Assembly (NCBI GenBank): GCA_030248215.1
Contig: JASANG010001546.1
Span: 496,001-560,000 of the forward strand
Source of the DNA: Enoplolaimus lenunculus
Taxonomy: Eukaryota
Reading direction: 5' to 3'
DNA: 64,000 nt
Notes under the pieces: model-generated
Databases searched by the model: none
Told to the model about the DNA's origin: nothing
What the model saw: the letters and a program-made list of their open reading frames with translations, nothing else
Translations under genes and position numbers: made by a program
Shown: positions 1 to 64,000 of the stretch, one piece after another
How the letters are laid out: the number at the start of each line of letters is the position of its first letter
How positions within the stretch are numbered: position 1 is the stretch's first letter

Positions 1-2548
1 CATCTTTGCACATTACATATACACATATGCAAAACAACTAAATAGTACAAGATTTACATGACAAATGACCTTGTGGTCTTTATGCAACCGTGAACCCCAT
101 TAAACCACACAGAGAGAAACAGTACGCAATGGCGTATATCAACGGGGCTTTATCTCTCAAGCTGACCCATTTGCTATTTTTACTCAACGGATTTAAATAC
201 TTCTTTTTAGTCCTTAAACACAACATCCCCCCTTCGAAATTATTCTACAACGCAACCCCGTTTTTATTTCCATAATCCTGGCCACATCCCTGATACAGAC
301 GGCAAAAATTGCCTAAGCGCCTCTGACTGAGTCTCAATGCGATTGTCAACGCAACAGCAAAACCCCATTGAAGCACATAACCTGTGCCGCGTTGCAAAAG
401 TTCGCTTCAAACTTTTTTTTGTAGTTTCCTGCTTTTACAGATGAAAATGTATCATAGACTGCGCCTAACCTGGCTAATCATTTTTTTAGATTAGTCTCAG
501 TTATAAACATACGTACATAATACATGTTAAATATACGTATATATGTGTAGTGTTGTACTGACAACTTGCAATGATACAACGGTAAACAATCCATATACAA
601 TCCCATGGACGCTGCCAGAATCTCGGGTATTGGGATCCAGCGGGAAAAACATACAACGTATACTTGTCGCTGCAAACTATCCGTTTCTATGCACATAACC
701 GTACCACATTTGTTTAATAATTCAGAGAGGGGGTGGCGGCGCAGGTGCAACCCCTTGACAAGTTTTGCCGTCGAACACATGCATTACCATAAACATCATT
801 CGAACTTCGCAATAATACATGAAATATAAATTTCAAAATATTGTCAACTAAACCAGTTATATATTTCAATTGGAATCTGAATGAAAAAATATTCAAACCT
901 GTTTTTCGTTAAAGTTCAACCAAAATTACAACTTCCATCCCAGCGATACAAATCAAAATCAGCCATTGCAGGCACCTAACAACCCCTTAAATCTGGTACT
1001 TGTTCTAATATCTGTTACACTGGCTCGTAGCGACTTCAAGCCTAACCAAGACTTAACCGCATATCACCACCGCTTTCATCCGCTTTTATATGTCAGCGTT
1101 TACCTTAATGAGTGCCGCATTATTTGAACAACAAACTTGTACTAAACACAACTCGAAAACAATTGATAACGAAACAAAAACCTATTATTAGCCAACAATG
1201 CCTGTCAATAACATATGAAAAAATGCCTAATGTCATTTGAGTAGCATTTGCAAACATTAATTAGATTATCATTGGTTGATATTTACGTATATATATTCAT
1301 TCTAAATAAATAATATAAACTTAATTATTGAAACAATACGGTCTGCATATCCCTTTTTCCAAGTTTTGTCCAAAATGAAAGACCCCAAATCTCGAGCCGG
1401 AACCTCGGCACTCTTGCACTACAGTTAGCCATGCTATCCACATTACATGTTCGATTGCAACAACTTCGTATTCCGGTATATATATATAGACAATGTTTTG
1501 CTTTACATTTCCACCACAATACCCTTCCGTACACTTCACTAATAGAAGAAATCTACGTCAAAAGTATGATAAACTATAATTACGAAACCATAACACTAAT
1601 ATCGTTCCCTACACAGCCTACTAAACACTTAAAAATAAAAAGTATATATACTTGGCAAACCAGGTCCCGACTGACACATATCGACATCTGATTCGTTCGT
1701 TTTGTTTTTCCAAACACCAGTCTCACAAATTTAGGCCAACCAATCAGGACACAATCTCAATTTTTATCTCCAACAAAAAACTAGAAAACCTAAACGCCTA
1801 AAATTAGTTCGTCTAATCTCATGGGACGCTAGCCAGCAAATCGTCATTGTCTCCTCAACAGTCGAAACAGCAACGGTTTTAATTAAACGCCGGCATAGAC
1901 GCTACAAAAACCAACCCCACGAGTCAAATCAATATTTCTCCTGCCCACAGCTCAAATTGTTCATTTCAAACTTCACCCCGTCCTGCCTGTTTTAAGTCAT
2001 GAAAAAAAAAGTATTTTTTCCGTCGTCAAAGTATTTTTTGCACATTCACTCTCCTCAGATGCCATCTGTACCGCGAGTCACGCAAATGGACCAAAACTTT
2101 ACCGACTCTAAACTATAAATAAACAACAAATAGCAACCTTGTTTTTTTTGTTCTTTTTCTAAAAATATATCGTTCACACGAAAACTTAAAGAAGCCATGA
2201 ATTTGCGTTACTTATTATATATCAAAGTTGGAGTCAACCAAAGGTGAATCAGTCATATCAACCAGTGATTAATGTTTTCAAATCCTGACAGTCAAAACGT
2301 TAACAATTGAAGCTTTGCTACAAATTGTGTCCAACTTGCATTTGAGTACTAATTTACTAAGCATTCTATTTTCTGTATATTGAAGAATATTGTTAAATAT
2401 ACGGTTCAACTACAAAATCCACATATGTTCACTGTTTCGTTCGCTTGCATACGAGTTATAAACTCATACGAGGCGCCAGCGGTGTTAAACACCATTCATA
2501 TCCCAAATATTTGTGGTATGTGACTTCAAGCTGGAGGTACGTCTACGC

Positions 2549-3009
2549 CAGAGATGGAAGTAAGGCTTGTGGTTGCATCAGGTGGGGCGGCAAAATTGGC
2601 CACCACATGGTTCCGGCCGCCTCCTATCTGGCAAAAATATCTGGCAAAAATATCTGGCAAAAATATCTGGCAAAAATATCTGGCAAAAATAGTGCAAAAA
2701 TTAGAAAATAAATTGTCCTCAATTTTGAAATTATCTTAAAAATAAACAAAAAAGTTTTCAGCAAACTGAATATGTACAATTTTATTGTTCGTCAACTTTT
2801 TTGGCCGCCTATATACTAAATTCAGTCTAAAATGTGAAAATCAACGTAAAAATAGTTGAAATACTGTTAATGTTTCTGCTAAAACTACTATTTTCGTGAT
2901 GCAGATGGAAAACGAATTCTTTTATGCTACCCGATGAGGCGTCAAGAAAACATCGACGGTAGGGCGGGGTGGAATGGTGTGGCCGAATGCGGCGTCTCTT
3001 TCATCTCTG
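2549..3009. mobile_element. hAT-like MITE containing a 13-bp tandem repeat
   Basis: Ends CAGAGATGGAA...TTCATCTCTG are inverted. The flanking 8-mers GTCTACGC/GTTTAGCC match only partly (aged TSD). No coding capacity. Confidence 0.45.
2625..2690. repeat. 13-bp tandem repeat (TATCTGGCAAAAA) x5
   Basis: Directly visible perfect repeat. It explains the repetitive ORFs at 2445 and 2554. Confidence 0.9.
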
Positions 3010-3279
3010 GTTTAGCCAGTAGACAAATAGATAAACTATTTCAGAAAGAAAAGTAACATGGGGGACAGTAAAATAAAATATGTATATAACGAAAACGTTT
3101 CTTTTATTAGCGTCTACATTCCAACGACAAATGTCAAATCTGTGTCTTATGAGTAAGGGTTGCGCTATACTTTACTGTGCCAGCCGCCGCTATGCGTTGC
3201 TAATAAAAATATAGGCAAAATTTATTTGGTTGTATGCGACGATGTTATATATACAAATTTTATTGTGCCACGCGAATAA

Positions 3280-3557
3280 AGCCCCATTCACACGAGCAAG
3301 TTTTTGCTCCGAGAACATGCAGCTGCAAATTGCATGGAGAACTTGCGTTCTTAATCAGCCAATGAGAAAGCGGTTGCAATAAATTCAGTGAACGTGCATT
3401 GTGGTTATTCACACATGATAACTAAATTGCTAGCTTTGATTTTTAATGAATTATTCTGCAGTTGCAAGTTTTTCGAACGGGATTTTCGACAAAACTTGCA
3501 ACTGCAAGTTGCAGCTGCAAGTTCTTGCAGCAAAAATTTGCACGTGTGAATAGGGCT
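3280..3557. mobile_element. PIF/Harbinger (Tourist-like) MITE
   Basis: TIRs AGCCCCATTCACACG / CGTGTGAATAGGGCT flanked by TAA...TAA. An inverted related copy lies at 41965-42175. Confidence 0.7.
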
Positions 3558-5906
3558 TAAAGCTCAACTAAACTAAACTGAAACTTCACTTAACCGAATG
3601 TATTTTGAAATTTAACCACGAAACCCAATAAATACAACAGACCGTAAAGACGTATACGGATATTATACAGTCGCTAAAATACGTAAAACACAAACAACTA
3701 CAGTACTTGACTTACACACGTACGAGCATTACATTCTACGCAGATTGAACCGAATCCAGATAATAACACATTGAAAACAGGCACAAACTCGGCAAAAATA
3801 CATAATTAATTCAATCTGAACGCACATAACATCCGGCAACTGTATATCTGTACAACACAAGGATCAGGGTGGATCAACATGCAACCATTCAATTTCACTT
3901 TTCATTCCATTATGTAGTATTCTCAAATATGTTTAGTACCTATCACCAACAGTGGACAATCGCTATTCGAACAAGAATGTACAACTGGGCATAGCGACCC
4001 ACCTCTAAACAAGGAGGGTCGGTCGGTCAAAAACGCAACGCCCGGTGGTACATTTTATACCATTCGAGGCCCCAAGAGTTGCACATTGTTGTCATTCTAC
4101 ACTCTTGCTATCGCCAATTGCCGACAAACATATTGTTTCAATGTTCAAAATTTTTTTGAGAAGGTGTGTAAACATTAGCTATGTTTTTAAAACAAACAAA
4201 AATAGTACTTAATATACCAGCCATTATAATTACTAACCATAACGGGCTGTTACATTTTTTCCTTACAAAACCGTCCCGGCAAAACACAATAACAGAATAC
4301 CTATTAAAACCAGAACCATGAAATTTAGTTTGTTTCTTACCAAAACAACAACGACATAGCCATGTAAAACATTAAGGTAAATAAATATGTAATTTAGCAA
4401 AATTATGAATTTCGACTTCCGGTACACAAGTAATAACACATCACGATAAACCCTGCAATGTGCTTCATTCGACCGACAACCAATTAAATAGCGCAGATGC
4501 CGGAAATCAACAGTCCCTCGGTAATCTGTGCTCAACTACATACTTATATCAAGAATTATTATTTATTATTATGATTATCATTACTAATAGACCGAAACCT
4601 ATTCAGACTGTGCATTTTTAATTATACCTTACCTAAACTACAAATTAGTCTACATTTTCGACTCAGCCAATGATTAAACTTAGCATTGTACAATGCTCAA
4701 GGGTCCAAAACACATTGCGCTACAAGAATTGCTGCCTGTGAAAACATGACTCCTGTTTCTTTTGCTGATCCGACTTTGCAAAACACCAAAACACAATTTT
4801 TGGTATTTTGGCAAATCGTTTATAATCGTGTAAAAACCAAAAAACTTACATTCCAAAAAGTCTTTTTCTACCCTGCAGAATGCTGCAATCTTCTTCAATG
4901 AAGAAATCTGACGCGTTTAGTGTAAAACTAACTGAATTTTTGCTGACGAAAATACTAAATCAGTGCCTGCAATGCAAACCACAATGATTATTGCAATCAA
5001 ATACGTAATGCATCAAATACATTGCAAAAATAAATGACAAAAAGCCAATTCAACAAAATATATCACACGCTCCAAGATATTCAGAATCATGGTGGTACGT
5101 ATGAGCGACAAAAATATATACATAAAGTAGACCACTTGTACGTAACATAAGTGCTGTTGATGAGAACCACAATTTAACACACAAACTCGCAAAATTTATA
5201 CAAAAGCACACAACACAGCTGCGCGGTAGTTACTAAATAAGTAAAGAAATTCTATGTAGATTTCGTGAAAGTCTTAATTTTAATCTTACTTGTTGTGATA
5301 CGTTGAATAAAATTTATATTATTTATCTATTAAATTGCGTTCGATGAGTTAATTTATCAATAATTGATTGTAGATTAGCTTTTACAGAACCAAAAATTAT
5401 CGCCGACTTTTTCATGCAACCTGTTCGCAAATTGTTGCCAGCCAACAGACATGCTAAATTGACATGATATTTGTCAATACAAATTATCCGTCCATTCACA
5501 AACTTTGTAGTTCCGTCACAAAATTTCTAGTTCCTATTCCAATTCCGATTACAATTCCGGTATAAATTTGCTGTTCCGATTGCGATTCGGGTATAATCCA
5601 GTTCCGATGTGCACCCTGCGTATTATACAGATTGTTGTTCGTTTTCATTACACGCGTACAGTTTCAACCACAATAACACTAACAAGGTAGGTTATGCTTA
5701 ATATTTTCATTTGTATTTCCGTAAAATTTTTCAGTGGGAAAACTAAAATATCACGTTCGGCGCCTTATCACGGAAATCAGAACTGGACGAAAATTCAAAA
5801 CACGTTATACTTGTTCCGAGATTCAATAAATCAGCCAAAAAAATTCTAATAGTTGCTTCAGACCACATAGATGCGTACTAAAACGTCAGACCAAATAGCT
5901 TCCAGC

Positions 5907-7407
5907 TTACAAAACGTTACCCTTCTCAGCCAGCTGATCAGTAGCGTTTCCAGTTGACTTCCCCGCAAGACGCATTGCTTCTTCATACGAAGGTGGTGCG
6001 CCTAGATTCGGATCGATAAACTCACTCAAACTTCCCATCGGTATCTGTAGCCCTCCCACTCCGCTAAAACTAGACAGTCTTGAATCACCTGCAGCGGTGC
6101 CAGAACTGTACGCTGGGGTTGCGTTAAAAGCGTGAGGCCTGCGAAAATGATATCGTCCAGGCACACACATTGGATCACAATTATCACCGTACGGTACTGA
6201 CATTGAACAACTGATTATGCTTGAGCGCATCAAATCATGATTATTATCCAGAGTATGAAACGTAGTACCATTGCTATTATTTAAAATTGCCGACAAGCTA
6301 CCATTGGTCGTTGAATTACCGTAACACGCGTTATTGTAATTATTATGAAATTCATTATAGCTTGGCTGATGATTACTACTAATAGCGCTGTCACCAACAT
6401 TCGTATAACCCCCGCCGTACCCGTTGTTGCTATCCCAATTTTGATTGGTTCCCCTAACGCCGGCAGTGTACGGAAACGATCGCCAATTAGAATCGTTGCC
6501 GATGACGTCAGACGTTGAATTCGACATAGATGTACTCAAATTTCGATTGTTTAATCTAGGAGGTGGTGCTGCCGTTGTAGGCATCCCAGCAGAAGGATAA
6601 CCAGATGGAAAGTAGGCTGGGGCATTGCCACCAGGACCGGGTCGGCTTAATGCCGATACATTATTAGCACTGTTTGCATATCGATACCGATATCGGTGCA
6701 AAAACGTTGAAGATTCGTGTTCGTTTGAAGTGCGCTCTCCTGTGACTCCGTTACGTTCTTCTAGTTCAGATTCACGCTTACTCCAGTACCACTGACAAAG
6801 CATCCAAAACACCAAAAACATCAACAACAGTCCAGCCAAACAACCAATTATAATCCCCCACGGATTTGAATAGTCTTCGCAGTAGCGTCCTGAAATTTAA
6901 CTATACAGATTAATGCGCTGCATACAACCTTAAATCGATTCCTTTAATCCAAAACTGACATTTGTAGAAATCGCGTATGTAAATTTATTCCTCAACACTT
7001 CAATTACTCAAACAACAAACACTTCGTATCTGCATCGTGTATGCACATTAAAACTCGATAAATCTACAAAAATGTTACGTATATATTTTGTACCAGAGGG
7101 ATGCATCACCAACCTGAGTACGACGCAGGACACCGACAAACGCCAAGATCACCAATCGCTTTGCCTTGATTTTCGCACAATAAATTTTCACAATGAACGC
7201 CTTCAAAATGAACATTGTCGTCGCACTGACACGTATTGTTGCTTAAACGCAACGATTTATTTAAACAAATTATGTTTTGACAGAGTGTGCCGTTATAGTG
7301 TTTCGGGCATCGACATTTATTATCCATTACGCTATATACTCCGCCATTCTTGCAGTCTGGACGTATGCCGAGCCATTCAGAAAACTTTTCACCCAGGCTA
7401 GACATGG
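5907..7407 (-). CDS. Single-pass membrane protein with ~3 EGF-like repeats and a long low-complexity cytoplasmic tail with a PPxY motif (5' exons not resolved)
   Basis: Exon 7407-7114 (CKNGG..CRCPKHYNGTLCQNIICLN..CQC..FEGVHCENLLCENQG..CRCPASYSG) splices in phase 1 (GT..AG) to exon 6889-5907 (GRYCEDYSNPWGIIIGCLAGLLLMFLVFWMLCQWYWSKR..PPSYEEAM). The join completes the last EGF and gives a hydrophobic TM segment. Confidence 0.8.
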
Positions 7408-7989
7408 CTATTAAATATTGCAAGATTCGAAAGCTGCGAATAAATGTGCAGTTTAAATTAAATTTTGGCTTTCATTTTAACATATTACGTTCTATAAAAA
7501 ATTATAAGTCGTTCATAATATTTGGGTCGCAGTTTCGGAACAGATAATTTGACGATGGTATAGATATGTAAAAACAATAACAGCTAGAACCGAATAAAAC
7601 TGAAATTTTAGCTACACTGAAGGCAGCTTGGGTTAAAGCACAAAGTGTCTCCATATCTGTAGGTTGTAATCTAGAGTCATGAGCCTGCCTGATTGGCATT
7701 GCACTGCGTATATACTCTATACGATAGTACATATACTGACAGGCAAGTCTGTTGCGATATTCTTACACTGACTTAAAAATTTCAAGTTTAAAACCGATTC
7801 TGATTACACCTAGACTGAAAAGTATCGTATTGCTATAATGCGTACCTATCTTAAATGGTAAATTTACGAATGGTTGTCCTATATGGGAAGGAAAGCCCAG
7901 ATTCTCAACCCCGGCGGCTCGTAGCCGGTTATGGTCAGGTTTTTACGTAAGTCCAACACTGACCAATCAGGCAGCAAGCTTAGCTCTAT

Positions 7990-9133
7990 GACTGTACAAA
8001 TTAAAGCAATTAAGACTAGCATTCTAAGAATGCCACGGTGCAGTTGAAATCTAGAATCAGGAAATTAAAGATCTTTCACTGTGTTAGCCTCAGTCGTCAT
8101 ACATGGTCGGCACAAATGTTCGCAATATTTATTAGAAACCTGATAAGATGTTGTGTTTTACAGAGTGCAATGTAAGGTCAAGAGCAATGATTATTACTTC
8201 ACATAATCTGCAATACTTATTGTTATTAAATTTATATTCTGTTTGGAAGCCCTGACATTATCTTAGCTTCAGTATATCTGCCGTATGACTAGCAGGATCC
8301 TCCTCCATCGAAAGATCTTGTAGATTTGGTTGATTATAATAATTCTGTTGCTGTTCCACTTGTTGTAGGATGTGATAGCAATGCTCATCATACCTTGTAG
8401 GGAACCTTTGATGACAATCAGATAGGTTTAGCATTATTAGATTATATTTTAGGTGCCAATCTTCAGGTGTCCAATGTCGGTGTTATTCGTACCTTTGTTT
8501 AAGCTATAAGGAGGAAAGTTGACATTACATTAACCTTTGGCGGGTATCTGAGGAAGACTCGTGCTCAAATCGTAGTTACATTGAGTTTCAGTTCAAATTA
8601 TTCCAAGAAACCGTGCAGAAGAAACTCAACTTGAGTAGATTTTGTGAGATGTATACTAGGTATCTCACTGATAGATTTGGAGCTCACCACTTCTAATGCA
8701 ATAGACAAAAGTGTTAATAAAATTCAGTGAGCTATTGTTGCAGCAGTTACTAAAGCGTGTGGTGAAATGAGAACTTGGAAATGGTGAGGCAGAATTGTCG
8801 GAAATTATATCGAAAGGCGACAGGTTATGATAACATGAAAACATGGCGATGTTATAAGAAAAATCAGAGACAATTTAAGTATCAAATTAAAGAACCTAAA
8901 AGGCGACATCGGAAAAAATTTTGTAAAGAGCTAAGAAATACCTCTCAAACACCAAGAACATATACATAGAATTGTTCGTCGTACTTGTGAAGACTATAAT
9001 ATTGTAGAGGAACAGGTTTCTGTCGAAATAACTTGTTTTGCAATTAGCCGTTTTCTCGTGTTAAAGCACAAATGAGTTGATGAGATATTACCATTATATC
9101 TTTAAGCAGGACTAAATGATTTGGCAACCCCGC
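7990..9133 (+). mobile_element. Degenerate non-LTR retrotransposon relic (APE endonuclease to pre-RT region, LOA/R1-like)
   Basis: Broken translation with stops: DIILASVYLPYD*QDPPPSKDLVDLVDY and PLVVGCDSNAHHTL*GT..GLALLDYI..NLQVSNVG..TFV..VDITL (8260-8535), plus DEILPLYL*AGL near 9080. These match APE and pre-RT motifs. Boundaries are approximate. Confidence 0.75.
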
Positions 9134-9364
9134 TGTAAGCATGTGAGACATGAGTGTCCTGGTCCATATGCAATAAAATGCAATGCACATTGTGTTGTAC
9201 GGTCAACACATATAGTCGACGAAAAATGCAGTTGGAGAGGCGGACTACGTGGCGCAGTGGTAGAGTGCTCGCTTAAGGCTCCATAGGCTGAGAGTTCGAT
9301 CCGTGCGCTAGCCCGCTTTTCCAGCTGCTTAGTAAAAAGGTCTAATGTCCTTTAGTTCCCACCT
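9134..9364 (+). mobile_element. Solo, 3'-truncated LTR of tRNA-bearing TRIM family A
   Basis: Begins TGTAAGCATGTGAGACATG like the LTRs at 30446-31362 and aligns to them over ~230 bp. tRNA-like core at 9243-9314 (box A TGGCGCAGTGG, box B GAGTTCGATCC). Confidence 0.8.
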
Positions 9365-9559
9365 CGTTTTTGTCTGTTTTCTTTTCGAAATGAGGGACAT
9401 AAACGTGGCAAGCGTGTCGTGGATATTTACAGCCGTTATATGATAATTATGTTGTTGTTCTTGCGGAGGACAATTGAGTCAAGTTTAATTCTCCAACATT
9501 AATAGAAAAATAGTGTTTAGGGTTCCAACATCTGCACACTCTATTTGCCATCTTCTTCG

Positions 9560-9593
<34 letters not shown>

Positions 9594-10466
9594 ATAATAT
9601 TGATACTGTAAAAAATGCACGTGATAGTTTCACAGAGCGTCTTATCAAAACTCTTATCGTTAATTTATTCCACTAGCTATGTTAATAAATTACAGAACAA
9701 CCCGAAACTGAACGTACAATAGTATAATTCTATCAACAGCGTTAAATCAATAACCACTTTGAAAGTACTTTATATAACATTGCTTATTGCACAATTTTTA
9801 AAATTTACGTAAGTGTAATAGCTTGAACTAAAAACTTTTAAAGAGTAAAAACCCAATATAACATTGGTATAAATATTAAACGAACCAGCTATTGAGTAAC
9901 ACTGTAAACTTGTTGTTTAAAACCATTTTATCTGCTCAAGAGGGGCCTTTCAACTTAACAAACCTTTTGTATTCTTAAGTCACGTTTTGCTTTAATATGA
10001 CGACATGTTAGCAAAGAAAAAGTAGGGCGGCAGAATTATATCCGGTAAACAATATTAGCTTAGATTTGCAACCAAAACCAAATTTTTAACCATGTGACAA
10101 AACTGCATATACCCAATCGATTTTATGTTTTAGATGGACACATCAGAACTACATTTACTTTGTTTAAGGTTCAAATAATTTAATTACACTGTTAGTAAGT
10201 CTTATTAAAAGTTTTATATTGCTGGCGAAAACGAAAGCGCTAATTGTACCTAATTAATAGTGAATAGTAGATGTTATTTGAGTTATTCGTGACTGCTTTG
10301 CCTTAAGTGCGAAGGTTGTAAATGGGAAATTGTTGTAAACCTTAAGTATATACCACTCAGAACGGTGCGTATTCCTGTAACACCGACACTTGGGAGCCCA
10401 CATTTAGAACGTTGGTTTCGGAAACATTGTGGTTGCTTTTTTAGTCGTCGAAATTATAATTGTAAT

Positions 10467-13305
10467 ATGAATCTAAATACATTTCGCCTCGTAGTTATGG
10501 GTGGCGGCGGTGTGGGGAAAAGTGCCTTGACGATCCAATTTGTCAGAGTATGTTTTCCGTTGCTGCATAAACGTACGTAATAAATTGCCGCCAACTAGTG
10601 GGCAACACGAACTCAATGCAATTTGGTAAAGTAAAGTATATCAGGCATATAAATGCAGTATTTCTTATTGCACATATGTTTGTTGATCTGCTTCAATGCG
10701 TCAACGTTTGACATTCATTCGAATTTGTTATGCGCTATTCACTGGTTATCAGAATTTCAACATATTTTTTCATTTCAGCAATATTTTCTGGATGTGTATG
10801 ACCCTACGATTGAAGATTCTTATACCAAGCGATGTATAGTAGACGACTCTATTGCTACACTTGATAGTAAAGCATTTACGATTTTATTTTTCATTAACAT
10901 AACGTAGATGTTGGAAATACTGCCCAGTGGCTGCACGGCTATTTGTTTTTGGAAATCTAGGCGTAATGCTGATATGCCTGTTAGCACCATTGTTGATTTA
11001 GACTTTCACATGCAATAAGCTGGAGTGAGCATTCATGGTGTGTGTAACTGTTCAATACGTGGCACTCGTATCCAAAACACCTGCAAGATTTTCAGTAATA
11101 TATTTTTTATTCTTGATAGTGTGAATACGTGCTTATGTACGTGTATTCTGTTGAGACAAATATTTGTGTTTCAAGATAGATATGTTACATGTATTGTATA
11201 TGACGTTTAATATTTTGTAGTTTTGGATACAGCTGGTCAAGAAGAATTCACTACGATGAGAGAACAATTTATGCGCTCCGCAGAAGGATTTTTGCTCGTT
11301 TATTCCGTTACAGATCGCACAAGGTTTGTTTAAAGGTTTGTTTACAAGCGGACTAATAAATGTACATTTATATTAATCATATCAAAACATAAAATCATCA
11401 TATATTGTTACACAAATTAGCCGTACAGTCACAAAATTTCTAGTTCCAATTCCGATTACGGTTCTGGTTTAAGTTTTCTGTCCCGATTCCGGTAATTAAA
11501 CGTGTTCACGGACTTGTTTTCAATTGCGTCACGGTTACATGGAGAGTATAGTCTATAGTGTACTAGTCAGCTAATTTTTGGAGTACTTATTTATTTCTAT
11601 ATATCATTATTAATATAATTAATGTGTCTGCATCTGCTTATTACAAATTGGATTTTGATACACGTTGCTTATGCTATTGCAATAATATTAGACAAGCTTG
11701 TTTATAAATTTAACAGTTGGCGTGTATTAAATATTGAAAATAGTATTCTGGGACTATTAGTCTGTGTACCATGCAAATTACGCTCAATTGCTTTCTATTG
11801 TCATACTCTCAGTGGCACTTTACGTAATGTGTCAAACACTAAAGATAGAATTATACGTAGTTACAGCAGCGTCACACACGAAATTATTTAGGCAAAGTTT
11901 GCTATTGTTAAAAGGTGCTCACTGACGTTTCATAAAACTCAAAAAGTGAATCGCCCAAATATTGTCACGAGCTAAAGTGCATGAAGATGTATAATTGATC
12001 TAACAGCGTTTATAGTTATGTTTTATATGTATTAAAAAGTTCAGGGCTGACATTAATGTGGTACGTATTTTATAGCCTTGAAGAAGTTTTACGTTTACAC
12101 CAACACGCGCTTCGAGTGAAAGACAGAGATGATTTTCCAATGATTTTGGTTGCCAATAAAGTTGATTTAACAGATCAAAGAATTGTAAGTGTCGAGTTGA
12201 CATTTTGTTGTGACTACAATGAGTTGAAATTATTGTTAAAATGTAATTTTTGCATTTATGATTCAGTTGCTCTCTGTTACTGAAATTACAATTTTCGAAA
12301 TCTTAATTGCTGAAACGCTACATTATTTCGAAATGATTGATTGTTTAGCGGGTGTTTGTTTACATTTTCCTCACAAACCATTTCCACACATTTATGACTG
12401 GATTAATGCAATTACGTAATAGGCTGGTTCTTAAGTTTAGATTTTGGCTAAACCCTAATCCTATGTGAGCGTAAGATTTTTAGGAAAATAATAGACTAAT
12501 GCGGGGAAACTTTTGTTTTTTGTTCAATGTCTACTAGCGTTGAGTTAACTTGTCGCGGTTCCTCTTGAAGCTATTTCTTCCACTTCAGCTCTCTGGTTCT
12601 TTAGACTGAATTTAAGGTTGAAACCAATATATTTCGATTTTATATAAACCAAACTTGCACAGCCACAAGTATGAATCGTTTTTAAACGCATTAACCCGGT
12701 TTGGTTCCAAGCCGATTAAAATTGTGAACCCGAGACTGCTTTAGTGTGGAGGGAAGTAAACAACAAACGTTTTATGGTGTGACGTTTTCATTTAGATATC
12801 TGAGACTGAAGGCCAAGATGTTGCTGCAAATTTGCATGTGCCTTACATCGAGTGCTCTGCAAAACTAAGGCTTAACGTAGACCAAGCGTTTTACGATTTA
12901 GTCCGATTAATTCGGTGAGTGTGAGACAATACATTTTGCAGTATTTTAGCATTTTCTTTCATATACGAATTGTTGGTTGGTGCAACGCGTATACGTGCAC
13001 CAGATACGTATTTTTAGTTTTCTACATACTAAATACGTACTTTGCGAATGCGCAAAGAACCGCAACACAATTTTTAAGAGTGACGAAGTTTATTTCTATC
13101 TACATATCGCCACCTCCAATTCAGCGTAACCCCAGGGAGTCCGGCAGATAAGCGAAGCAGTTGTCAAAAAACATCAAATAAAGCGTTTTAGTAACCATTA
13201 TATAAGTATACATTATGTTGATTATATTTCAGGAAATTTCGGCACCTCGAAAGGCCGGAGCCTGTTGGAAAATCAAAGTCGAAACGCAGGTGTACGTTAA
13301 TATAG
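10467..13305 (+). CDS. RRAS2: Ras-family small GTPase, R-Ras2/TC21 (Ras64B)-like, 190 aa
   Basis: Six in-phase GT-AG exons: 10467-10547, 10779-10866, 11221-11323, 12076-12184, 12796-12914, 13233-13305. Motifs: [47 protein letters not shown], and a polybasic tail ending in CaaX ([11 protein letters not shown]). The subfamily label is from remembered motif similarity. Confidence 0.9.
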
Positions 13306-15674
13306 TTTTAATGTTGTGATTGTTTATAAATTTATTTATTACTCAAATGTGCCAACTGCTGTGTAATGTTATCGAGTTTATTATATTCACAATCGTTTTG
13401 TTGTGTTCTGTTGCTTTTATTTGTTTATTTATTTATTTTATTTATTAAGTCTGCATTGTTTTGATTTAGTGCGTGGCATATTATATAAAGTGATTAATCG
13501 TTGTTGTCCTGTGTTTATCCAAATATTACAGTTACCTTAGGTTTCAGAAAATTGGGCAGTAAAATTTTTATTATTTTTATTGCGCTGTTCAATGAGTTTG
13601 TTTCTAAAGTTGGTGCAATTTTTTGTTGGAATTTCTCAAAAAGTTTAAAACAAACTTTTGATAAGACTTAGTGTTGTGTTGTACGCGCCGCCTGACGACG
13701 GCGCGCGGCGGTACGTTTTGTTAAAAATTATCGCACGTCTCCGTGCGGCGGAGTGCGCCGGCGTCCGGCTCAGTAAAGTATTGTGCAACACTTAGCAGAT
13801 GATTGTTAAAATATGCAAAGTCAACTTACTTTATTCGAGAAATTTCGTACTTATTGTCGACCTCTGGCTGGTTGTTTCACATACAGGGATGCCCTGGTAA
13901 GCTTTTTCCGACAAAGTTATGCCAACAAAATGAAAAGTTTCATTTGTTCGGTAGCTAATGTAACCGGAGCCAGACAGTGTTTTTCAATGGTTACAGGAAC
14001 TTAATATAAAAATTGTTTGTTTCTTGTTTATGTTATGAATGCTGATTCTTACAATTCTGTTATTTTAACTGTTATAAAAGTTTGACTACAACTGTGCCTT
14101 AGTGTTCTACTCAGGTCTGTATTTGCTGTGTTTCACAGTTCATATCATTCAGTTTTTGGTTTATTTTTTATCATTTTGTGATGTTTTAGTTTTATTTATA
14201 TGACTCCAAATCAGGGTGGCACTAAACTCACTGTTTCATTATAAATGAAAGTTATAAAATTAAAATTGTAGCTCTTTGACATGCCAACGTAACAAGCCGA
14301 AGCTCATTCAGACAATTGAAACATTTAAATTTTGAAGTAGCGAAAGCCGAATTTTTTGGCGCATGCATTAAGGTTCTTGCTAACAATGATTGTGTTTGTT
14401 TCAACGCGATTTCAAAATGACAAACATGTGATTTCCAACCTTGCTGGATACGGATTGCTCAAAAACTCGGAATATGATTGTGAACATTCAATCTTTGCCG
14501 AATCTGAAACCAAATGCGATCCGAATTTTTTTGCCACCCTGATCCAAATATATTCATGTATAATTAATCATATGACAATGTTCTATTTGCAACTGCAGAA
14601 TTGAAGATATGAAAATTGCTTAACCTGTATTGAATATTTCGGATGCTTGCGAGTCTGTTTCTACTGCTCGATCAGTTTAAATTTTTTAAACAAAATTTTA
14701 AGTTTGTTGCCGGCTGGATTGCTGCTATTCAGAGAAGACTGAATCCGTGCGCAACTCGAATAGTTGATTCTGGTAATTGTTAATTTGTTGGGATTTAGTT
14801 GCCGGTTTGAAGGACTTTGATTGGTGCAAACTTTCCGTGTATTTGGGCAAAAATGTTAGGTTTGGGTATAGAATAATTAACAGGTCATGAGTGATTTTTT
14901 TTGTCTGCTTGTAAACATATTAAATGGTTGTATTTGTGCAATATTGGATCCCATTGCGAACTTTGTATGTTGCGTGCATACCAGAGTACGGCCGGAAGCG
15001 TGCCTCCTTCTCTGGCATAACATCGACTTCCGGCCTCCGTCTTCGGTAGAATTTTTGCAGGAAATTCCTCAATTTTGGTAGTGAAATTTTTTATAGTTTT
15101 ACAAAAATTGTTTCGGTCGTGAAAAAACCTAAAACCATAATTCTTGGTAACGCTTTATAGATATTTGCAAAAATTATAAAATTACACTTTGTGCAAGCTA
15201 TCTCATTTCGCGTCACGTCCGGCTTCGGCAAATTTTGTTAGCCTGTTCATGCTCCAGTATTTTTCACTTTTGGTTGCATCCTGATACGTACAGCTTGCTT
15301 CAGGAGTGCATGCGTTTTTAACTTGAATGTAAACAGGGCCGTGGCGATGTTATGCTCTGTTTTTGTTTTGAAGCTTGGAAGTTTTAAATAAAGAACTGTG
15401 TCAAGCGTTTAATCTCTTTGGCGTGCATTATGTAACAATTTTCATTTGTTTTGCAGTATAATCACGAAGTTATGTATACATAAAATGGCTGCATTGCGAA
15501 AACTTGTTTAATTTAATTTACGCACTGCGTCATTTAATACCATGATGGTGCTATTCTCAGTAAATTGACTTTTGCACTGTTCAGAAAAGCGGCGAATGTA
15601 TAGATCAGGGGCGTAACTGTAGTGTTTATGCCGTGTCCCAAACAGCAATTTGTCCAAGTTATTGCCCAAACAAA

Positions 15675-15945
15675 TACTGGAATGCAGAATACTTTTGATT
15701 GGGAAGATTGTACAAAGTAAACAGCTGCTGGAATGCAAACTGTTTGTGACTGGGTGTACAAACAACTATATCCTGAAATGCAGAATGCTTTTGATTGGAG
15801 AATTTTACAAACCAAACAGCTGCTGGAATGCAAACTGTTTGTGACTTGGTGTACAAACAACTATATCCTGAAATGCAGAATGCTTTTGATTGGAGAATTG
15901 TACAAACCAAACAGCTGCTGGAATTTAAACTGTTTGTGACTGGTT
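15675..15945. repeat. ~95-bp minisatellite, ~2.8 copies
   Basis: AATGCAGAAT recurs at ~15681, 15777 and 15872. The repeat explains the overlapping ORFs at 15508-16022. Confidence 0.85.
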
Positions 15946-16027
15946 ATACTGGCTTGGCTGTGTTCGAGAAAACTGTAACTTACACAATAATTATTTGTCT
16001 TCATCTTATTTGCAAATTGTAAATTAA

Positions 16028-16290
16028 CCCCTTCTCACATTGAGTTGCCTATAGGTAACTTGGCGCAGTGTATATACGTTAAATAGTATATATCGCACCG
16101 TGTTTAACAATTGCAACACGTATACATAGAACCAAATCACCACAAGACGTGAGAGCCCCCTCGGGCTCGAGCATCAAGCTCCTATAGCTGAGTGGTGATG
16201 GTATACGCCTCCCACTCCAGTCACCGGAGTTCGAATCCTAGCATAAAAGTAGATCTCAGGGGAAATAGAAAATATTCATGTGAGAAAGGG
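16028..16290 (+). mobile_element. piggyBac-like TTAA MITE carrying a tRNA-like Pol III promoter, copy 1
   Basis: TTAA|CCCCTTCTCACAT...ATGTGAGAAAGGG|TTAA. Internal box A (TAGCTGAGTGG) and box B (GAGTTCGAATCC) at ~16178-16250. Confidence 0.85.
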
Positions 16291-19200
16291 TTAAACAAGT
16301 TAAAAGCATGATGTAAAAACGGATAGTAATAATAACAAACGGATAGTCGTCAAAATAGCCAAAACAGATTTTAGTAGAAATGTTGGCTTTCTGAAATTTT
16401 AAAGGATAAATGGTGGACGCATTGAAAATTAACTTTTGCAGGCGCTTCATTTTTATTTCAAACAATTGCAGCTCTTTTGAAAATGAAAGATCGAACGATT
16501 ATCAACAAAATATTTAAGGAAAATTCGGGTATATATGTCTATGTCAACGCAAATTGACCGGTTTTTGTCAGAGACATTCCGGTTACACCTTGATATAAAA
16601 TATGAAGTTCGTGCAACCGGAATTATAAAATACCGGAACCTTAGCCGAAAAGTAAAATGATATATACCGGAGCAGGAACCACAAAATAAAAATAATTGTT
16701 ACCGAAAGTTTCATTTTAACGTTATTCAATCGCTATTAATGGTGGTGAAAAAATACCAGATTTATTTGCATAACCGAATAAAAAACGGCATTTCCCAACC
16801 GGAATTCCGGTTGCACCTTGCCCTTGGCCCATAGTCTCAAATGTAAAGCAGTTATCATCAGTTAGTTCTTTCCGTTTTTACTATCCGTTGTCACCCCGCT
16901 CTCTGCCTGATGGCTATAAGTTTCATTACGTATTCTATTAAATCCACAACTATGTTCAAACGTATAAAACTTCAAATTTTACTGAAAAGAGAATTTCCCT
17001 GTTTTTGTGGCCTCGGCGTTTCTACATTATTTTAATCTATCAAGAATGCAGCAAATTGAAGTTTGTCTGCTTGAGTCTGTTGTATTTCTGAAAAACGAAT
17101 ATTTTTTTCTTGAAGCTGACAATGAATTCTACATTTAAGTACTTATTTTTCAAATGACAGAAAAAATAATAACTGTGGTGATAAAAATTAGCTACGGTTA
17201 AAATGGTTGAAGACAATAATCTGAGAAATATTTTGAAAAAATTTCTAAACTTTAGTCATTTATGAAGTTTTTTTACTTGCGAAACTTTTCGCTGAAAACC
17301 AAAGTGCAAACGCGGGTACAAAAATGGAGCCGGAGCAACATAAAAATTTTAGCGTAGCCGGAGGTGAAACAAAAATAGGTATATTCCGCAAGTCATTGGC
17401 ATACAAATCTCTGATCTCAAGTGATCATTGCATACAAATTGCAATATGTCATATGACATCAGTGGACATTTATGCGAGTATCATATGATATTCCAAAATT
17501 CTACCAAATATTACATTATACTGCAGGACAGTGTAATTTGTGTGCACTAATGAAATAAGTGTAATTTGTGTTCACTAATCAAATAGTAAAAGCTATCAGG
17601 GTTCATCCGTAGGTCTGTCTCCGGCTCCAGGCAGAAAATCAGTCTCCGGTTCCGGTAGAATTTTTGCCGGAGGTTCCGGCAATTTCGGTAGTCAAATTTT
17701 GCATAATTTGGCACAATTTATCTGTTTAGCGCGTTCAATATATATTTCGGCTATCATAGAATATTGCAGTCAGACTATAAAATTTTAAAGAAAAATTTGC
17801 GGATGCACCTAATTTTTTTAAAGCATTTGGATGAATTTTGTAATTTTTATTCAATTTCAAACAGTTGTAGCATATATAATATGTGTAAAATTCTAAGATA
17901 TACACGTGAAAATTTCCGATAACGTTCCACCCTATGGTGAATCTGATTGTCACATCAGGATAGCAGACAATTCAATTTTTGTATTTTATAGCGGATCAAC
18001 GTGCACACAAAATATTACCGCTATTGCATAGGAACAATTCGTGTTTCAGGTTGCCCCAAAGGGTGAACCCGCATATAACAGGGTGCAACCGTAGGGGAAA
18101 TATACCTGAGCCAGTTTGCATAGGGTGACAGGAAATTGGGTTGACAAATATCTGTAAGGTGCTGCTTTACATCTACTTAAAACGAAACGTGCTAGATTAT
18201 ACAACTATTTTATCGGAACCTCCAGAAAAAATCTATTGCACCTGGACGTCGTTTTCTGTTGAAACCAGACCTCCGGTTTTACTCGAGTAATGTGTGTAAG
18301 CAAAAAATTAGTTTAAAGATCACCGTAGTGCTATCCTGATCTATACATTGGACCAAAAATGACAAAAATGCTTGCGTACCTGCTGGAAAAGGCTAGTTTT
18401 TGATTTGCCAACAAACAACAGCCCAAAAATTAAAACAATAAAACTTTATTAAAAATAAAATAGCGACAAAGATTATTCTGCATAATTTCACTAATGTCCA
18501 TGCGTTTACTTAAATGTTACGTACGTATATTTCTTGCACTATCGTAAATGAAAATAACTCTGTCGTAACTGCTGAAATTTCTTGCAAAATATCCATACCC
18601 GGAACAGTTTGTTATCTCCTGTTACAGGAACGAGACTTCATTTTGCACTCTGAGACACATCGAGTACCAAATACCATCGGACGGCTGTCAACGCCTAAAA
18701 CTTACTGACCCTTATTTTCTTCAGGTTTCTGCTTTGAAATATTCGTATAGCAATAAAAGTCGAAACAACATCGCACAACTGTTCGATTAAATAAATCAGC
18801 TGTACTAATTAATTAAAGCATGTCAAATAATGGATAAATTTCGTGAAACTATCATATTAAAAACTTTTCATGCCACGTACCTACCACAGCTTTGTTAGGT
18901 AACTTTTCGTGCAACTGTTTAGCCACTAACCGCGCCACCAAATATAATAACACTTTTATCTGTGTAGTAAAGTTTACGATATAAAGGTATAAAAAACTGA
19001 TTACAGCATACGTATAAGTAAGTCTTGATTAGCTTGGCTTAACCTAATGCTAATTCGTCCAAATCCGTTGTGTTTCACAACTAGAAAGGCATTTCAAAAC
19101 GAAAATGTACGCAATTGTAAACATGGAGAGAATGTCTTTATATTTTTAAACATCCCGTTTCACTCAAACACTGCACCGTAATAATAATATACTGCGGAAT

Positions 19201-20369
19201 AAAAATCTCTGCTCTATAAATCGAATTAAGTTCGAAAAACCAAACGAAAACCTGACAAAAAAAGAAAACTAAAAAATCATTCAAAGAAATCTAAGAATGT
19301 AGAAAAATTCAGTTTACATGAATTGAATACACTTAACGCGGTATGAAGAATGTTGTACTTGCACCGGGCATATTTGTTACACACACGTAAAATACACATC
19401 ATTCGATACAAAGAATACAACATTACTAAATTAATATTCAAACGAGTAAGATTTAACGATTTGTATGTAATATTGCAAACTTAAATGCAAAATATTTAGG
19501 ATTTTATAAGACGCAACCGGATTTCAAAAAATACCGAAGCCAAATCCGCATATTCACGCGAACATTTTAACAAAAAGTAACAGCTTAACTACGCTAATTT
19601 TACCGTTACTTGCGATATAATTTATGTTTGTACCAAACTTTTAACCTCAACCGGATTTCTGTATATTGTTTAGTTGCGAAACATCGTCATTTTTTGGTCA
19701 TAAATAATGGTTCAAATAATAAGTTATGTCATAGCTTTAAGCGATAAATGTCCGACAATGTAGAATACCGTAGGCGAATGTCTATTTTCTTTGCCGCAAC
19801 CGAACATTCGAGTTTTGGCAATTGGCTATACAGCTTGACATAAATGACAAATTTTGTACAGTAACCACACAACAACCGTTGCGTACAAGCTTGCACTCAA
19901 TAACAACGATGACGACAGTGGCTTGCAGTCAACCTTAAAATTGCTAAAAACAGCATCGCGTATTGGTGTTGCATTTGAAAAAAATGTTCACAAAGCTCGA
20001 CGATAGCAGATATAAATAATTGAATGAAAAAAACATGACCGCACCTAAAACATAAATATACTACGTATATGTTTTCATGATTTAAGTAAAGATATACAAC
20101 GATGCCAGTTCGAGCATGTGTATTCTGCAAACAACTCATAACAGGTGCATACAGTTTATGATGCCAAAACTTTGTTAAACCCGATTAATTTAGGCTTGTA
20201 ATTTTTCAACGGTCCGCTCAACTCAATGCTGCGTCCGGCTTGAATGTTTGCGATCACGGATTGAAACCGTAAAATCGCAATCGTTCGCTAATGAAGAAAT
20301 ACCGTAGTCGAGAGCGTTAGTCGAAATGCGGCTCTGTATAGATTGCAAGCCGTCCGGTCCAACATTTAA

Positions 20370-20631
20370 CCCTTTCTCACATGAATATTTTCTATTTCCC
20401 CTGAGACCTACTCTTATGCTAGGATTCGAACTCCAGTGACTGGAGTGGGAGGCGTACACCGTCACCACTCAGCTATAGGAGCTTGACGCTCGAGCCCGAG
20501 GGGGCTCTCACGTTTTGTGATGATTTAGCACTATGTATCGTGTTGCAATTGTTAAACACGGTGCGATATATACTATTTAACGTATATACACTGCGCCGAG
20601 TTGCCTACAAGTAACTCAATGTGAGAAGGGG
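20370..20631 (-). mobile_element. piggyBac-like TTAA MITE with tRNA-like core, copy 2
   Basis: Near-identical inverted copy of 16028-16290, with TTAA at 20366-20369 and 20632-20635. Confidence 0.85.
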
Positions 20632-21832
20632 TTAAGGTCCCATCCGCGGTCCATAGTGAGAGGGACTGTGGACCGTTCAGTTTTTTGTGGTCCGCCCCAT
20701 ACCACTGCATACATATTAGTCATACCAGCATATGCTGCTTTGAGTTACATATACCAAACTACTTAAAGTAGTATACAGACATTTCGTAGTCAATCATGAA
20801 CAAAATGGTCTTGTTCAAGCAGTGCCCATGGTTCATACTAAGCTAAAATTTTTCGACTGGATGGGTCCAATAAAAAGCCTCAAATTATGCCATGCGGCAA
20901 ACTATTATCTACTGTAGCCGAAATCTTCAAATTTATACAATACTTATAATTATTTTGGCCTAATAATCAAAAATTAAGATCGCTTCCTAAAAAATTCAAC
21001 CGCTAGAAGTTTGTCACAATTTTGAGTATAGTGAATATGATATTTAACATACTAAAATTATAAAACTTGCAATCCAGAAACTACATACGTAAATTATGTT
21101 ATAACTTACGTACTGAGCAATGCATCACAATATTTCCGAATACGCCTCCCCTCTTAAGCAACATTATTACGAAATGTTGGCGTCAACCAGAACAGCGTTG
21201 CTATCGTAGAAATAATCAGGAGACAATACAATTGTATTTATTCGAATTGACAACACGGAAAATTGATTTTTAAGGAGCACAAAGCAAGAAACGGCAGCGA
21301 AGAAACTAATTCTGAATAAAAAACGTTTACAGTTTCCATTTAGAAACTCTTACTGCACTGCTATTGCCAATCTATATATTAAAGCTGGAACGCCCCACAT
21401 ACGTATATTGGGCAAAGCGTTACTTTTGGTTTACAATAAATTTCTTAAGAAATACACGTGATTGTTCGATGAAAAGAAAATTTGCAAAGAAATTTTTGTG
21501 CTTTCGCTAAGTTTTGCGCATTGCGCAAAGCTGGCCGACTAGTAAATACGTACTATAATTCAAGTTAAATGTCATCATATTATTACATGGTTAAACACAT
21601 TAATTAATATACAGGTATTCAAGCAAATTAAGACACTTCGGAAGCAATACATGAAGTAAACAATACTTTGAATACAAACGACAAGGCTTTGATAAGCAGA
21701 AACAATCACATAGGCACCAAAACAGGGTGTGTATAGTTGGAGAAAAAGATGCGGTGTTCATTATTCGGTCAAGGGGGGAGTTGGGGCGAGGCCCAATATT
21801 AGAAACAAATGTCGATCCAATTGGTGCTGACT

Positions 21833-24800
21833 CTAGTGAATTGGCGGCTGAGGCGCGTTGGTGCTTTTTGTAGGCGGACGGCTCATTTTCTTGGGTTTGT
21901 TACAAAACGGTTCCGGTGGCGGCAGATCCCAAATGTCTACGAATCGGAAGCGCGATGCGAATTGGCTGTTGCTATTTTCTGCAATTAAAAATAAATAACA
22001 AACTCAATTTTATATTGGTATTGAATGATGATAACTACTAATTCACTAGCAGCATACTATGATATCAAATGATCGAAACACAAAGCCAAGGAAACTTACA
22101 CCAAACTAAGCACATGAATCATAACTCGCCATATACGGATATCGAAATCTAATCATTTCAATTTAAACAGTTTGAACAATTAAACAACAACCCCGATTAA
22201 TAGCACTTTCAAACTTTGTATTCCTGCAACAGAGTTTACTAACAACGCCCATTATCAAGCAGTGCCGGTGATAGCTCCCCTCATTTGGGTGGAGATCCTT
22301 GGCGAACACCTCATCTTAGCAAAGTATATATATTTTTCGATGAGCACACAGTTGTAGAGCCCTGAAACATTTTATTGAGGGGCCCCCCTCGGACCCGTTC
22401 GAGGCAGTCACGACGATCCTAACGCTTTCCCTGATGTCAAGTTTGAATTTGGCCAAAAATTATTCGCCACAAGTAGGAACGTGTATTCGCATGTTGTCCA
22501 CTATTTTAGCTTGCATGCTTAAAACATTCCAGATGCTCTAAATATAAACTTAAGTGTGTGTACACAGAGAAGGCTGTTGAACAAAAATATCAAACAAATT
22601 TTTGGAATTACGTTTTAAACTAAATCGGTGATTGTCAGTCGAATGTGATTGCCTTTGATGTGACGCCGCAGCTGTTGATGAGCCACGTGCAGGAGGCGGT
22701 GGCGGCCGTTGTTCGCCTGTGTCTGCAACAACCAAGTATACAAACGTATTTTATGCGTTTAACAACCATCCACAGCAAGGCCTCGTGGTCTGCATTGAAA
22801 TACAGTCTTGCTACCGTCAGAGACGCGAATACACGTAACCGCTACTGATATACTCGAATATGCCAACAATCGATTCACAACTACTACTGTATAAATAAGC
22901 AACTTAAGTTCGTCTTCCTAGTTCCACCATAGAGCTAAATGTTGCTATAAAATTCGACGCTCATCATGCCGGTAGGCCATGCCCAACGAAACTTGCCAAA
23001 CGTCCCATACAGATTAGACTTGCCTGGGGACAGGATTTGGCCGGTGACGGCTCCGGTACCTACATACATGGGACCAATGAATAGTTCTGTAAGAACGTAA
23101 TCTTTTTCGTAGCCACTTATTGCTAAATTTAGTAGCGAAATATAAGGCAGAGTCGAAGTTCTTTTCACAGCAATATATACTTTGACTTAAAAAACTAAAA
23201 TACATGTTTTACAAACGTTTTTTCAATTGTTTTGTGTGACCGAAACGCAAAGAGGCTTATTCAGCTTATCGAGGCGCAACGAATCAGCTAAAAAATGGCA
23301 TTGGTCACGTTTAGGTCCAAGCTAATAAAGATGCGCTCCTGCACCATCTAATACAGGATATATTACGAATACAGGATATATTACGCACACTTTATGTATA
23401 CATCAATTGTTTTCAAAACTTCATTGTACAGCGGGTCAACGTTTCATCAAATCAAAATTTGTTCAATTCTAACTTGACGGGTTCAATTATTAATTCCAAA
23501 GAGGCGTCGCGTACATAAATTTCGTAACAACAGCGCCAGGTTAAATACCACTACTTTAATAAAACACACCTCTCTTGCTTTACCTATATAGTAGCTTTTT
23601 AAGAGAGAAACAGTAATTGTTTAGGTTCTGCTAGAAAACAAATATACGTATATGCATATGAAATTTTGCTAACATCTAACTTTAACGCCTTCCGCCTGGC
23701 TGACTCAAATATAAACAATGTTTCTAATGTAGAAGCTATAAACCACTCTGCATATTTACGTACCATTTGCGTAGCCAGGATTTTAGAAACAAAAAGGGGA
23801 GTCACATTCTTCCAAAATTTACAAGTCGGTATGTTGTGATGCAAACTGAAAATGCGTCTACAAACTTACTTATGGTACAAAAATCGCAAAACGAGGATTG
23901 CGTTGACACCTAATCGGCCTTTGCTAAGCTACATACATACTTACTCGAATATGGCAACATTTGATGATGATACTGTGGGTCGTTTCGGGATACGCCATGG
24001 TTAATGGGTGCCGTCCCTGCTCTTGGCCTTCCACCACCTGCAGTCGACGCAGCCCCGCCGGCAAGTGGCGGTGGTGGCGGCGGCGGTCCTGACGGCTTCT
24101 GTAACGGCGGTCGCCGTGAATTGATTGTATGTTGTTGTTGTTGCGACAAATAATTATTATTATTATTATTATTATTATTGCTATTACTGTGATGATTATT
24201 TAACATCGTGTTGGCGGTGTTTGTTTGATATTGATGAGTTGGAATATTAGGAGGCACTGTTGGATCACGTGGCGGAGGTGGCGGCGGTCCGTTGTTATGT
24301 TGATGTTGATGTATCGTTGACCCGATTCCTGTACCGCCGGCACCATATTGATCGTTAATGTTCTGAACATACAATACAATTAAAATAATAATGAATATTC
24401 ACGCACGTAACTAATGCTTTAATTAGCCAAAACTGCGCTTACATTTATGCGCAATGATGTTTCACAGGTCGCAACCGCAAATGCGATTAAGATTACGATA
24501 AGTAAGATGCAAACTGCGGAGTCTTGCAGTACGTATGCATTAATGTTGACTAGATCTCTGTGTCAAAACTAACGTCACCCATTGACGGCGAAGCTTTTAA
24601 AACAATTCCTACTACGTATATATTCTATACACTTAGCTGAATGTCCAGTTTCAAATGTAGAATCAGAAAATTTTTTAAATATTCCAAATATATAAACACA
24701 ATTACTACATTTTCGCTCCTAAAAAACAAATCGTCAAATAGCAACCTACATAAATAAATCTGAAATACAACCAGCAAAACCTAAACGCAAAACACGATAA

Positions 24801-27800
24801 ATAAAAATCTGGTTAAAATTTGAAAACATACCAACGTGTTATATACTTTGGGTATATTACGTAATTAAGCCCGCGGGAAGTTAAAACGTACGCATTGTTT
24901 GTTACGCACGTATAACAAAGCTTATTTCGGTTGTGCAATTTGCGTTCCAAAACGTATACGTACACATGCGATAAGGGTGCAACCGAAATGTCAATTGAAC
25001 GGCTTCATATAAGCAATCAACGTGACGTCACGCTATTCAACAGTTTTGTAATTTGACGTCACATTGCGCGTAATATTGATATTTTATTTCGATAACAGTG
25101 ATTTTAAGCGCTCCGGTTCCTGTTCCGGTACAAAATTCAGCTTTACCCTGCCCAGCCTGTGACCGCAGAAATCAATAGTGCGCAGAAAATGGTCAAGCAG
25201 CATAGATATATACATAAATAAATAAATAAATAAAGGAACAAACAAATATGTCCGATTATCACTGATTTAACACTTCGATTAAAACAAGACAACATAATAT
25301 GTCCTTCCTTACACAACTCAAACAAAACTAAGATATATTTGTAACGTCAAAAACAAATTTTAACAACACTCACTTTACGCACTCAAAAATAAGAGTTGTA
25401 CGCAGTTGGTACTTAATAAATACCTACATATTCACGTACTGCGTATATCTCACCAGGAAGGCATATAATCTCCCAAGTGTTATGAGAATTTTTGTGCTCC
25501 ACGAGCAATTTCGTACCTCAAGGATCCAACAGGTTACTTTAAAGCAAAAACTACATTCACTGTCCAATTTCTTTGGGAATTCTAGAAAGCAACAAATCCC
25601 TCATACCCTAGTATATACGTGTACACCTATGTATACCTCATGTTAGTATGTACTAAGTGTCTCAAAGTATATAATAACTTACATATAACGACAACCGAAT
25701 ACGTAGGTATAACAAACACACCGGTTTAAGATTGTTGTAGTTGTACGTATATGTTAAAATGGTGATGTTTTCACACAAAACAAACTTACGTACATTTTGC
25801 GTTTTTTTTATTTATCGTCCAAGTTTCGACGGTATTAACAACGCTAAAGTGGTCGCGCAGCTGTTGTTACATTAAATATATTTACATTGAAAGCCTAAAA
25901 TAGCCATACTATTGCATTAGAGATGCCCCGAGGCCAACACGTTATTACAGATTTGCCATGGTTTTAACCGAGGTCAATTTTTATACTATGTCCTAGAGGC
26001 CAATCTGCTATTCAGGCCAATTACTAATCAGCCCAGGCCAATCTGCTATTTTCTGTAACCGCAATTTTGTCGAGGCTAAACTGCTAAGTATTAAACTCAT
26101 AGACCAATCAGATTTCATTATTTCGACAGACGCAATACCGATAACCGATCAGCGTTGGCTTTACATCACTGTTGTTTTGTTACATCTTACAATCGCTATT
26201 TGCCCAGAAATGCAGATTGGCTTAATTACATACATATATCGCAGGTGATGCTTTTAGGTATCTTTACGTGTTCTAAACTGGCTCCGGATGGTTTCCCGCC
26301 CGGCGGCCTTGGCCCCCGTTTCGAGACAAGTCTATTATGCATATATTTAAAATTATACGCAAATAGTTTTGCAAGTACGACTACAGCTGTATCAGAAATT
26401 AACCACAACGTTCTGCAACGTTTTAATTAAAACAACAGACGATGCCTACCTATGTATACATCAGAGTTCCAACAGGAACTAACTTTTGCCGGAACAGAAA
26501 CAGGAACCGGAATTTGAAATAATTTTCATCACCGAATTGCTGTTGGACTTTTTAGAAAACTTGTCACAATTGGGTTAATCGAATTTTCAACTATACACTT
26601 CAACATCAAGCTTTGTGAAAAGGAAAACAAATGAAAACAAATTAGAAACTGTTTACTAACAAACCTGAAGCAATGGCAAACGCAGTCATTTCGAAATAAC
26701 AATTTTTCAAAGGCAAAGTTTCCCATACTCCAATGATTAGCAATAATTTGCCACAAAACCGTAAAAATTCCTGTTCCTGCATCTTTGGATCAAGGAACAG
26801 GAGTTAAATTTTGCAGGAATTCCGGCCGGAACAGGAAATCCGATTGAACCCTGGTATATATGTCGCAGGCCAATTACCAATTGGCCTAGGCCAATCTGCT
26901 ATTTTATGTAATAGCAGTTTGACCTAGGCTACACTGCTATTGAACTTATAGACCAATCAGATTTCATTATTAGGAAAGACGTAATATCGTTAACCAATCA
27001 TTGTTGTTTTGCTGCATCTCACAATCGCTATTTGACCGAGGCCAAACTGCTATTTGCTTAAAATAGCAGATTGGCCTAGGTCAATAGGTAATTGACCAGA
27101 ATAGCTGATTGGCCTACGACATATATATGTAGCCTTCAGGTCACCGTGCCGAGCGGCGAATTTCATTACATTTTAGATTCACATGGGAATACTTTAATCC
27201 AACTTGATTCCACAGTTTTTATTTTAAAACTTTGAAGCGTTATTATCACTTTGTTTTTGTTTTTAAATGGCTGACTATGATTGATTAATAAAATAGCCGG
27301 CAAACAATATGTACATACTGTCTGCACAGAACAAATTAACGGCGTTGAATTTCGAAATATAACAAAGTAAGTTTGGATATGGTGTGCGATGAATAGCAAA
27401 TAAATGGATGATTGTAAAAAGAAGAAGAATAAAGGGTTAAAAAATGTAAACAAAAAATTTGTAAAGTAAAATTATTTACGGCACCGCGAGTCTCACAAAA
27501 ACTGATTTTGTTTAACGCGGCACGTGGCCGGGTACGGCGAGTATATACGTATAGCACAACCTTAAATGGCGTTAATAAAATTCACTCAAGCAGCCAACCG
27601 TATACATACTAACTAATACGAATTTTGTGCCACATAATACATACCAAAACAAACACCAGCACCAAAATAACACGTCACGATATCGAACTGAACAATGAAG
27701 CAAACTGGTTTATAAACAACTGGTGAATAAGCGTATATATACGTATATTAAATTCAAAATAACTCAACTGAAACAAGCTACATGCACACTGCGCACATAT

Positions 27801-30800
27801 TCGATTCATGAAAACTTGCCTGGTTGTGTTGTTTAGTAGGTATATTTAGCACAATACCTTGAATATTAAACGCCAAGGAATATGTACGTACATACGAACG
27901 TAAATAAGCTAAACGTCACATGTTCTGCGTATGTATAAAATGCTTATACAAAAAATAAGCATGAAAATAAATAAAACCCACACATCATAAGCATATGTTT
28001 GGTTCAATAGCTAGCATTCATGATGTTAAGCGTAACTGGATTAAAACGGAATCGGAACAGCAAATTGGTATTGTAATCGGAACTACAAACTTTGTTACTA
28101 TAAGGATAATTTGTGCCCACAATAATATAGCTATAATATTGATTTAGGTGTATGTTGCAGGGTGGCAACAAAGGTTCGGATTCGTATTCGGATTCGGCAA
28201 AAACTTGTAGTTCGGATTCGGATTCGGTTGTAAAAAAACCGAATCCGAAATCCTAATCCAACAGTGTTGTTCGGCAATATGTTATTACAGTTATAATCAA
28301 CAAAAAATTTGATATCTTGTTATATTAGTAAAAAAATTTTGTTTCAGGTCACAAATCTCAAAACTGAGGTCGGTCACGAAATTGAAACGTTTAAAAGTTA
28401 TGTGGCTGGCAATGCGTTGATATTCTGAAACAAATTATAGATATAACTGAAACTGGCAACGTGCAAGATTGGTGCCACCCTGGTCTGTCTGCTTGTAAAA
28501 ATCTTCAAAAACGTCAAATGAACAAACTGGTGATAATTTTTAGTTCTGTTAAGCTGAACTACAATTACTTGTTAATATTTTAAAACTAAACTGTAGTTTT
28601 GTGTGTTTAGATGTTGAAATGGACAGAAATTTTATGTATTATATCAGAACAAGAAGGATTAAACTGATTCCGATTCAGTGTGCAAAATTCGTCTATGTAT
28701 ATAGCGCTAATTCTGTATATAAATAAAAGCAGTGGAAGTGGCACTAATTCTTTCTGAGGTCTGGATTCGATTTAACATGGTATCAAGAGCGAGACGTCGT
28801 ACAAAAGCAAGCCAGTAGTATTTACACAAGATGAGCAACTAAGACTACCTTTCTCATCCCTGTAACCTGCTTAAATTTTCCGTGAATTAAATTACAAAAT
28901 TTACCTTAAACTTCATTTTACTGACCTGTTGACTAGAAGACGAATGATCACTGCTCGAACTTGTACGATGATTATATTTACTGCTGCTCGTGTCGTTGTT
29001 TTGCATAGTGACATGGGAATGCAATGATAATGGCTGATCTGCCAAATTGTTCAAATTTGACCGCTGCTGTAATGTTCCAATGTCCGGCTTTGCTGAGCAT
29101 GCTTTATCGGGCAACGGGGGCCGGGGACGATGTTTTTGATGTTGTTCGGATGGCAACACGGGTTTGTGCACGCTGGACTGAGCTTTTAAAGGACTGCCTG
29201 AGCCTGGCGAATTCGGGTACAACCCTGATGGTTTAATCGATTGATGTGGAGGTGCCGGTGCGTGATGTGATTTAGTTGGTGGGATACGCGGTGATGAACC
29301 CTGTTGTGGTTGTTGTTTATGACGGCTTTGACTAGGTACTGTTATAGTAGGCGGTGACGCAAATCCGCTGCCACTTCCAGGATTCATGGCTGTCAGTGAA
29401 CCAGATCGATCTTTTTTCTCGAACAATTTGAGCGAGTCCATCACGCTGGCACCTACGCCACCGGACCCAGCTACACAAATGTTATCAGACGAACCACCAG
29501 CATTATTACTGCGATCGTTTGTTGTAGATCCTCCTCCAATCGCAAACGCTGCGTTTCCGCCACGTAAACCTGAACCTACCCCGTATTTTGAGGGACCATT
29601 TGGCACACTGGACGATGAGTAATCGATATTTTGATGATCAGCATTGCTACCGATGTTAACAAGCGACGATGCCGAATTCGATGACTGTAGTAAGCGATCA
29701 GGCTTTTGAGCAAGCGGTGGTTTCGGTCCTAATCCAGCCAACTGAGCGTTAATACCTGTTACAGTTTCTCGTGCACCAGAGCCAATTGCGGCAGTATGAT
29801 TTGAGCGTCCAATCGTTGTCGCGTTACTGCCAGATACTGATGTTCCGTACCGATTTGTAGTAAACGATGGCTCAGATACTTTCCGCATATGATCAGGCGG
29901 TGACGGTGAATGTTTTGGACTTGACACGCCCTCTGAAGAAAAAAGTATGTGTATGTATATTAAAACTGAAAACAAATGGCCTTATTTCAGATTCAGGTGT
30001 TGCAAAGCGTAACCAGGCTTTTGGAGTGCTCTTTGCTCTAAAGCATACAATTGTGATAAGTTGGGTAGGCTAGGGTACGACAGTTTTTAGTTCTGAGTTC
30101 TCAACAGTTGACAATGAGGGACGCTCCCAGGAGGTTTCGAACTCGGTTGACAGATTATCAGTCCAGCGCGCTATCCACTGAGCCACGTCGCCTCACATTC
30201 GACTGCTGAGTTTTTCTGTTTTTATGTCTTATAAGAACCTCAACATTATACACATAACACACGTATCTTGGTTCTTCAATGTTTTACCGCTTCTGCATAT
30301 GAAGGCACTACATATGCATCAACGTTTTACCGATGTGCAGCATTAGCATTAGGTTTCATTTTGCCTCCATACATCCGCATGTCACAACAATCAGCGATTT
30401 GGGGCTTTTGTTGTGAAAGAAAGGACGTAAGAGTAATATGTACGTTGTCAGCCTACACTGGAACCAAGGCCATCTGACCTTTCTACCAAGCAGCTGGAAA
30501 AGCGGGCTAGAGCGGTGATCGAACTCTCAGCCTATGGATCCTTAAGCGAGCACTCTACCACTGCGCCACGTAGCCCGTCTCTCCAACTGCATTTTTCGTC
30601 GACTATATGTGTTGACTGTACAACACAATGTGCATTGCATTTATTGCATATGCACCAGGACAAACATGTCTCACATGCTTACATGCCCTTATTTTCAACA
30701 AGGTCGTTCCTTGACCGTCCATCCTATTTTCGACTGGATACCGTGTTCATAGCGCGACAATTTACCATTGCGTCCTCGGAGTAGCCCCATGTCAGCCTAG

Positions 30801-32099
30801 GTAGGAACCAAGGACATCAGACCTTTCTACCAAGCAGTTGGAAAAGTGGGCTAGAGCGGGGATCGAACTCGCAGCCTATGGATCCTTAAGCGAGCACTCT
30901 ACCACTGCGCCACGTAGTCCGCCTCTCCAACTGCATTTTTCGTCGACTATATGTGTTGACCGTACAACACAATGTGCATTGCATTATATTGCATATGCAC
31001 CAGGACAAGTATGTCTCACATACTTACATGCCCTTATTTTCAACAAGGTCGTCCCTTGACCGTCCATCCTATTTTCGACTGGATCCGTGTTCATAGCGCG
31101 GCAGTTTACCATTGCGCTCACGGCGTAGCCCCCATGTCAGTCTAGGTAGGAACCGGGACATCAGATCTTTCAACTAAAGCAGCTGGAAAAGCGGGGATCG
31201 AACTCTCAGCCTATGGATCCTTAAGCGAGCACTCTACCACTGCTCCACGTAGCCTGCCTCTACAACTGCATTTTTCGTCGACTATATGTGTTGACCGTAC
31301 AACACAATGTGCATTGCATTTATTGCATGTGCACTAGGACAAGCATGTCTCACATGCTTACAAGGAAAGTCGCAGCTTTTATATAAGTACCTGTTCGTTT
31401 CTTGATTGCCGCACTCAGCTGCGACTGTAAGTCGTTTGAGCAAGGAGTTGCAACGCTACAGCTGGTATTACGTGGAGTTAAAGCGGAAGGCGATGCATTT
31501 GACGAGTTTCCTGCACGTCCAGCGTTTCCTATAACAGCGTACAGCACAGATGTTTAATTAAGTATTTATATAAATGGCAACTTTTCGAGCTGTTGTCAGA
31601 TATTCATTGCTGAAAGGCTCGACATAACTTTTTTCGCAGTGACTTTTGTTCAGAATAGAAGTAAGAATAGTAAGAAACACAGCTGATATTAAAACACCTT
31701 TTCAGCAACTGCCAGAGCCTGATGATGAAGTGTCCATCTTCGGATTTAGTATTTTTATATCCGGTCGCAACCTGTTGTTTGCAATTGAAAACAACAAAAT
31801 AGTTAAACTTAATTCCCTGATGCATTTTTAAGTTCCTAACGGTTTGTGTGATCAGAAATATACTAATATCCAGACAAAAAACACAAAATCACACCTTTAG
31901 AATCAATGAAAGGTCCGCTGCGATCATTTGTTATCGTTTTCTTCAGTTTTGTACCTTTATGAATGTCAGATAATAACGCAGCTCTGTTTGTGCCACCGCC
32001 TGATATTCCTGACTTTGCTTTTCCAGCAAGTGAAGGCGGCGGTGGTGGTGGACCAGGAGCGCCCGGAGGGGGTATCGGAGCAGGTGGTGGTGGTGGCAT
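21833..32099 (-). CDS. WIPF: WASP-interacting protein (WIP/verprolin family)
   Basis: In-phase exons 32099-31895, 31528-31391, 29932-28926, 24362-23945, 22722-22612, 21978-21833. N-terminal polyproline and WH2 domain (RAALLSDIHKGTKLKKTITNDRSGP), Pro-rich middle, and C-terminal WASP-binding motif FASRFRFVDIWDLPPPEPF. Confidence 0.9.
26857..27125. mobile_element. MITE with long imperfect TIRs in TA context
   Basis: ATATGTCGCAGGCCAAT ... ATTGGCCTACGACATAT. A related partial copy lies at ~25995-26245. Confidence 0.6.
28158..28482. mobile_element. hAT-like MITE (CAGGGTGGCA ends) nested in an older MITE
   Basis: CAGGGTGGCAAC...GGTGCCACCCTG. Same family as 44585-44957, in the opposite orientation. 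Confidence 0.65.
30052..30386 (-). mobile_element. Solo LTR of tRNA-bearing TRIM family B, copy 1
   Basis: TGTGA...TCACA inverted termini with a perfect 5-bp TSD ACAAT (30047-30051, 30387-30391). Minus-strand tRNA-like core at 30192-~30119 (box A TGGCTCAGTGG, loop CTGATAA, box B GAGTTCGAAAC). Confidence 0.85.
30446..31362 (-). mobile_element. Tandem-array TRIM family A: LTR-I-LTR-I-LTR with a tRNA-like sequence in each LTR
   Basis: LTRs at 31362-31135, 31028-30790 and 30683-30446 (sense TGTAAG...CTGACA). The 106-bp internals start with PBS-like TGGGG(G)CTAC and end with purine-rich GAAAATAAGGGCA. No TSD is visible. Confidence 0.85.
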
Positions 32100-32919
32100 G
32101 CTAATGTAGCACGTTGACTATTGCAAGTACAACCAAGATTTCAAGTTTCTGTTAAATTCAGGGAATGCGGTGACTGCTTAAAATTAAGTAGCTAAGAATC
32201 CAGATTACTAGTAAATGTTGCAAATGAGCACGATAGAGCTGCTACTGTAAAACATAATACAATTAAGCCAAACAAAACATGTACTAGGTTAATTAAAGCT
32301 GCCTAGACATTAACACAAACCGGTATGCTGATCCATACCACATTTCTGTTGGATCTACTCTTATGTAAGTTTGTATATCAAAAACACAGACCGCACCATG
32401 GCCTAGAAAACGGACAGAGCATATAGAAAATTAGTTGTGCTGAGCTTCGGGAAGAAGCACCTAAAAGAACTATGAAATCTCGAGATATTGGTAACAAAAT
32501 TTGCATTGTAAAGTTTGATTTTAACCCTAAAAAAGTTTACACTCGGCAGCCGGTGGGGGCATGAATACCCCCATTTCCTCAGGATCCGCGCTTGTTAAGA
32601 TACGTCTCTGCAACCCAACCTTTGTGTCAAATGAATTGTATGTTTAAAATTTTAGGCATTTAGGAATGGAAATTATCAGGTGAGTTGACCTAAAAATACT
32701 TGAACCTTGCCAGTTATAGTTTTCCTTTTTGCGTTCCGCAATTGCAAAATTTTATCAGTATGAAATGTTATCATTAACTGGTGATGAGTGCTATACACAT
32801 TTGAAAACATATGCCTGGATCTCAAATAAAAAAATTTTGAAAAATGTAGCAAGCGTCATTTTTAGTCAGTGGATCCAAATTTACAAATTATAAATACATA
32901 GTATATATTTATGTGATAT

Positions 32920-33550
32920 TGGATATTCTCCCGTATGGTCTCCTTATTTGCTGAGAGACATTGATCAGGTCGAGAAAATTCAACGGTTTTTTACTAGACG
33001 CCTAGTCGGTAAATTCAAGTTGCCAGCAATGAATTATCTGGCCAGACTACAGCACTTTGGTCTTCAGTCCTTAGAACAACGTAGATTGATACAGGACATG
33101 GTATTGTTTTATAAAATATATCACGGTGATTGTGGTTTAGATCGTAATGATTTTGTTGTATCTACAACTGAGAACCGTACGAGAGGTCATGATTCCCGAG
33201 TTGTCATCAATCATTGTCACACGGATTCTCTTAAAAATAGCTTTTTCCATCGTGTTAAACCTATTTGGAATGATTTGCCGCAACATGTTAATTCAGTTCC
33301 TCTTATCCATGCTATGAAAGATAAATCATTTTGCAATACATTAAAACGGGTAGATTTCTCTAGGTATTTAAATGCGATCGTAACCTTGATTAAGATAGGT
33401 GAAAATTACGGTTTACCCCCTTTTCATCTGATTATTGTTTGTTACGGAATTGAGTTTCCTTTATTTCATACCTTTATAATGCTTTAAATTTTTCCCTGTT
33501 CAAATAATCATTTCCGCAATAAACTTTTAGTTTGTTTGTTTGTTTGTTTG
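32920..33550 (+). mobile_element. 5'-truncated CR1/L2-group LINE 3' end
   Basis: ORF2 C-terminus SPVWSPYLLRDIDQVEKIQRFFTR..YLARL..LQSLEQRRL..DM..FYKI..RTRGH..FF.RV..WNDLP, followed by AATAAA and a (TTTG)n tail at ~33530-33550. Confidence 0.85.
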
Positions 33551-33754
33551 AATTGAGCTGTATGCTATATAATTACATAACTATTATGACTACTCTTCAA
33601 GTTAACTATTTACTTGACACAAAAATGGTTAGGATATAAATATATGCAGAAGATCGTAACGGAGACTTCCAACAGATTTGTATTTAGTGTCAGTCTATCT
33701 GAGTAACGGGACTTCCGAACTTTTTACTTCAGCAGCTGGGAAATCGGTTACAGG

Positions 33755-34067
33755 TGTGATAAGTTGGGTAGGTTAGGATACGACGGTTTTTAGTTCTGAG
33801 TTCTCAGCAGCTGAAAATGAGGGACGCTCCCAGGAGGTTTCGAATTCGGTCGACAAATTATCAGTCCAACGCACTATCCACTGAGCCACGCCGCCTCACA
33901 ATCAACAGCTGAGTTTTTATGCCTTACGAGAACCTCAACACATGCATATGGTTCTTCAATGTTTTTATCGCTTCTGCATATGAAGGCATTACATATGCAT
34001 TAACGTTTTACCGATGTGCCTCATTAGCATGAGGTTTCATTTTGCCTCCATGCATCTTCATGTGACA
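33755..34067 (-). mobile_element. Solo LTR of tRNA-bearing TRIM family B, copy 2
   Basis: Aligns end to end with 30052-30386. TG...CA ends, flanks ACAGG/ACAGT (4/5 TSD match), tRNA-like core at 33895-~33822. Confidence 0.8.
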
Positions 34068-34180
34068 ACAGTTGGTTTCCGTAGACTAGACTCATGGTGC
34101 CTGTCGGTATATGTGCACGTAAGTGTATGTAAAGCAAATGTTGCCATGCCTGTGCACATATACCGGTATAATGTTGCAAC

Positions 34181-34252
34181 GACCGCGTAGTGTAGTGGTA
34201 TCATGCTTGGCTCGAGAGCAAGAGGGCCGAGGTTCGATTCCCGGCGTGGTCA
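34181..34252 (+). pseudogene. 72-nt tRNA-like sequence in LTR1 (anticodon position CGA, short variable loop)
   Basis: GACCGCG TA GTGT AGTGGTA TCAT G CTTGG CTCGAGA GCAAG AGGGC CGAGG TTCGATT CCCGG CGTGGTC A. The acceptor stem pairs fully; the T and anticodon stems have mismatches. Confidence 0.75.
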
Positions 34253-34485
34253 TTAACTTTGGCAAAACTTCAAACAGGGGTCGTGCAGACCGTATAGTAC
34301 CAACATGGAGGTCCCACCGAGACGGGCACTGCAAACAGCAAGCCCATGAAATCGGGTAGTTGGATTCACGGTCCGGGACGACCGCCTGTAAAAAAGAGGG
34401 ATGTCGGTATATGTGCACGTAAGTGTATGTAAAGCAAATGTTGCCATGCCTGTGCACATATACCGGTATAAGAAGTTGTTGCAAC

Positions 34486-34557
34486 GACCGCGTGGTGTAG
34501 TGGTTGCATGCTTGGCTCGAGCGCAAGAGGGCCGAGGTTCGATTCCCGGCGTGGTCA
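34486..34557 (+). pseudogene. 72-nt tRNA-like sequence in LTR2
   Basis: Second copy of 34181-34252 with a fully paired D stem (GTGT/GCAT). Confidence 0.75.
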
Positions 34558-35700
34558 TTAACTCTGGGCAGAACTTCAAACAGGGGTCGTCTAGACCGTA
34601 TAGTACCAACAGTGCCAAATTAATATACGCTATAAGCAAAACTTATTTTTTTATTATGACAATGGCTCACGTTTGGCGTTTGTCTGTTTTTTCCAAATTT
34701 AAGTATTTACTCAAGTCGGTGACTGAAGTAAATTAAGTATACCTTAAGTGAACAATTAAGAAAGATTGCAGAAACCCAGCCAAGTAGCTGTAAAATCGGG
34801 TTACAGGTGGTCGTCATCTCTATAGTCACCTGTTACTGATTGGTTTTCAATCAAGCGAACAGTAGCAGCGTCAAATGTCGAAACCTGCATTGAAACGAAG
34901 CAGATCAAGTACGTAATGACCGCCGTTACAATGCGATGGTGTTGGTTAACTTACCAATTTTGTTAATCATATGACATTAGGTTTATCCTATCCACAACGT
35001 CTGTCAAGTTGCATTTGCAGTTATCTTTTGAAAGCTGATGCGTAAACTTTTTCAACCCAATATTTCTTTCTGTAAGTCATTTTACCGCTCAAGACACGTA
35101 CACGTTAACAAAAACAAACTTACGAAACATCGCTTTTAAAGAAATATATTCCTCACTATGTCATGTTTTTTCGGTACGTAATAAATACGTCAGTGAGAGT
35201 GATGTTATCATAAATTGAAGTAATTTTGAAAACAGCAACCTTGGTGCAAAATTTAGCCAAGATTGGGCGTTTAAGGCAAATTTTGCCGGTTTAAACACGA
35301 AACGAATGTTGTATTATTTAGCTGAAAATCTTGTTTTGCCGTATAAACAATTTAATGATTGCTACATGCAAATGGAATGAAGGCAAAGGAGACAATATTT
35401 TCCACCTTGAAGATAATGAAATGTTTCGATTCCCGCATATTTTATAATTCTGTGTTGATATCTGGCTTTTCATAATGCGTACATTTTTCATGGAATTGTT
35501 CTGTGTACAAAGTTCACATAGCCTCTGAGTTATTTATATATACGTACCTTTTCAGCACTGCCACATATTTATTCTGCCTTATTTTTTACATTAATTAAAT
35601 CTATTAATTAAATAGGTTCTGAATTGCAATTATATTTGGATTTATTGCTTGCGATCATATATAGTAACTGCTGCAATTTTTGCTAAGCAAATTTTCGGAG

Positions 35701-35730
35701 ATGAATCACGAAAGTGGTAGGACAACTGCT
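35701..35730 (+). CDS. Candidate distal first coding exon of the septin (MNHESGRTTA)
   Basis: ATG plus 9 codons, then GTAAGT in phase 0, compatible with the acceptor at 47682. Lies just after the strand-skew switch near 35.2 kb. Confidence 0.3.
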
Positions 35731-36416
35731 GTAAGTTGATTTGTTGTGGATATTTTGCAATGGTTTTCGTTTTTAAATTGTATATATAGTCGTCAGGCAG
35801 GGTAGCAGTAAAAGTTTCAGTTCAGGTTTAGATGCTGCGAAAATTCAAGGTGCTCATTCGGGTAGAAAAAGCCTAATGCAGCAAGAATCGGTGACTTACC
35901 TGTTTACCATTTTTCGATATATACGTTTATTATTTGTAGTTGTGCACCTCGATTCATATTTCACTGGTTCGATTTTTTATTATTCCGTTGCTCTGTAAGA
36001 TTCGGATTGCTAGTTGCGAAAGTGCTTTATTTCGAAAGAAATGAAAATTCCAAGCCAACAGTTACCACGGTTCTACCGACCGAATTTCCGTTCCACCCCG
36101 GAATTCCTGCAAAAATTCAGTTTCTGTTCCTGATCCGGCATTGAAAGACGCAGGAACTGGAATTTTTACGGTTTCGGGGCAAATTCCGCAGAGTTAACTT
36201 GAAAATAAAAAATTGACGTCTCAAAAACTTATCACAGCACCTCTGATAAATTTAATTTCACTATGTATGTTTGGTTTTTCAGTTACATAATACGTAATTA
36301 TTAGCAGATATTTTCATAAAGCGCGGAGAACTATGAAAAACGTAAAATACTGCTGAAAGCCTAGTATATATCTTAATAATTTATTTTGAAAATTTTGAAT
36401 TTTTTTCGTTGATGAC

Positions 36417-36806
36417 CAGGGTGCAACCGGAATTCCGGTTCCGGCATTTTTTCACCTTCCGGTTCCGGTAAATTTTTACCGGATTTAAAAATTCCGGTAT
36501 TATAATTTGGCCGTTTTCTTAACTTTGCTAATTTAATAAGAATCTCTTTTGAAAGCCACTTGTACTCCGAATATAAGCCATTGATGGTGGATTTCACTTC
36601 AGTCGATGATGAAAATCTAAAATACAACAAATAAAATAAATATATACCTATATTCGACTAAGGTTATTTCACAAATAATAGAGCAAGAAATAAGATTAAA
36701 ATGAAATTTTTGATGATATGCATTTTTCACTTTCCGGTTCCGGTTCCGGTAAAATTTTCAAATTCCGGTTCCGGTTCCGGTAAATTGTAATTCCGGTTGC
36801 ACCCTG
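36417..36806. mobile_element. hAT-like MITE, 8-bp TSD TTGATGAC
   Basis: CAGGGTGCAACCGGAATT...AATTCCGGTTGCACCCTG with a perfect TSD at 36409-36416 and 36807-36814. Confidence 0.9.
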
Positions 36807-38927
36807 TTGATGACCAAAAATTGACCGAGACCGAGACGTTATGACCGGTGTCGGTCTCAGTGTCGCTTTTGAACTGAGAATACACACGCCTGGCCAGTAG
36901 TCTAGGATTCAGGAAATGTGTTGCTTTGGTTTCAATCAGAATTCCTGCAAGAATTCAATTCCTGTTCTGTTCCTGCATTTAACGACACAGGAACCAATAT
37001 TTTTTACTGTTTTGTAGCAAACTACTCATAATCATTTATATACTGGAAATTTTTTCTTTGAAAATTTGTTATTTCGAAATGATTATGTTTCCATTAGTTC
37101 AGTTTTGTTAAACGATTTCTGCTGCGTTTTCGCAAAGTTGGATGATGAAATCGCTGAAAATTCGCTTAAGCAATTTTTTTATGTTTCATAGTTATGCAAT
37201 AATTATCAGCAGATGTTCTGAAAAACGCAAAAATAACTATGAAAAACTCACGAAAAAAGCTTAAAAATAATTTATTTTGAAAAGCTTTTTTTCTGTGATG
37301 ACCAAAAATGGAGCAAGACCGCAAAAAAGTCGACGAGCTAATTTTATTTTAAATTATAGTCAATTAACAGTAAGTACGTAGATGGTGCAATATATTTGCA
37401 ATTCCTGTTCCTGTTCCGGTATATTCCTGTTTTTGCTTCCTGTCAAATGTGGTTCGAGTTAAAAGCCGGACGTATATATAATATATTTGAGTTCGAAATT
37501 TTTGAAAAATGGAAAATGGCTTACATAAATTTTGCTCTGATGTTGCTATTTTCACGCTAGTGCTCTATACAATGTTGCAAGTAGCACTTATAAGCTATAT
37601 ACGTACATGTACGTTTGTATATAATACGTGTTAAATCGGCTTATGTGTTCTGCTGGCTAAGATAGCAGCCAGGACTGCCATTTTACAAAGGTCGTTGGTA
37701 ATTATTAATATGAATTATGATTGATTTTGATTTTCAGGCCCATATGTTAAGTTGCAGTGTTATCATTAATTTTACGTACTACGTATATTAAGGTACTTGT
37801 AGCGAACTACCGATTTGGATCTCTTGTTTTGTTATATATTTGTTTAATTGGTTTGCATTATTCTTTTGTTATTAAGATAGGCTGTAGCATAGCGTCTTTT
37901 ATTAACGGATGCATCCATGTTATACTACGTATTCATTTCAGCCTGTGCCACGTTGCAAAGCGGAAATGGATTATATCGGAATCGGAACGGCAAATTTATA
38001 TCGGAATTGTTAGCAGAACTACAATTTGTGTGGCTATACGGATAATTTGTAATAACAAATATAATATTGATTTATGGTGCGCGTTGACTAACAGAAATTT
38101 CAAAAACGTCGCATAAACAAATTCGAGATGATTTTTGGTGCTATAAAATACATCGCAATGAATCTTACAGAAAAAAGATGCAGAAGTTTTATGCAACATA
38201 TCAAAGGAAGTAGGATTAAAAATTAAATTTCGAAATTCCAATTTCGATTGACTGAGTAATAGAAATCGAAACTCGTGTTGAATCGGAATTCTAATCGCAA
38301 TCAAAATTTCGGTTGCACCACGTTTTCAGCGATAAATATCTGGTAACTGATCCAGTACATGGAATCCGATCGCACTCAGTAATTCTAATGTTGACCGTGG
38401 TGATGTGAATTTGGAATCTTGAACATTAATTCAACTTGTATTGTCTTCAATCGGCTGTACATAAACGTTATTGTAACACTTCGATAATTAATATATACGC
38501 AAATGTTTCGTTTGTATATGGTTTATATTAAGTAAATTGCATAGGTTGTCATTTGCCCAAATCCAATGAATATGTAGGTGCACTCGTACCCTTACGATGA
38601 ATGTAGTTCTGTTTACATTGTTTTTTGAGTAGTTTTTTATTATTATCACCTTGGTTGTTGTTGCTACAAATAATCCACACAGGTTCTCGAGTCTTGCATT
38701 GTGTATAATTTTATGTATTGTGCCGGTTTTGTTTGTTGTATGTTGAAACCGAATCCATTATTCGAGTTTGGAGCATCTTTTATTGGTCGTTACGTACCTG
38801 GAGCGGCTTCTTGACTAATGTTTGAAGATTGTGTTATATGGAATGTTTTGTTTTGTTTTTTATTTTATTTTATTACGGTTTTTGTTGTTGTTTTTTGTGA
38901 TGGTGTTTAGTTTTAGTGTGTGTACTG

Positions 38928-39369
38928 CAGGGTGCAACCGGAAGTCTGATTTTGATTAGAATTCCGATTCAAAACGAGTTCCTATTCCGATTAGAATATC
39001 GAGTCAAAGCGAATTCCGATTCCGATCGCACAATCAGCTCGAATTGGAATTTTGAAATTTTAATTTTAATCTTACTTTTTTGTGGTACGTTGCATAAAAA
39101 TTCTGTATTGTTTATCTCGTTCCATGAGTTGATTTATCAATAATATATTTTAGTTTAGCTTTGCAGGACCAAAAATCGCCAATCTGTTCATGCGACGTTG
39201 TTAGACAATTGTTGCCACCCAACAGATACTCTAAATCAGCGTCATATTTTTCAATGCAAATTATACGTATAGGCACAAAATTTCCTAGTTCCGATTTCGA
39301 TTACAATTCCGGTATAAATTTGCTGTTCCGATTCCGATTTGCTACAATCCAGTTCCGCTTTGCACTCTG
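38928..39369. mobile_element. hAT-like MITE (CAGGGTGCAA family)
   Basis: CAGGGTGCAAC...TTTGCACTCTG with flanks GTGTACTG/GTGTACGT. Related partial copies at ~5340-5618, ~37945-38320 and ~39590-39925. Confidence 0.75.
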
Positions 39370-40406
39370 GTGTACGTACTGTGTGCTTAATATGGAATCC
39401 TAGGTGTTGAAACAAGATTGATTTTCTAGGGCGGGCGTAGCCAACATTTTGCAAACGGGGGTGTCGTCTTGTAAAAATTTTGAAAAGTTTCTTGTACTGC
39501 CACCTGAAAAATTCCTAAGACTGATGGGATGGGCGTAGTGTCGTGCGCAGTTCGATCCATCAGTTTCAGACTAAAAGAATTTTGTCGGAATGCGGATTGA
39601 TTAAACGTAACTTTTGAAACAATCAGGAATTGAAACTACAAATTTTACGACTATACGGATAATTTAGATAAACAAGTTAATATTGATTATGGGTGTCTGT
39701 TGGCTGGCAACAATTCTCAAAAACATCGCATTTGGCTCTGTAAAACTAAACTACAATCAATTATTGATAGTTAAGTCATCGAAAACAATTTAATACATAA
39801 ATCATATAGATTTCTTAAACAACATAACAACAAGTTGGCCTAAAATTAAAATATTGAAATTCCGATTGATTGTGCAATCGAAATCGGGATTTAATTTGGA
39901 ATCGGAATTCCGATTGCATTCTGGTGCACGGTCTTTATTTTGCTTACCTGGCAGTGTAAGTTGGCTTAACTTAGTATTGATAGTTATTTTGTTTGCTTTC
40001 GCTCAGGAAGGTAAATATATCACACTGATTATTTGGAAGAATTAGGTCGCTTTTGAATAGAGTGTATATATTTGATAATTCGAAATAAAAATAAACTAAA
40101 TATATGATATATAATCTATATTATGTAAGTATATATAGCGCTTATATATCGTGAAAATGTTTGTGTGTTGCTAAATTGTATTCATGATTGTTGACAGAAA
40201 GTGTAGTTTCACCGAATGCCTGAGCTTTGAACTGAAACGTAATTGATCTTTCCGCCTGTGTTATGACAACTTAAAAGAGGTGACAATGAAGTAGTGTGAG
40301 AGGCAACAACACTGTTTGACGTTGAAATGAACCGTTATTTATTATTTATTTAGTATATTTCGTAAGTTGAATATCTGAGTGTATACGGAACTCCAGTTCC
40401 GGTTAG

Positions 40407-40877
40407 CAGGGTGCAAAGCGGAACTGATTTATACCGCAATCGCAATCGGAACAGCAAATTTGTATCGGAATTGGAACAGCAATTTATATGGGAATCGGAA
40501 CAGCAAATTTATACCGGAATCGGAATCGGAACAGCAAATTTGTTCCGGAATCGGAACTACAAATTTTGTAACCATACGGCTAATTTGTTTTAACAAGTAT
40601 AATATTGATTCAGAGTGTCTGTTCGCTGGCAATAATTCTCAAAAACGTCACATGAACAAATTGTCAATCGTTTCTTGGCCCTGTAAAGCTAAACTACAAT
40701 CAATTATTGATAAGCTAACTTATCGAAAACAATTTAATAGATAAATGATGCAGAATTTTTATACAACATATCATAATAACAAGTAAGCCTAAAATTAAAA
40801 TGTGGAAATTCCGATTCCGGTTGATTGTGCAATCGGAATCGGAATTTGTTTTGAATCGGAATTCCAATTGCACCCTA
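40407..40877. mobile_element. hAT-like MITE, 8-bp TSD CCGGTTAG
   Basis: CAGGGTGCAA...TTGCACCCTA with a perfect TSD at 40399-40406 and 40878-40885, and internal GGAATC repeats. Confidence 0.85.
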
Positions 40878-41497
40878 CCGGTTAGTATTCTAATTTAAAA
40901 TATGTCTTGAATCTGATATACGTACGTAATGTAGATTTGTTTTTGCACCCTGCCTGGTATGATTTAATATGAAAATAATCAAAATAGGCCCGGATTGTGT
41001 TCACCCAAAATGTCATACGCACAAGACAGATGCATATTCTACGTATAGATTTACTAAAACGTACTTGAGAAGATAAAATGCCATCTTAAGTTGACAGTCG
41101 AACTTAAAACTCTTACAGTAGTAAACTGTCTCATGATCGTCTGTTTGAAAATTTAACTGCAGTGCGTTTTTGTGAGCAAAAATTAAAATTTTGTTATTTA
41201 TTGCGACCCAGGCGAATGTGGATCCGAGGGGTGGCGGCGACTTAGGCAGACCGCGTTCCCACCGATCCGAAATCAAAACCGTAATTACGGTTTAGGGTTT
41301 GGTACTAAAATTGTGTTTGGATTTATGCTGGTTTGCTTGAAACCTTTAGCGCCACCGCCCTCGCTCAAGAATTTCTGGGTCCGTCACTGGATGCAGGACT
41401 AATCTGTTCAGTGTCCATTGGCTTTGTTGTTGGGATTATATATGTATGTCGTAGATGTATATATATTTTATATATCTTACGTTATGTAAATGCTTGT

Positions 41498-41582
41498 GTT
41501 GTTGTTGTTTTTGTTGTTGTTGTTGTTGTTGTTGTTGTTTTTGTTGTTGTTGTTGTTGTTGTTGTTGTTTTTGTTGTTGTTT

Positions 41583-41638
<56 letters not shown>

Positions 41639-41648
41639 GCTGCTGCTG
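41498..41648. repeat. (GTT)n microsatellite, ~150 bp, with interruptions
   Basis: Directly visible. Confidence 0.95.
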
Positions 41649-41964
41649 TGAGGGTGCAAAGGTATTAAACGATAATATTAAATTTTCGAAAAGTTTGCTC
41701 GCCCAAATGAAATTGAGTCCACCTGTGGAGTCATTTTTAACGTTGATTCTCAGTGTGAAACATTGTTTTGATGCAGGGATTCTGTGTGTATGTTGCGATG
41801 GCAGAGATGAGATGTTGTGTTATGCAGGGCAGGCAAACATATTTATCTTGTTTTTAAAGCTGGAACGCCAAACATACGTTCTGTGGACATCTCTCGAAAA
41901 GGAGAAAAATAAACAATGTTTTTGATAATGAAATACACTACCATGTTTATATATTTTTACGTTA

Positions 41965-42175
41965 AGCCCTATTGACATGTGCATGTTTTTGCTGCGAGAA
42001 CTTGCAGCTGCAACTTGCATTCTAGGGCTTTTTAATTCGCACGTTAGAACAACTTTGCAAGTTCACTGAATTTATTGCAGTCGCTTTCTCGTTGGCTGAT
42101 GATAAAACGCAAGTTCTGCGTGCAATTTGCAGCTGCAAGTTTTCGCAGCTAAAACTTACACATGTGATTGCGGCT
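41965..42175. mobile_element. Harbinger-like MITE, inverted relative of 3280-3557
   Basis: Shares TTGCAGCTGCAA repeats, the CAGCCAA.GAGAAAGCG motif and AGCCC...GGCT ends. Flanks are TTA/TCA. Confidence 0.65.
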
Positions 42176-42387
42176 TCATCGTTCTACAAGCGCGTTTGTG
42201 CGCTGATTCGCTGTTTAGTAGTGCAAAATTTTGCAACTGTAAGCTATGGTTTTTAAAAGTTTGATGTTAACCGTAGCTTTGTCATCTTGCATATTTTAAG
42301 CTTCAAAGTTGCGTTATGTAATGGCAGGTTTCGGTTTGCATATAAATAAATATATTTTAAACGCACCAAATATCGCGACACATTTGA

Positions 42388-42567
42388 GGGCCCATGTACA
42401 GAACAGGGTCGCAACGTTTTCCGCCCGGACTGTAATAGTGTAAGCTTAAGCTTTAGACTATTTTCTGCTTAGGCTTAGGTATAACTTCATTCTTACGCTT
42501 AGGCTTTAGGCTTAGGCTTAGTAATACGCTTATACTTCTGTACCGGCTGTGTTCGATACATTGGCCC
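42388..42567. mobile_element. GGGCC-ended MITE with 6-bp TSD and TTAGGC arrays, copy 1
   Basis: GGGCCCATGTA...TACATTGGCCC with TSD ATTTGA at 42382-42387 and 42568-42573. Confidence 0.75.
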
Positions 42568-43509
42568 ATTTGAGTGTTGCACATGCGTGCTACTACGTGT
42601 TTGTTAGCCCATTATTCAAATGAATGGTCTACGATGATAAATTGATGTAGCGTGTGTTTTGAATTCGTCAATGATTTGTAATGTGAAGTTTGAAAAATAT
42701 ATTACAATTTCGAAGAATTCCAGTATTAGAAAAAGCGTCAGATTAGCGATAATCGAATTAACTTTTTTCGACATCTTTTCCTTACGTACCTTGCTACTTT
42801 GAAAATTTTACGTTTAGGGGGTAAGTCCCCATTTTGCTTGTATATTAGTTTTAGGTTAACGCGAATATATTAATCTGTTATAACGCAAGGTATACACGTA
42901 CTATTTTGTACTGTCATTGTTAGTTTTTTGGCGTTTTAACGCAAGTCGAATATGAGTGTGAAAGTGGATAGCGGTATAATCGAGATCGAAACCAATTGCG
43001 ATAACACTGAAGTGACAGTGCAAAACAGGGTCAGTTGTTATTTGTAGTAATTTAATGGATGGTATGTTTAGTGTTATTACGTTTTATTTTGTGAAATATT
43101 AACACAGTACCGGTTGCTGCCGAGTACTTGTCGTAAAGAGCCGCGAACATCAGGGTATTTTTCAAATGTGGTCCCAGAAGATGTTCAAAGGCCTTTGCTT
43201 AAGCAGTTACCCCAATGGTCCATCGAGTATCCGGTTACAGACAATTTTATATTTGGTACATGAACATATATATGACCAAATTAGCATATTTCATAATGAC
43301 TTCTGTACGAAATGACAGAAATAAACACTTCAAGAAATCCAGTTAACACTAAAATTTGTTAAATATATATCAGATTCAATGTCCGGTTCCGGTACAATTA
43401 TGTTTTAATATCCGGATGCACCATGACAGCTGGTTAATTATTAAAAATTAGTTTACACGCAAAATTACGCATATTGTTTTAGTATTTTAAAAATTTGCAT
43501 ACGTTTATG

Positions 43510-43870
43510 TCTGTAGCTCAAGCCGTAGTTCAGCCTAATTCCGAATTGGGCTAGTCCAGTACAGAATTACGACTTGGGCTAGTCCATGGTGTAATTCTTT
43601 CTTTGCTACAAACGCACGCCTTGTGTTTGGTTACTACTTTAATGCCGTACGTATTCAAATACGATTAGCGGATGCGAACACTCTCTTATGATTGGCTATG
43701 TAATCAGTTTGATTTACTAAGCTAATTTGCCGCTATGAAGTAAGAGGTAACCAATCAGAAAACGCACAGCTTTACCTGATATGATTTCGCATTGGACTAG
43801 TCCAAGCCGTAATTCCGCTTTTGACTAACCCAATTCGAAAGTGTGCTGAATTATGACTTGTGCTAAGATA
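43510..43870. mobile_element. Foldback-type MITE with long imperfect TIRs
   Basis: TAGCTCAAGCCGTAGTTCAGC..GAATTGGGCTAGTCC is mirrored by GACTAACCCAATTC..GCTGAATTATGACTTGTGCTA. Confidence 0.6.
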
Positions 43871-44584
43871 TATACCGTTCCCTAATGAATTTAAGCTGCA
43901 CTATTGTTTTAAACGCTTATTTGAATTATGTATATTTTTAAGCTGATTTACTGGTACGTGTTCATTAAGTTTGTATTTCTGTTCTCGATATCGCTGCGGT
44001 GCCTTTGAACTCAATGGGGGGGCGGTGTTGGGTTGATGAAAGTTACTTGAATTTAGATTTTAAATTTTAAAACACAGAAATTAGAATAAGGCAAGACGAC
44101 AAAAAATGAACGCTCCCCCATGACTCGACTAATTTGCTACATTTGAGTTGTTTATAAAATAGTTGTATGTACGTATGTGATTATACATCTCAATCTATAC
44201 GTATATATAATGGCTAATTCCATTGAAAAAGCGTAGTTTATTTTTTTCGAAACTCAGTTCTCTATTGACGGAATGTTTAGTTGTTGTCGATTTTAGCTTT
44301 TTGTGGAATTTCAATGTTTATTTTTGTGTATATTCGATATCGTTGAAGTAAAACGTACGATTTTGTTTATATATCGCTGTATTATTGCTATATTTGGGTC
44401 ATTTTAGGTAGCATGGGCGTATGTAGGGTTCTCGACAAGGATTAGGTTTTATAAAAAAATTCAAAGACTGCGGTCTTGTGTTGTGGTACAAACGAAAAAG
44501 GTTGGCCCATGAACGCCGCATTGGCATGACTGCCCCTCTGCTAAGTAGATACATATCCTTATTATGCGTACGTATATATCAGAG

Positions 44585-44957
44585 CAGGGTGGCATCGAAT
44601 CCACGATTTGACCGAATCCGAATCCAAATCCAGTGCTAATTTGCCGAATCCGAATCCTGCATGTTGCAAATTTCAGATATATCTATAATTTGTTTCAGAA
44701 TATCAACGCAATGCCAGCCGTATAACTTTTAATACGTTAATATATTTCGTCCCGATGTCAGTTCTGTGATTTCTCACCTGAAATAAAAAATATTGATTTT
44801 TTATAGCAAGGTATTTAAAAATTTTATTGCTTAAAAATTAAAAACATTGCCGAACTTTGTTAGATTCGGCTTTTGGATTCGGCTTTTCCACAACCGGATC
44901 CGAATCCGAGCCTCAAATTTTTGTCCAATCCGAATCCGAACCCTTGTTGCCACCCTG
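44585..44957. mobile_element. hAT-like MITE, 8-bp TSD TATCAGAG, inserted in the terminus of another MITE (to ~45392)
   Basis: CAGGGTGGCA...TGCCACCCTG with a perfect TSD at 44577-44584 and 44958-44965. Confidence 0.85.
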
Positions 44958-45945
44958 TATCAGAGTGCAACCGGAATTCGGCTTCCGGCATTTTTTGACT
45001 TCGGTTCCGGTTGCGGTGAATTTTTACTGGAAAAGAAAGTTGCGGTATTAAATTTTGGTCGGTGGAAATTAAAAGATATATATTTTACTAAAAAATGACG
45101 ATAAAAATTAATAAGATTTCATTTGTATACGTAGTATATAAACTTTGGCCATCGCCGAAAATAAACCGTCGAAGGTAGATTTCGCTTCCGTGGCTTGTCA
45201 AAATTTAGAATACAGCAGATAAAGTGAATATCTATCTCCAACTAAGGGTTATTTCACCAATAATATTGCAAAAAAAAAGAAAATTGAAATAAATTTTTTG
45301 GTGGCATGTACGCATTTTCAATTTTCCAGTTCCGTTTCCGGTAATTTTTTCAAATTCCGGTTCCGACAAATTGTAATTCTGATTGCGCCCTGAATTATAT
45401 ATATTATACGTTACGTACTATTGTACGTTAAAATATATATTATGTGTACGTATTAAATAATTAATTAAAAAGCAGTTTGCACGAATTGATTGCAATGGAT
45501 GGATGAATGGATTAGCTACAGTATTTTATAAAGTTGTTTGGTGTTTTTAAGGATTTGTCAGTGTTGAAAGTTTTTGGTTTTTATATGTTTTTAGTGTAAG
45601 TACGTAGCTTATTATTTTAAATTGCAATGAGTTGAAAAATAGCGTTTCGCAGTTATTAATTGAACACAGCGTAGTTGAAACCAGAGTTGAATGTCGACGT
45701 TAATGAACCGGACGGATTTCAGTTGAGAAAAATTCGTTTAAAAGCTACTTATATACGTATTTGATTGTGTTTAGCCGTTTTTTTCAATCTGACCGCAAGC
45801 CGTGATTTGTGTTTGTAATAGACAGGGTATAGCCGAAAATGCCATGGTGAATATATGAGAAATTTTCGAGCTTTTATTGAACCAAACACGCAGGGATTTG
45901 GATAATGATTTTAAATTAACTACGATTTTTGTACATGAAACACGT

Positions 45946-46053
45946 ATGAACTGTGACGAAGTTGAATTTTACAAGCTGGTAAAACAATTTCAACAACAGC
46001 ATCGGTCTCGTCGACCTCAGTTTTGGGACTCAAGGTTGTATGAAGTTAATCGA
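45946..46053 (+). CDS. Candidate proximal first coding exon of the septin
   Basis: ATG...36 codons (MNCDEVEFYKLVKQF..YEVNR), then GTGAGT in phase 0. Confidence 0.35.
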
Positions 46054-46077
46054 GTGAGTGCAATGTATAACGAGTAT

Positions 46078-46281
46078 GTGCGCATGTAAAGATCAGGGGC
46101 GGAGCGTTTTTCTGTGAGACTAGAAAAGAGTAAGCTTAAGCTGTAGACTAATTTTTTTGCTTGGCTTAGGCTTAGGAATATGCTCATTCTTACGCTTAGG
46201 CTTAGGCTTAGGCTTACGCTTAGACGTAGGCTTAAGAATATGCTTATAATACTGGTCCGCCCCTGTTCTTTACATTGGCCC
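46078..46281. mobile_element. GGGCC-ended MITE with 6-bp TSD and TTAGGC arrays, copy 2
   Basis: ATGTAAAGATCAGGGGCGGA / TCCGCCCCTGTTCTTTACATTGGCCC inverted ends, with TSD GAGTAT at 46072-46077 and 46282-46287. Confidence 0.75.
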
Positions 46282-47681
46282 GAGTATGCATATATACGTT
46301 TCGGTCATATTTTTTGCATGCTTCTAACGTTTTATTGAAGTTATAATATACACCCAGAGTGAGATGTGGGTAAGGATTTTGTTTCCCAACCCGCGCTTTA
46401 CCCGTTCAAATCAGAATTTATGTTTACCCGCGGTTTACCCACGCTAAAAAGATCTACCCATGATCCATCGTTTACTCGGGTGGGAAGTATGACCAGTATA
46501 TTAAAAATCGCTGGTGATTTGCTCGTCAATGAAGTGTTGCGTTATAGCTCGAATGAATTTTACATCTGAAAACTTACTAGAAACAGTAAATTTTCAAACC
46601 CAACTAAATAAAGCACAGAACTTTTGCTTCTTTTTCGACGCTCATAGCGTGTATATATTATGTTTGACACCTTAACTCTTAAAGGTTTGGCGAGGGAATC
46701 AACTGTCAATTTTTTTACCCGCGGTTGAAATTTTCACCCGACCCCCGGGTACAGTACCGCTCTATATGTACCTCTATTATATTATATATGTATGTATGTT
46801 ACTAAATAAATCTTAATGTAAAATTTTGGGTTTGATTCCTATTAGGGTCGCTCTCTGCCTCTTCCAGGGCGAACCTGCTAGGATTCGCAAATGCTATTTG
46901 AATTCGGGCTTATGGTTCTTCTCAAGCAAAATATTGTGTATCTGTATCGTAGGTGTGAATGTGTATCAGTAAAAGAAATATTTGAGCTCATTTTGCACTG
47001 GCTTATGTGACTGTCGGACGGGGTGACATTTGATTGACATGTATTTGTTGTTTAAACGCGTGGGGTAACAGGGGTTTTGTAGGGTATTTGTGGTGAACGG
47101 CGAGACGACTCTGTCGTGTGCACTGAATTGACTCTGTTATATATACGTACGTATTGATGTTTTGAATGACATAAATGAGAAACGGATGTTTTCAGTCCGT
47201 GTACGGATTCTGTGTCTGTATCTGGTCCATGCATCCGGTATAAACCTACCGGGTACCGGATATTTGCTTGATTTTGGTTGAGATACAAAGTTGAAAATAG
47301 ATAATGTTTTTGCTCTAACGTGTTTTCTACAGTTTTTATGCCATGTTTAGACCGGGTAAAGATTGTTGTAAGGAGAACGTTTAAATTTGGGGCGCGTAAT
47401 TCTTCAGTTCAAAGACACGTAAGATACCAGATTCCAGTTTCCGAACCTGATTCACATAAGAGTAAAATTTTGGGTTCGAATTGAACGGAGAGCAAAAAAT
47501 GTGCAACAACAAACACTGGACATCAGTGTTCGAACAGGAAGTAAATTTTGTCGGAACAGGAACAGGAATTCCGGTTGAACGCTGTTAGACGTATACATAG
47601 TGCGCTATAAGATTGCCGGCGTTGGAAATGGTTCAATTACTTCGATTAGATGACATAAATTGTGTTCGTTTGCGTTTGCAG

Positions 47682-50600
47682 GTATCTGCGTTACAGTCAC
47701 GTCGTGAAGCGTTTTTCAAAGAACAACCAGTTCCGCCGACAATGCCTTCGTCAAATGGCGCTTTGATGGGTGCCGCCGCCGCGTCGTCTCATGTCGGTTC
47801 CGGTGGAAAGACAGCACCGTTGGCCAATGGAGAATCGATGAATATTAGAGACCATAGTAGGTTGAAGTGTTGTGTTGTAGATGCAAGCTTGAGCGTATTT
47901 GCCAAAATTTTGAAGCGACTTTGTTCATTTGAGTGGTTTTTGGAAAAAAAGTCGGCGAAATGAAACTTCAGCCTAATTCACCTAATGTATCACAGGTGAT
48001 GGCTGTGTGAAATGTATATCGCAGTGAAGGGTTTCTAATCATCTGTATATTACAGGTAAAAAACTAAATTAGAAATCACCCTCTATTGATTGTTGTAGGG
48101 GGTGTCAGCAGGGTGCAAAGCGGAACTAGATTATACCGGAATCGGAAATAGAAATTTTGTGACTACACGGAGAATTTGCATTGGCAAGTATAATGTTGAT
48201 TTAGGGTGTCGGTTGGCTGGCAACAATTTGCAAACAGGTTGCATGAACAAGTCGGCGGTGATTTTTGTGTCTGCAGAGCTAAATTACAATTTATTATTGA
48301 TAAGTTAACGCATAGAAAGTAATAAAATAGATAAATGATACAGAATTCTTATGCAACATATCGCAACAAATAGAATTAAAATTAAAATTTCAAAATTCCG
48401 ATTTCAACTGATTGTGCAATCGGAATCCGAATCGGAACTCGTTTTGAATCGGAATTTTAATAGAAATCGGAATTCCGGTTGTTCCTTGGATGTCAGTTCC
48501 TGGTGGTTAATAAATGTGTGTATCAAGTGATGTTTCCGCGCCTGTAGCCAGACGAGTGCCAGTGGTGCTTTAATCCCCCTGAATACTTTTTCACCCTTGT
48601 AGGAAAGTTTTAAATTTGCTGGTAAATCATCGAAAATCCTTGTATGCCCCTCTTGAAAATTTTCCACCCCTTCTAAGCAAGGAAAGCTGTCTACGAGCTT
48701 GAATATTTTCTTGGGTTGGATGTATATGTAAACAATAATAACCTCACAATTAGGCGAGTCGTATACAAACGTACTTCCTCAGTTTTACTCTTCAAAGAAA
48801 CGACTACAATTCAATTTGAGAGTTGTTGCGTCTGGTGTCAATGCTACCGTTTACACGCTGTCTGCAACCGCTATAATGGGTTTAGGTTTAGGCTACACTG
48901 CGATACGAGTATTGTGGGTCTTACGCTGTGGTACGTATGCAATTTGAAATTTGTGGGCCAGCAGGAATAAAAAACTGTAGGATCCTTATATGAGGGGTAT
49001 ACATTCTCGAAATGAAATCGTCGTTACACCCCTGTACTTATTATATTATAATTTGGTACAGACAAACTTCAGCATAAGTATATATGTGTAGTGTTGTGGT
49101 CATGTCAGTATCCATCGGTCATTCATTTATTGATCTCATACGCACTAATGGGAGCCGTATATACTTGAATATCCAAACGCTACGGAGGTTATGCGTCAGT
49201 GGTAATTAATAGTCGGGTAAGAACGCCAAGTTGTCGCGGGTGGATGGATTGCTGGCTAACGCTGGTGCTGTCCTATGACGGACGATGTTTTTAGATAAAA
49301 AAGTGTTGCTTACAAATTGTTATTCGGTGTCATGCGAAAATAACCCGTGTGTAAAATTTGTTAAAAGAATAGCGCCGTTGAAGGAAGCTGAACAGTGGGT
49401 ACAATATTATGCTTAGAGATTGCGGTAACATAGAGTTAAAGGCACTACCGAAGCCAAATATTTTTGACACTGGGTCTGAACTGGGATTAGATTTAAAATG
49501 TGTATATTATATACGTATTAGAGTTTTATTGTATTTGGCTGTATATAAATAACGAACGTCGTTTTTATTAAGCCAGTTGCCATAAAATCATTTTGCCTGA
49601 ATAGTGTTTACGTAACGGTTTGAAAATGATAATTGTTCAATTTCGACGTTACTTTGAAGGCAGGAAGTAGTAAATTTTTGCTTGCTGGCTGGCTCACGTG
49701 TCCGGTCAATCAGGTTGAGTGTGTTTGACTATTTGCAGTAGTTGCAGTATTTATTGATATCCTGCTGTGAGAGAGGTCAAGCGTAATAGCAAGCTATACG
49801 TTTTAATATATTGTATAATAAGCTGTAAGCTGCAAGGCATATTATATGTAGCATAAAGCTGGGTCACACTGGATATATACAGATATATGCCAGTAAGGGA
49901 TAATGGATCGTATGTATGTATGCTTTCAAAGCAAGCTTATTATGCGGTAAATATGTATTTATGAGGGGGTGTTCAGTGTTTGAAGATTGCCGAATGATCA
50001 TAAGGCTGGTTTCGATATGGATCTGCTCAATGTAGAGGTGTCCATCCAAATATTTACGCCAAGGCCCGTTTAGGAATTAAATAAAAAAGTTGAACCTGTT
50101 TTTCAACCAGTGTAGGTTATATATTGTGTCCAAACCTGAAGCTCCGTAACACATATACTTAGGATTAAGTGTGGGACAACCTGATTTATGTCTAAGTTTA
50201 ATAGACGTTTTCGTTAAGCCTAAATTTTAAATGTGTGGGACAGTGTACAAGAGCCGTTGTAATTCAGTATATACGTAATTTGTTTATCTAAGCCTTTCCG
50301 TAAAAGTGGGTTTAAAGCTAAGCTTAAATGTTGACCTTAAATTACGAAGGGGGGGGGTTTAACAGCCTTTGAAAACCTAATCATTTGAGTAAAGTTTCAA
50401 GCCTTTGTAATTCATCAGTTCTATTGTACACACAGGGTCATCCAATCATATGGCGAACGGTCATCATGCGACCACTGCCGGCACAGCAATCGCTGCTGAA
50501 TCGAATGGTATCTCGTCGACAACGTCTTCAACACATCATTCAGGATTCGGTGGTGGAAAATCGCAATTGCAATCATCCGCTGCTACACCACCGCAAACAT

Positions 50601-53600
50601 CAAGTCGAACGCCATTATCAGCCAGACAAACTGGCGTCGTCGGTTCAGGACCCCATCATTCTCATGGATCTTCACACGGTCTTCCCGGTGGGACTCATGC
50701 TCCGCCGCTGCCGCCGATTCCACAGAAACAAACCGTTGTTCACGGTTACGTTGGATTTGCGAACATTCCGAATCAAGTCTATCGGAAAGCGATTAAAAAA
50801 GGATTTCAGTTTACTCTGATGGTCGTTGGTAAGTAACTGATGGGAAGACGGAGTGGAGGTAAAAAGAAGCCATGGGTAGAAACAAATAAATGATTGTGGG
50901 TAGAAGTTGAAAGAAATACGCGAGTAGGAAGTGGTAGATCTGTTACAGAACATGATGCATTGCTGGGTGCCCAGATAGAGGAACGCGATACGAATAGCAA
51001 ATTTTTTACCGGAAACTAAATTAAAAGTAATTGTTAGCTTGATTGTTTTATTTGTACTTCAGCGGATCAAAATTTGAACTTGTTGACTTGTCCCGAAATG
51101 CAATTGCAGCAAGGTGCTAAAACGCTCACTTGTAAATATTATGCAATTCGAGAGCTCTAGATACTGGAACCGGATACTAATATCGGTTTTGGTCGGATAT
51201 TAAAACCGGATCGGGATATTCGATAGCACTCTGATGGTATTGTTGTATTTATTACACGTCGAAAGCGAAGGCGTGGGCTTCTATACGGCATCTGTAATGA
51301 GTACCAACCATGATGGCAACAAAAGTTAGGAACCCGTTTCAAATTCAACTACAATCAAACGTTTGGATTTGGGATCAGATGCTTCCAAACCCAGCAAAGT
51401 TCGGCATCATCTATGCATTGCATGTTTTTAAAATTGAGTTGAGCTGACTGAATCCTTGTTTTGAAACTTAACAGTTGCGGTTCGAATCCTCAATCTACGT
51501 TTCAATGAATCCTTGTTTCGATTTTTCAAAAGTCTTTTGTTTCAATTGCTTTCCTGCTTATTATTCGACCGGGTAAATGGGCATATCAAAATTATAAGTT
51601 ATGTTAATTCTACAGAATACTCATTGCAGTCTCCTTAAGTGACTTATTTGATCAATAGAGAATTGGGGAAGAAATGCTATTTATCTCTATATATACCTTA
51701 CTATTTCAGGTCAGTCTGGTCTCGGAAAATCAACGTTTGTTAATTCGTTGTTTTTGACTGATGTATATAGTGACGCCGAACGCGTACAGAAAAACGTCAG
51801 TGTGTTGGAGAAAACTGTTCAGGTAAGAATTGAACAAAATGTGTATACGTTTGCGTTCAATTTTGAATACTCCACAGAAAAAATTTTGAATCCGGCAATG
51901 CCTTTTTCACACAAGGTGCTACCGGATATCCGGTTCTGGTTGATATCCGGCAAAAATTGCCCAGCTGCGGTTATCCGGAATATACTTACTGAATACTTGA
52001 CATTTACGGCGCGGTGCGTCCGAATATATCATAAAATGGCTGTTTAAAATAGATATTAAAACATTTTTGCTGCGATTTCATCTTCTCAGTGTAATTTGAA
52101 AACAAATAATATATTCTGTTTTGAGTGTTGTGTGGATTATTATTTTGAAATTGCGATCTTCATAATATGTAACACAAGCAGAAGATAGTTTTATAAAATC
52201 ACAGTATAATCGGTTGATTTAAATTTCGACAATAAATTGTGGATGAAGTGAAGCTTGACAGAGCATTAAGCTTTGAGTGCGTTGTAAACAGCGATTTTTG
52301 TGGTGAAATACAATTGAGTACGTGTGTCGTACGTATTTTTGTTTACTTTTGCAGTTTGGCAACTTATCGTGCGAATGAGCAAAAAATACTGTTCATAATG
52401 CAAAAGTTGAACAGATTGCTTGTAGGGTATTCTGTAAGATGAGGGGGCTCTGTTTGTCGATTGGAACGAATATGAATGTACAACCAATGTGTTTCGGTTC
52501 TAATTTGAAATAAGAGTATTTTGTTTTGGCGATAACTGTTTTTAGGGTTAGCAGTAAATCAGACAGATTATTTGTTGTTATGGTGTGGTGGGATTTGAAA
52601 AATACACAATATCGTAAAGGCACCAGGAAACTTCGAAAATGTTGAATATTGTGCCAGAATAAGTGGATAGAACAAATATTGGATTTTCGTACCAGGATTG
52701 CTGGTTTGATTGCAGCTTGGATGGCATCTAAGCATAATTTTGGTTTTATGTTAATGGCTGAAATTTTTCTAGTGGCTGATTGAGTCGGTTTGTAGTGTTG
52801 CGGTGGTCATATCAGTGATGAATTTGGACTTTGTTTGATTTGACACATTTCAGATTGAAGAAACAAGTGTTCGACTGGAAGAAAATGGTGTCAATCTGAC
52901 GTTAACGCTTGTCGATACGCCTGGATTCGGTGACGCTGTTGACAACAGCAATTGGTAGGTTTTGTCTAATAACGGAGCATTTTGTGCCGTAATAATAATA
53001 TAACGAGTCATGGCCATTGTACCGTCCATCACCGTGCGGAATTGTACGCGAATTACTGACCTACGATACCGTATGGTGACGGACAGCAAGCGCCGGCGGC
53101 GCACCGCAGGTATAGCGCCACGTTTATTCTCGACTTTATTTATTGTTTACGAATAGGAATTTCCTGTGATATTTTATTGATTTGCAAAATGAAAGAATAA
53201 GTTTGCGTTGAATTGTTGGTTTTAGCTGGGATCCAGTATTGGAATACATCGACAGCAAATATTCAGAGTATTTTGGCGAAGAAACGAAAATCAATCGTCC
53301 AGTGAGTATCTCAGACAAACGCGTTCATATTTGCCTTTACTTTATCGCTCCAACTGGTCACGGGTAAGTAGTTTTTGACGCTTGCTTGCGGTGTACAGTA
53401 ACTCAAGTGTCCGAGTTGGTGGGAAACGCTGGAGTTACGCTGTGCAGAATGGTGGATGGTGTGGATGCATAGTGCATTACCACAATATTATTTGTGTTTT
53501 GGAATAAATGTTATTGCAATAAGGAAATAATATAGAGTCCTCAGGATTTTTGGCACTTTTGTTTCTTGTAAGGTTTGAACGAAAACTTTTAAACACAACA

Positions 53601-56600
53601 ATACGACACTGAGATGTAATCAAAATGTTACTGTGTAAACGGGGCTGGTGTTACGATAGCCTTGGCTCCCCATAAACAGGTCTTAATGGGACAGTCAATA
53701 AAATGATGCACAGCTCTATATCTTCGTGGTCCACGACAAAAATTTAAGTTTGCCAAGATGTGAGGTCAAGGGTCGCCCACAATTGGGGGGCTGATGGCGC
53801 TTACATCGACGCTGTGTCCATATGGTTACGTAGAAGTTTGAAGAACAATTAATATTAATATTTTGAACTGTTGCTAAAATAAGTAATTTTATAACGTATG
53901 TTTTAATTACAGTCTCAAAGCATTGGATATTGAATTTATGCAACGCGTTCATGATCGTGTCAATATTATCCCAGTGATTGCGAAAGCAGACACACTGACC
54001 AAAGAAGAATGTGAGCGATTTAAGAAAACGGTAAGTTCGAGTAAACTGTACTCTGCGAGTCTGTGCGCATTTTCTGGACATGTTCGAGCCTCATGCATCA
54101 TTTTAGCCTCGTGCTCGAATATTTTTGATAATATTCTACGTAGGAAAGAAAAGCAGTATTGAGATTTACGGAAACAGTAAGCGTACTGCACAGGTGGACT
54201 GTAAAAGAGACGCAATACATAGCCGCTGGGTGCCACCGACGCTCTTGCAGACACCTTACCACAAAGCTGGCATCAACTGTCGTACAATATTCTTAGCAAA
54301 AAATTTGAACCTGCAATCTCGATGTTGCAGCAAATCCTGGTCGCAGGTCTGGCGATTCTTTGCGGTTATTTTTTGCACATAACAGTCAGTTGGAATGCTA
54401 TCAATTTCGTTTCTGGGCACATAATAGTGTGTCTGCTCAGGAAAATTGTTATCTCGCTTACGTTTGTGTTTGAAATGGACTGAAACAGTTCAAATTTGTG
54501 AACTTGAAATTTACCAGGATTTTCAAAATATATGACTCGTTACGTATCAATTTTTTCGTTTCATTGTGACAATGTATGATTTTAGATAATGCGTGAAATC
54601 AAGCAATACGATATTCGAATTTATGACTTCCCGGAAGGTGATGACGAAGAAGAAAATCGATTGCAGCGATCGCTGAGGGTAAATTGTTGCAATAGTGTAA
54701 TCACTTGCAAAGGCAGTCACAGAAAGGAGTGTCGGCATCTCGGCCCTTCGAAAAACGTTTGTACACAGAGCTCTATTCAGCGACTGTGACGTCTTAATTT
54801 TCTGCGGTATAAATTAGTTGGTGTCCCTATATGGCTGAATTATTCCATGTCATATTAATTATTTGACGTCATAATAGATTGTAATTTTTATTTCAAAGGA
54901 CGAACTATTGTGTTATTTTAAAGTTTATCTGTACTGCGGTTTGAACAACTGCAAAACAACTTTATTATTATTATTATTGCAGGAACGAGTGCCATTTGCG
55001 ATTGTCGGCAGCAATATGATATGTGATGTCGATGGTAGAAAAGTCCGTTGTCGAAAATATCAATGGGGCATTGTTGAAGGTATGTAACTTACTTATGTGT
55101 ACAGTCATATTAATCGTATTGGTTTGTTTCTTAAAAATATGTGACGTGCGCCATGTCCAGTTCGAACTAAGGCTACAACACAAATAGACGGAGCCTGATG
55201 TATGTATATATTTTTGTGTTTGTTGATTGCTATGATGTTTGGTTACCTTAGTCTGCATGGAGTTGCGAAAAAGCCTATACATGAGTACTTAAATATTTTC
55301 AGTTGAAAACTTGGAACATAACGATTTTGTTGCGCTGAGAAACATGCTAATACGGTGAGTAAAGGGTAACAGTCGGTATTATACATAATTTGTTTACAAA
55401 TTTGCCAGTGGCTTTAAGTTTGGTTGGCGTGCATTACATTTTTGCTCTTACAAATTCTATATATTTGACACAGTTGTGTATTTTTCGTACAGCTGTGTAG
55501 TGTTGGTTGTTGTATTGGCAATGAGCTAACTTTTCAGAACATAATATAGAAAAACGCAATATTGTGTACGTTAATTTGTTGGACAATACGAATTGTTCAG
55601 TTTATATTATCTTGTCACAAAATTTGTGCACTCTGGTGTTAGAACGCGCCCAAATTATTATTATGGTCAGCGTCTCAGATGTTACAATATCCGCTCTATA
55701 CTGTTTGGAAATCCAAGAGGTCAAAGTATTTTGGCTTTAATTAACTTCAACAACGTCTAAGAAGTAAAGCCATAACCAAATACTTTAACCAAATACTTGA
55801 CCTAACGAAGTTAGACTCTGCTGAAAGTGTACTGTATAATTCGGGTCACAGACGTAATCTATAGACGTAGCTGTTTTCGGGTTCAGATTAAGCTCCCATT
55901 CAGTCTAGGCTTACGTCTTGGACTTAACTTAGGTTGTAAAATTAGGGTATTTCGTTAAGCTTTAGTCCCCAGTTTTGGAGTTAGCTGTAGTCTCGAAATT
56001 TACCATCAAATTTAAAAAAATCACAAATAAAACTGTAGTGCAGTGGCTGGATTCTGAAATGTCTGATGGAAGGAGGGCTATTGTGAAAAAGCCTCGCGAT
56101 CTGGATTAATCCAACTTAAGTGTGGTGGCTAAGCCTGAGTGGCACCACTTGTATTTGCACTGCTGGAAAACATATGCCACATTATGAAAATAAGCTCGTA
56201 TGCTGCCCAAAATATTATTGGCGTTCCTGCTTTAATAACATTGGTAGATGCTGTGTATGGTTTAATTACTGAAAAGTTTAGTGTTACGGTTGATTTAATT
56301 CTAAGTTCCTTAGCCTAAAAGTAGTAATCAGCGTCAAGTTAAACTTTAAAATTATAGTTGTTTGTGTATTCAATTAATTGTGTTTATTTGCATTTGTTTA
56401 TTTAGTACTCTTGTTTATATTAATATTTTTCATTTTTAGAACGCATATGATTGATTTAATTGAAGTCACGAAATGTGTGCATTTTGAAAATTTTCGTTGC
56501 CGTCAACTGATGTCAATCACTGCTGATCGTCATAAAACCGATGAAAACGATATGTATGTTGTTTTTGCTTGTTTCTTTATTTGTTTGTTTTTCTATGGTG

Positions 56601-58214
56601 TTCATTATTTTACTTCACAGTTGACTACTATAGCATTACATAAGCTCAGTCTACAAAATAATGAGTTCCGGCAGGTATTGTCCAGGCAGAATTTAAGCAT
56701 TTGCCACAAAACAGAATTAAATTCTGTGAAATTCTTATTATACCGCGAGCAACAAAGCATATCGTAATGATGAACGCAACAATATTGGTTCTTACTGTTT
56801 ATACCAGTATAGCCTGCTTGCTTATCGGAATTCGAATCTGATTATTTTGTCAATTTTTCCAGCGATCCGTTCGTTCAAATGGACGAAGAAAAACGAAAAC
56901 ACAATGAAAAAATTCGATCAATGGAAACTGAAATGGAAGCGGTAAACTTAATGACGTGTTTATTGGAGCTGTTAATCATTGTATAACTTTGAATCCAGTG
57001 CCTGTATTCTCAATTGGCTAAAATTGCTCTTACATAAAGCCCCGTTTGAAACTATTAACCTATAAACAAATAAATATGTAACGCGTGCAAATTTTGTACC
57101 ATATTGAACATTTACGGAGGTGGATTTTGATAATGGTTGTATGTATTGACCTAAAATTTCTTATTTAATACATACGTTGGTGCGTTGCCCCGACTGCCGC
57201 AATGACGATATTAGTTTTGCAAATAGCGAATATTCGTAGTAATTTTTCATACTTCGCTAAAAGTAGCGTCGGAAAGCTTTGAATGTCACTTTTATGCTTG
57301 AAAATTTATGTTTTAGGTATTTCAACAAAAAGTGAATGAAAAGAAACTCATGTTGAAGGATCTTGAAAGGAATGTGAGTGGCTAATTTTAAATAAATGGA
57401 AAAAATGAAGTTTTGCGATGTTCATACGTTGGCCAAAGTGGTGTAAATGAAAGCGAAACGTGTAGAATAAATTTTCTACGTGGAAAGAGCGTATAAGTTG
57501 ATAACAAGTTTCTAAACAACCAGTAGTTTTGCAAATAAAGCTGATGACTATTGGCTGTAATAAATGGTTTTTAGCTTGAAAATCAACGAGAACACAATCG
57601 ATTGCAGTTGGAAACGAAACGAAATGAAGTTCAAGAGAAACGGAAAAAGTTGGAAGAAGAACGCGCAATGTTTAGCAACGAAAATCCAACGTTTGCGAGA
57701 TACATTTCGTCCGATAGTCTTCCAGGGTACGGCGGAGTATACCACAAGTTTAAGATATTTGACGATATTCCCACCCAGTCTGGTAAAAAAGTATAACTGA
57801 CACATAAATTTTATTTAATCACTCCTGCTATGCCAGGGGCGTTGCCAGAATTTCGGGAATGGGTCTGATATTACAACTGGGCCGTTTGGATCTCTCTTCG
57901 CATATCTTTCTAGCTACTACCATGAATAATGGTGAATGGTCATGCTTTTTAGAAGCATTTTTTGTTTAAAGATCGCGTATTATAACCGACACATCACCAT
58001 GCTTAAGTCACATTTGGTGTACTGCGTTAGCGAAAGAATCAATTTTCTTTCCGGATCGGTATTCCATTGAATTTCAAAAGGGCTATTTAGAGTAAAGCAT
58101 TATTTGACTGGATTAATGTGTGCAAAATTTTGAAGAACTTTACGTTCAAAAATGAATACGTTTCATTTTTTTATTTTCAGGAAAGATAAGAAGAAAAAGC
58201 ATGGATTATTTTAA
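47682..58214 (+). CDS. SEPT7: Septin, SEPT7/Peanut group (start exon uncertain)
   Basis: In-phase exons 47682-47856, 50436-50828, 51710-51822, 52854-52954, 53226-53363, 53913-54030, 54586-54678, 54983-55079, 55303-55354, 56440-56553, 56863-56941, 57317-57373, 57575-57726, 58181-58214. Motifs: [33 protein letters not shown], the septin unique element, a coiled coil and a basic C-terminus ([11 protein letters not shown]). Confidence 0.92.
48109..48488. mobile_element. hAT-like MITE (CAGGGTGCAA family)
   Basis: Homologous to 40407-40877. Flanks GGTGTCAG/GATGTCAG (7/8 match). Confidence 0.75.
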
Positions 58215-60451
58215 CTTTATACATTAATAGTCATCAAGTCAGTTTATGTGAATTTTTGCATGTTTTAATAACAAAATTTGGATTTTTGAGAAATTTAGTC
58301 AAAGTATTACGTAAAATTTGATTTCGTATTATGAGTTTTCAATTTTATGAAATTCTAGCGTTGAATCGATAAATCGCTACGGGATATAGTTTAACTGTGT
58401 TAACGGATTGATTTCGGAAATGTAAAATTTACTGAAGTGTTTATTTACTATTTTATGTTTTTGCAGTTAAAGCAGAAAATAACTGAAATATTTGTCAATA
58501 AAATTAAAGTATTCATAGTTTCAAATTACAGAAATTTTAATTATGTAAAAGCTTTGAAGATACACAATAGGTAAGTGTTCGGATAGGTGAACTACATACG
58601 CTTTGACGAGTTGGTTTGAGGAACTTGCTGATTATTACAACATGTTTCCGCAATTTTGCATTTATTCAAGTTTATCAGTATTCGTAAAATACATACAGCT
58701 TGTTGTTATGCATTGAAACCACGGCTCAGGGCACGTTCAGTCTTCCAACTTTGCTTAATTCAAATCATGACTTGGTGTTCACAATAATTGTGTGCAACGC
58801 CCTGTCGCCTGTTAACATTAATGTTGATATACTTTATGCGATGGATGGTGTTTCAGTAACATGAAACGGCTCTTAGCGTCGTGTTTCTAACGCAGCGATG
58901 ACAGCCTGCAATTTGATTTTGTGCGTGTTTACAAATCACAAATTTTATAATGGGGTTATGTGAAAAATTACTAAGATGACATTAAATGCATTATCAATAG
59001 ACAAGTTGTAAGCTTTGTTAGCAAATCATGCTAATAAACTTGATACCATTTTATTGTTCTTTTATTTTTGGCTGCAGTTACTATTTTGTAATGTTGCTAC
59101 TTGTACACTTCCCTCGCCAAAAAGCCTAAGCCTAAGTTATTGCCAAAGTTTCAATATTTCGGAAGCTAATGATTGGAACGTGTACAGGAAGACAGCTGTA
59201 ATTGTATTGTAAATGAGTTAAATTAAAAAACAGTACATTAATGCTTATTACTGTTTATTCTAGTGTTCTTTGTTTAATTTTCATTACTACTCAAAGTAAC
59301 TTGGTGCAACATAATGCTTGTTATTGTATTACCGTCTATCATCCTTATGTGTCAATATTTTGTACATAATGTTTGCAATTTAAGATATGGCTGAATATCT
59401 GGTTCTGGTCACAAGACACAGTCGACATCCGGTTCCGGTATTTTCAGCTACTTTATCTGGAACGCTAGAATTGCAACGTGCCTGGATGTGTAATGCGCAT
59501 TATTTTTTGGAAATTGAAATAACAACAGAAGTTGTTTTTGCCGATAGGGACTTAGTAGGTTGGGGTGCTGGTTAGTGTCAACAATTAAATGAGACATCCG
59601 GCTCTATCCGTGTTTTGTCTCCGGTCTAATCCTGTTTTTAAGGATGCTCTGACGATTTCCTTATGGAAATTCTATGAAACTGTTTTTTGCTTTGTTCGTA
59701 GTCGCGTATTCACGTTATATATTTGTTTGGCAGGTTTTTATATTTGTTGCATAATTGTTTTCTGCATAAAAAATGATTGTTGCTGTGTTTTTTCATTAAA
59801 CTCTCTGAATAACTTTTGGCAACATTGTTGAAACTGTATTTACCACTTTGGTGTTGATTGTAGTACTGGATCATACAGTGATATTTATTTTATAAAATTT
59901 TTGAACAAATGTACATTAGTTTTGATGATTAAATCTAACTCTGGCGCTATACTTTTGATGCGTTTGACGTCGTTCGGCGTTTGTACCGCAATGTACGTCT
60001 ATTGACACTTTTGAAAACAAAAGTATTTTGAGTTGCGGCGCCGGACGGTGCCAAACAAGTACAGCGGTACGGGTTATGATTTTTTTTTGAGGTTTTGTGT
60101 ATACTGTCGTGATACGACATTCGTACACTTGGCCCATGTTACTTTAAGGGGTGTCCAAGATTCTGGTGGGTCCATAAAAGAGTAGGTTTAGATTCTAGGT
60201 TACAGTTTTTTGCTTAGGCTTAGGAACACATTTTTGCAACGATTAGGCTTAGGACTCCGCTTGGCCGTATACTTTATCGCAAGATTAAGCCTAAGTTGCA
60301 ATAAATACGAAAAATTTAAACAGTGTGTTGAAACGTGTATAACACCAGAACCAAGTGATGCTATTAATTTTATGAATGTATGGAATAGTGTTTGAATTTC
60401 GTTATTTATATGCAAAAAGGATTTTACTTTAGGTACATATTGGAATATTAA

Positions 60452-60714
60452 CACTTTCTCACATGAATATTTTCTATTTCCCCTGAGACCTACTTTTATG
60501 CTAGGATTGCAACTCCAGTGACTGGAGTGGGAGGCGTACACCGTCACCACTCAGCTATAGGAGCTTGACGCTCGAGCCCGAGGGTGCTCTCACGTCTTGT
60601 GGTGATTTAGTACTATGTATACGTGTTGCAATTGTTAAACACGGCGAGATATATACTATTTAACGTATATACACTGCGCTGAGTTGCCTACAGGCAACTC
60701 AACGTGAGAAGGGG
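60452..60714 (-). mobile_element. piggyBac-like TTAA MITE with tRNA-like core, copy 3
   Basis: Near-identical to 20370-20631. Flanks are TTAA/TTAT. Confidence 0.8.
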
Positions 60715-63032
60715 TTATGCATGTAAATGCTGCGTGCATGGCAGATGGCAGTTCCATAACGCACATGCATTTTTCAATGCTTTTCCAATATTTTTGTTTC
60801 TGTAAATTTTGCAGAAAACAGCATTTGCCTGTATTCGAAAGTTTCTCACGGCATACGCGTTCCGACATAAAAATAATTGTATCTTTCAACAACCGTACTT
60901 GTAATTTTATGTTGCTGTTAACCTTGGTTTATTTATAACTTTGGTCGCAGGGTATCTGCGTAATTATATAAACCTGTTTGCATCATTGAACATATGAGCG
61001 ATCCAGAGTAATTTATTTGAGTATTTACGACAAGATTTTGAATGTAAATGTAAATATTCAACGTCCATGTTTACTTTAAGGAGCGGCCAGGTTTCTGGTG
61101 GGTCTACGTCGCTAAGCATATACACAACATATTTTAATAACATATTAACAATATAAATATAATAATTTTTACATTTCTTTTTATTTCTTTACGCCATATT
61201 TACACTTAATATACAATGATGAGGACGATCCAAGGCCTCCATGTGTCGTTGCGTACCTCACCAGAAACCGTTGTCTACCGACGTAGGTGCCAATATCGAC
61301 CAGTACCCCGAACCACCAACCAATAGCAAACCCTAACATAGTCCCTTAAAAATGCCGCCTCCAACTCGATAACAGAATGTCCGAATAGGCGTCAAACAGT
61401 TCCAGAGTATAATACTCCTGACTGCCGCCGCTGTTGCGTCGTTTGCTGCTGTTGTTGACGCTCTGAATGACGGTTTTCGCGAATTTGCTGCCGAACGTTC
61501 TTCACCTGTCGCCGGTAATAAAACCACCGACCGCCTCCAATTTGCGCTTGTACCACATTACCGCCAACCCTTTGCTGGGTACCGCTAACTGTTAACTGAT
61601 GTATCCGTGGCCGTACATCCCCCGTATCACCGGTACTTGACTCCAAGGCCCTGCTGCAACATGTGCTTAACCGGCTGCTGCGTTATGCACGGGTTCCCCT
61701 TGCTTCAGTCCTATGCGACTAACCACCGACCCTACCGCCGGTCGTACATATGCTCGACCCTGAACTCTCACAGCAGCTAGCCCTCCTTGTGAAGACGTCC
61801 TACGTCTGTGTGGATCACATCTCCTCCTCATTTCACCCCCCGGTCCCATCACCCGGTTATCACGGGACATCTGGACGGCCCTATTCTCAAAAAAGCCTAA
61901 ATTTTTTAACAAAACCGACATAATAAATTTTACATTGTTTCAAAAAACATGTGTCTTTTATAGTAACTTACATTATTCGGAACGCACCATTTTAAATTCA
62001 CTCGTGAATACGCAAACAATGAATTTTTATTTATATATAAGGCAGCGCAGGTTAAAACTAGAAAGGAAATATCAACGTAAGTCTTAAGATTATGCCTCGA
62101 AGTTTTAGAAACAACAGCATCTGGAACAAAAATTATTGAATTCAGAATTTTTTACGAATCTTATAAGCTTCTATGTACGAATCAGTGTGACGAGTCGAAT
62201 TTAACTATCACCCAGAAATTTCAAAACACAATTTGTATGATGCGTGGATTGGTCCTAGTTTCTATTAGCCAACATATCTGACCTTGCTTTACGAAGAAAT
62301 TAAAAAAATTGTTTAGGAATGCCATAAGGTTTGGCTCAAGGTTCTAATTGGGTTCAGGAAAAGTTCAAAACACTTACAAAATATTCACAAAAAGTACTTA
62401 AACACAGAAAACTTTTGCAACATCTTAAGGAACTAAAAATTACTGATGTTGACCGGACTGGACCGGCTCGGCAATAGTGGATCGGAGGTTCGGATTGATG
62501 ATCGTCCAAAGCTGATGAGCGAGAAAATCGCTGCGGATATCATGAAAAACATAAACACCATTTTCCACGGATTTTTCCCATTCTGTCATTTAAGCTGTGG
62601 AAACCGGAGCAGGAAAATTGTTTAAGAACATATTTATAAGTTATATAACTGTCGGACCGGACTGTAGAATACATTCGGACCCGTTCAGTTTAGTCCACAT
62701 CCCACAAAAAATGACTAAATCGATATATACATAGCATACAAAATATCACAATATGTACATTATGAATACCGCATACGGGTATTAAAGACGGAAATGGCAC
62801 TCAATTCTTGCAAATTTGAGACAAACAATCATTTTTACACAATTATCAGTGAAAGAGATAAATTTCCGCCAGCGAAAAAAAACTAAAACGCGAAAGCGAA
62901 ACGATTAACGTATAAAAATATACACCGCTTTACATCTAATCATAGGCGATAGCAAACTAAAACTTTTCGACAACAAATGTTTCAAATTTCGTCTCTGATT
63001 CCGTCAATAATTACGTCGGCAAAAATGCTGTA

Positions 63033-63937
63033 ACGCAATAAAAGACCATTTAAATTGAACCACTACGTATCAAAGTTAACGACGATTCTGACGATTCTCA
63101 CACGCAATAAAAGACCATTTAAATTGAACCACTACGTATCAAAGTTAACGACGATTCTGACGATTCTCACACGCAATAAAAGACCATTTAAATTGAACCA
63201 CTACGTATCAAAGTTAACGACGATTCTGACGATTCTCACACGCAATAAAAGACCATTTAAATTGAACCACTACGTATCAAAGTTAACGACGATTCTGACG
63301 ATTCTCACACGCAATAAAAGACCATTTAAATTGAACCACTACGTATCAAAGTTAACGACGATTCTGACGACGCATAATCTCACACGCAATAAAAGACCAT
63401 TTAAATCATGAACCACTACGTATCAAAGTTAACGACGATTCTGACGATTCTCACACGCAATAAAAGACCATTTAAATTGAACCACTACGTATCAAAGTTA
63501 ACGACGATTCTGACGATTCTCACACGCAATAAAAGACCATTTAAATTGAACCACTACGTATCAAAGTTAACGACGATTCTGACGATTCTCACACGCAATA
63601 AAAGACCATTTAAATTGAACCACTACGTATCAAAGTTAACGACGATTCTGACGATTCTCACACGCAATAAAAGACCATTTAAATTGAACCACTACGTATC
63701 AAAGTTAACGACGATTCTGACGATTCTCACAAGCAATAAAAGACCATTTAAATTGAACCACTACGTATCAAAGTTAACGACGATTCTGACGATTCTCACA
63801 CGCAATAAAAGACCATTTAAATTGAACCACTACGTATCAAAGTTAACGACGATTCTGACGATTCTCACACGCAATAAAAGACCATTTAAATTGAACCACT
63901 ACGTATCAAAGTTAACGACGATTCTGACGATTCTCAC
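63033..63937. repeat. 69-bp tandem repeat x13, almost identical units
   Basis: Unit ACGCAATAAAAGACCATTTAAATTGAACCACTACGTATCAAAGTTAACGACGATTCTGACGATTCTCAC. There are small indels near 63370-63410 and a substitution near 63732. Confidence 0.97.
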
Positions 63938-64000
63938 GTTGCGTAGACTTAAAAATGCCATGAGCGACAGTAACAACGGCAGCCACTCCAACCACAGCTG

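Follow-up and report, generated by a model that had tools for sequence, protein, structure and literature searches.

We analysed a 64,000-nt window of Enoplolaimus lenunculus DNA and found in it three related families of small, gene-less LTR elements, termed A, B and C, all of whose LTRs contain tRNA-type A and B boxes. In a tree of 21 HMMER-matched proteins, picked by names or top scores, the host septin is placed among nematodes (support 99/97). The first-pass annotation had put the elements in WIP introns. With the WH2 exon identified by Pfam WH2 (E 2e-11), this stands for A1 and the B array, which lie between that exon and the next large exon, but not for A2 and C, which sit 1.6–2.5 kb upstream of the WH2-exon ATG, possibly inside a 5′ UTR intron. 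The features are:

1328–1534, minus strand: old, decayed C-like LTR (about 68–71% identity; nhmmer E 1e-20)
9134–9364, plus strand: fourth B LTR (B4), without its 3′ end, 91–92% identical to the array LTRs; core 9243–9314; T4 at +75
30052–30386, minus strand: A1, solo LTR, 335 bp; TSD ACAAT/ACAAT (5/5)
30118–30192, minus strand: A1 tRNA-like core
30446–31362, minus strand: B tandem array of three LTRs and two internals; TSD absent (0/5)
31135–31362, minus strand: B LTR1 (B1), 228 bp; core 31193–31254, with the 3′ 10 nt of the core deleted; T4 at +65
31029–31134, minus strand: B internal 1; Pro-type PBS 31117–31134; PPT adjoining LTR2
30790–31028, minus strand: B LTR2 (B2), 239 bp; core 30848–30919, flanked by inverted arms; T4 at +75
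30684–30789, minus strand: B internal 2; PBS shorter by one G; PPT present
30446–30683, minus strand: B LTR3 (B3), 238 bp; core 30504–30575; T4 at +75
33688–33747, minus strand: diverged B-like U5 end (75% identity; nhmmer E 2e-4), adjoining the A2 insertion site
33755–34067, minus strand: A2, solo LTR, 313 bp; TSD 4/5
33821–33895, minus strand: A2 core; T4 at +79
34102–34611, plus strand: C, complete TRIM, 510 bp; TSD GTGCC/GTGCC (5/5); LTR pair 96% identical over aligned columns
34102–34305, plus strand: C 5′ LTR; U3 hairpin at about 34105–34165 (z −3.9), core 34181–34252, then U5
34268–34399, plus strand: predicted 30-pair C helix, U5 34268–34304 with internal 34359–34399, enclosing the PBS
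34306–34323, plus strand: C PBS, matching a published tRNA-Gln PBS at 17/18 positions (PMC1592299)
34390–34401, plus strand: C polypurine tract, immediately 5′ of the 3′ LTR
34402–34611, plus strand: C 3′ LTR, 210 bp; core 34486–34557

The TRIM anatomy claimed in the first-pass annotation is borne out in the LTR ends, PBS, PPT and TSDs, the full set being present in C. All seven complete LTRs in the interval have the form TGT..ACA, and their short inverted ends are complementary at 5–7 of 8 terminal bases. The 5-bp TSDs are perfect at A1 and C and match at four of five positions at A2; boundaries match at 5 bp only and not at 4, 6 or 7 bp, a length figure based on these three insertions, and the chance of a perfect 5-mer is 0.0013. 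No TSD is found at the B array or at either damaged copy. The internals, expected at ~100 bp, are 106, 106 and 96 nt long, and all three (B internal 1, B internal 2 and C) carry a PBS and a PPT: each opens with TGG straight after the LTR, and the last 15 nt hold 11, 11 and 13 purines. U5 measures 54–69 nt, in keeping with the ~55–65 bp proposed. A U3 hairpin had been described for every family; it is strong in C and weak elsewhere (z −2.0 in B, −1.0 and −1.6 in A, where U3 was folded over its first 137–138 nt only). At 510 bp for C and about 580 bp for the B unit, these elements are of TRIM size. Family A is represented in the window by two solo LTRs and no internal region, so that its full structure is inferred. 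No ORF has a retroelement role. For animal Helenus families the expected helper is a Gypsy element with the same PBS; no autonomous helper element was seen within the 64 kb.

The cores lie 79–194 nt from the 5′ end of the repeat and are, as first described, tRNA-like, in sense orientation and of 72–75 nt, with 42–43 nt between A box and B box. A strict scan of the window for A/B-box pairs returned eight, versus 0.38 in shuffles; six are in the three families and two in a separate MITE. Only the C cores pass ARAGORN and the Rfam tRNA model (50.7 and 45.3 bits; B2 scores 22.2, where the gathering score is 29). The B core folds poorly (z +0.8), and the A cores are not reported; in both families the cores were assigned by box motifs and spacing. 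The cloverleaf has decayed in A and B while the boxes and their spacing are kept. Both C cores are called tRNA-Ser(CGA) by ARAGORN. Serine tRNAs have a long variable arm; it is missing here, and a functional tRNA-Ser was rejected.

Two claims about T-runs did not survive. A T4 right after the core, noted originally for A and a single B copy, is present in 4/4 B LTRs and 1/2 A LTRs. Avoidance of T4 in the sense strand is not significant: 0, 1, 1 and 0 runs were counted against 0.85, 0.91, 0.83 and 0.49 expected from composition (P 0.40–0.80), and the strand bias stems from an excess of A-runs (A1 P 0.013, A2 P 0.024). Rfam scans, run to E 1 on the window and E 10 on the region, gave no known ribozyme family; with neither a hammerhead nor any other known ribozyme in the LTRs, a retrozyme identity was rejected.

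The internals of B and C are homologous despite their different primers (P 0.0005 and 0.0095). Similarity after the core is significant for A2/B3 (P 0.001) and not for A1/B2 (P 0.11). From these comparisons a common origin of the three families gains support. The U3 regions of A, B and C give no significant blastn alignment between families. Compared by eye with Fig. S2 of PMC10886601, the PBS of B internal 1 fits mollusc tRNA-Pro at 13/18 positions, the first eight contiguous, and host tRNA-Pro is the likely B primer.

Family-specific inverted arms lie on both sides of the core in A and B. Within its own family the arm duplex reaches z −4.1 to −6.2 (A) and −2.4 to −6.4 (B), in windows chosen post hoc with the sequence already seen; across families it is mostly weaker, and pairing of this strength occurs at 0 to 0.4% of random positions in the window. 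Among six copies, the arms showed no clear compensatory change on both sides. The C helix has energies of −37.8 and −40.1 kcal/mol, reached in 0/500 shuffles each and equalled by about 1% of 562 GC-matched positions. C shows no significant arms around its core (z −1.1, P 0.16) and B no significant U5-internal helix (P 0.06–0.67), so no single helix is common to all families. The U5 of A has the short motif GTCGT in common with C. According to the predictions, the arms of A and B and the C helix would draw the two ends of the RNA together.

Elements of this kind are already named: A, B and C are of the Helenus (TRIMp3) kind described from other organisms by Kojima in 2024 (PMC10886601), a group that is delimited on structural grounds and regarded as having arisen several times. 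Shared with Helenus are the short non-coding TRIM form, an A/B-box tRNA-like core in each LTR, a PBS and PPT, solo LTRs, tandem arrays and several families per genome; the sizes (LTR 204–335, internal 96–106, full element 510) are in range, the core is no credible functional tRNA, and T-runs just after the core are visible by eye in several of its consensus sequences. Helenus cores also lose the cloverleaf with the boxes kept (PMC10886601). The 4-bp animal TSDs given in the first-pass annotation agree with that paper and mark one difference: the length is 5 bp here (3/3 visible) versus 4 bp wherever its tables have a TSD determined for an animal Helenus family, 5-bp TSDs of Helenus being confined there to fungi and Selaginella. 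The Gln primer of C is outside the animal primers listed there, and LTR arm pairing is not described in the main text. Nematodes are missing from its Tables 1 and S1, and to that extent the suggestion that the elements were undescribed in this lineage holds. Six diagnostic A/B/C motifs have no exact match in the supplement, where line breaks can hide some, and we found no nematode TRIMp3 report in a literature search that covered sources other than subscription journals, Repbase and Dfam. Pattern scans of metagenomes for A/B/C-like loci returned 0 loci; 11 loci from a viral scan, with direct repeat, tRNA or element similarity in 0/11, were treated as chance.

Three further systems are comparable. 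Cassandra (PMC7215508) likewise has a Pol III-type promoter in the LTR, three-LTR arrays, array read-through and predicted stems between its LTRs that leave the internal region as a loop, but its core is 5S rRNA, its hosts are plants and its transcription has been shown, whereas that of A, B and C is putative. Ajax is an animal (nemertean) TRIMp3 with a 5-bp TSD but has a 5S-derived promoter fragment and a Leu primer (PMC10886601). The CYC5/CYC3 pairing of Ty1 also joins a PBS-side region to the RNA 3′ end over a long range; it is experimental and belongs to an autonomous Copia element, whereas the pairing in A, B and C is predicted only (PMC3592414). Mag elements have 5-bp TSDs in 20/21 rows and are present in C. 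elegans (PMC3286476).

We favour, with a probability of about 0.68, a joint reading in which these are Pol III TRIMs whose core serves as promoter and R, with closure of the RNA, host tRNA primers and a helper of 5-bp stagger. Pol III would initiate at the 5′ LTR core and run through U5, PBS, internal, PPT and U3 to the second core; since the transcript would thus run from core to core, the core would form the terminal redundancy. In B this would involve read-through of the T4 at +75 and a stop at the same T4 of the next LTR (+410 to +419), and most B transcripts should end early, as T4 stands right after every B core; in C no T-run occurs until 35 nt past the element end. The head of U5 would pair with the tail of U3 in A and B, and U5 with the 3′ half of the internal in C, a predicted closure that would bring the two cores together for first strand transfer. 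Priming would be by host tRNA-Gln in C and probably by host tRNA-Pro in B, while Gag, RT and integrase would come from an autonomous element, Mag-type Gypsy or BEL/Pao, whose integrase cuts with a 5-bp stagger. LTR–LTR recombination would yield the solo LTRs and the B array.

That they are instead ordinary Pol II TRIMs, with a tRNA or SINE head that an ancestral LTR acquired a single time and that has stayed on as a passenger or RNA structure and not as the promoter, we hold unlikely. TRIM anatomy is identical under both readings; the absence of significant T4 avoidance and the T4 after the core in all B LTRs suit the Pol II version, as does the apparent relatedness of the families, by which one capture could explain all cores, and the Helenus promoters are, per Kojima, not validated (PMC10886601). 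Against it, boxes and spacing are kept in three families without significant U3 alignment, even in those whose cloverleaf is lost.

More doubtful is an elaboration in which a nematode-specific Pol III TRIM radiation uses a 5-bp helper of a kind so far not connected with Helenus (BEL/Pao or Mag) and the B LTR is a mini-gene with a leaky terminator, its short RNAs acting as CCA-tailed self-primers, its read-through product as genome and the arms as clamps on the ends. Its priming step, taken by itself, is that the T4-ended short RNA of the B core is trimmed, receives CCA and primes its own PBS. With CCA added, the core complements the PBS of internal 1 over nine contiguous nt from the 3′ end and at 11–12 of 18 positions (B2, B3 and B4), that PBS has a 7-mer in common with the acceptor strand at the 5′ side of the B1 and B3 cores, and a terminator-like T4 follows 3 nt after the core. 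Mollusc tRNA-Pro, however, fits equally by eye; internal 2 gives five contiguous nt only, the C core matches its own PBS over just 3 nt, the B core is the poor folder noted above (22 bits), and no core–PBS match was found in Helenus (PMC10886601). Self-priming is a slim prospect. Slimmer still is the possibility of tRNA-derived SINEs, tRNA pseudogenes or a local satellite with chance LTR-like ends, to which the tRNA-Ser(CGA) call and the tandem, TSD-less B array might point, but which is countered by mid-repeat cores, TGT..ACA ends, a PBS and PPT placed precisely where LTR and internal meet, TSDs fixed at 5 bp, the lack of a poly(A) or simple-repeat tail and the missing variable arm of the C core; for C, whose LTR-PBS-PPT-LTR structure is complete and has a TSD, it is refuted.

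The A, B and C families have consequences for annotation and for TRIM biology. Standard tools read C as tRNA-Ser, so tRNA counts will be inflated. The related families with different primers (Gln and Pro) make a case of primer switching, and the predicted end-joining helices offer a testable answer to the question of which features a 100-nt internal must have to be mobilised in trans. The known range of Pol III-type TRIMs is widened to a phylum that the published list lacks, and the 5-bp TSD breaks the 4-bp rule of animal Helenus, which points to another helper lineage and a likely independent origin.

The miniature LTR elements (TRIMs) of families A, B and C, with a tRNA-like core in the LTR, are real and well formed. 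All the evidence comes from one window, with three target site duplications (TSDs) and three internals.

Family copies in the window
30052-30386, minus: family A solo LTR (A1), TSD 5/5
33755-34067, minus: family A solo LTR (A2), TSD 4/5
30446-31362, minus: family B array, three LTRs (B1, B2, B3) and two 106-nt internals
9134-9364: fourth B LTR, 3′-damaged, recognized by identity to the array LTRs
34102-34611, plus: family C complete element, perfect 5-bp TSD
1328-1534: decayed C-like LTR, recognized by similarity to C

The first-pass annotation described three tRNA-core LTR families with 5-bp TSDs, and this is borne out: other lengths fit nowhere, with no duplication of 4, 6 or 7 bp at any element boundary. 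A TSD was looked for at the ends of the B array and is absent. Every complete LTR (7/7) starts with TGT and ends with ACA. The C LTRs (204 and 210 bp, around a 96-nt internal) are 96% identical over aligned columns, and A1 and A2 84% (blastn). LTRs of the B array are 92–93% identical to each other and 91–92% to the fourth copy; from these identities we infer that the array is old or was assembled from separate copies. The proposed placement of all copies in WIP introns does not hold: A1 and B are in an intron after a WH2 exon, which belongs to a WIP-like gene, and A2 and C are upstream of that exon.

Each LTR has a core of 72–75 nt (62 nt in B1, which bears a deletion), with A and B boxes 42–43 nt apart. 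In the C core the cloverleaf is nearly complete (Rfam 50.7 and 45.3 bits; tRNA-Ser CGA by ARAGORN) but has no long variable arm; the B2 core scores 22 bits, and the A cores go unreported by the Rfam and ARAGORN tRNA searches. Helenus elements show the same pattern, the boxes being retained as the fold decays (PMC10886601). The U3 hairpin, attributed to each family, is strong in C only. A run of four T after the core, noted for A and one B copy, is found in 4/4 B LTRs and 1/2 A LTRs, and the supposed avoidance of such runs dissolves, T-run scarcity being no greater than composition predicts (P 0.40–0.80); the A-run excess in A is the only significant run bias.

In the most likely mechanism (probability about 0.7), Pol III would initiate at the 5′ core, the core would serve as the terminal redundancy, a host tRNA would prime, and the remaining steps would fall to a helper element whose integrase makes a 5-bp stagger. 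BEL/Pao elements have 5-bp TSDs. Mag-type Gypsy elements, present in Caenorhabditis elegans, have them in 20 of 21 rows in the portion of PMC3286476 consulted. That these are Pol II TRIMs, the core merely a passenger, is rather unlikely.

TGG lies directly 3′ of the LTR at the start of all three internals, and a purine-rich tract closes each, abutting the next LTR. Of the first 18 nt of the C internal, 17 match a tRNA-Gln primer site published in PMC1592299 (consulted in part); Gln is absent from the animal primers of Helenus (PMC10886601). The first B internal agrees by eye with mollusc tRNA-Pro (PMC10886601 Fig. S2) at 13/18 positions, the first 8 contiguous, and the second has this primer site minus one G. 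Self-priming of B by its own core plus CCA, which complements the primer-binding site (PBS) over 9 nt, is improbable, since tRNA-Pro fits equally well and C has no such core–PBS match. The B and C internals align even without PBS and tracts (P 0.0005 and 0.0095, 2000 shuffles), so the families likely had a common ancestor and then switched primer. Post-core sequence is shared by A and B for A2/B3 (P 0.001) but not clearly for A1/B2 (P 0.11); similarity to the first C LTR gives P 0.05 for A1 and 0.91 for B3. A SINE or pseudogene origin is highly improbable.

The 3′-most 22 nt of U3 and the 5′-most 26 nt of U5 are complementary in families A and B (own-family z −4.1 to −6.2 in A, −2.4 to −6.4 in B). 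Cross-family pairs are mostly weaker, no more than 0.4% of positions drawn at random from the window equal own-family pairs, and the arms also pair across LTRs (B1–B2 z −4.9; B2–B3 z −4.4). In a core-to-core transcript the arms would derive from opposite LTRs, bringing both cores side by side. Such arms are weak in C (P 0.16), where instead a 30-pair helix is predicted between U5 and the internal's 3′ half (mean pair probability 0.91; 0/500 shuffles as good, about 1% of GC-matched positions), leaving the PBS within the enclosed region; the same helix in B is not significant. We rate an end-joining function of arms and helix as predicted, because the windows were picked after inspection of the sequence and the six copies hold no clear compensatory change. 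LTR stems in Cassandra and cyclisation in Ty1 are precedents (PMC7215508 and PMC3592414, both consulted in part). In the fish Helenus consensus sequences (PMC10886601 supplement), 13–14 nt of the 43-nt internal are by eye the reverse complement of a U3 stretch. The sequences suggest that LTR–internal pairing, absent from the main text of that paper, may be more widespread among such elements (TRIMp3).

Neighbouring repeats and genes
16024-16295, 20365-20635, 60448-60717: MITE-like repeat, 270 bp, 93–94% identity
33688-33754, 34068-34101, 34778-34815: B-like U5 fragments, upstream part not tRNA-like
32894-33487, plus: 197-residue frame between B array and A2
63033-63937: tandem array, period ~69 bp, 97–100% identity
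5266-5618, 37954-40872, 48131-48481; 28158-28470, 36417-36806, 44653-45392: diverged, partly palindromic repeats, 250–400 bp, several families, probably MITEs
42469-42516, 46166-46212, 59125-59135, 60214-60253: dispersed repeat with short TTAGGC arrays
~6-7.5 kb: EGF-repeat membrane-protein gene
~10-12 kb: Ras-like gene
50450-56941, plus: Septin-7/UNC-59-like gene, ten exons without stops, long low-complexity N-terminus

The 270-bp repeat has piggyBac-like ends, TTAA enclosing terminal inverted repeats that start with CCC. Inside it, a tRNA-like A box and B box are spaced 43 nt apart; judged by these motifs, another mobile family here bears a Pol III-type promoter. A2 and C are each inserted into or beside a B-like U5 fragment, and a short palindrome borders the fragment near 34800; the fragments may represent an older relative and a hotspot for nesting. 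The 197-residue frame, without a Pfam match, presumably resembles the C-terminus of a LINE reverse transcriptase protein. The septin, whose 428 residues are read from ten GT-AG exons, clusters with Trichinella, Trichuris, Meloidogyne and Rhabditophanes (support 99/97), a placement at the level of that nematode group only. A TTAGGC-type motif occurs 8 times against 0.03 expected; TTAGGC is the canonical telomeric repeat of nematodes (PMC10760449, consulted in part), though the copies here lie inside dispersed repeats.

By the definition in PMC10886601, a Helenus element is a TRIM whose LTR holds tRNA-derived sequence; this describes B and C, and A as far as solo LTRs allow. Nematodes are absent from Tables 1 and S1 of that paper, and none of six motifs from our elements has an exact match in its supplement text. 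The literature searched, including later papers citing Helenus, some in part (without subscription journals, Repbase and Dfam), held no nematode report. The elements are of a kind described in 2024, and are new for the nematode phylum as far as searched. The TSD is 4 bp wherever it was determined for an animal Helenus family (PMC10886601); the elements here depart from that rule with 5 bp, and carry a predicted end-joining RNA structure.

Follow-up and report, generated by a model that had tools for sequence, protein, structure and literature searches.

What kind of element occupies the second intron of a predicted actin-binding protein gene in Enoplolaimus lenunculus, and does an apparently compensated change in one of its hairpins betray selection on RNA structure? 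Both questions are raised by a tandem array at positions 30446–31362 (minus strand) of the 64,000 nt of contig JASANG010001546.1 analysed herein (the window). As judged from sequence, the array would be a tandem form of a Helenus-type TRIM with a tRNA-derived promoter, and the change within its 5′ hairpin (H1) a product of neutral decay, a reading to which we assign a probability of about 0.78.

Read along the minus strand, the array begins with LTR1 (31135–31362, 228 nt), followed by internal 1 (31029–31134, 106 nt), LTR2 (30790–31028, 239 nt), internal 2 (30684–30789, 106 nt) and LTR3 (30446–30683, 238 nt), the last of which has an atypical U5 end. LTRs and internals thus alternate with an LTR at both ends (L3I2), and TRF describes the stretch 30446–31362 as 2.7 copies of a 344 nt period (90 % matches, score 1490), in keeping with the three LTRs, two internals and period of approximately 345 bp reported in the first-pass annotation. 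Its statement that the array starts and ends on LTR termini, and not at random positions within the unit, also holds (TGT..ACA at both ends), as does the lack of a target site duplication (TSD), with the flanks TACGT/AGGAA agreeing at 0/5 letters as a 5 bp duplication and 2/4 as a 4 bp duplication. This L3I2 form, bounded by LTR termini, bears out the likeness drawn there to Cassandra and other tandem-array TRIMs (TA-TRIMs). A two-LTR unit of this repeat, family A, measures approximately 583 bp, below the 1 kb limit for TRIMs, and has direct terminal repeats with TG..CA ends. The primer-binding site (PBS; 31121–31134 in internal 1, with a variant in internal 2) begins with TGG at the LTR junction and matches the tRNA-Pro 3′ pattern in its first 8/8 letters, where the reference is the 3′ end printed in Fig. 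S2 of PMC10886601 rather than a host tRNA. Purine tracts lie at 31029–31041 and 30684–30696, the family A tract being 11 nt long with one T inside, and situated 2 nt from the LTR. Family A has no apparent coding capacity: none detectable by Pfam is expected of an internal of 106 nt, and the frames in its LTRs are short and full of stops. No reverse transcriptase or integrase domain was found in the 125 frames scanned, all outside the array (of 195 in the window with at least 66 aa). An assembly artefact is an unlikely source of the array because its copies have diverged from one another, with 91.6–93.3 % identity among the LTRs and 93.3 % between the internals; this is an argument from copy divergence alone, the array being spanned by no single contig.

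The array resides in predicted intron 2 (29933–31390, minus strand, 1458 nt, GT..AG) of a proline-rich, WIP-like animal gene for an actin-binding protein, the exons of which (32099–31895, 31528–31391 and from 29932, minus strand) give one open frame of 457 aa over three exons and a WH2 domain (PF02205, E-value 2.2 × 10−11). These intron and exon calls are predictions from sequence. The array begins at intron nucleotide 29 in the orientation of this minus-strand gene, in agreement with the 28 bp distance from the exon 2 donor that was noted previously.

The most telling feature of family A, a putative tRNA-derived Pol III promoter cassette, is absent from the first-pass annotation. In LTR2 a tRNA-like domain is found at 30848–30919 (minus strand), with an A box at 30902–30912 and a B box at 30861–30870, and its equivalent in LTR3 lies at 30504–30575 (minus strand); that of LTR1 is truncated by a 10 nt deletion that takes out the 3′ acceptor strand. 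Alignment of family A to the tRNA model RF00005 of Rfam is full-length, with 22.2 bits (E-value 0.084), which falls short of the gathering score (29), and the match is gone in an Rfam search of the whole window. The boxes themselves, TGGCGCAGTGG and GAGTTCGATC, are each one letter off the published Helenus motif, reading TGGCG in box A and AGTTC in box B, where most Helenus elements have TRGCY (..YGG) and GGTTC, respectively, according to the available text of PMC10886601. Among the four family A copies box A is changed in one, whilst the 10-mer of box B is changed in none. The intact cloverleaf of a functional tRNA gene is lacking, with many non-standard pairs, and ARAGORN makes no tRNA call in family A. 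Sequence derived from 5S rRNA, as is characteristic of Cassandra and Ajax, gave no Rfam match at E-values up to 5 and up to 3. A tRNA-derived sequence within the LTR, which is how Kojima defines Helenus, is present in family A, although the Rfam match is weak. Because each LTR contains a stretch that resembles a tRNA and has both boxes, family A is, on its sequence, a Helenus/TRIMp3-type TRIM in the common L3I2 tandem form, and the decayed tRNA copy of each array LTR likely serves as a promoter.

Further copies and sibling families surround the array. A fourth family A LTR lies at 9134–9364 (plus strand), with its 3′ end truncated and two H1 pairs broken; this copy was not used in the first-pass annotation. 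Family B is represented by solo LTRs at 30052–30386 (minus strand; tRNA-like domain, 5 bp TSD with 5/5 letters, 59 bp from the array) and at 33755–34067 (minus strand; 5 bp TSD, 4/5), and family C by a full-length TRIM at 34102–34611 (plus strand) with two LTRs, a 96 nt internal and a 5 bp TSD (5/5). Homology between families A and B spans the boxes (local score 46–50, against a maximum of 34–36 in 300 shuffles), which are common to both families whilst the anticodon arm has diverged. In family C the tRNA-like domain is recognized in both LTRs (Rfam, 50.7 and 45.3 bits), and both ARAGORN calls of tRNA-Ser in the window are in fact these LTRs, demonstrating how LTRs that bear tRNA sequence yield false tRNA gene calls. 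A degenerate TTAGGC run in the window hints at a nematode, and searches with septin exon sequence gave matches of 56–64 % and 70–80 %, of which those with a name belong to a cnidarian and to arthropods.

Thousands of contigs from the DNA runs X1, X2 and X3, amongst which the sample of the window itself may be included, fall on A and B repeats. Across the body of LTR3 the summed depth reaches 1 × 10^5 to 5 × 10^5 in X1 and X2, against 35–49 on unique flanks, a figure that is not a copy number; the ratio of internal to LTR depth was therefore dropped as a gauge of the share of the family that is arrayed. Across the family, loose ends accumulate at the LTR terminus 30683 (72, 157 and 49 contigs), in support of boundaries that sit on LTR termini. 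Joints from 30683 to 30052, seen in 3–4 contigs, could be junctions of A with B or misplaced ends of similar LTRs. The 59 bp spacer between the family B LTR and the array has zero depth in X1 and X2, which is a gap and no proof, and a reading of it as a polymorphism was not adopted for this reason. A 25 nt family A pattern had no matches in metagenome and viral contigs.

With regard to known systems, Helenus elements are TRIMs with tRNA-derived LTR sequence, amongst which LTR-11_DR forms tandem arrays (Kojima 2024, PMC10886601, as for all Helenus comparisons here, which extend to the available text of that paper). Shared features include a unit of less than 1 kb, tRNA-like LTR sequence in sense orientation, a PBS and a polypurine tract, the presence of several families in one genome, the occurrence of solo LTRs and, at times, of tandem arrays, false tRNA calls (here in family C) and a tRNA-Pro PBS, which is known from bivalves. 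No sequence appears to be shared, as two family A motifs of 11–12 nt had no occurrences in the Helenus supplement. Published animal Helenus lineages with a value in Table S1 all have a TSD of 4 bp, with which the 5 bp duplications of families B and C (5/5, 4/5 and 5/5) disagree; the helper ascribed to those animal lineages is a Gypsy element. In published Helenus, moreover, no complementarity was found between LTR tRNA and PBS, whereas the first 7 letters of the family A domain equal letters 5–11 of its PBS, as a tRNA-Pro primer would carry. Pol III transcription is unvalidated for the published elements, and this is the only relevant paper on TRIMp3 among the matches listed. Ajax, another animal TRIMp3, has a 5 bp TSD as in families B and C, but differs in its 5S-type promoter and is described from two nemerteans (PMC10886601). 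Amongst plant elements, maize TA-TRIMs have the L3I2 form in 63 of 93 cases (Gao et al. 2016, PMC4717578), and a perfect TSD accompanies only 10 of 28 LTR tandems in rice (PMC11899658). The available text of these two plant studies describes TRIMs enriched in introns and LTR-bounded arrays of three LTRs and two internals as seen here, although the maize examples shown retain their TSD and a tRNA promoter is not described. Cassandra resembles family A in its LTR Pol III promoter, tandem arrays, strong RNA folding and read-through of internal LTRs, but differs in its 5S rRNA sequence and in being restricted to plants, as far as the available accounts go (PMC7215508, PMC10853983).

For the preferred reading, a tandem Helenus-type TRIM, the following course can be proposed. 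Transcription by Pol III would begin at the tRNA-like domain of a 5′ LTR or a short way before it, pass the single T4 run and continue through the internal and the next LTR. Minus-strand synthesis would be primed by a host tRNA-Pro and plus-strand synthesis by the purine tract, with reverse transcriptase and integrase presumably borrowed from a helper element. A 5 bp TSD, such as that of families B and C, suggests a BEL/Pao or Copia helper. For Copia, this length is stated in the available text of the Helenus paper (PMC10886601), whilst no target-site data for BEL/Pao were found in the literature search. The array would have arisen afterwards through LTR recombination between copies of the same subfamily, with loss of the TSD, and neutral decay of approximately 3 % per site after integration would have left one double change among many broken pairs. 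Alternatively, family A may be an ordinary Pol II TRIM in which the likeness to a tRNA, whether a remnant or a coincidence, plays no part as a promoter. The sub-threshold Rfam score, the broken anticodon and T stems, and AATAAA within the U3 of two LTRs would all suit such an element; yet a tRNA-like domain occupies a similar place in three separate LTR families of the window, it is the boxes that are conserved between A and B whereas the anticodon arm has diverged, and a T4 run lies 3′ of the domain, an arrangement that visual inspection also suggests for many of the published Helenus consensuses. On this evidence a Pol II origin appears quite improbable. The sole T4 run on the sense strand of the A unit (30498–30501) compares with 0.8 expected, and depletion of such runs was rejected as Pol III evidence for being too weak.

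The hairpin change is a separate matter. H1 lies within U3 at 31007–31025 of LTR2 (minus strand), with equivalents at 31341–31359 and 30662–30680, and its arms form a perfect 8 bp inverted repeat with 3 nt between them. The letters reported previously, including one double compensatory change in LTR2 and one G–U wobble, are correct on the minus strand, but the claim built upon them, that the RNA hairpin is under selection, is not supported, as there is one double change only, this is equalled by 120 of 500 shuffles, and the stem is the more variable part. When 45 pairs are followed through four copies (177 cells), the changes amount to 1 double, 2 pairs kept and 9 broken, and the simulated chance of at least one double change over these pairs is 0.07–0.22. 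Substitutions affect 5 of 72 stem cells against 2 of 164 in unpaired U3 (p=0.029). The letter that gives the G–U pair is rare, with the Watson–Crick letter at 30664 making up approximately 97 % of depth in X1 and X2 and 91 % in X3. This assessment is drawn from the four window copies and, for the contigs of the family, from the best-supported 40 of 145 variant places. On these counts the seemingly compensated change is likely due to chance; the hairpins themselves would be a feature already present in the family founder, and differences among genomic copies are uninformative on selection. A p53-type reading of H1 was rejected by eye, as its CATG cores are 9 letters apart, and not the 10 expected of that motif.

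One could still regard H1 as a selected RNA element, for example a packaging signal, or one for the priming of the plus strand, immediately 3′ of the purine tract, with LTR2 representing a compensated subfamily variant. In all three array LTRs the hairpin is more stable than shuffled sequence (z −2.8 to −3.5), a double change becomes less probable (0.014–0.048) if H1 alone is counted, U3 of family A has three hairpins in a row with U3 hairpins in B and C as well, and loose ends at 30610/30619 suggest that in one subfamily the place of H3 is taken by another stretch able to form a hairpin. Selection is nonetheless unlikely, as this is one event chosen post hoc from 45 pairs, the LTR at 9134 with its two broken H1 pairs has a z of −0.83, the stem varies more than unpaired U3, and neither partner site (30665 and 30677) is in the best 40 of the 145 variant places. 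In addition, integrated copies experience no selection for RNA function unless they are re-copied. A mutational origin in one step, via a template switch within the short inverted repeat (quasi-palindrome correction), would fit both the near-adjacent perfect arms and the greater variability of the stem, and quasi-palindrome mutations have been ascribed to such switches (PMC3820800, available text). There is one event to judge from, however, and both substitutions belong to the class that is most frequent among these copies, transitions (10–13 of 16–27 differences per pair), such that two independent hits suffice and a switch is as doubtful as selection.

How the array was assembled is less clear. 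Recombination between different insertions, as the first-pass annotation proposed, remains plausible given the missing TSD, the 7–8 % divergence of the LTRs and the two PBS variants, whilst two observations speak against a simple version of it, namely that all three LTRs share a rare letter and that the middle one is no clean 5′/3′ chimera. That letter, at 30613, is lacking from 96–98 % of family depth, and LTR1 and LTR3 agree against LTR2 at alignment sites 43 and 111. These characters, together with the atypical U5 end of LTR3, would favour a single insertion of concatenated cDNA, or the growth of a resident copy through unequal exchange or recombination with cDNA, followed in either case by loss of the TSD when one end underwent a minor deletion or a conversion; for Cassandra, concatenated transcripts and template switching have been proposed. 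Conversely, the divergence within the array is hardly below the 10–11 % that separates it from the unlinked fourth copy, which has the rare letter too, the PBS variants of internals 1 and 2 differ, and no remnant of a TSD is present. Origin by insertion or growth is a possibility with less than even odds, and variants in the array copies give no order of array-forming events.

A better structural lead than the 5′ hairpin is a predicted leader–trailer helix around the tRNA-like domain. In LTR3 it comprises 19 pairs (30490–30590, minus strand; 12 leader–trailer and 7 acceptor pairs) and contains the T4 run, and an equivalent is predicted in LTR2 (30834–30934, minus strand). On the sense strand the helix is predicted in six of the eight LTRs, namely those of families A and B and not C. 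Its core, including a U–G pair, is kept between A and B, whilst adjoining pairs differ in sequence. When whole LTRs are folded, the sense strand is not consistently the more stable, as LTR2 has a z of −3.78 for antisense against −2.66 for sense, and LTR1 a z of about −1 on both strands. Such a helix may protect the RNA against the enzymes that process tRNAs, and neither it nor the question of escape from pre-tRNA processing is met in the available text of the Helenus account (PMC10886601). A bolder proposal is that the promoter was captured from the primer tRNA, through template switching to a tRNA packaged with the element, and was afterwards fixed within the helix. The tRNA shape would thereby be concealed from RNase P and RNase Z and the U4 terminator masked, allowing the full-length genomic RNA to survive. 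The shared letters of the family A domain and its PBS are in line with this, as is the complementarity between the last 8 letters of the family C domain and the family B PBS; however, family C has no helix and the B and C domains mismatch their own PBS, rendering this scenario tentative and rather unlikely.

Were primer capture true, it would, along with the 5 bp TSDs of families B and C, imply a separate animal origin of TRIMp3 elements with a non-canonical helper. More generally, the H1 example warns against taking a lone change that looks compensatory as evidence for selection when the transposon copies compared are decaying, whilst the helix, if functional, would explain how the RNA of a retroelement uses a tRNA promoter and yet escapes cutting as a pre-tRNA. 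With this locus, a class described in 2024 would gain an invertebrate lineage in which at least three families of putative tRNA-promoter TRIMs occur side by side.

The family A array, a tandem TRIM with three LTRs and a pair of internals at 30446–31362 on the minus strand, returns a period of 344 and 2.7 copies in TRF and resolves into three long and two short blocks with a repeat finder, bearing out the three-LTR, two-internal arrangement of period ~345 described in the first-pass annotation. LTR1 (31135–31362), internal 1 (31029–31134), LTR2 (30790–31028), internal 2 (30684–30789) and LTR3 (30446–30683) are all minus-strand. Every LTR carries TGT..ACA ends, confirming that the array starts and finishes on LTR termini; the primer binding site (PBS) begins directly at the LTR/internal junction, with 2 nt between the purine tract and the LTR that follows. 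A target-site duplication (TSD), also recorded earlier as missing, is indeed absent, with 0/5, 2/4 and 0/6 flank letters matching in 5-, 4- and 6-bp comparisons. Identities of 91.6–93.3 % among the LTRs and 93.3 % between the internals argue against an assembly duplication.

Contigs of three DNA sequencing runs (X1, X2 and X3; at most two samples of one study, possibly the window's own sample) were placed on 29950–30795, yielding 8940, 6957 and 1770 records, with loose contig ends piling up at the LTR terminus 30683 (72, 157 and 49 contigs). Family A is thus large. The letter at the equivalents of 30613 is common to all four family A LTRs of the window, including the fourth copy at 9134–9364 (+), and is held by 2–4 % of family depth; one rare subfamily is therefore over-represented locally. 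Loose ends at 30610–30619 in 40–68 contigs mark a subfamily in which a different stretch, self-complementary by eye, replaces hairpin H3.

With regard to the formation of the array, the literature consulted proposes both that neighbouring LTRs recombine and that templates are switched. The same form, L3I2, is given as the commonest tandem TRIM in maize (63/93; Gao et al. 2016, PMC4717578), and for rice LTR tandems a TSD is noted as kept in 10/28, missing TSDs being usual. Recombination of separate copies, as suggested initially, is favoured on sequence grounds because the TSD is absent, divergence is 7–8 % and two PBS variants are present; against this, LTR2 is not a clean chimera, as two shared variant sites join LTR1 with LTR3 and one joins LTR2 with LTR3. 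The 30613 letter, lacking in 96–98 % of family depth, is borne by each of the three LTRs as well as by the 9134 copy, so the partners would have come from one rare subfamily.

A tRNA-like segment of 72 nt lies in each family A LTR, oriented in sense, a feature missing from the first account. It harbours TGGCGCAGTGG as box A and GAGTTCGATC as box B, with the only sense-strand T4 run of the unit following the boxes. Aligned to the Rfam tRNA model over its whole length, the domain scores 22.2 bits (E 0.084), short of the gathering score of 29; it gave no match in the Rfam search of the whole window and no ARAGORN call. LTRs of the same design occur in families B and C. Family B comprises two solo LTRs (30052–30386 and 33755–34067, both minus; 87 % identical) with 5-bp TSDs (5/5 and 4/5) and a domain homologous to that of A, the local score across the boxes being 46–50 vs a maximum of 34–36 in 300 shuffles. 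Family C is an intact TRIM (34102–34611, plus) with LTRs 96 % identical, a 5-bp TSD (5/5) and a PBS that we take to be tRNA-Gln-like; its LTRs score 50.7 and 45.3 bits against Rfam tRNA and account for both 'tRNA genes' of the window, called by ARAGORN as tRNA-Ser(CGA). The tRNA-like segment places family A, in tandem form, in Helenus, the name given to TRIMs with tRNA-derived LTR sequence within TRIMp3 in the sections consulted of Kojima 2024 (PMC10886601), which also mention that LTR-11_DR of zebrafish occurs in tandem arrays. The six animal phyla given there for Helenus do not include nematodes, and no nematode TRIM is described among the titles and abstract openings listed by a literature search. 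The TSDs also differ, being 4 bp in every animal Helenus with a value in Table S1 of that paper and 5 bp in families B and C.

Beyond the domain itself, the 20 nt preceding it pair with the 20 nt following it. Duplex energies, with the number of 2000 shuffles reaching them in brackets, are −16.7 (1), −21.3 (0), −18.6 (1) and −23.6 (0) kcal/mol in family A and −14.6 (6) and −16.6 (0) kcal/mol in B, whilst the helix was not found in the C LTRs, at −4.0 (1286) and −9.6 (159) kcal/mol; it is therefore present in six of eight LTRs and two of three families. The value of −14.6 kcal/mol is reached by 0.8 % of 2652 GC-matched window pairs. For the two domains of which both strands were folded, sense is preferred over antisense (z −3.86 vs −2.94 for A LTR3; −4.01 vs +0.07 for B2), a preference that is not constant in whole-LTR folding. 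Two G–U pairs are unchanged in all four A copies and a third in three of them. The core, GCAGTTG/CAGCTGC, recurs in B with one or two letter differences per arm per copy, and the adjoining pairs differ in sequence between A and B. Because the two families are related, this represents a single origin retained in both lineages; among the A copies, the 19-pair helix has five broken cells and zero double changes. It is nonetheless a stronger structural lead than H1, the 5′ U3 hairpin described in the first-pass annotation.

H1 is a true inverted repeat, folding more stably than its shuffles in the three array LTRs (z −3.47, −2.95 and −2.78). The claim that it is under selection is not supported. 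Across the 45-pair structure from the LTR3 fold, four copies give 177 pair cells, containing one double change, two single changes that keep pairing and nine broken pairs; the covariation score is reached by 120/500 shuffles. Under simulated independent decay of 3–5 % per site, the probability of at least one double change anywhere is 0.07–0.22. Restricting the simulation to H1 lowers this to 0.014–0.048, a figure on which selection may have acted, but the pair was picked post hoc, making the former the fair figure. The 9134 copy, moreover, has two H1 pairs broken (z −0.83), and variability is higher in the stem than across unpaired U3 (5/72 vs 2/164 cells, Fisher p=0.029, the double change itself being two of the five). 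The G–U letter of LTR3 is a family minority, as the share of depth with the Watson–Crick letter at 30664 is 97 % in X1 and X2 and 91 % in X3, and neither partner site of the double change is among the best-supported 40 of 145 variant places in family contigs. A further, non-selective route to the double change is a one-step template switch, a mutation source noted for inverted repeats (PMC3820800). Of the earlier interpretation, then, the observations and the tandem TRIM stand, and selection on the hairpin is not supported.

The array lies within a predicted host gene of three exons and a single open frame (457 aa), with a WH2 motif (E 2.2e-11) downstream of a proline-rich start, a domain order that fits WIP, the name first given. 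Within the predicted second intron, 1458 nt long, the array begins at nucleotide 29, in agreement with the 28 bp to the exon-2 donor stated before, and families A and B fill ~1250 nt of that intron. It contributes donor-like sites at 31361, 31027 and 30682, acceptor-like sites at 31183 and 30494, and AATAAA at 31324 and 30645. The LTR 5′ end supplies GTAAG (31361, 31027), made a perfect GTAAGT in LTR2 by a change at hairpin position 7, and the T4 region supplies the acceptor-like TTTTCCAG (31183). If used, the nearest donor-like site or a candidate 155-nt cryptic exon would frameshift the host gene, the latter also introducing a stop.

Close to the 5′ end of each B copy lies a further tRNA-LTR element, at 59 and 34 bp (spacers 30387–30445 and 34068–34101), a proximity of ~5e-6 under uniform placement, computed post hoc. 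Ty1 and Ty3 target the vicinity of Pol III-bound DNA; the proximity here may reflect such targeting, or simply shared intronic hot spots. Elsewhere, a 270-bp element with terminal inverted repeats beginning TTAA (16024–16295, 20366–20634 and 60448–60717), presumably piggyBac-like, has A/B-box-like motifs by eye in its interior and no Rfam match. A 197-aa open frame at 32894–33487 lacks a Pfam match and resembles, by eye, the C-terminal portion of a CR1/L2-type LINE. The GCTTAG unit of a degenerate run (46159–46234) is TTAGGC, the telomere repeat of nematodes, in rotated form; it hints that the host, probably an invertebrate animal, may be a nematode. Thirteen 69-bp units of 97 % identity (63033–63937) have an open frame running through them. 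Short GAATCG or TTCCGG units abound in further dispersed repeat families of ~300–400 bp (5266–5618, 37954–40872, 48131–48481; 28158–28470, 36417–36806, 44653–45392). Other genes encode a septin-7-like protein (50411–57793, plus), a Ras-family GTPase (10293–12280, plus) and an EGF-repeat protein (5907–7471, minus).

The match between domain and own PBS is confined to family A, one family of three, being absent in B and C. One cross-match is seen by eye, the last 8 letters of the C domain (34245–34252) being complementary to those after TGG in the apparent B PBS; it ends after 11 letters, and that PBS derives from loose ends at 30052 with low consensus agreement (0.4). In family A, the domain of LTR1 and of LTR3 opens with seven letters equal to PBS letters 5–11, with one change in LTR2 and LTR4 (the 9134 copy), and the internal 1 PBS agrees with the tRNA-Pro 3′ end in Fig S2 of PMC10886601 over its first 8 letters and most of those following. 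Whilst the sections consulted of that paper report no relation between LTR tRNA and PBS in Helenus, family A has one, and such identity is the pattern that would be expected if the domain derived from the priming tRNA species. The flanking helix would imply a transcript spanning 15 nt upstream of the domain and continuing beyond T4, and, as RNase P is inhibited in cleaving pre-tRNA whose leader and trailer pair extensively (PMC9705548, citing Lee 1997), it is reasonable to suppose that it may shield the element RNA. Jointly, family A would have captured its promoter from its primer tRNA and protected the resulting RNA with the leader–trailer helix, a tentative reading to which we assign a probability of about 0.22.

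Follow-up and report, generated by a model that had tools for sequence, protein, structure and literature searches.

A mini-LTR retrotransposon with a tRNA-like segment in both LTRs and a tRNA-Gln primer-binding site from a likely nematode genome

Helenus (TRIMp3) is the class of TRIMs that carry tRNA-derived sequence in their LTRs (Kojima 2024, PMC10886601). Its animal members range from 311 to 1263 bp in size and show a link to Gypsy elements, solo LTRs and three-LTR arrays are typical of the class, and Pol III transcription has not been validated for any Helenus (PMC10886601). According to Table S1 of that work, the TSD is 4 bp long in every animal Helenus row that has a value (two rows have none), and 5-bp TSDs are listed there for fungal and plant Helenus and for the animal Ajax elements; the available part of PMC12440569 gives 4–6 bp as the general range. 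For the Cassandra elements of plants, both read-through transcripts and three-LTR arrays are reported in the available parts of PMC10886601 and PMC7215508. Here we describe an element from a 64,000-nt stretch of DNA (hereafter, the window), which is very probably a non-coding mini-LTR retrotransposon of the Helenus (TRIMp3) class, likely transcribed by Pol III and primed by host tRNA-Gln, and likely dependent on the enzymes of an autonomous LTR retrotransposon for its copying and insertion.

Anatomy of the element, its tRNA-like segments and its primer-binding site

The element proper occupies positions 34102–34611 of the plus strand (510 bp without the TSDs) and bears a tRNA-like segment in each LTR. 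An earlier sequence-only reading of this locus had claimed a perfect GTGCC TSD, and flank comparison bears this out: the two copies lie at 34097–34101 and 34612–34616, with 5 nt being the sole matching flank length among those from 3 to 8. The evidence for this TSD length comes from one copy of the element's own family (family A) and one perfect copy of a sister family (family B). The 5' LTR (34102–34305, 204 nt) was delimited by LTR alignment and by the exits of other copies described below, and the 3' LTR (34402–34611, 210 nt) by other copies that start at 34402 and stop at 34611. Both have TG..CA ends; the inverted LTR ends that had been proposed match over 7 of 8 nt, so the inversion is not perfect. 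The interior (34306–34401, 96 nt) is non-coding and is repeated in the DNA sequencing runs. As claimed, a 17-nt primer-binding site (PBS, 34306–34322) abuts LTR1 and a 12-nt polypurine tract (PPT, 34390–34401) abuts LTR2, in an interior that had been described as free of ORFs. No Pfam match above the cut-off was obtained with the three long stop-to-stop frames that cover the element. The description of the copy as intact needs a qualifier, since the LTRs are about 4% apart and differ by two further indels.

The U3 part of LTR1 contains an inverted repeat (34105–34165) with perfect 14-bp arms at 34105–34118 and 34152–34165, and the corresponding hairpin of LTR2 lies at 34405–34465. The longest inverted repeat found in 200 shuffles was 11 bp, and the fold has a z-score of -4.6, none of the 200 shuffles being as stable, which upholds the proposed hairpin. 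In the sister families B and C, the U3 hairpin arms are just 8–9 bp long, a length also reached by the family A shuffles. Matches to mir-297 were below threshold and mirror the hairpin, and were rejected.

The tRNA-like segments were recognised by Rfam and ARAGORN at 34181–34252 in LTR1 (box A 34188–34198, box B 34231–34241) and at 34486–34557 in LTR2 (box A 34493–34503, box B 34536–34546). Both match the Rfam tRNA model over its full length, with 50.7 bits for LTR1 and 45.3 bits for LTR2 against a gathering threshold of 29, and each LTR combines a perfect box B with a fully paired acceptor stem. Box A reads TAGTG/TGGTG with the TGG kept, compared with the TRGCY of most Helenus (PMC10886601). 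The same Rfam scans found no 5S rRNA match in the LTRs. Whole-length alignment yielded no clear candidate for the parent tRNA.

The segments carry a CGA anticodon on a body with a short variable loop, a mismatch in the anticodon stem and an extra base in the T stem. Serine tRNAs require a long variable arm, and the combination of the short variable loop, the mismatched anticodon stem and the extra T-stem base rules out a functional tRNA-Ser. A related possibility, that the tRNA-like RNA of the LTR serves as the element's own reverse transcriptase primer, could appeal to the full-length tRNA score and to the D-arm motif of the segment, which recurs in 13 viral tRNA genes, nine of them Gln (the others being two Gly, one Asp and one Pro). 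The 3' end of the segment, however, resembles neither the acceptor nor the anticodon arm of tRNA-Gln, and its predicted duplex with the PBS reaches -11.5 kcal/mol, against -36.8 to -38.9 kcal/mol for three tRNA-Gln ends; because its own tRNA-like end pairs so poorly with the PBS, the element is not self-primed. With these points, the idea that the segment acts as a self-primer or as a working tRNA-Ser is largely refuted and retains hardly any probability. The tRNA-like part likely serves as a promoter, being neither tRNA nor primer.

The PBS, which takes in the complement of the terminal CCA, had been read as the complement of the 3' end of tRNA-Gln, and this assignment held on tRNAs other than those of the host. 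A query made of PBS bases 4–17 followed by the T-loop motif, a design that forces a tRNA but not its anticodon, matched seven loci in viral contigs; all seven are tRNA genes, six being Gln and one lacking a definite call. A published 18-nt tRNA-Gln3 PBS, given in the available part of PMC1592299, is identical to that of the element at 17 of 18 nt. Judging from these matches and duplex energies, host tRNA-Gln likely primes the element.

It had also been pointed out that the sense strand of the element has no run of four T. This is true, but 59% of 1000 shuffles also lack T4, and we rejected the absence as an argument, it being at chance level while sister families carry T4 right behind the tRNA part. 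Specifically, T4 follows just after the tRNA part in all family C LTRs, in family B copy B1 and in an old relic of family A. The first run of at least four T downstream of the element is a T7 in the host flank (34646–34652), 466 nt past the tRNA start, which represents the predicted Pol III stop.

Family copies, sister families and the host

The family was followed in three DNA runs, all from a single organism and one study with two samples, with contigs placed at 85% likeness. The 2.8-kb region around the element was fitted by 1667, 3103 and 4692 contigs in the three runs. When contig depth was summed, the interior bin compared with the unique right flank gave 16,906/8.9, 33,653/41 and 40,612/19, so that the interior exceeds the unique flank by about 800–2,200 times in all three runs, a depth that does not equal copy number. 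In run X2, 40 contigs exit into mixed sequence behind 34305, and among the pieces listed some start at 34402 or stop at 34611 with unrelated flanks. Since these pieces share the same LTR borders but have different flanks, the boundaries are confirmed in other copies, as the sequence-only reading required. A single-GTGCC allele, the empty site that it had suggested looking for, was absent from the 15 joints listed of 122. The element is a member of a high-copy mobile family.

Contigs from the runs bridge the LTR-PBS-interior, interior-LTR and LTR2-flank junctions, the last being covered by a single X1 contig; X1 is possibly the run from which the window derives. These bridges bear on another explanation, namely, a tandem duplication of a SINE or tRNA gene, or a duplication made by the assembly, with a chance match of the 5-nt flanks. 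Such an origin would agree with the modest likeness of the repeats (93% over 210 columns) and with the frequency of a given 5-mer, which is expected by chance at about one in 1,600 positions here. Against it, besides the bridging contigs, stand the position of the tRNA part in the middle of the repeat without an A-tail, and the TG..CA ends, PBS and PPT exactly at the repeat borders. This joint anatomy refutes a duplication, to which we assign a negligible probability.

Loose contig ends at 34205–34253 and 34558 revealed another abundant repeat that has the tRNA-like core in common with the element and different sequence on both sides. Our reading is that it represents another LTR family or a SINE of the same genome.

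The window contains further LTRs of this type. A decayed LTR relic of family A was identified by alignment at 1333–1508 of the minus strand (68% identity). Two further families with tRNA-bearing LTRs, B and C, which are unrelated to the element, lie within 4.1 kb of it. Family B is represented by two solo LTRs on the minus strand: one at 33755–34067, 29 nt left of the element's TSD, with box A, a degenerate box B and flanks matching at 4 of 5 nt, and another at 30052–30386 with boxes A and B and a perfect 5-bp TSD. Family C forms a tandem array on the minus strand (30446–31362), located in an intron of a WIP-like gene and composed of three tRNA-bearing LTRs and two 106-nt interiors with a flush tRNA-Pro-like PBS and no TSD; a solo LTR of the same family, decayed at its 3' end, is found at 9134–9364 of the plus strand. 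Like those of family A, family B LTRs are present at high copy in the DNA runs. Families A, B and C show no mutual BLASTN similarity at E 0.05, and in all three of these families from one window boxes A and B are situated mid-LTR.

This arrangement argues against an ordinary Pol II TRIM, in which the promoter would lie in U3 and the tRNA-like piece would be a passenger, such as an ancient SINE or an inserted tRNA that ended up in both LTRs by copying. The deviation of box A from the usual Helenus motif agrees with a passenger, as does U3 (LTR nt 1–70), which is the same in both LTRs and has the strong hairpin. A passenger is harder to reconcile with a perfect box B and a fully paired acceptor stem in both LTRs, and repeated passengers are hard to credit in three families with unrelated LTRs, each with boxes A and B mid-LTR. 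We therefore consider a Pol II TRIM unlikely and retain the tRNA-like segment as the probable promoter.

The host is likely an early-branching nematode or a close relative, as suggested by the septin-7 gene of the window (50450–57700, plus strand, starting from about 50450). Three trees (FastTree support 1.0; ultrafast bootstrap 100; site-mixture model 100/100) each join its exons to those of nematodes, a placement that concerns one gene and a set without named Enoplea, horsehair worm, tardigrade or priapulid. The trees left rows out (46, 32 and 23 rows), near-duplicate insects and distant septins having been dropped. In the site-mixture tree the gene falls outside the sampled Chromadorea, and its grouping with the arthropod rows and two rows near them was rejected (p-AU 2.6e-5). 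A short GCTTAG array in the window (46159–46234) agrees with the telomere motif of nematodes. The WIP-like gene, which has a WH2 domain and occupies 21836–32099 on the minus strand, has its start codon at 32099, with the element 2.0 kb away on the upstream side; its ATG directly follows a TTAG acceptor-like site, and this would fit trans-splicing. The other genes identified are an EGF-repeat membrane protein gene (5910–8500, minus strand) and a Ras-family GTPase gene (10293–12280, plus strand).

Other repeats of the window include a 69-bp satellite in 13 copies (63033–63937), a 95-bp tandem repeat (15677–15943) and a TGT microsatellite (41497–41639). Short GGAATC/TTCCGG repeats abound in a dispersed family that has many copies in both orientations (5300–5620, 11397–11491, 28028–28577, 36100–40870, 44653–45392 and 48104–48488). 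A 270-bp element with terminal inverted repeats, TTAA-like ends and internal boxes A and B is found at 16025–16294 (plus strand), 20366–20635 and 60448–60717 (both minus strand), its three copies being 93–95% alike. We take it to be piggyBac-MITE-like, and it seems to be a DNA-transposon-like element with a tRNA-type promoter; a literature search for DNA transposons with such promoters returned nothing on point. Finally, a 197-aa frame located 600 nt left of the element (32894–33484, plus strand) has no Pfam match and, in our assumption, resembles a LINE reverse transcriptase at its C terminus.

Proposed transcription and mobilisation

Starting from the observed cis-acting parts and mobility, we infer the transcription and the helper as follows. 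Boxes A and B of LTR1 would start an RNA at about 34170–34181, which would cross LTR2 to the T7 at 34646. For the as yet unvalidated Pol III transcription of Helenus, this terminator-less copy predicts an RNA of about 470 nt that ends at 34646–34652. Because no T4 lies inside, the transcript would contain all of LTR2, and the LTR would be terminally redundant from the start site on; R would more probably be the whole LTR downstream of the start than the tRNA segment alone. A helper, most likely a Gypsy element, would then package the RNA, with the minus strand primed by tRNA-Gln and the plus strand by the PPT, and the 5-bp duplication would be left by the helper integrase.

A Gypsy element remains our best guess for the helper, one that we hold with somewhat better than even confidence, because animal Helenus PBSs are common to Gypsy families (PMC10886601) and a flush PBS, like that of family C, is present in the nematode Gypsy element Cer1. 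The guess is weakened by the 5-bp TSD, which departs from published animal Helenus and makes BEL or Copia possible. Nematodes frequently harbour BEL elements, whose TSDs are 5 bp long. In fungi, 5-bp TSDs are tied to Copia helpers (PMC10886601), and Fig. S2 of the same work includes a BEL element with a Helenus PBS type. On the question of the helper alone, with the element itself read in the same way, we regard BEL/Pao or Copia as a serious second choice, less probable than Gypsy. The sequence-only reading had asked for an autonomous element, and none emerged from the window, whose 134 frames of at least 72 aa (125 and 8 assessed by Pfam in two rounds, one by its septin core) gave no Pfam match to RT, integrase or gag. 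The helper search had 0 matches in viral contigs, and in a metagenome search the LTR-end/PBS motif was found at 38 loci, with no retroelement domain in the 36 of 66 frames scanned. These loci have only the PBS motif in common with the element, none of the 38 bears a tRNA, and 37 come from one assembly. In that unrelated assembly, ACA is followed many times by a flush Gln PBS, often of the full 18 nt, and then by unrelated or locally repeated sequence. The loci may be LTR-plus-PBS intermediates that became inserted, or may form a degenerate repeat family.

Comparison of the two LTRs shows 196 of 204 aligned bases to be identical (93.3% over 210 columns), with eight substitutions and with one 5-nt and one 1-nt insertion in LTR2 relative to LTR1. 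The first 70 nt of the LTRs are identical, and all eight substitutions and both indels fall at or beyond position 70, which is about where the predicted Pol III RNA would start. This clustering has P 0.02–0.03 if the eight are independent, but they include two adjacent pairs and the border was picked afterwards. One difference, A at 34265 versus G at 34571, is a family-wide variant, A making up 39–60% of run depth at 34571, so this difference need not be a post-insertion mutation. The three family C LTRs show 0.06–0.12 events per nt downstream versus 0.04–0.05 upstream, in pairs that are not independent. Such a pattern would be expected from a read-through RNA that undergoes early strand transfer together with intermolecular plus-strand transfer, but also from chance or gene conversion. 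With such a pattern of differences, the 4% LTR divergence is a poor clock.

These observations can be joined into a broader, decidedly tentative scenario. It posits that LTR parasites with tRNA promoters radiated independently in nematodes into three or more unrelated families within these 64 kb, with 5-bp integration and a Gln primer and hence a helper unlike those of all published animal Helenus. In this scenario, the identical U3 together with the diverged tRNA part and U5 would also be a footprint of Pol III reading through without a terminator, the whole LTR past the start acting as R and LTR differences being heritable through strand transfer. If true, DNA alone would suffice to locate the start site from the read-through footprint, and LTR-divergence dating would be unreliable for such elements.

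Comparison with known systems

The element likely adds a seventh animal phylum to the hosts of Helenus, and its 5-bp TSD breaks the rule of 4-bp duplications in animal Helenus. It bears on how frequently LTR parasites capture tRNA promoters and on the helpers they use. It also illustrates that repeats of this type are mistaken for tRNA genes (in this case, tRNA-Ser was called falsely twice), inflating tRNA counts in new genomes.

Similar to tRNA-derived SINEs, the element is short and non-coding and has an internal box A/B promoter, but SINEs lack LTRs, PBS and PPT, carry the tRNA part at their 5' end and are moved by LINE enzymes. With Ajax, the TRIMp3 of nemerteans (PMC10886601), it shares an animal host, TSDs of 5 bp and LTRs that contain a Pol III-type promoter; Ajax differs in having a 5S rRNA piece, absent from the element, and a Leu PBS. 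Cassandra likewise has a Pol III promoter inside each LTR, but is 5S-derived, has terminators in its LTRs, resides in plants and has experimentally shown transcription, as described in the available parts of PMC10886601 and PMC7215508. Cer1, a Gypsy element of C. elegans, is also a nematode LTR element whose PBS adjoins the 5' LTR, and its Pro PBS resembles that of family C; unlike our element, it is autonomous and coding and uses a Pro primer, and the available part of PMC3315495 reports no tRNA-like segment in its LTRs.

The closest likeness is to Helenus itself. The element is below 1 kb (510 bp), has no coding capacity, and carries tRNA sequence in both LTRs with boxes A and B kept; the PBS and PPT lie at the ends of the interior, the TSD is within 4–6 bp, the copies are multiple and interspersed, and the tRNA-like part is not complementary to the element's own PBS. 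As in Helenus, the anticodon and the body of the tRNA-like part disagree, and several families, solo LTRs and tandem arrays coexist in one genome. Its TSD is 5 bp rather than the 4 bp of published animal Helenus lineages, and for this reason we do not file the element under those lineages. It further differs in its 14-bp U3 hairpin, in lacking the T-run that follows the tRNA part in many Helenus consensus LTRs (PMC10886601), and in its Gln primer, which is missing from the primers listed for Helenus families, both the PBS motif and the word 'Gln' having 0 matches in the supplement of PMC10886601. Six motifs of the element's LTRs had no position-matched hit in that supplement, which sets the element apart at the level of motifs, not of alignments. 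Its host is probably a nematode, and Table 1 of PMC10886601 contains no nematode. No report of a nematode Helenus or tRNA-LTR TRIM was found in the literature searched (Repbase and subscription journals lay outside the search), and none appears in the available parts of PMC12859917, PMC13570524 and bioRxiv 2025.09.22.674508. The Helenus class itself is not new, and the element is of this already published kind; it represents a new family, marked by a 5-bp TSD and a Gln primer, in what is probably a new host phylum.
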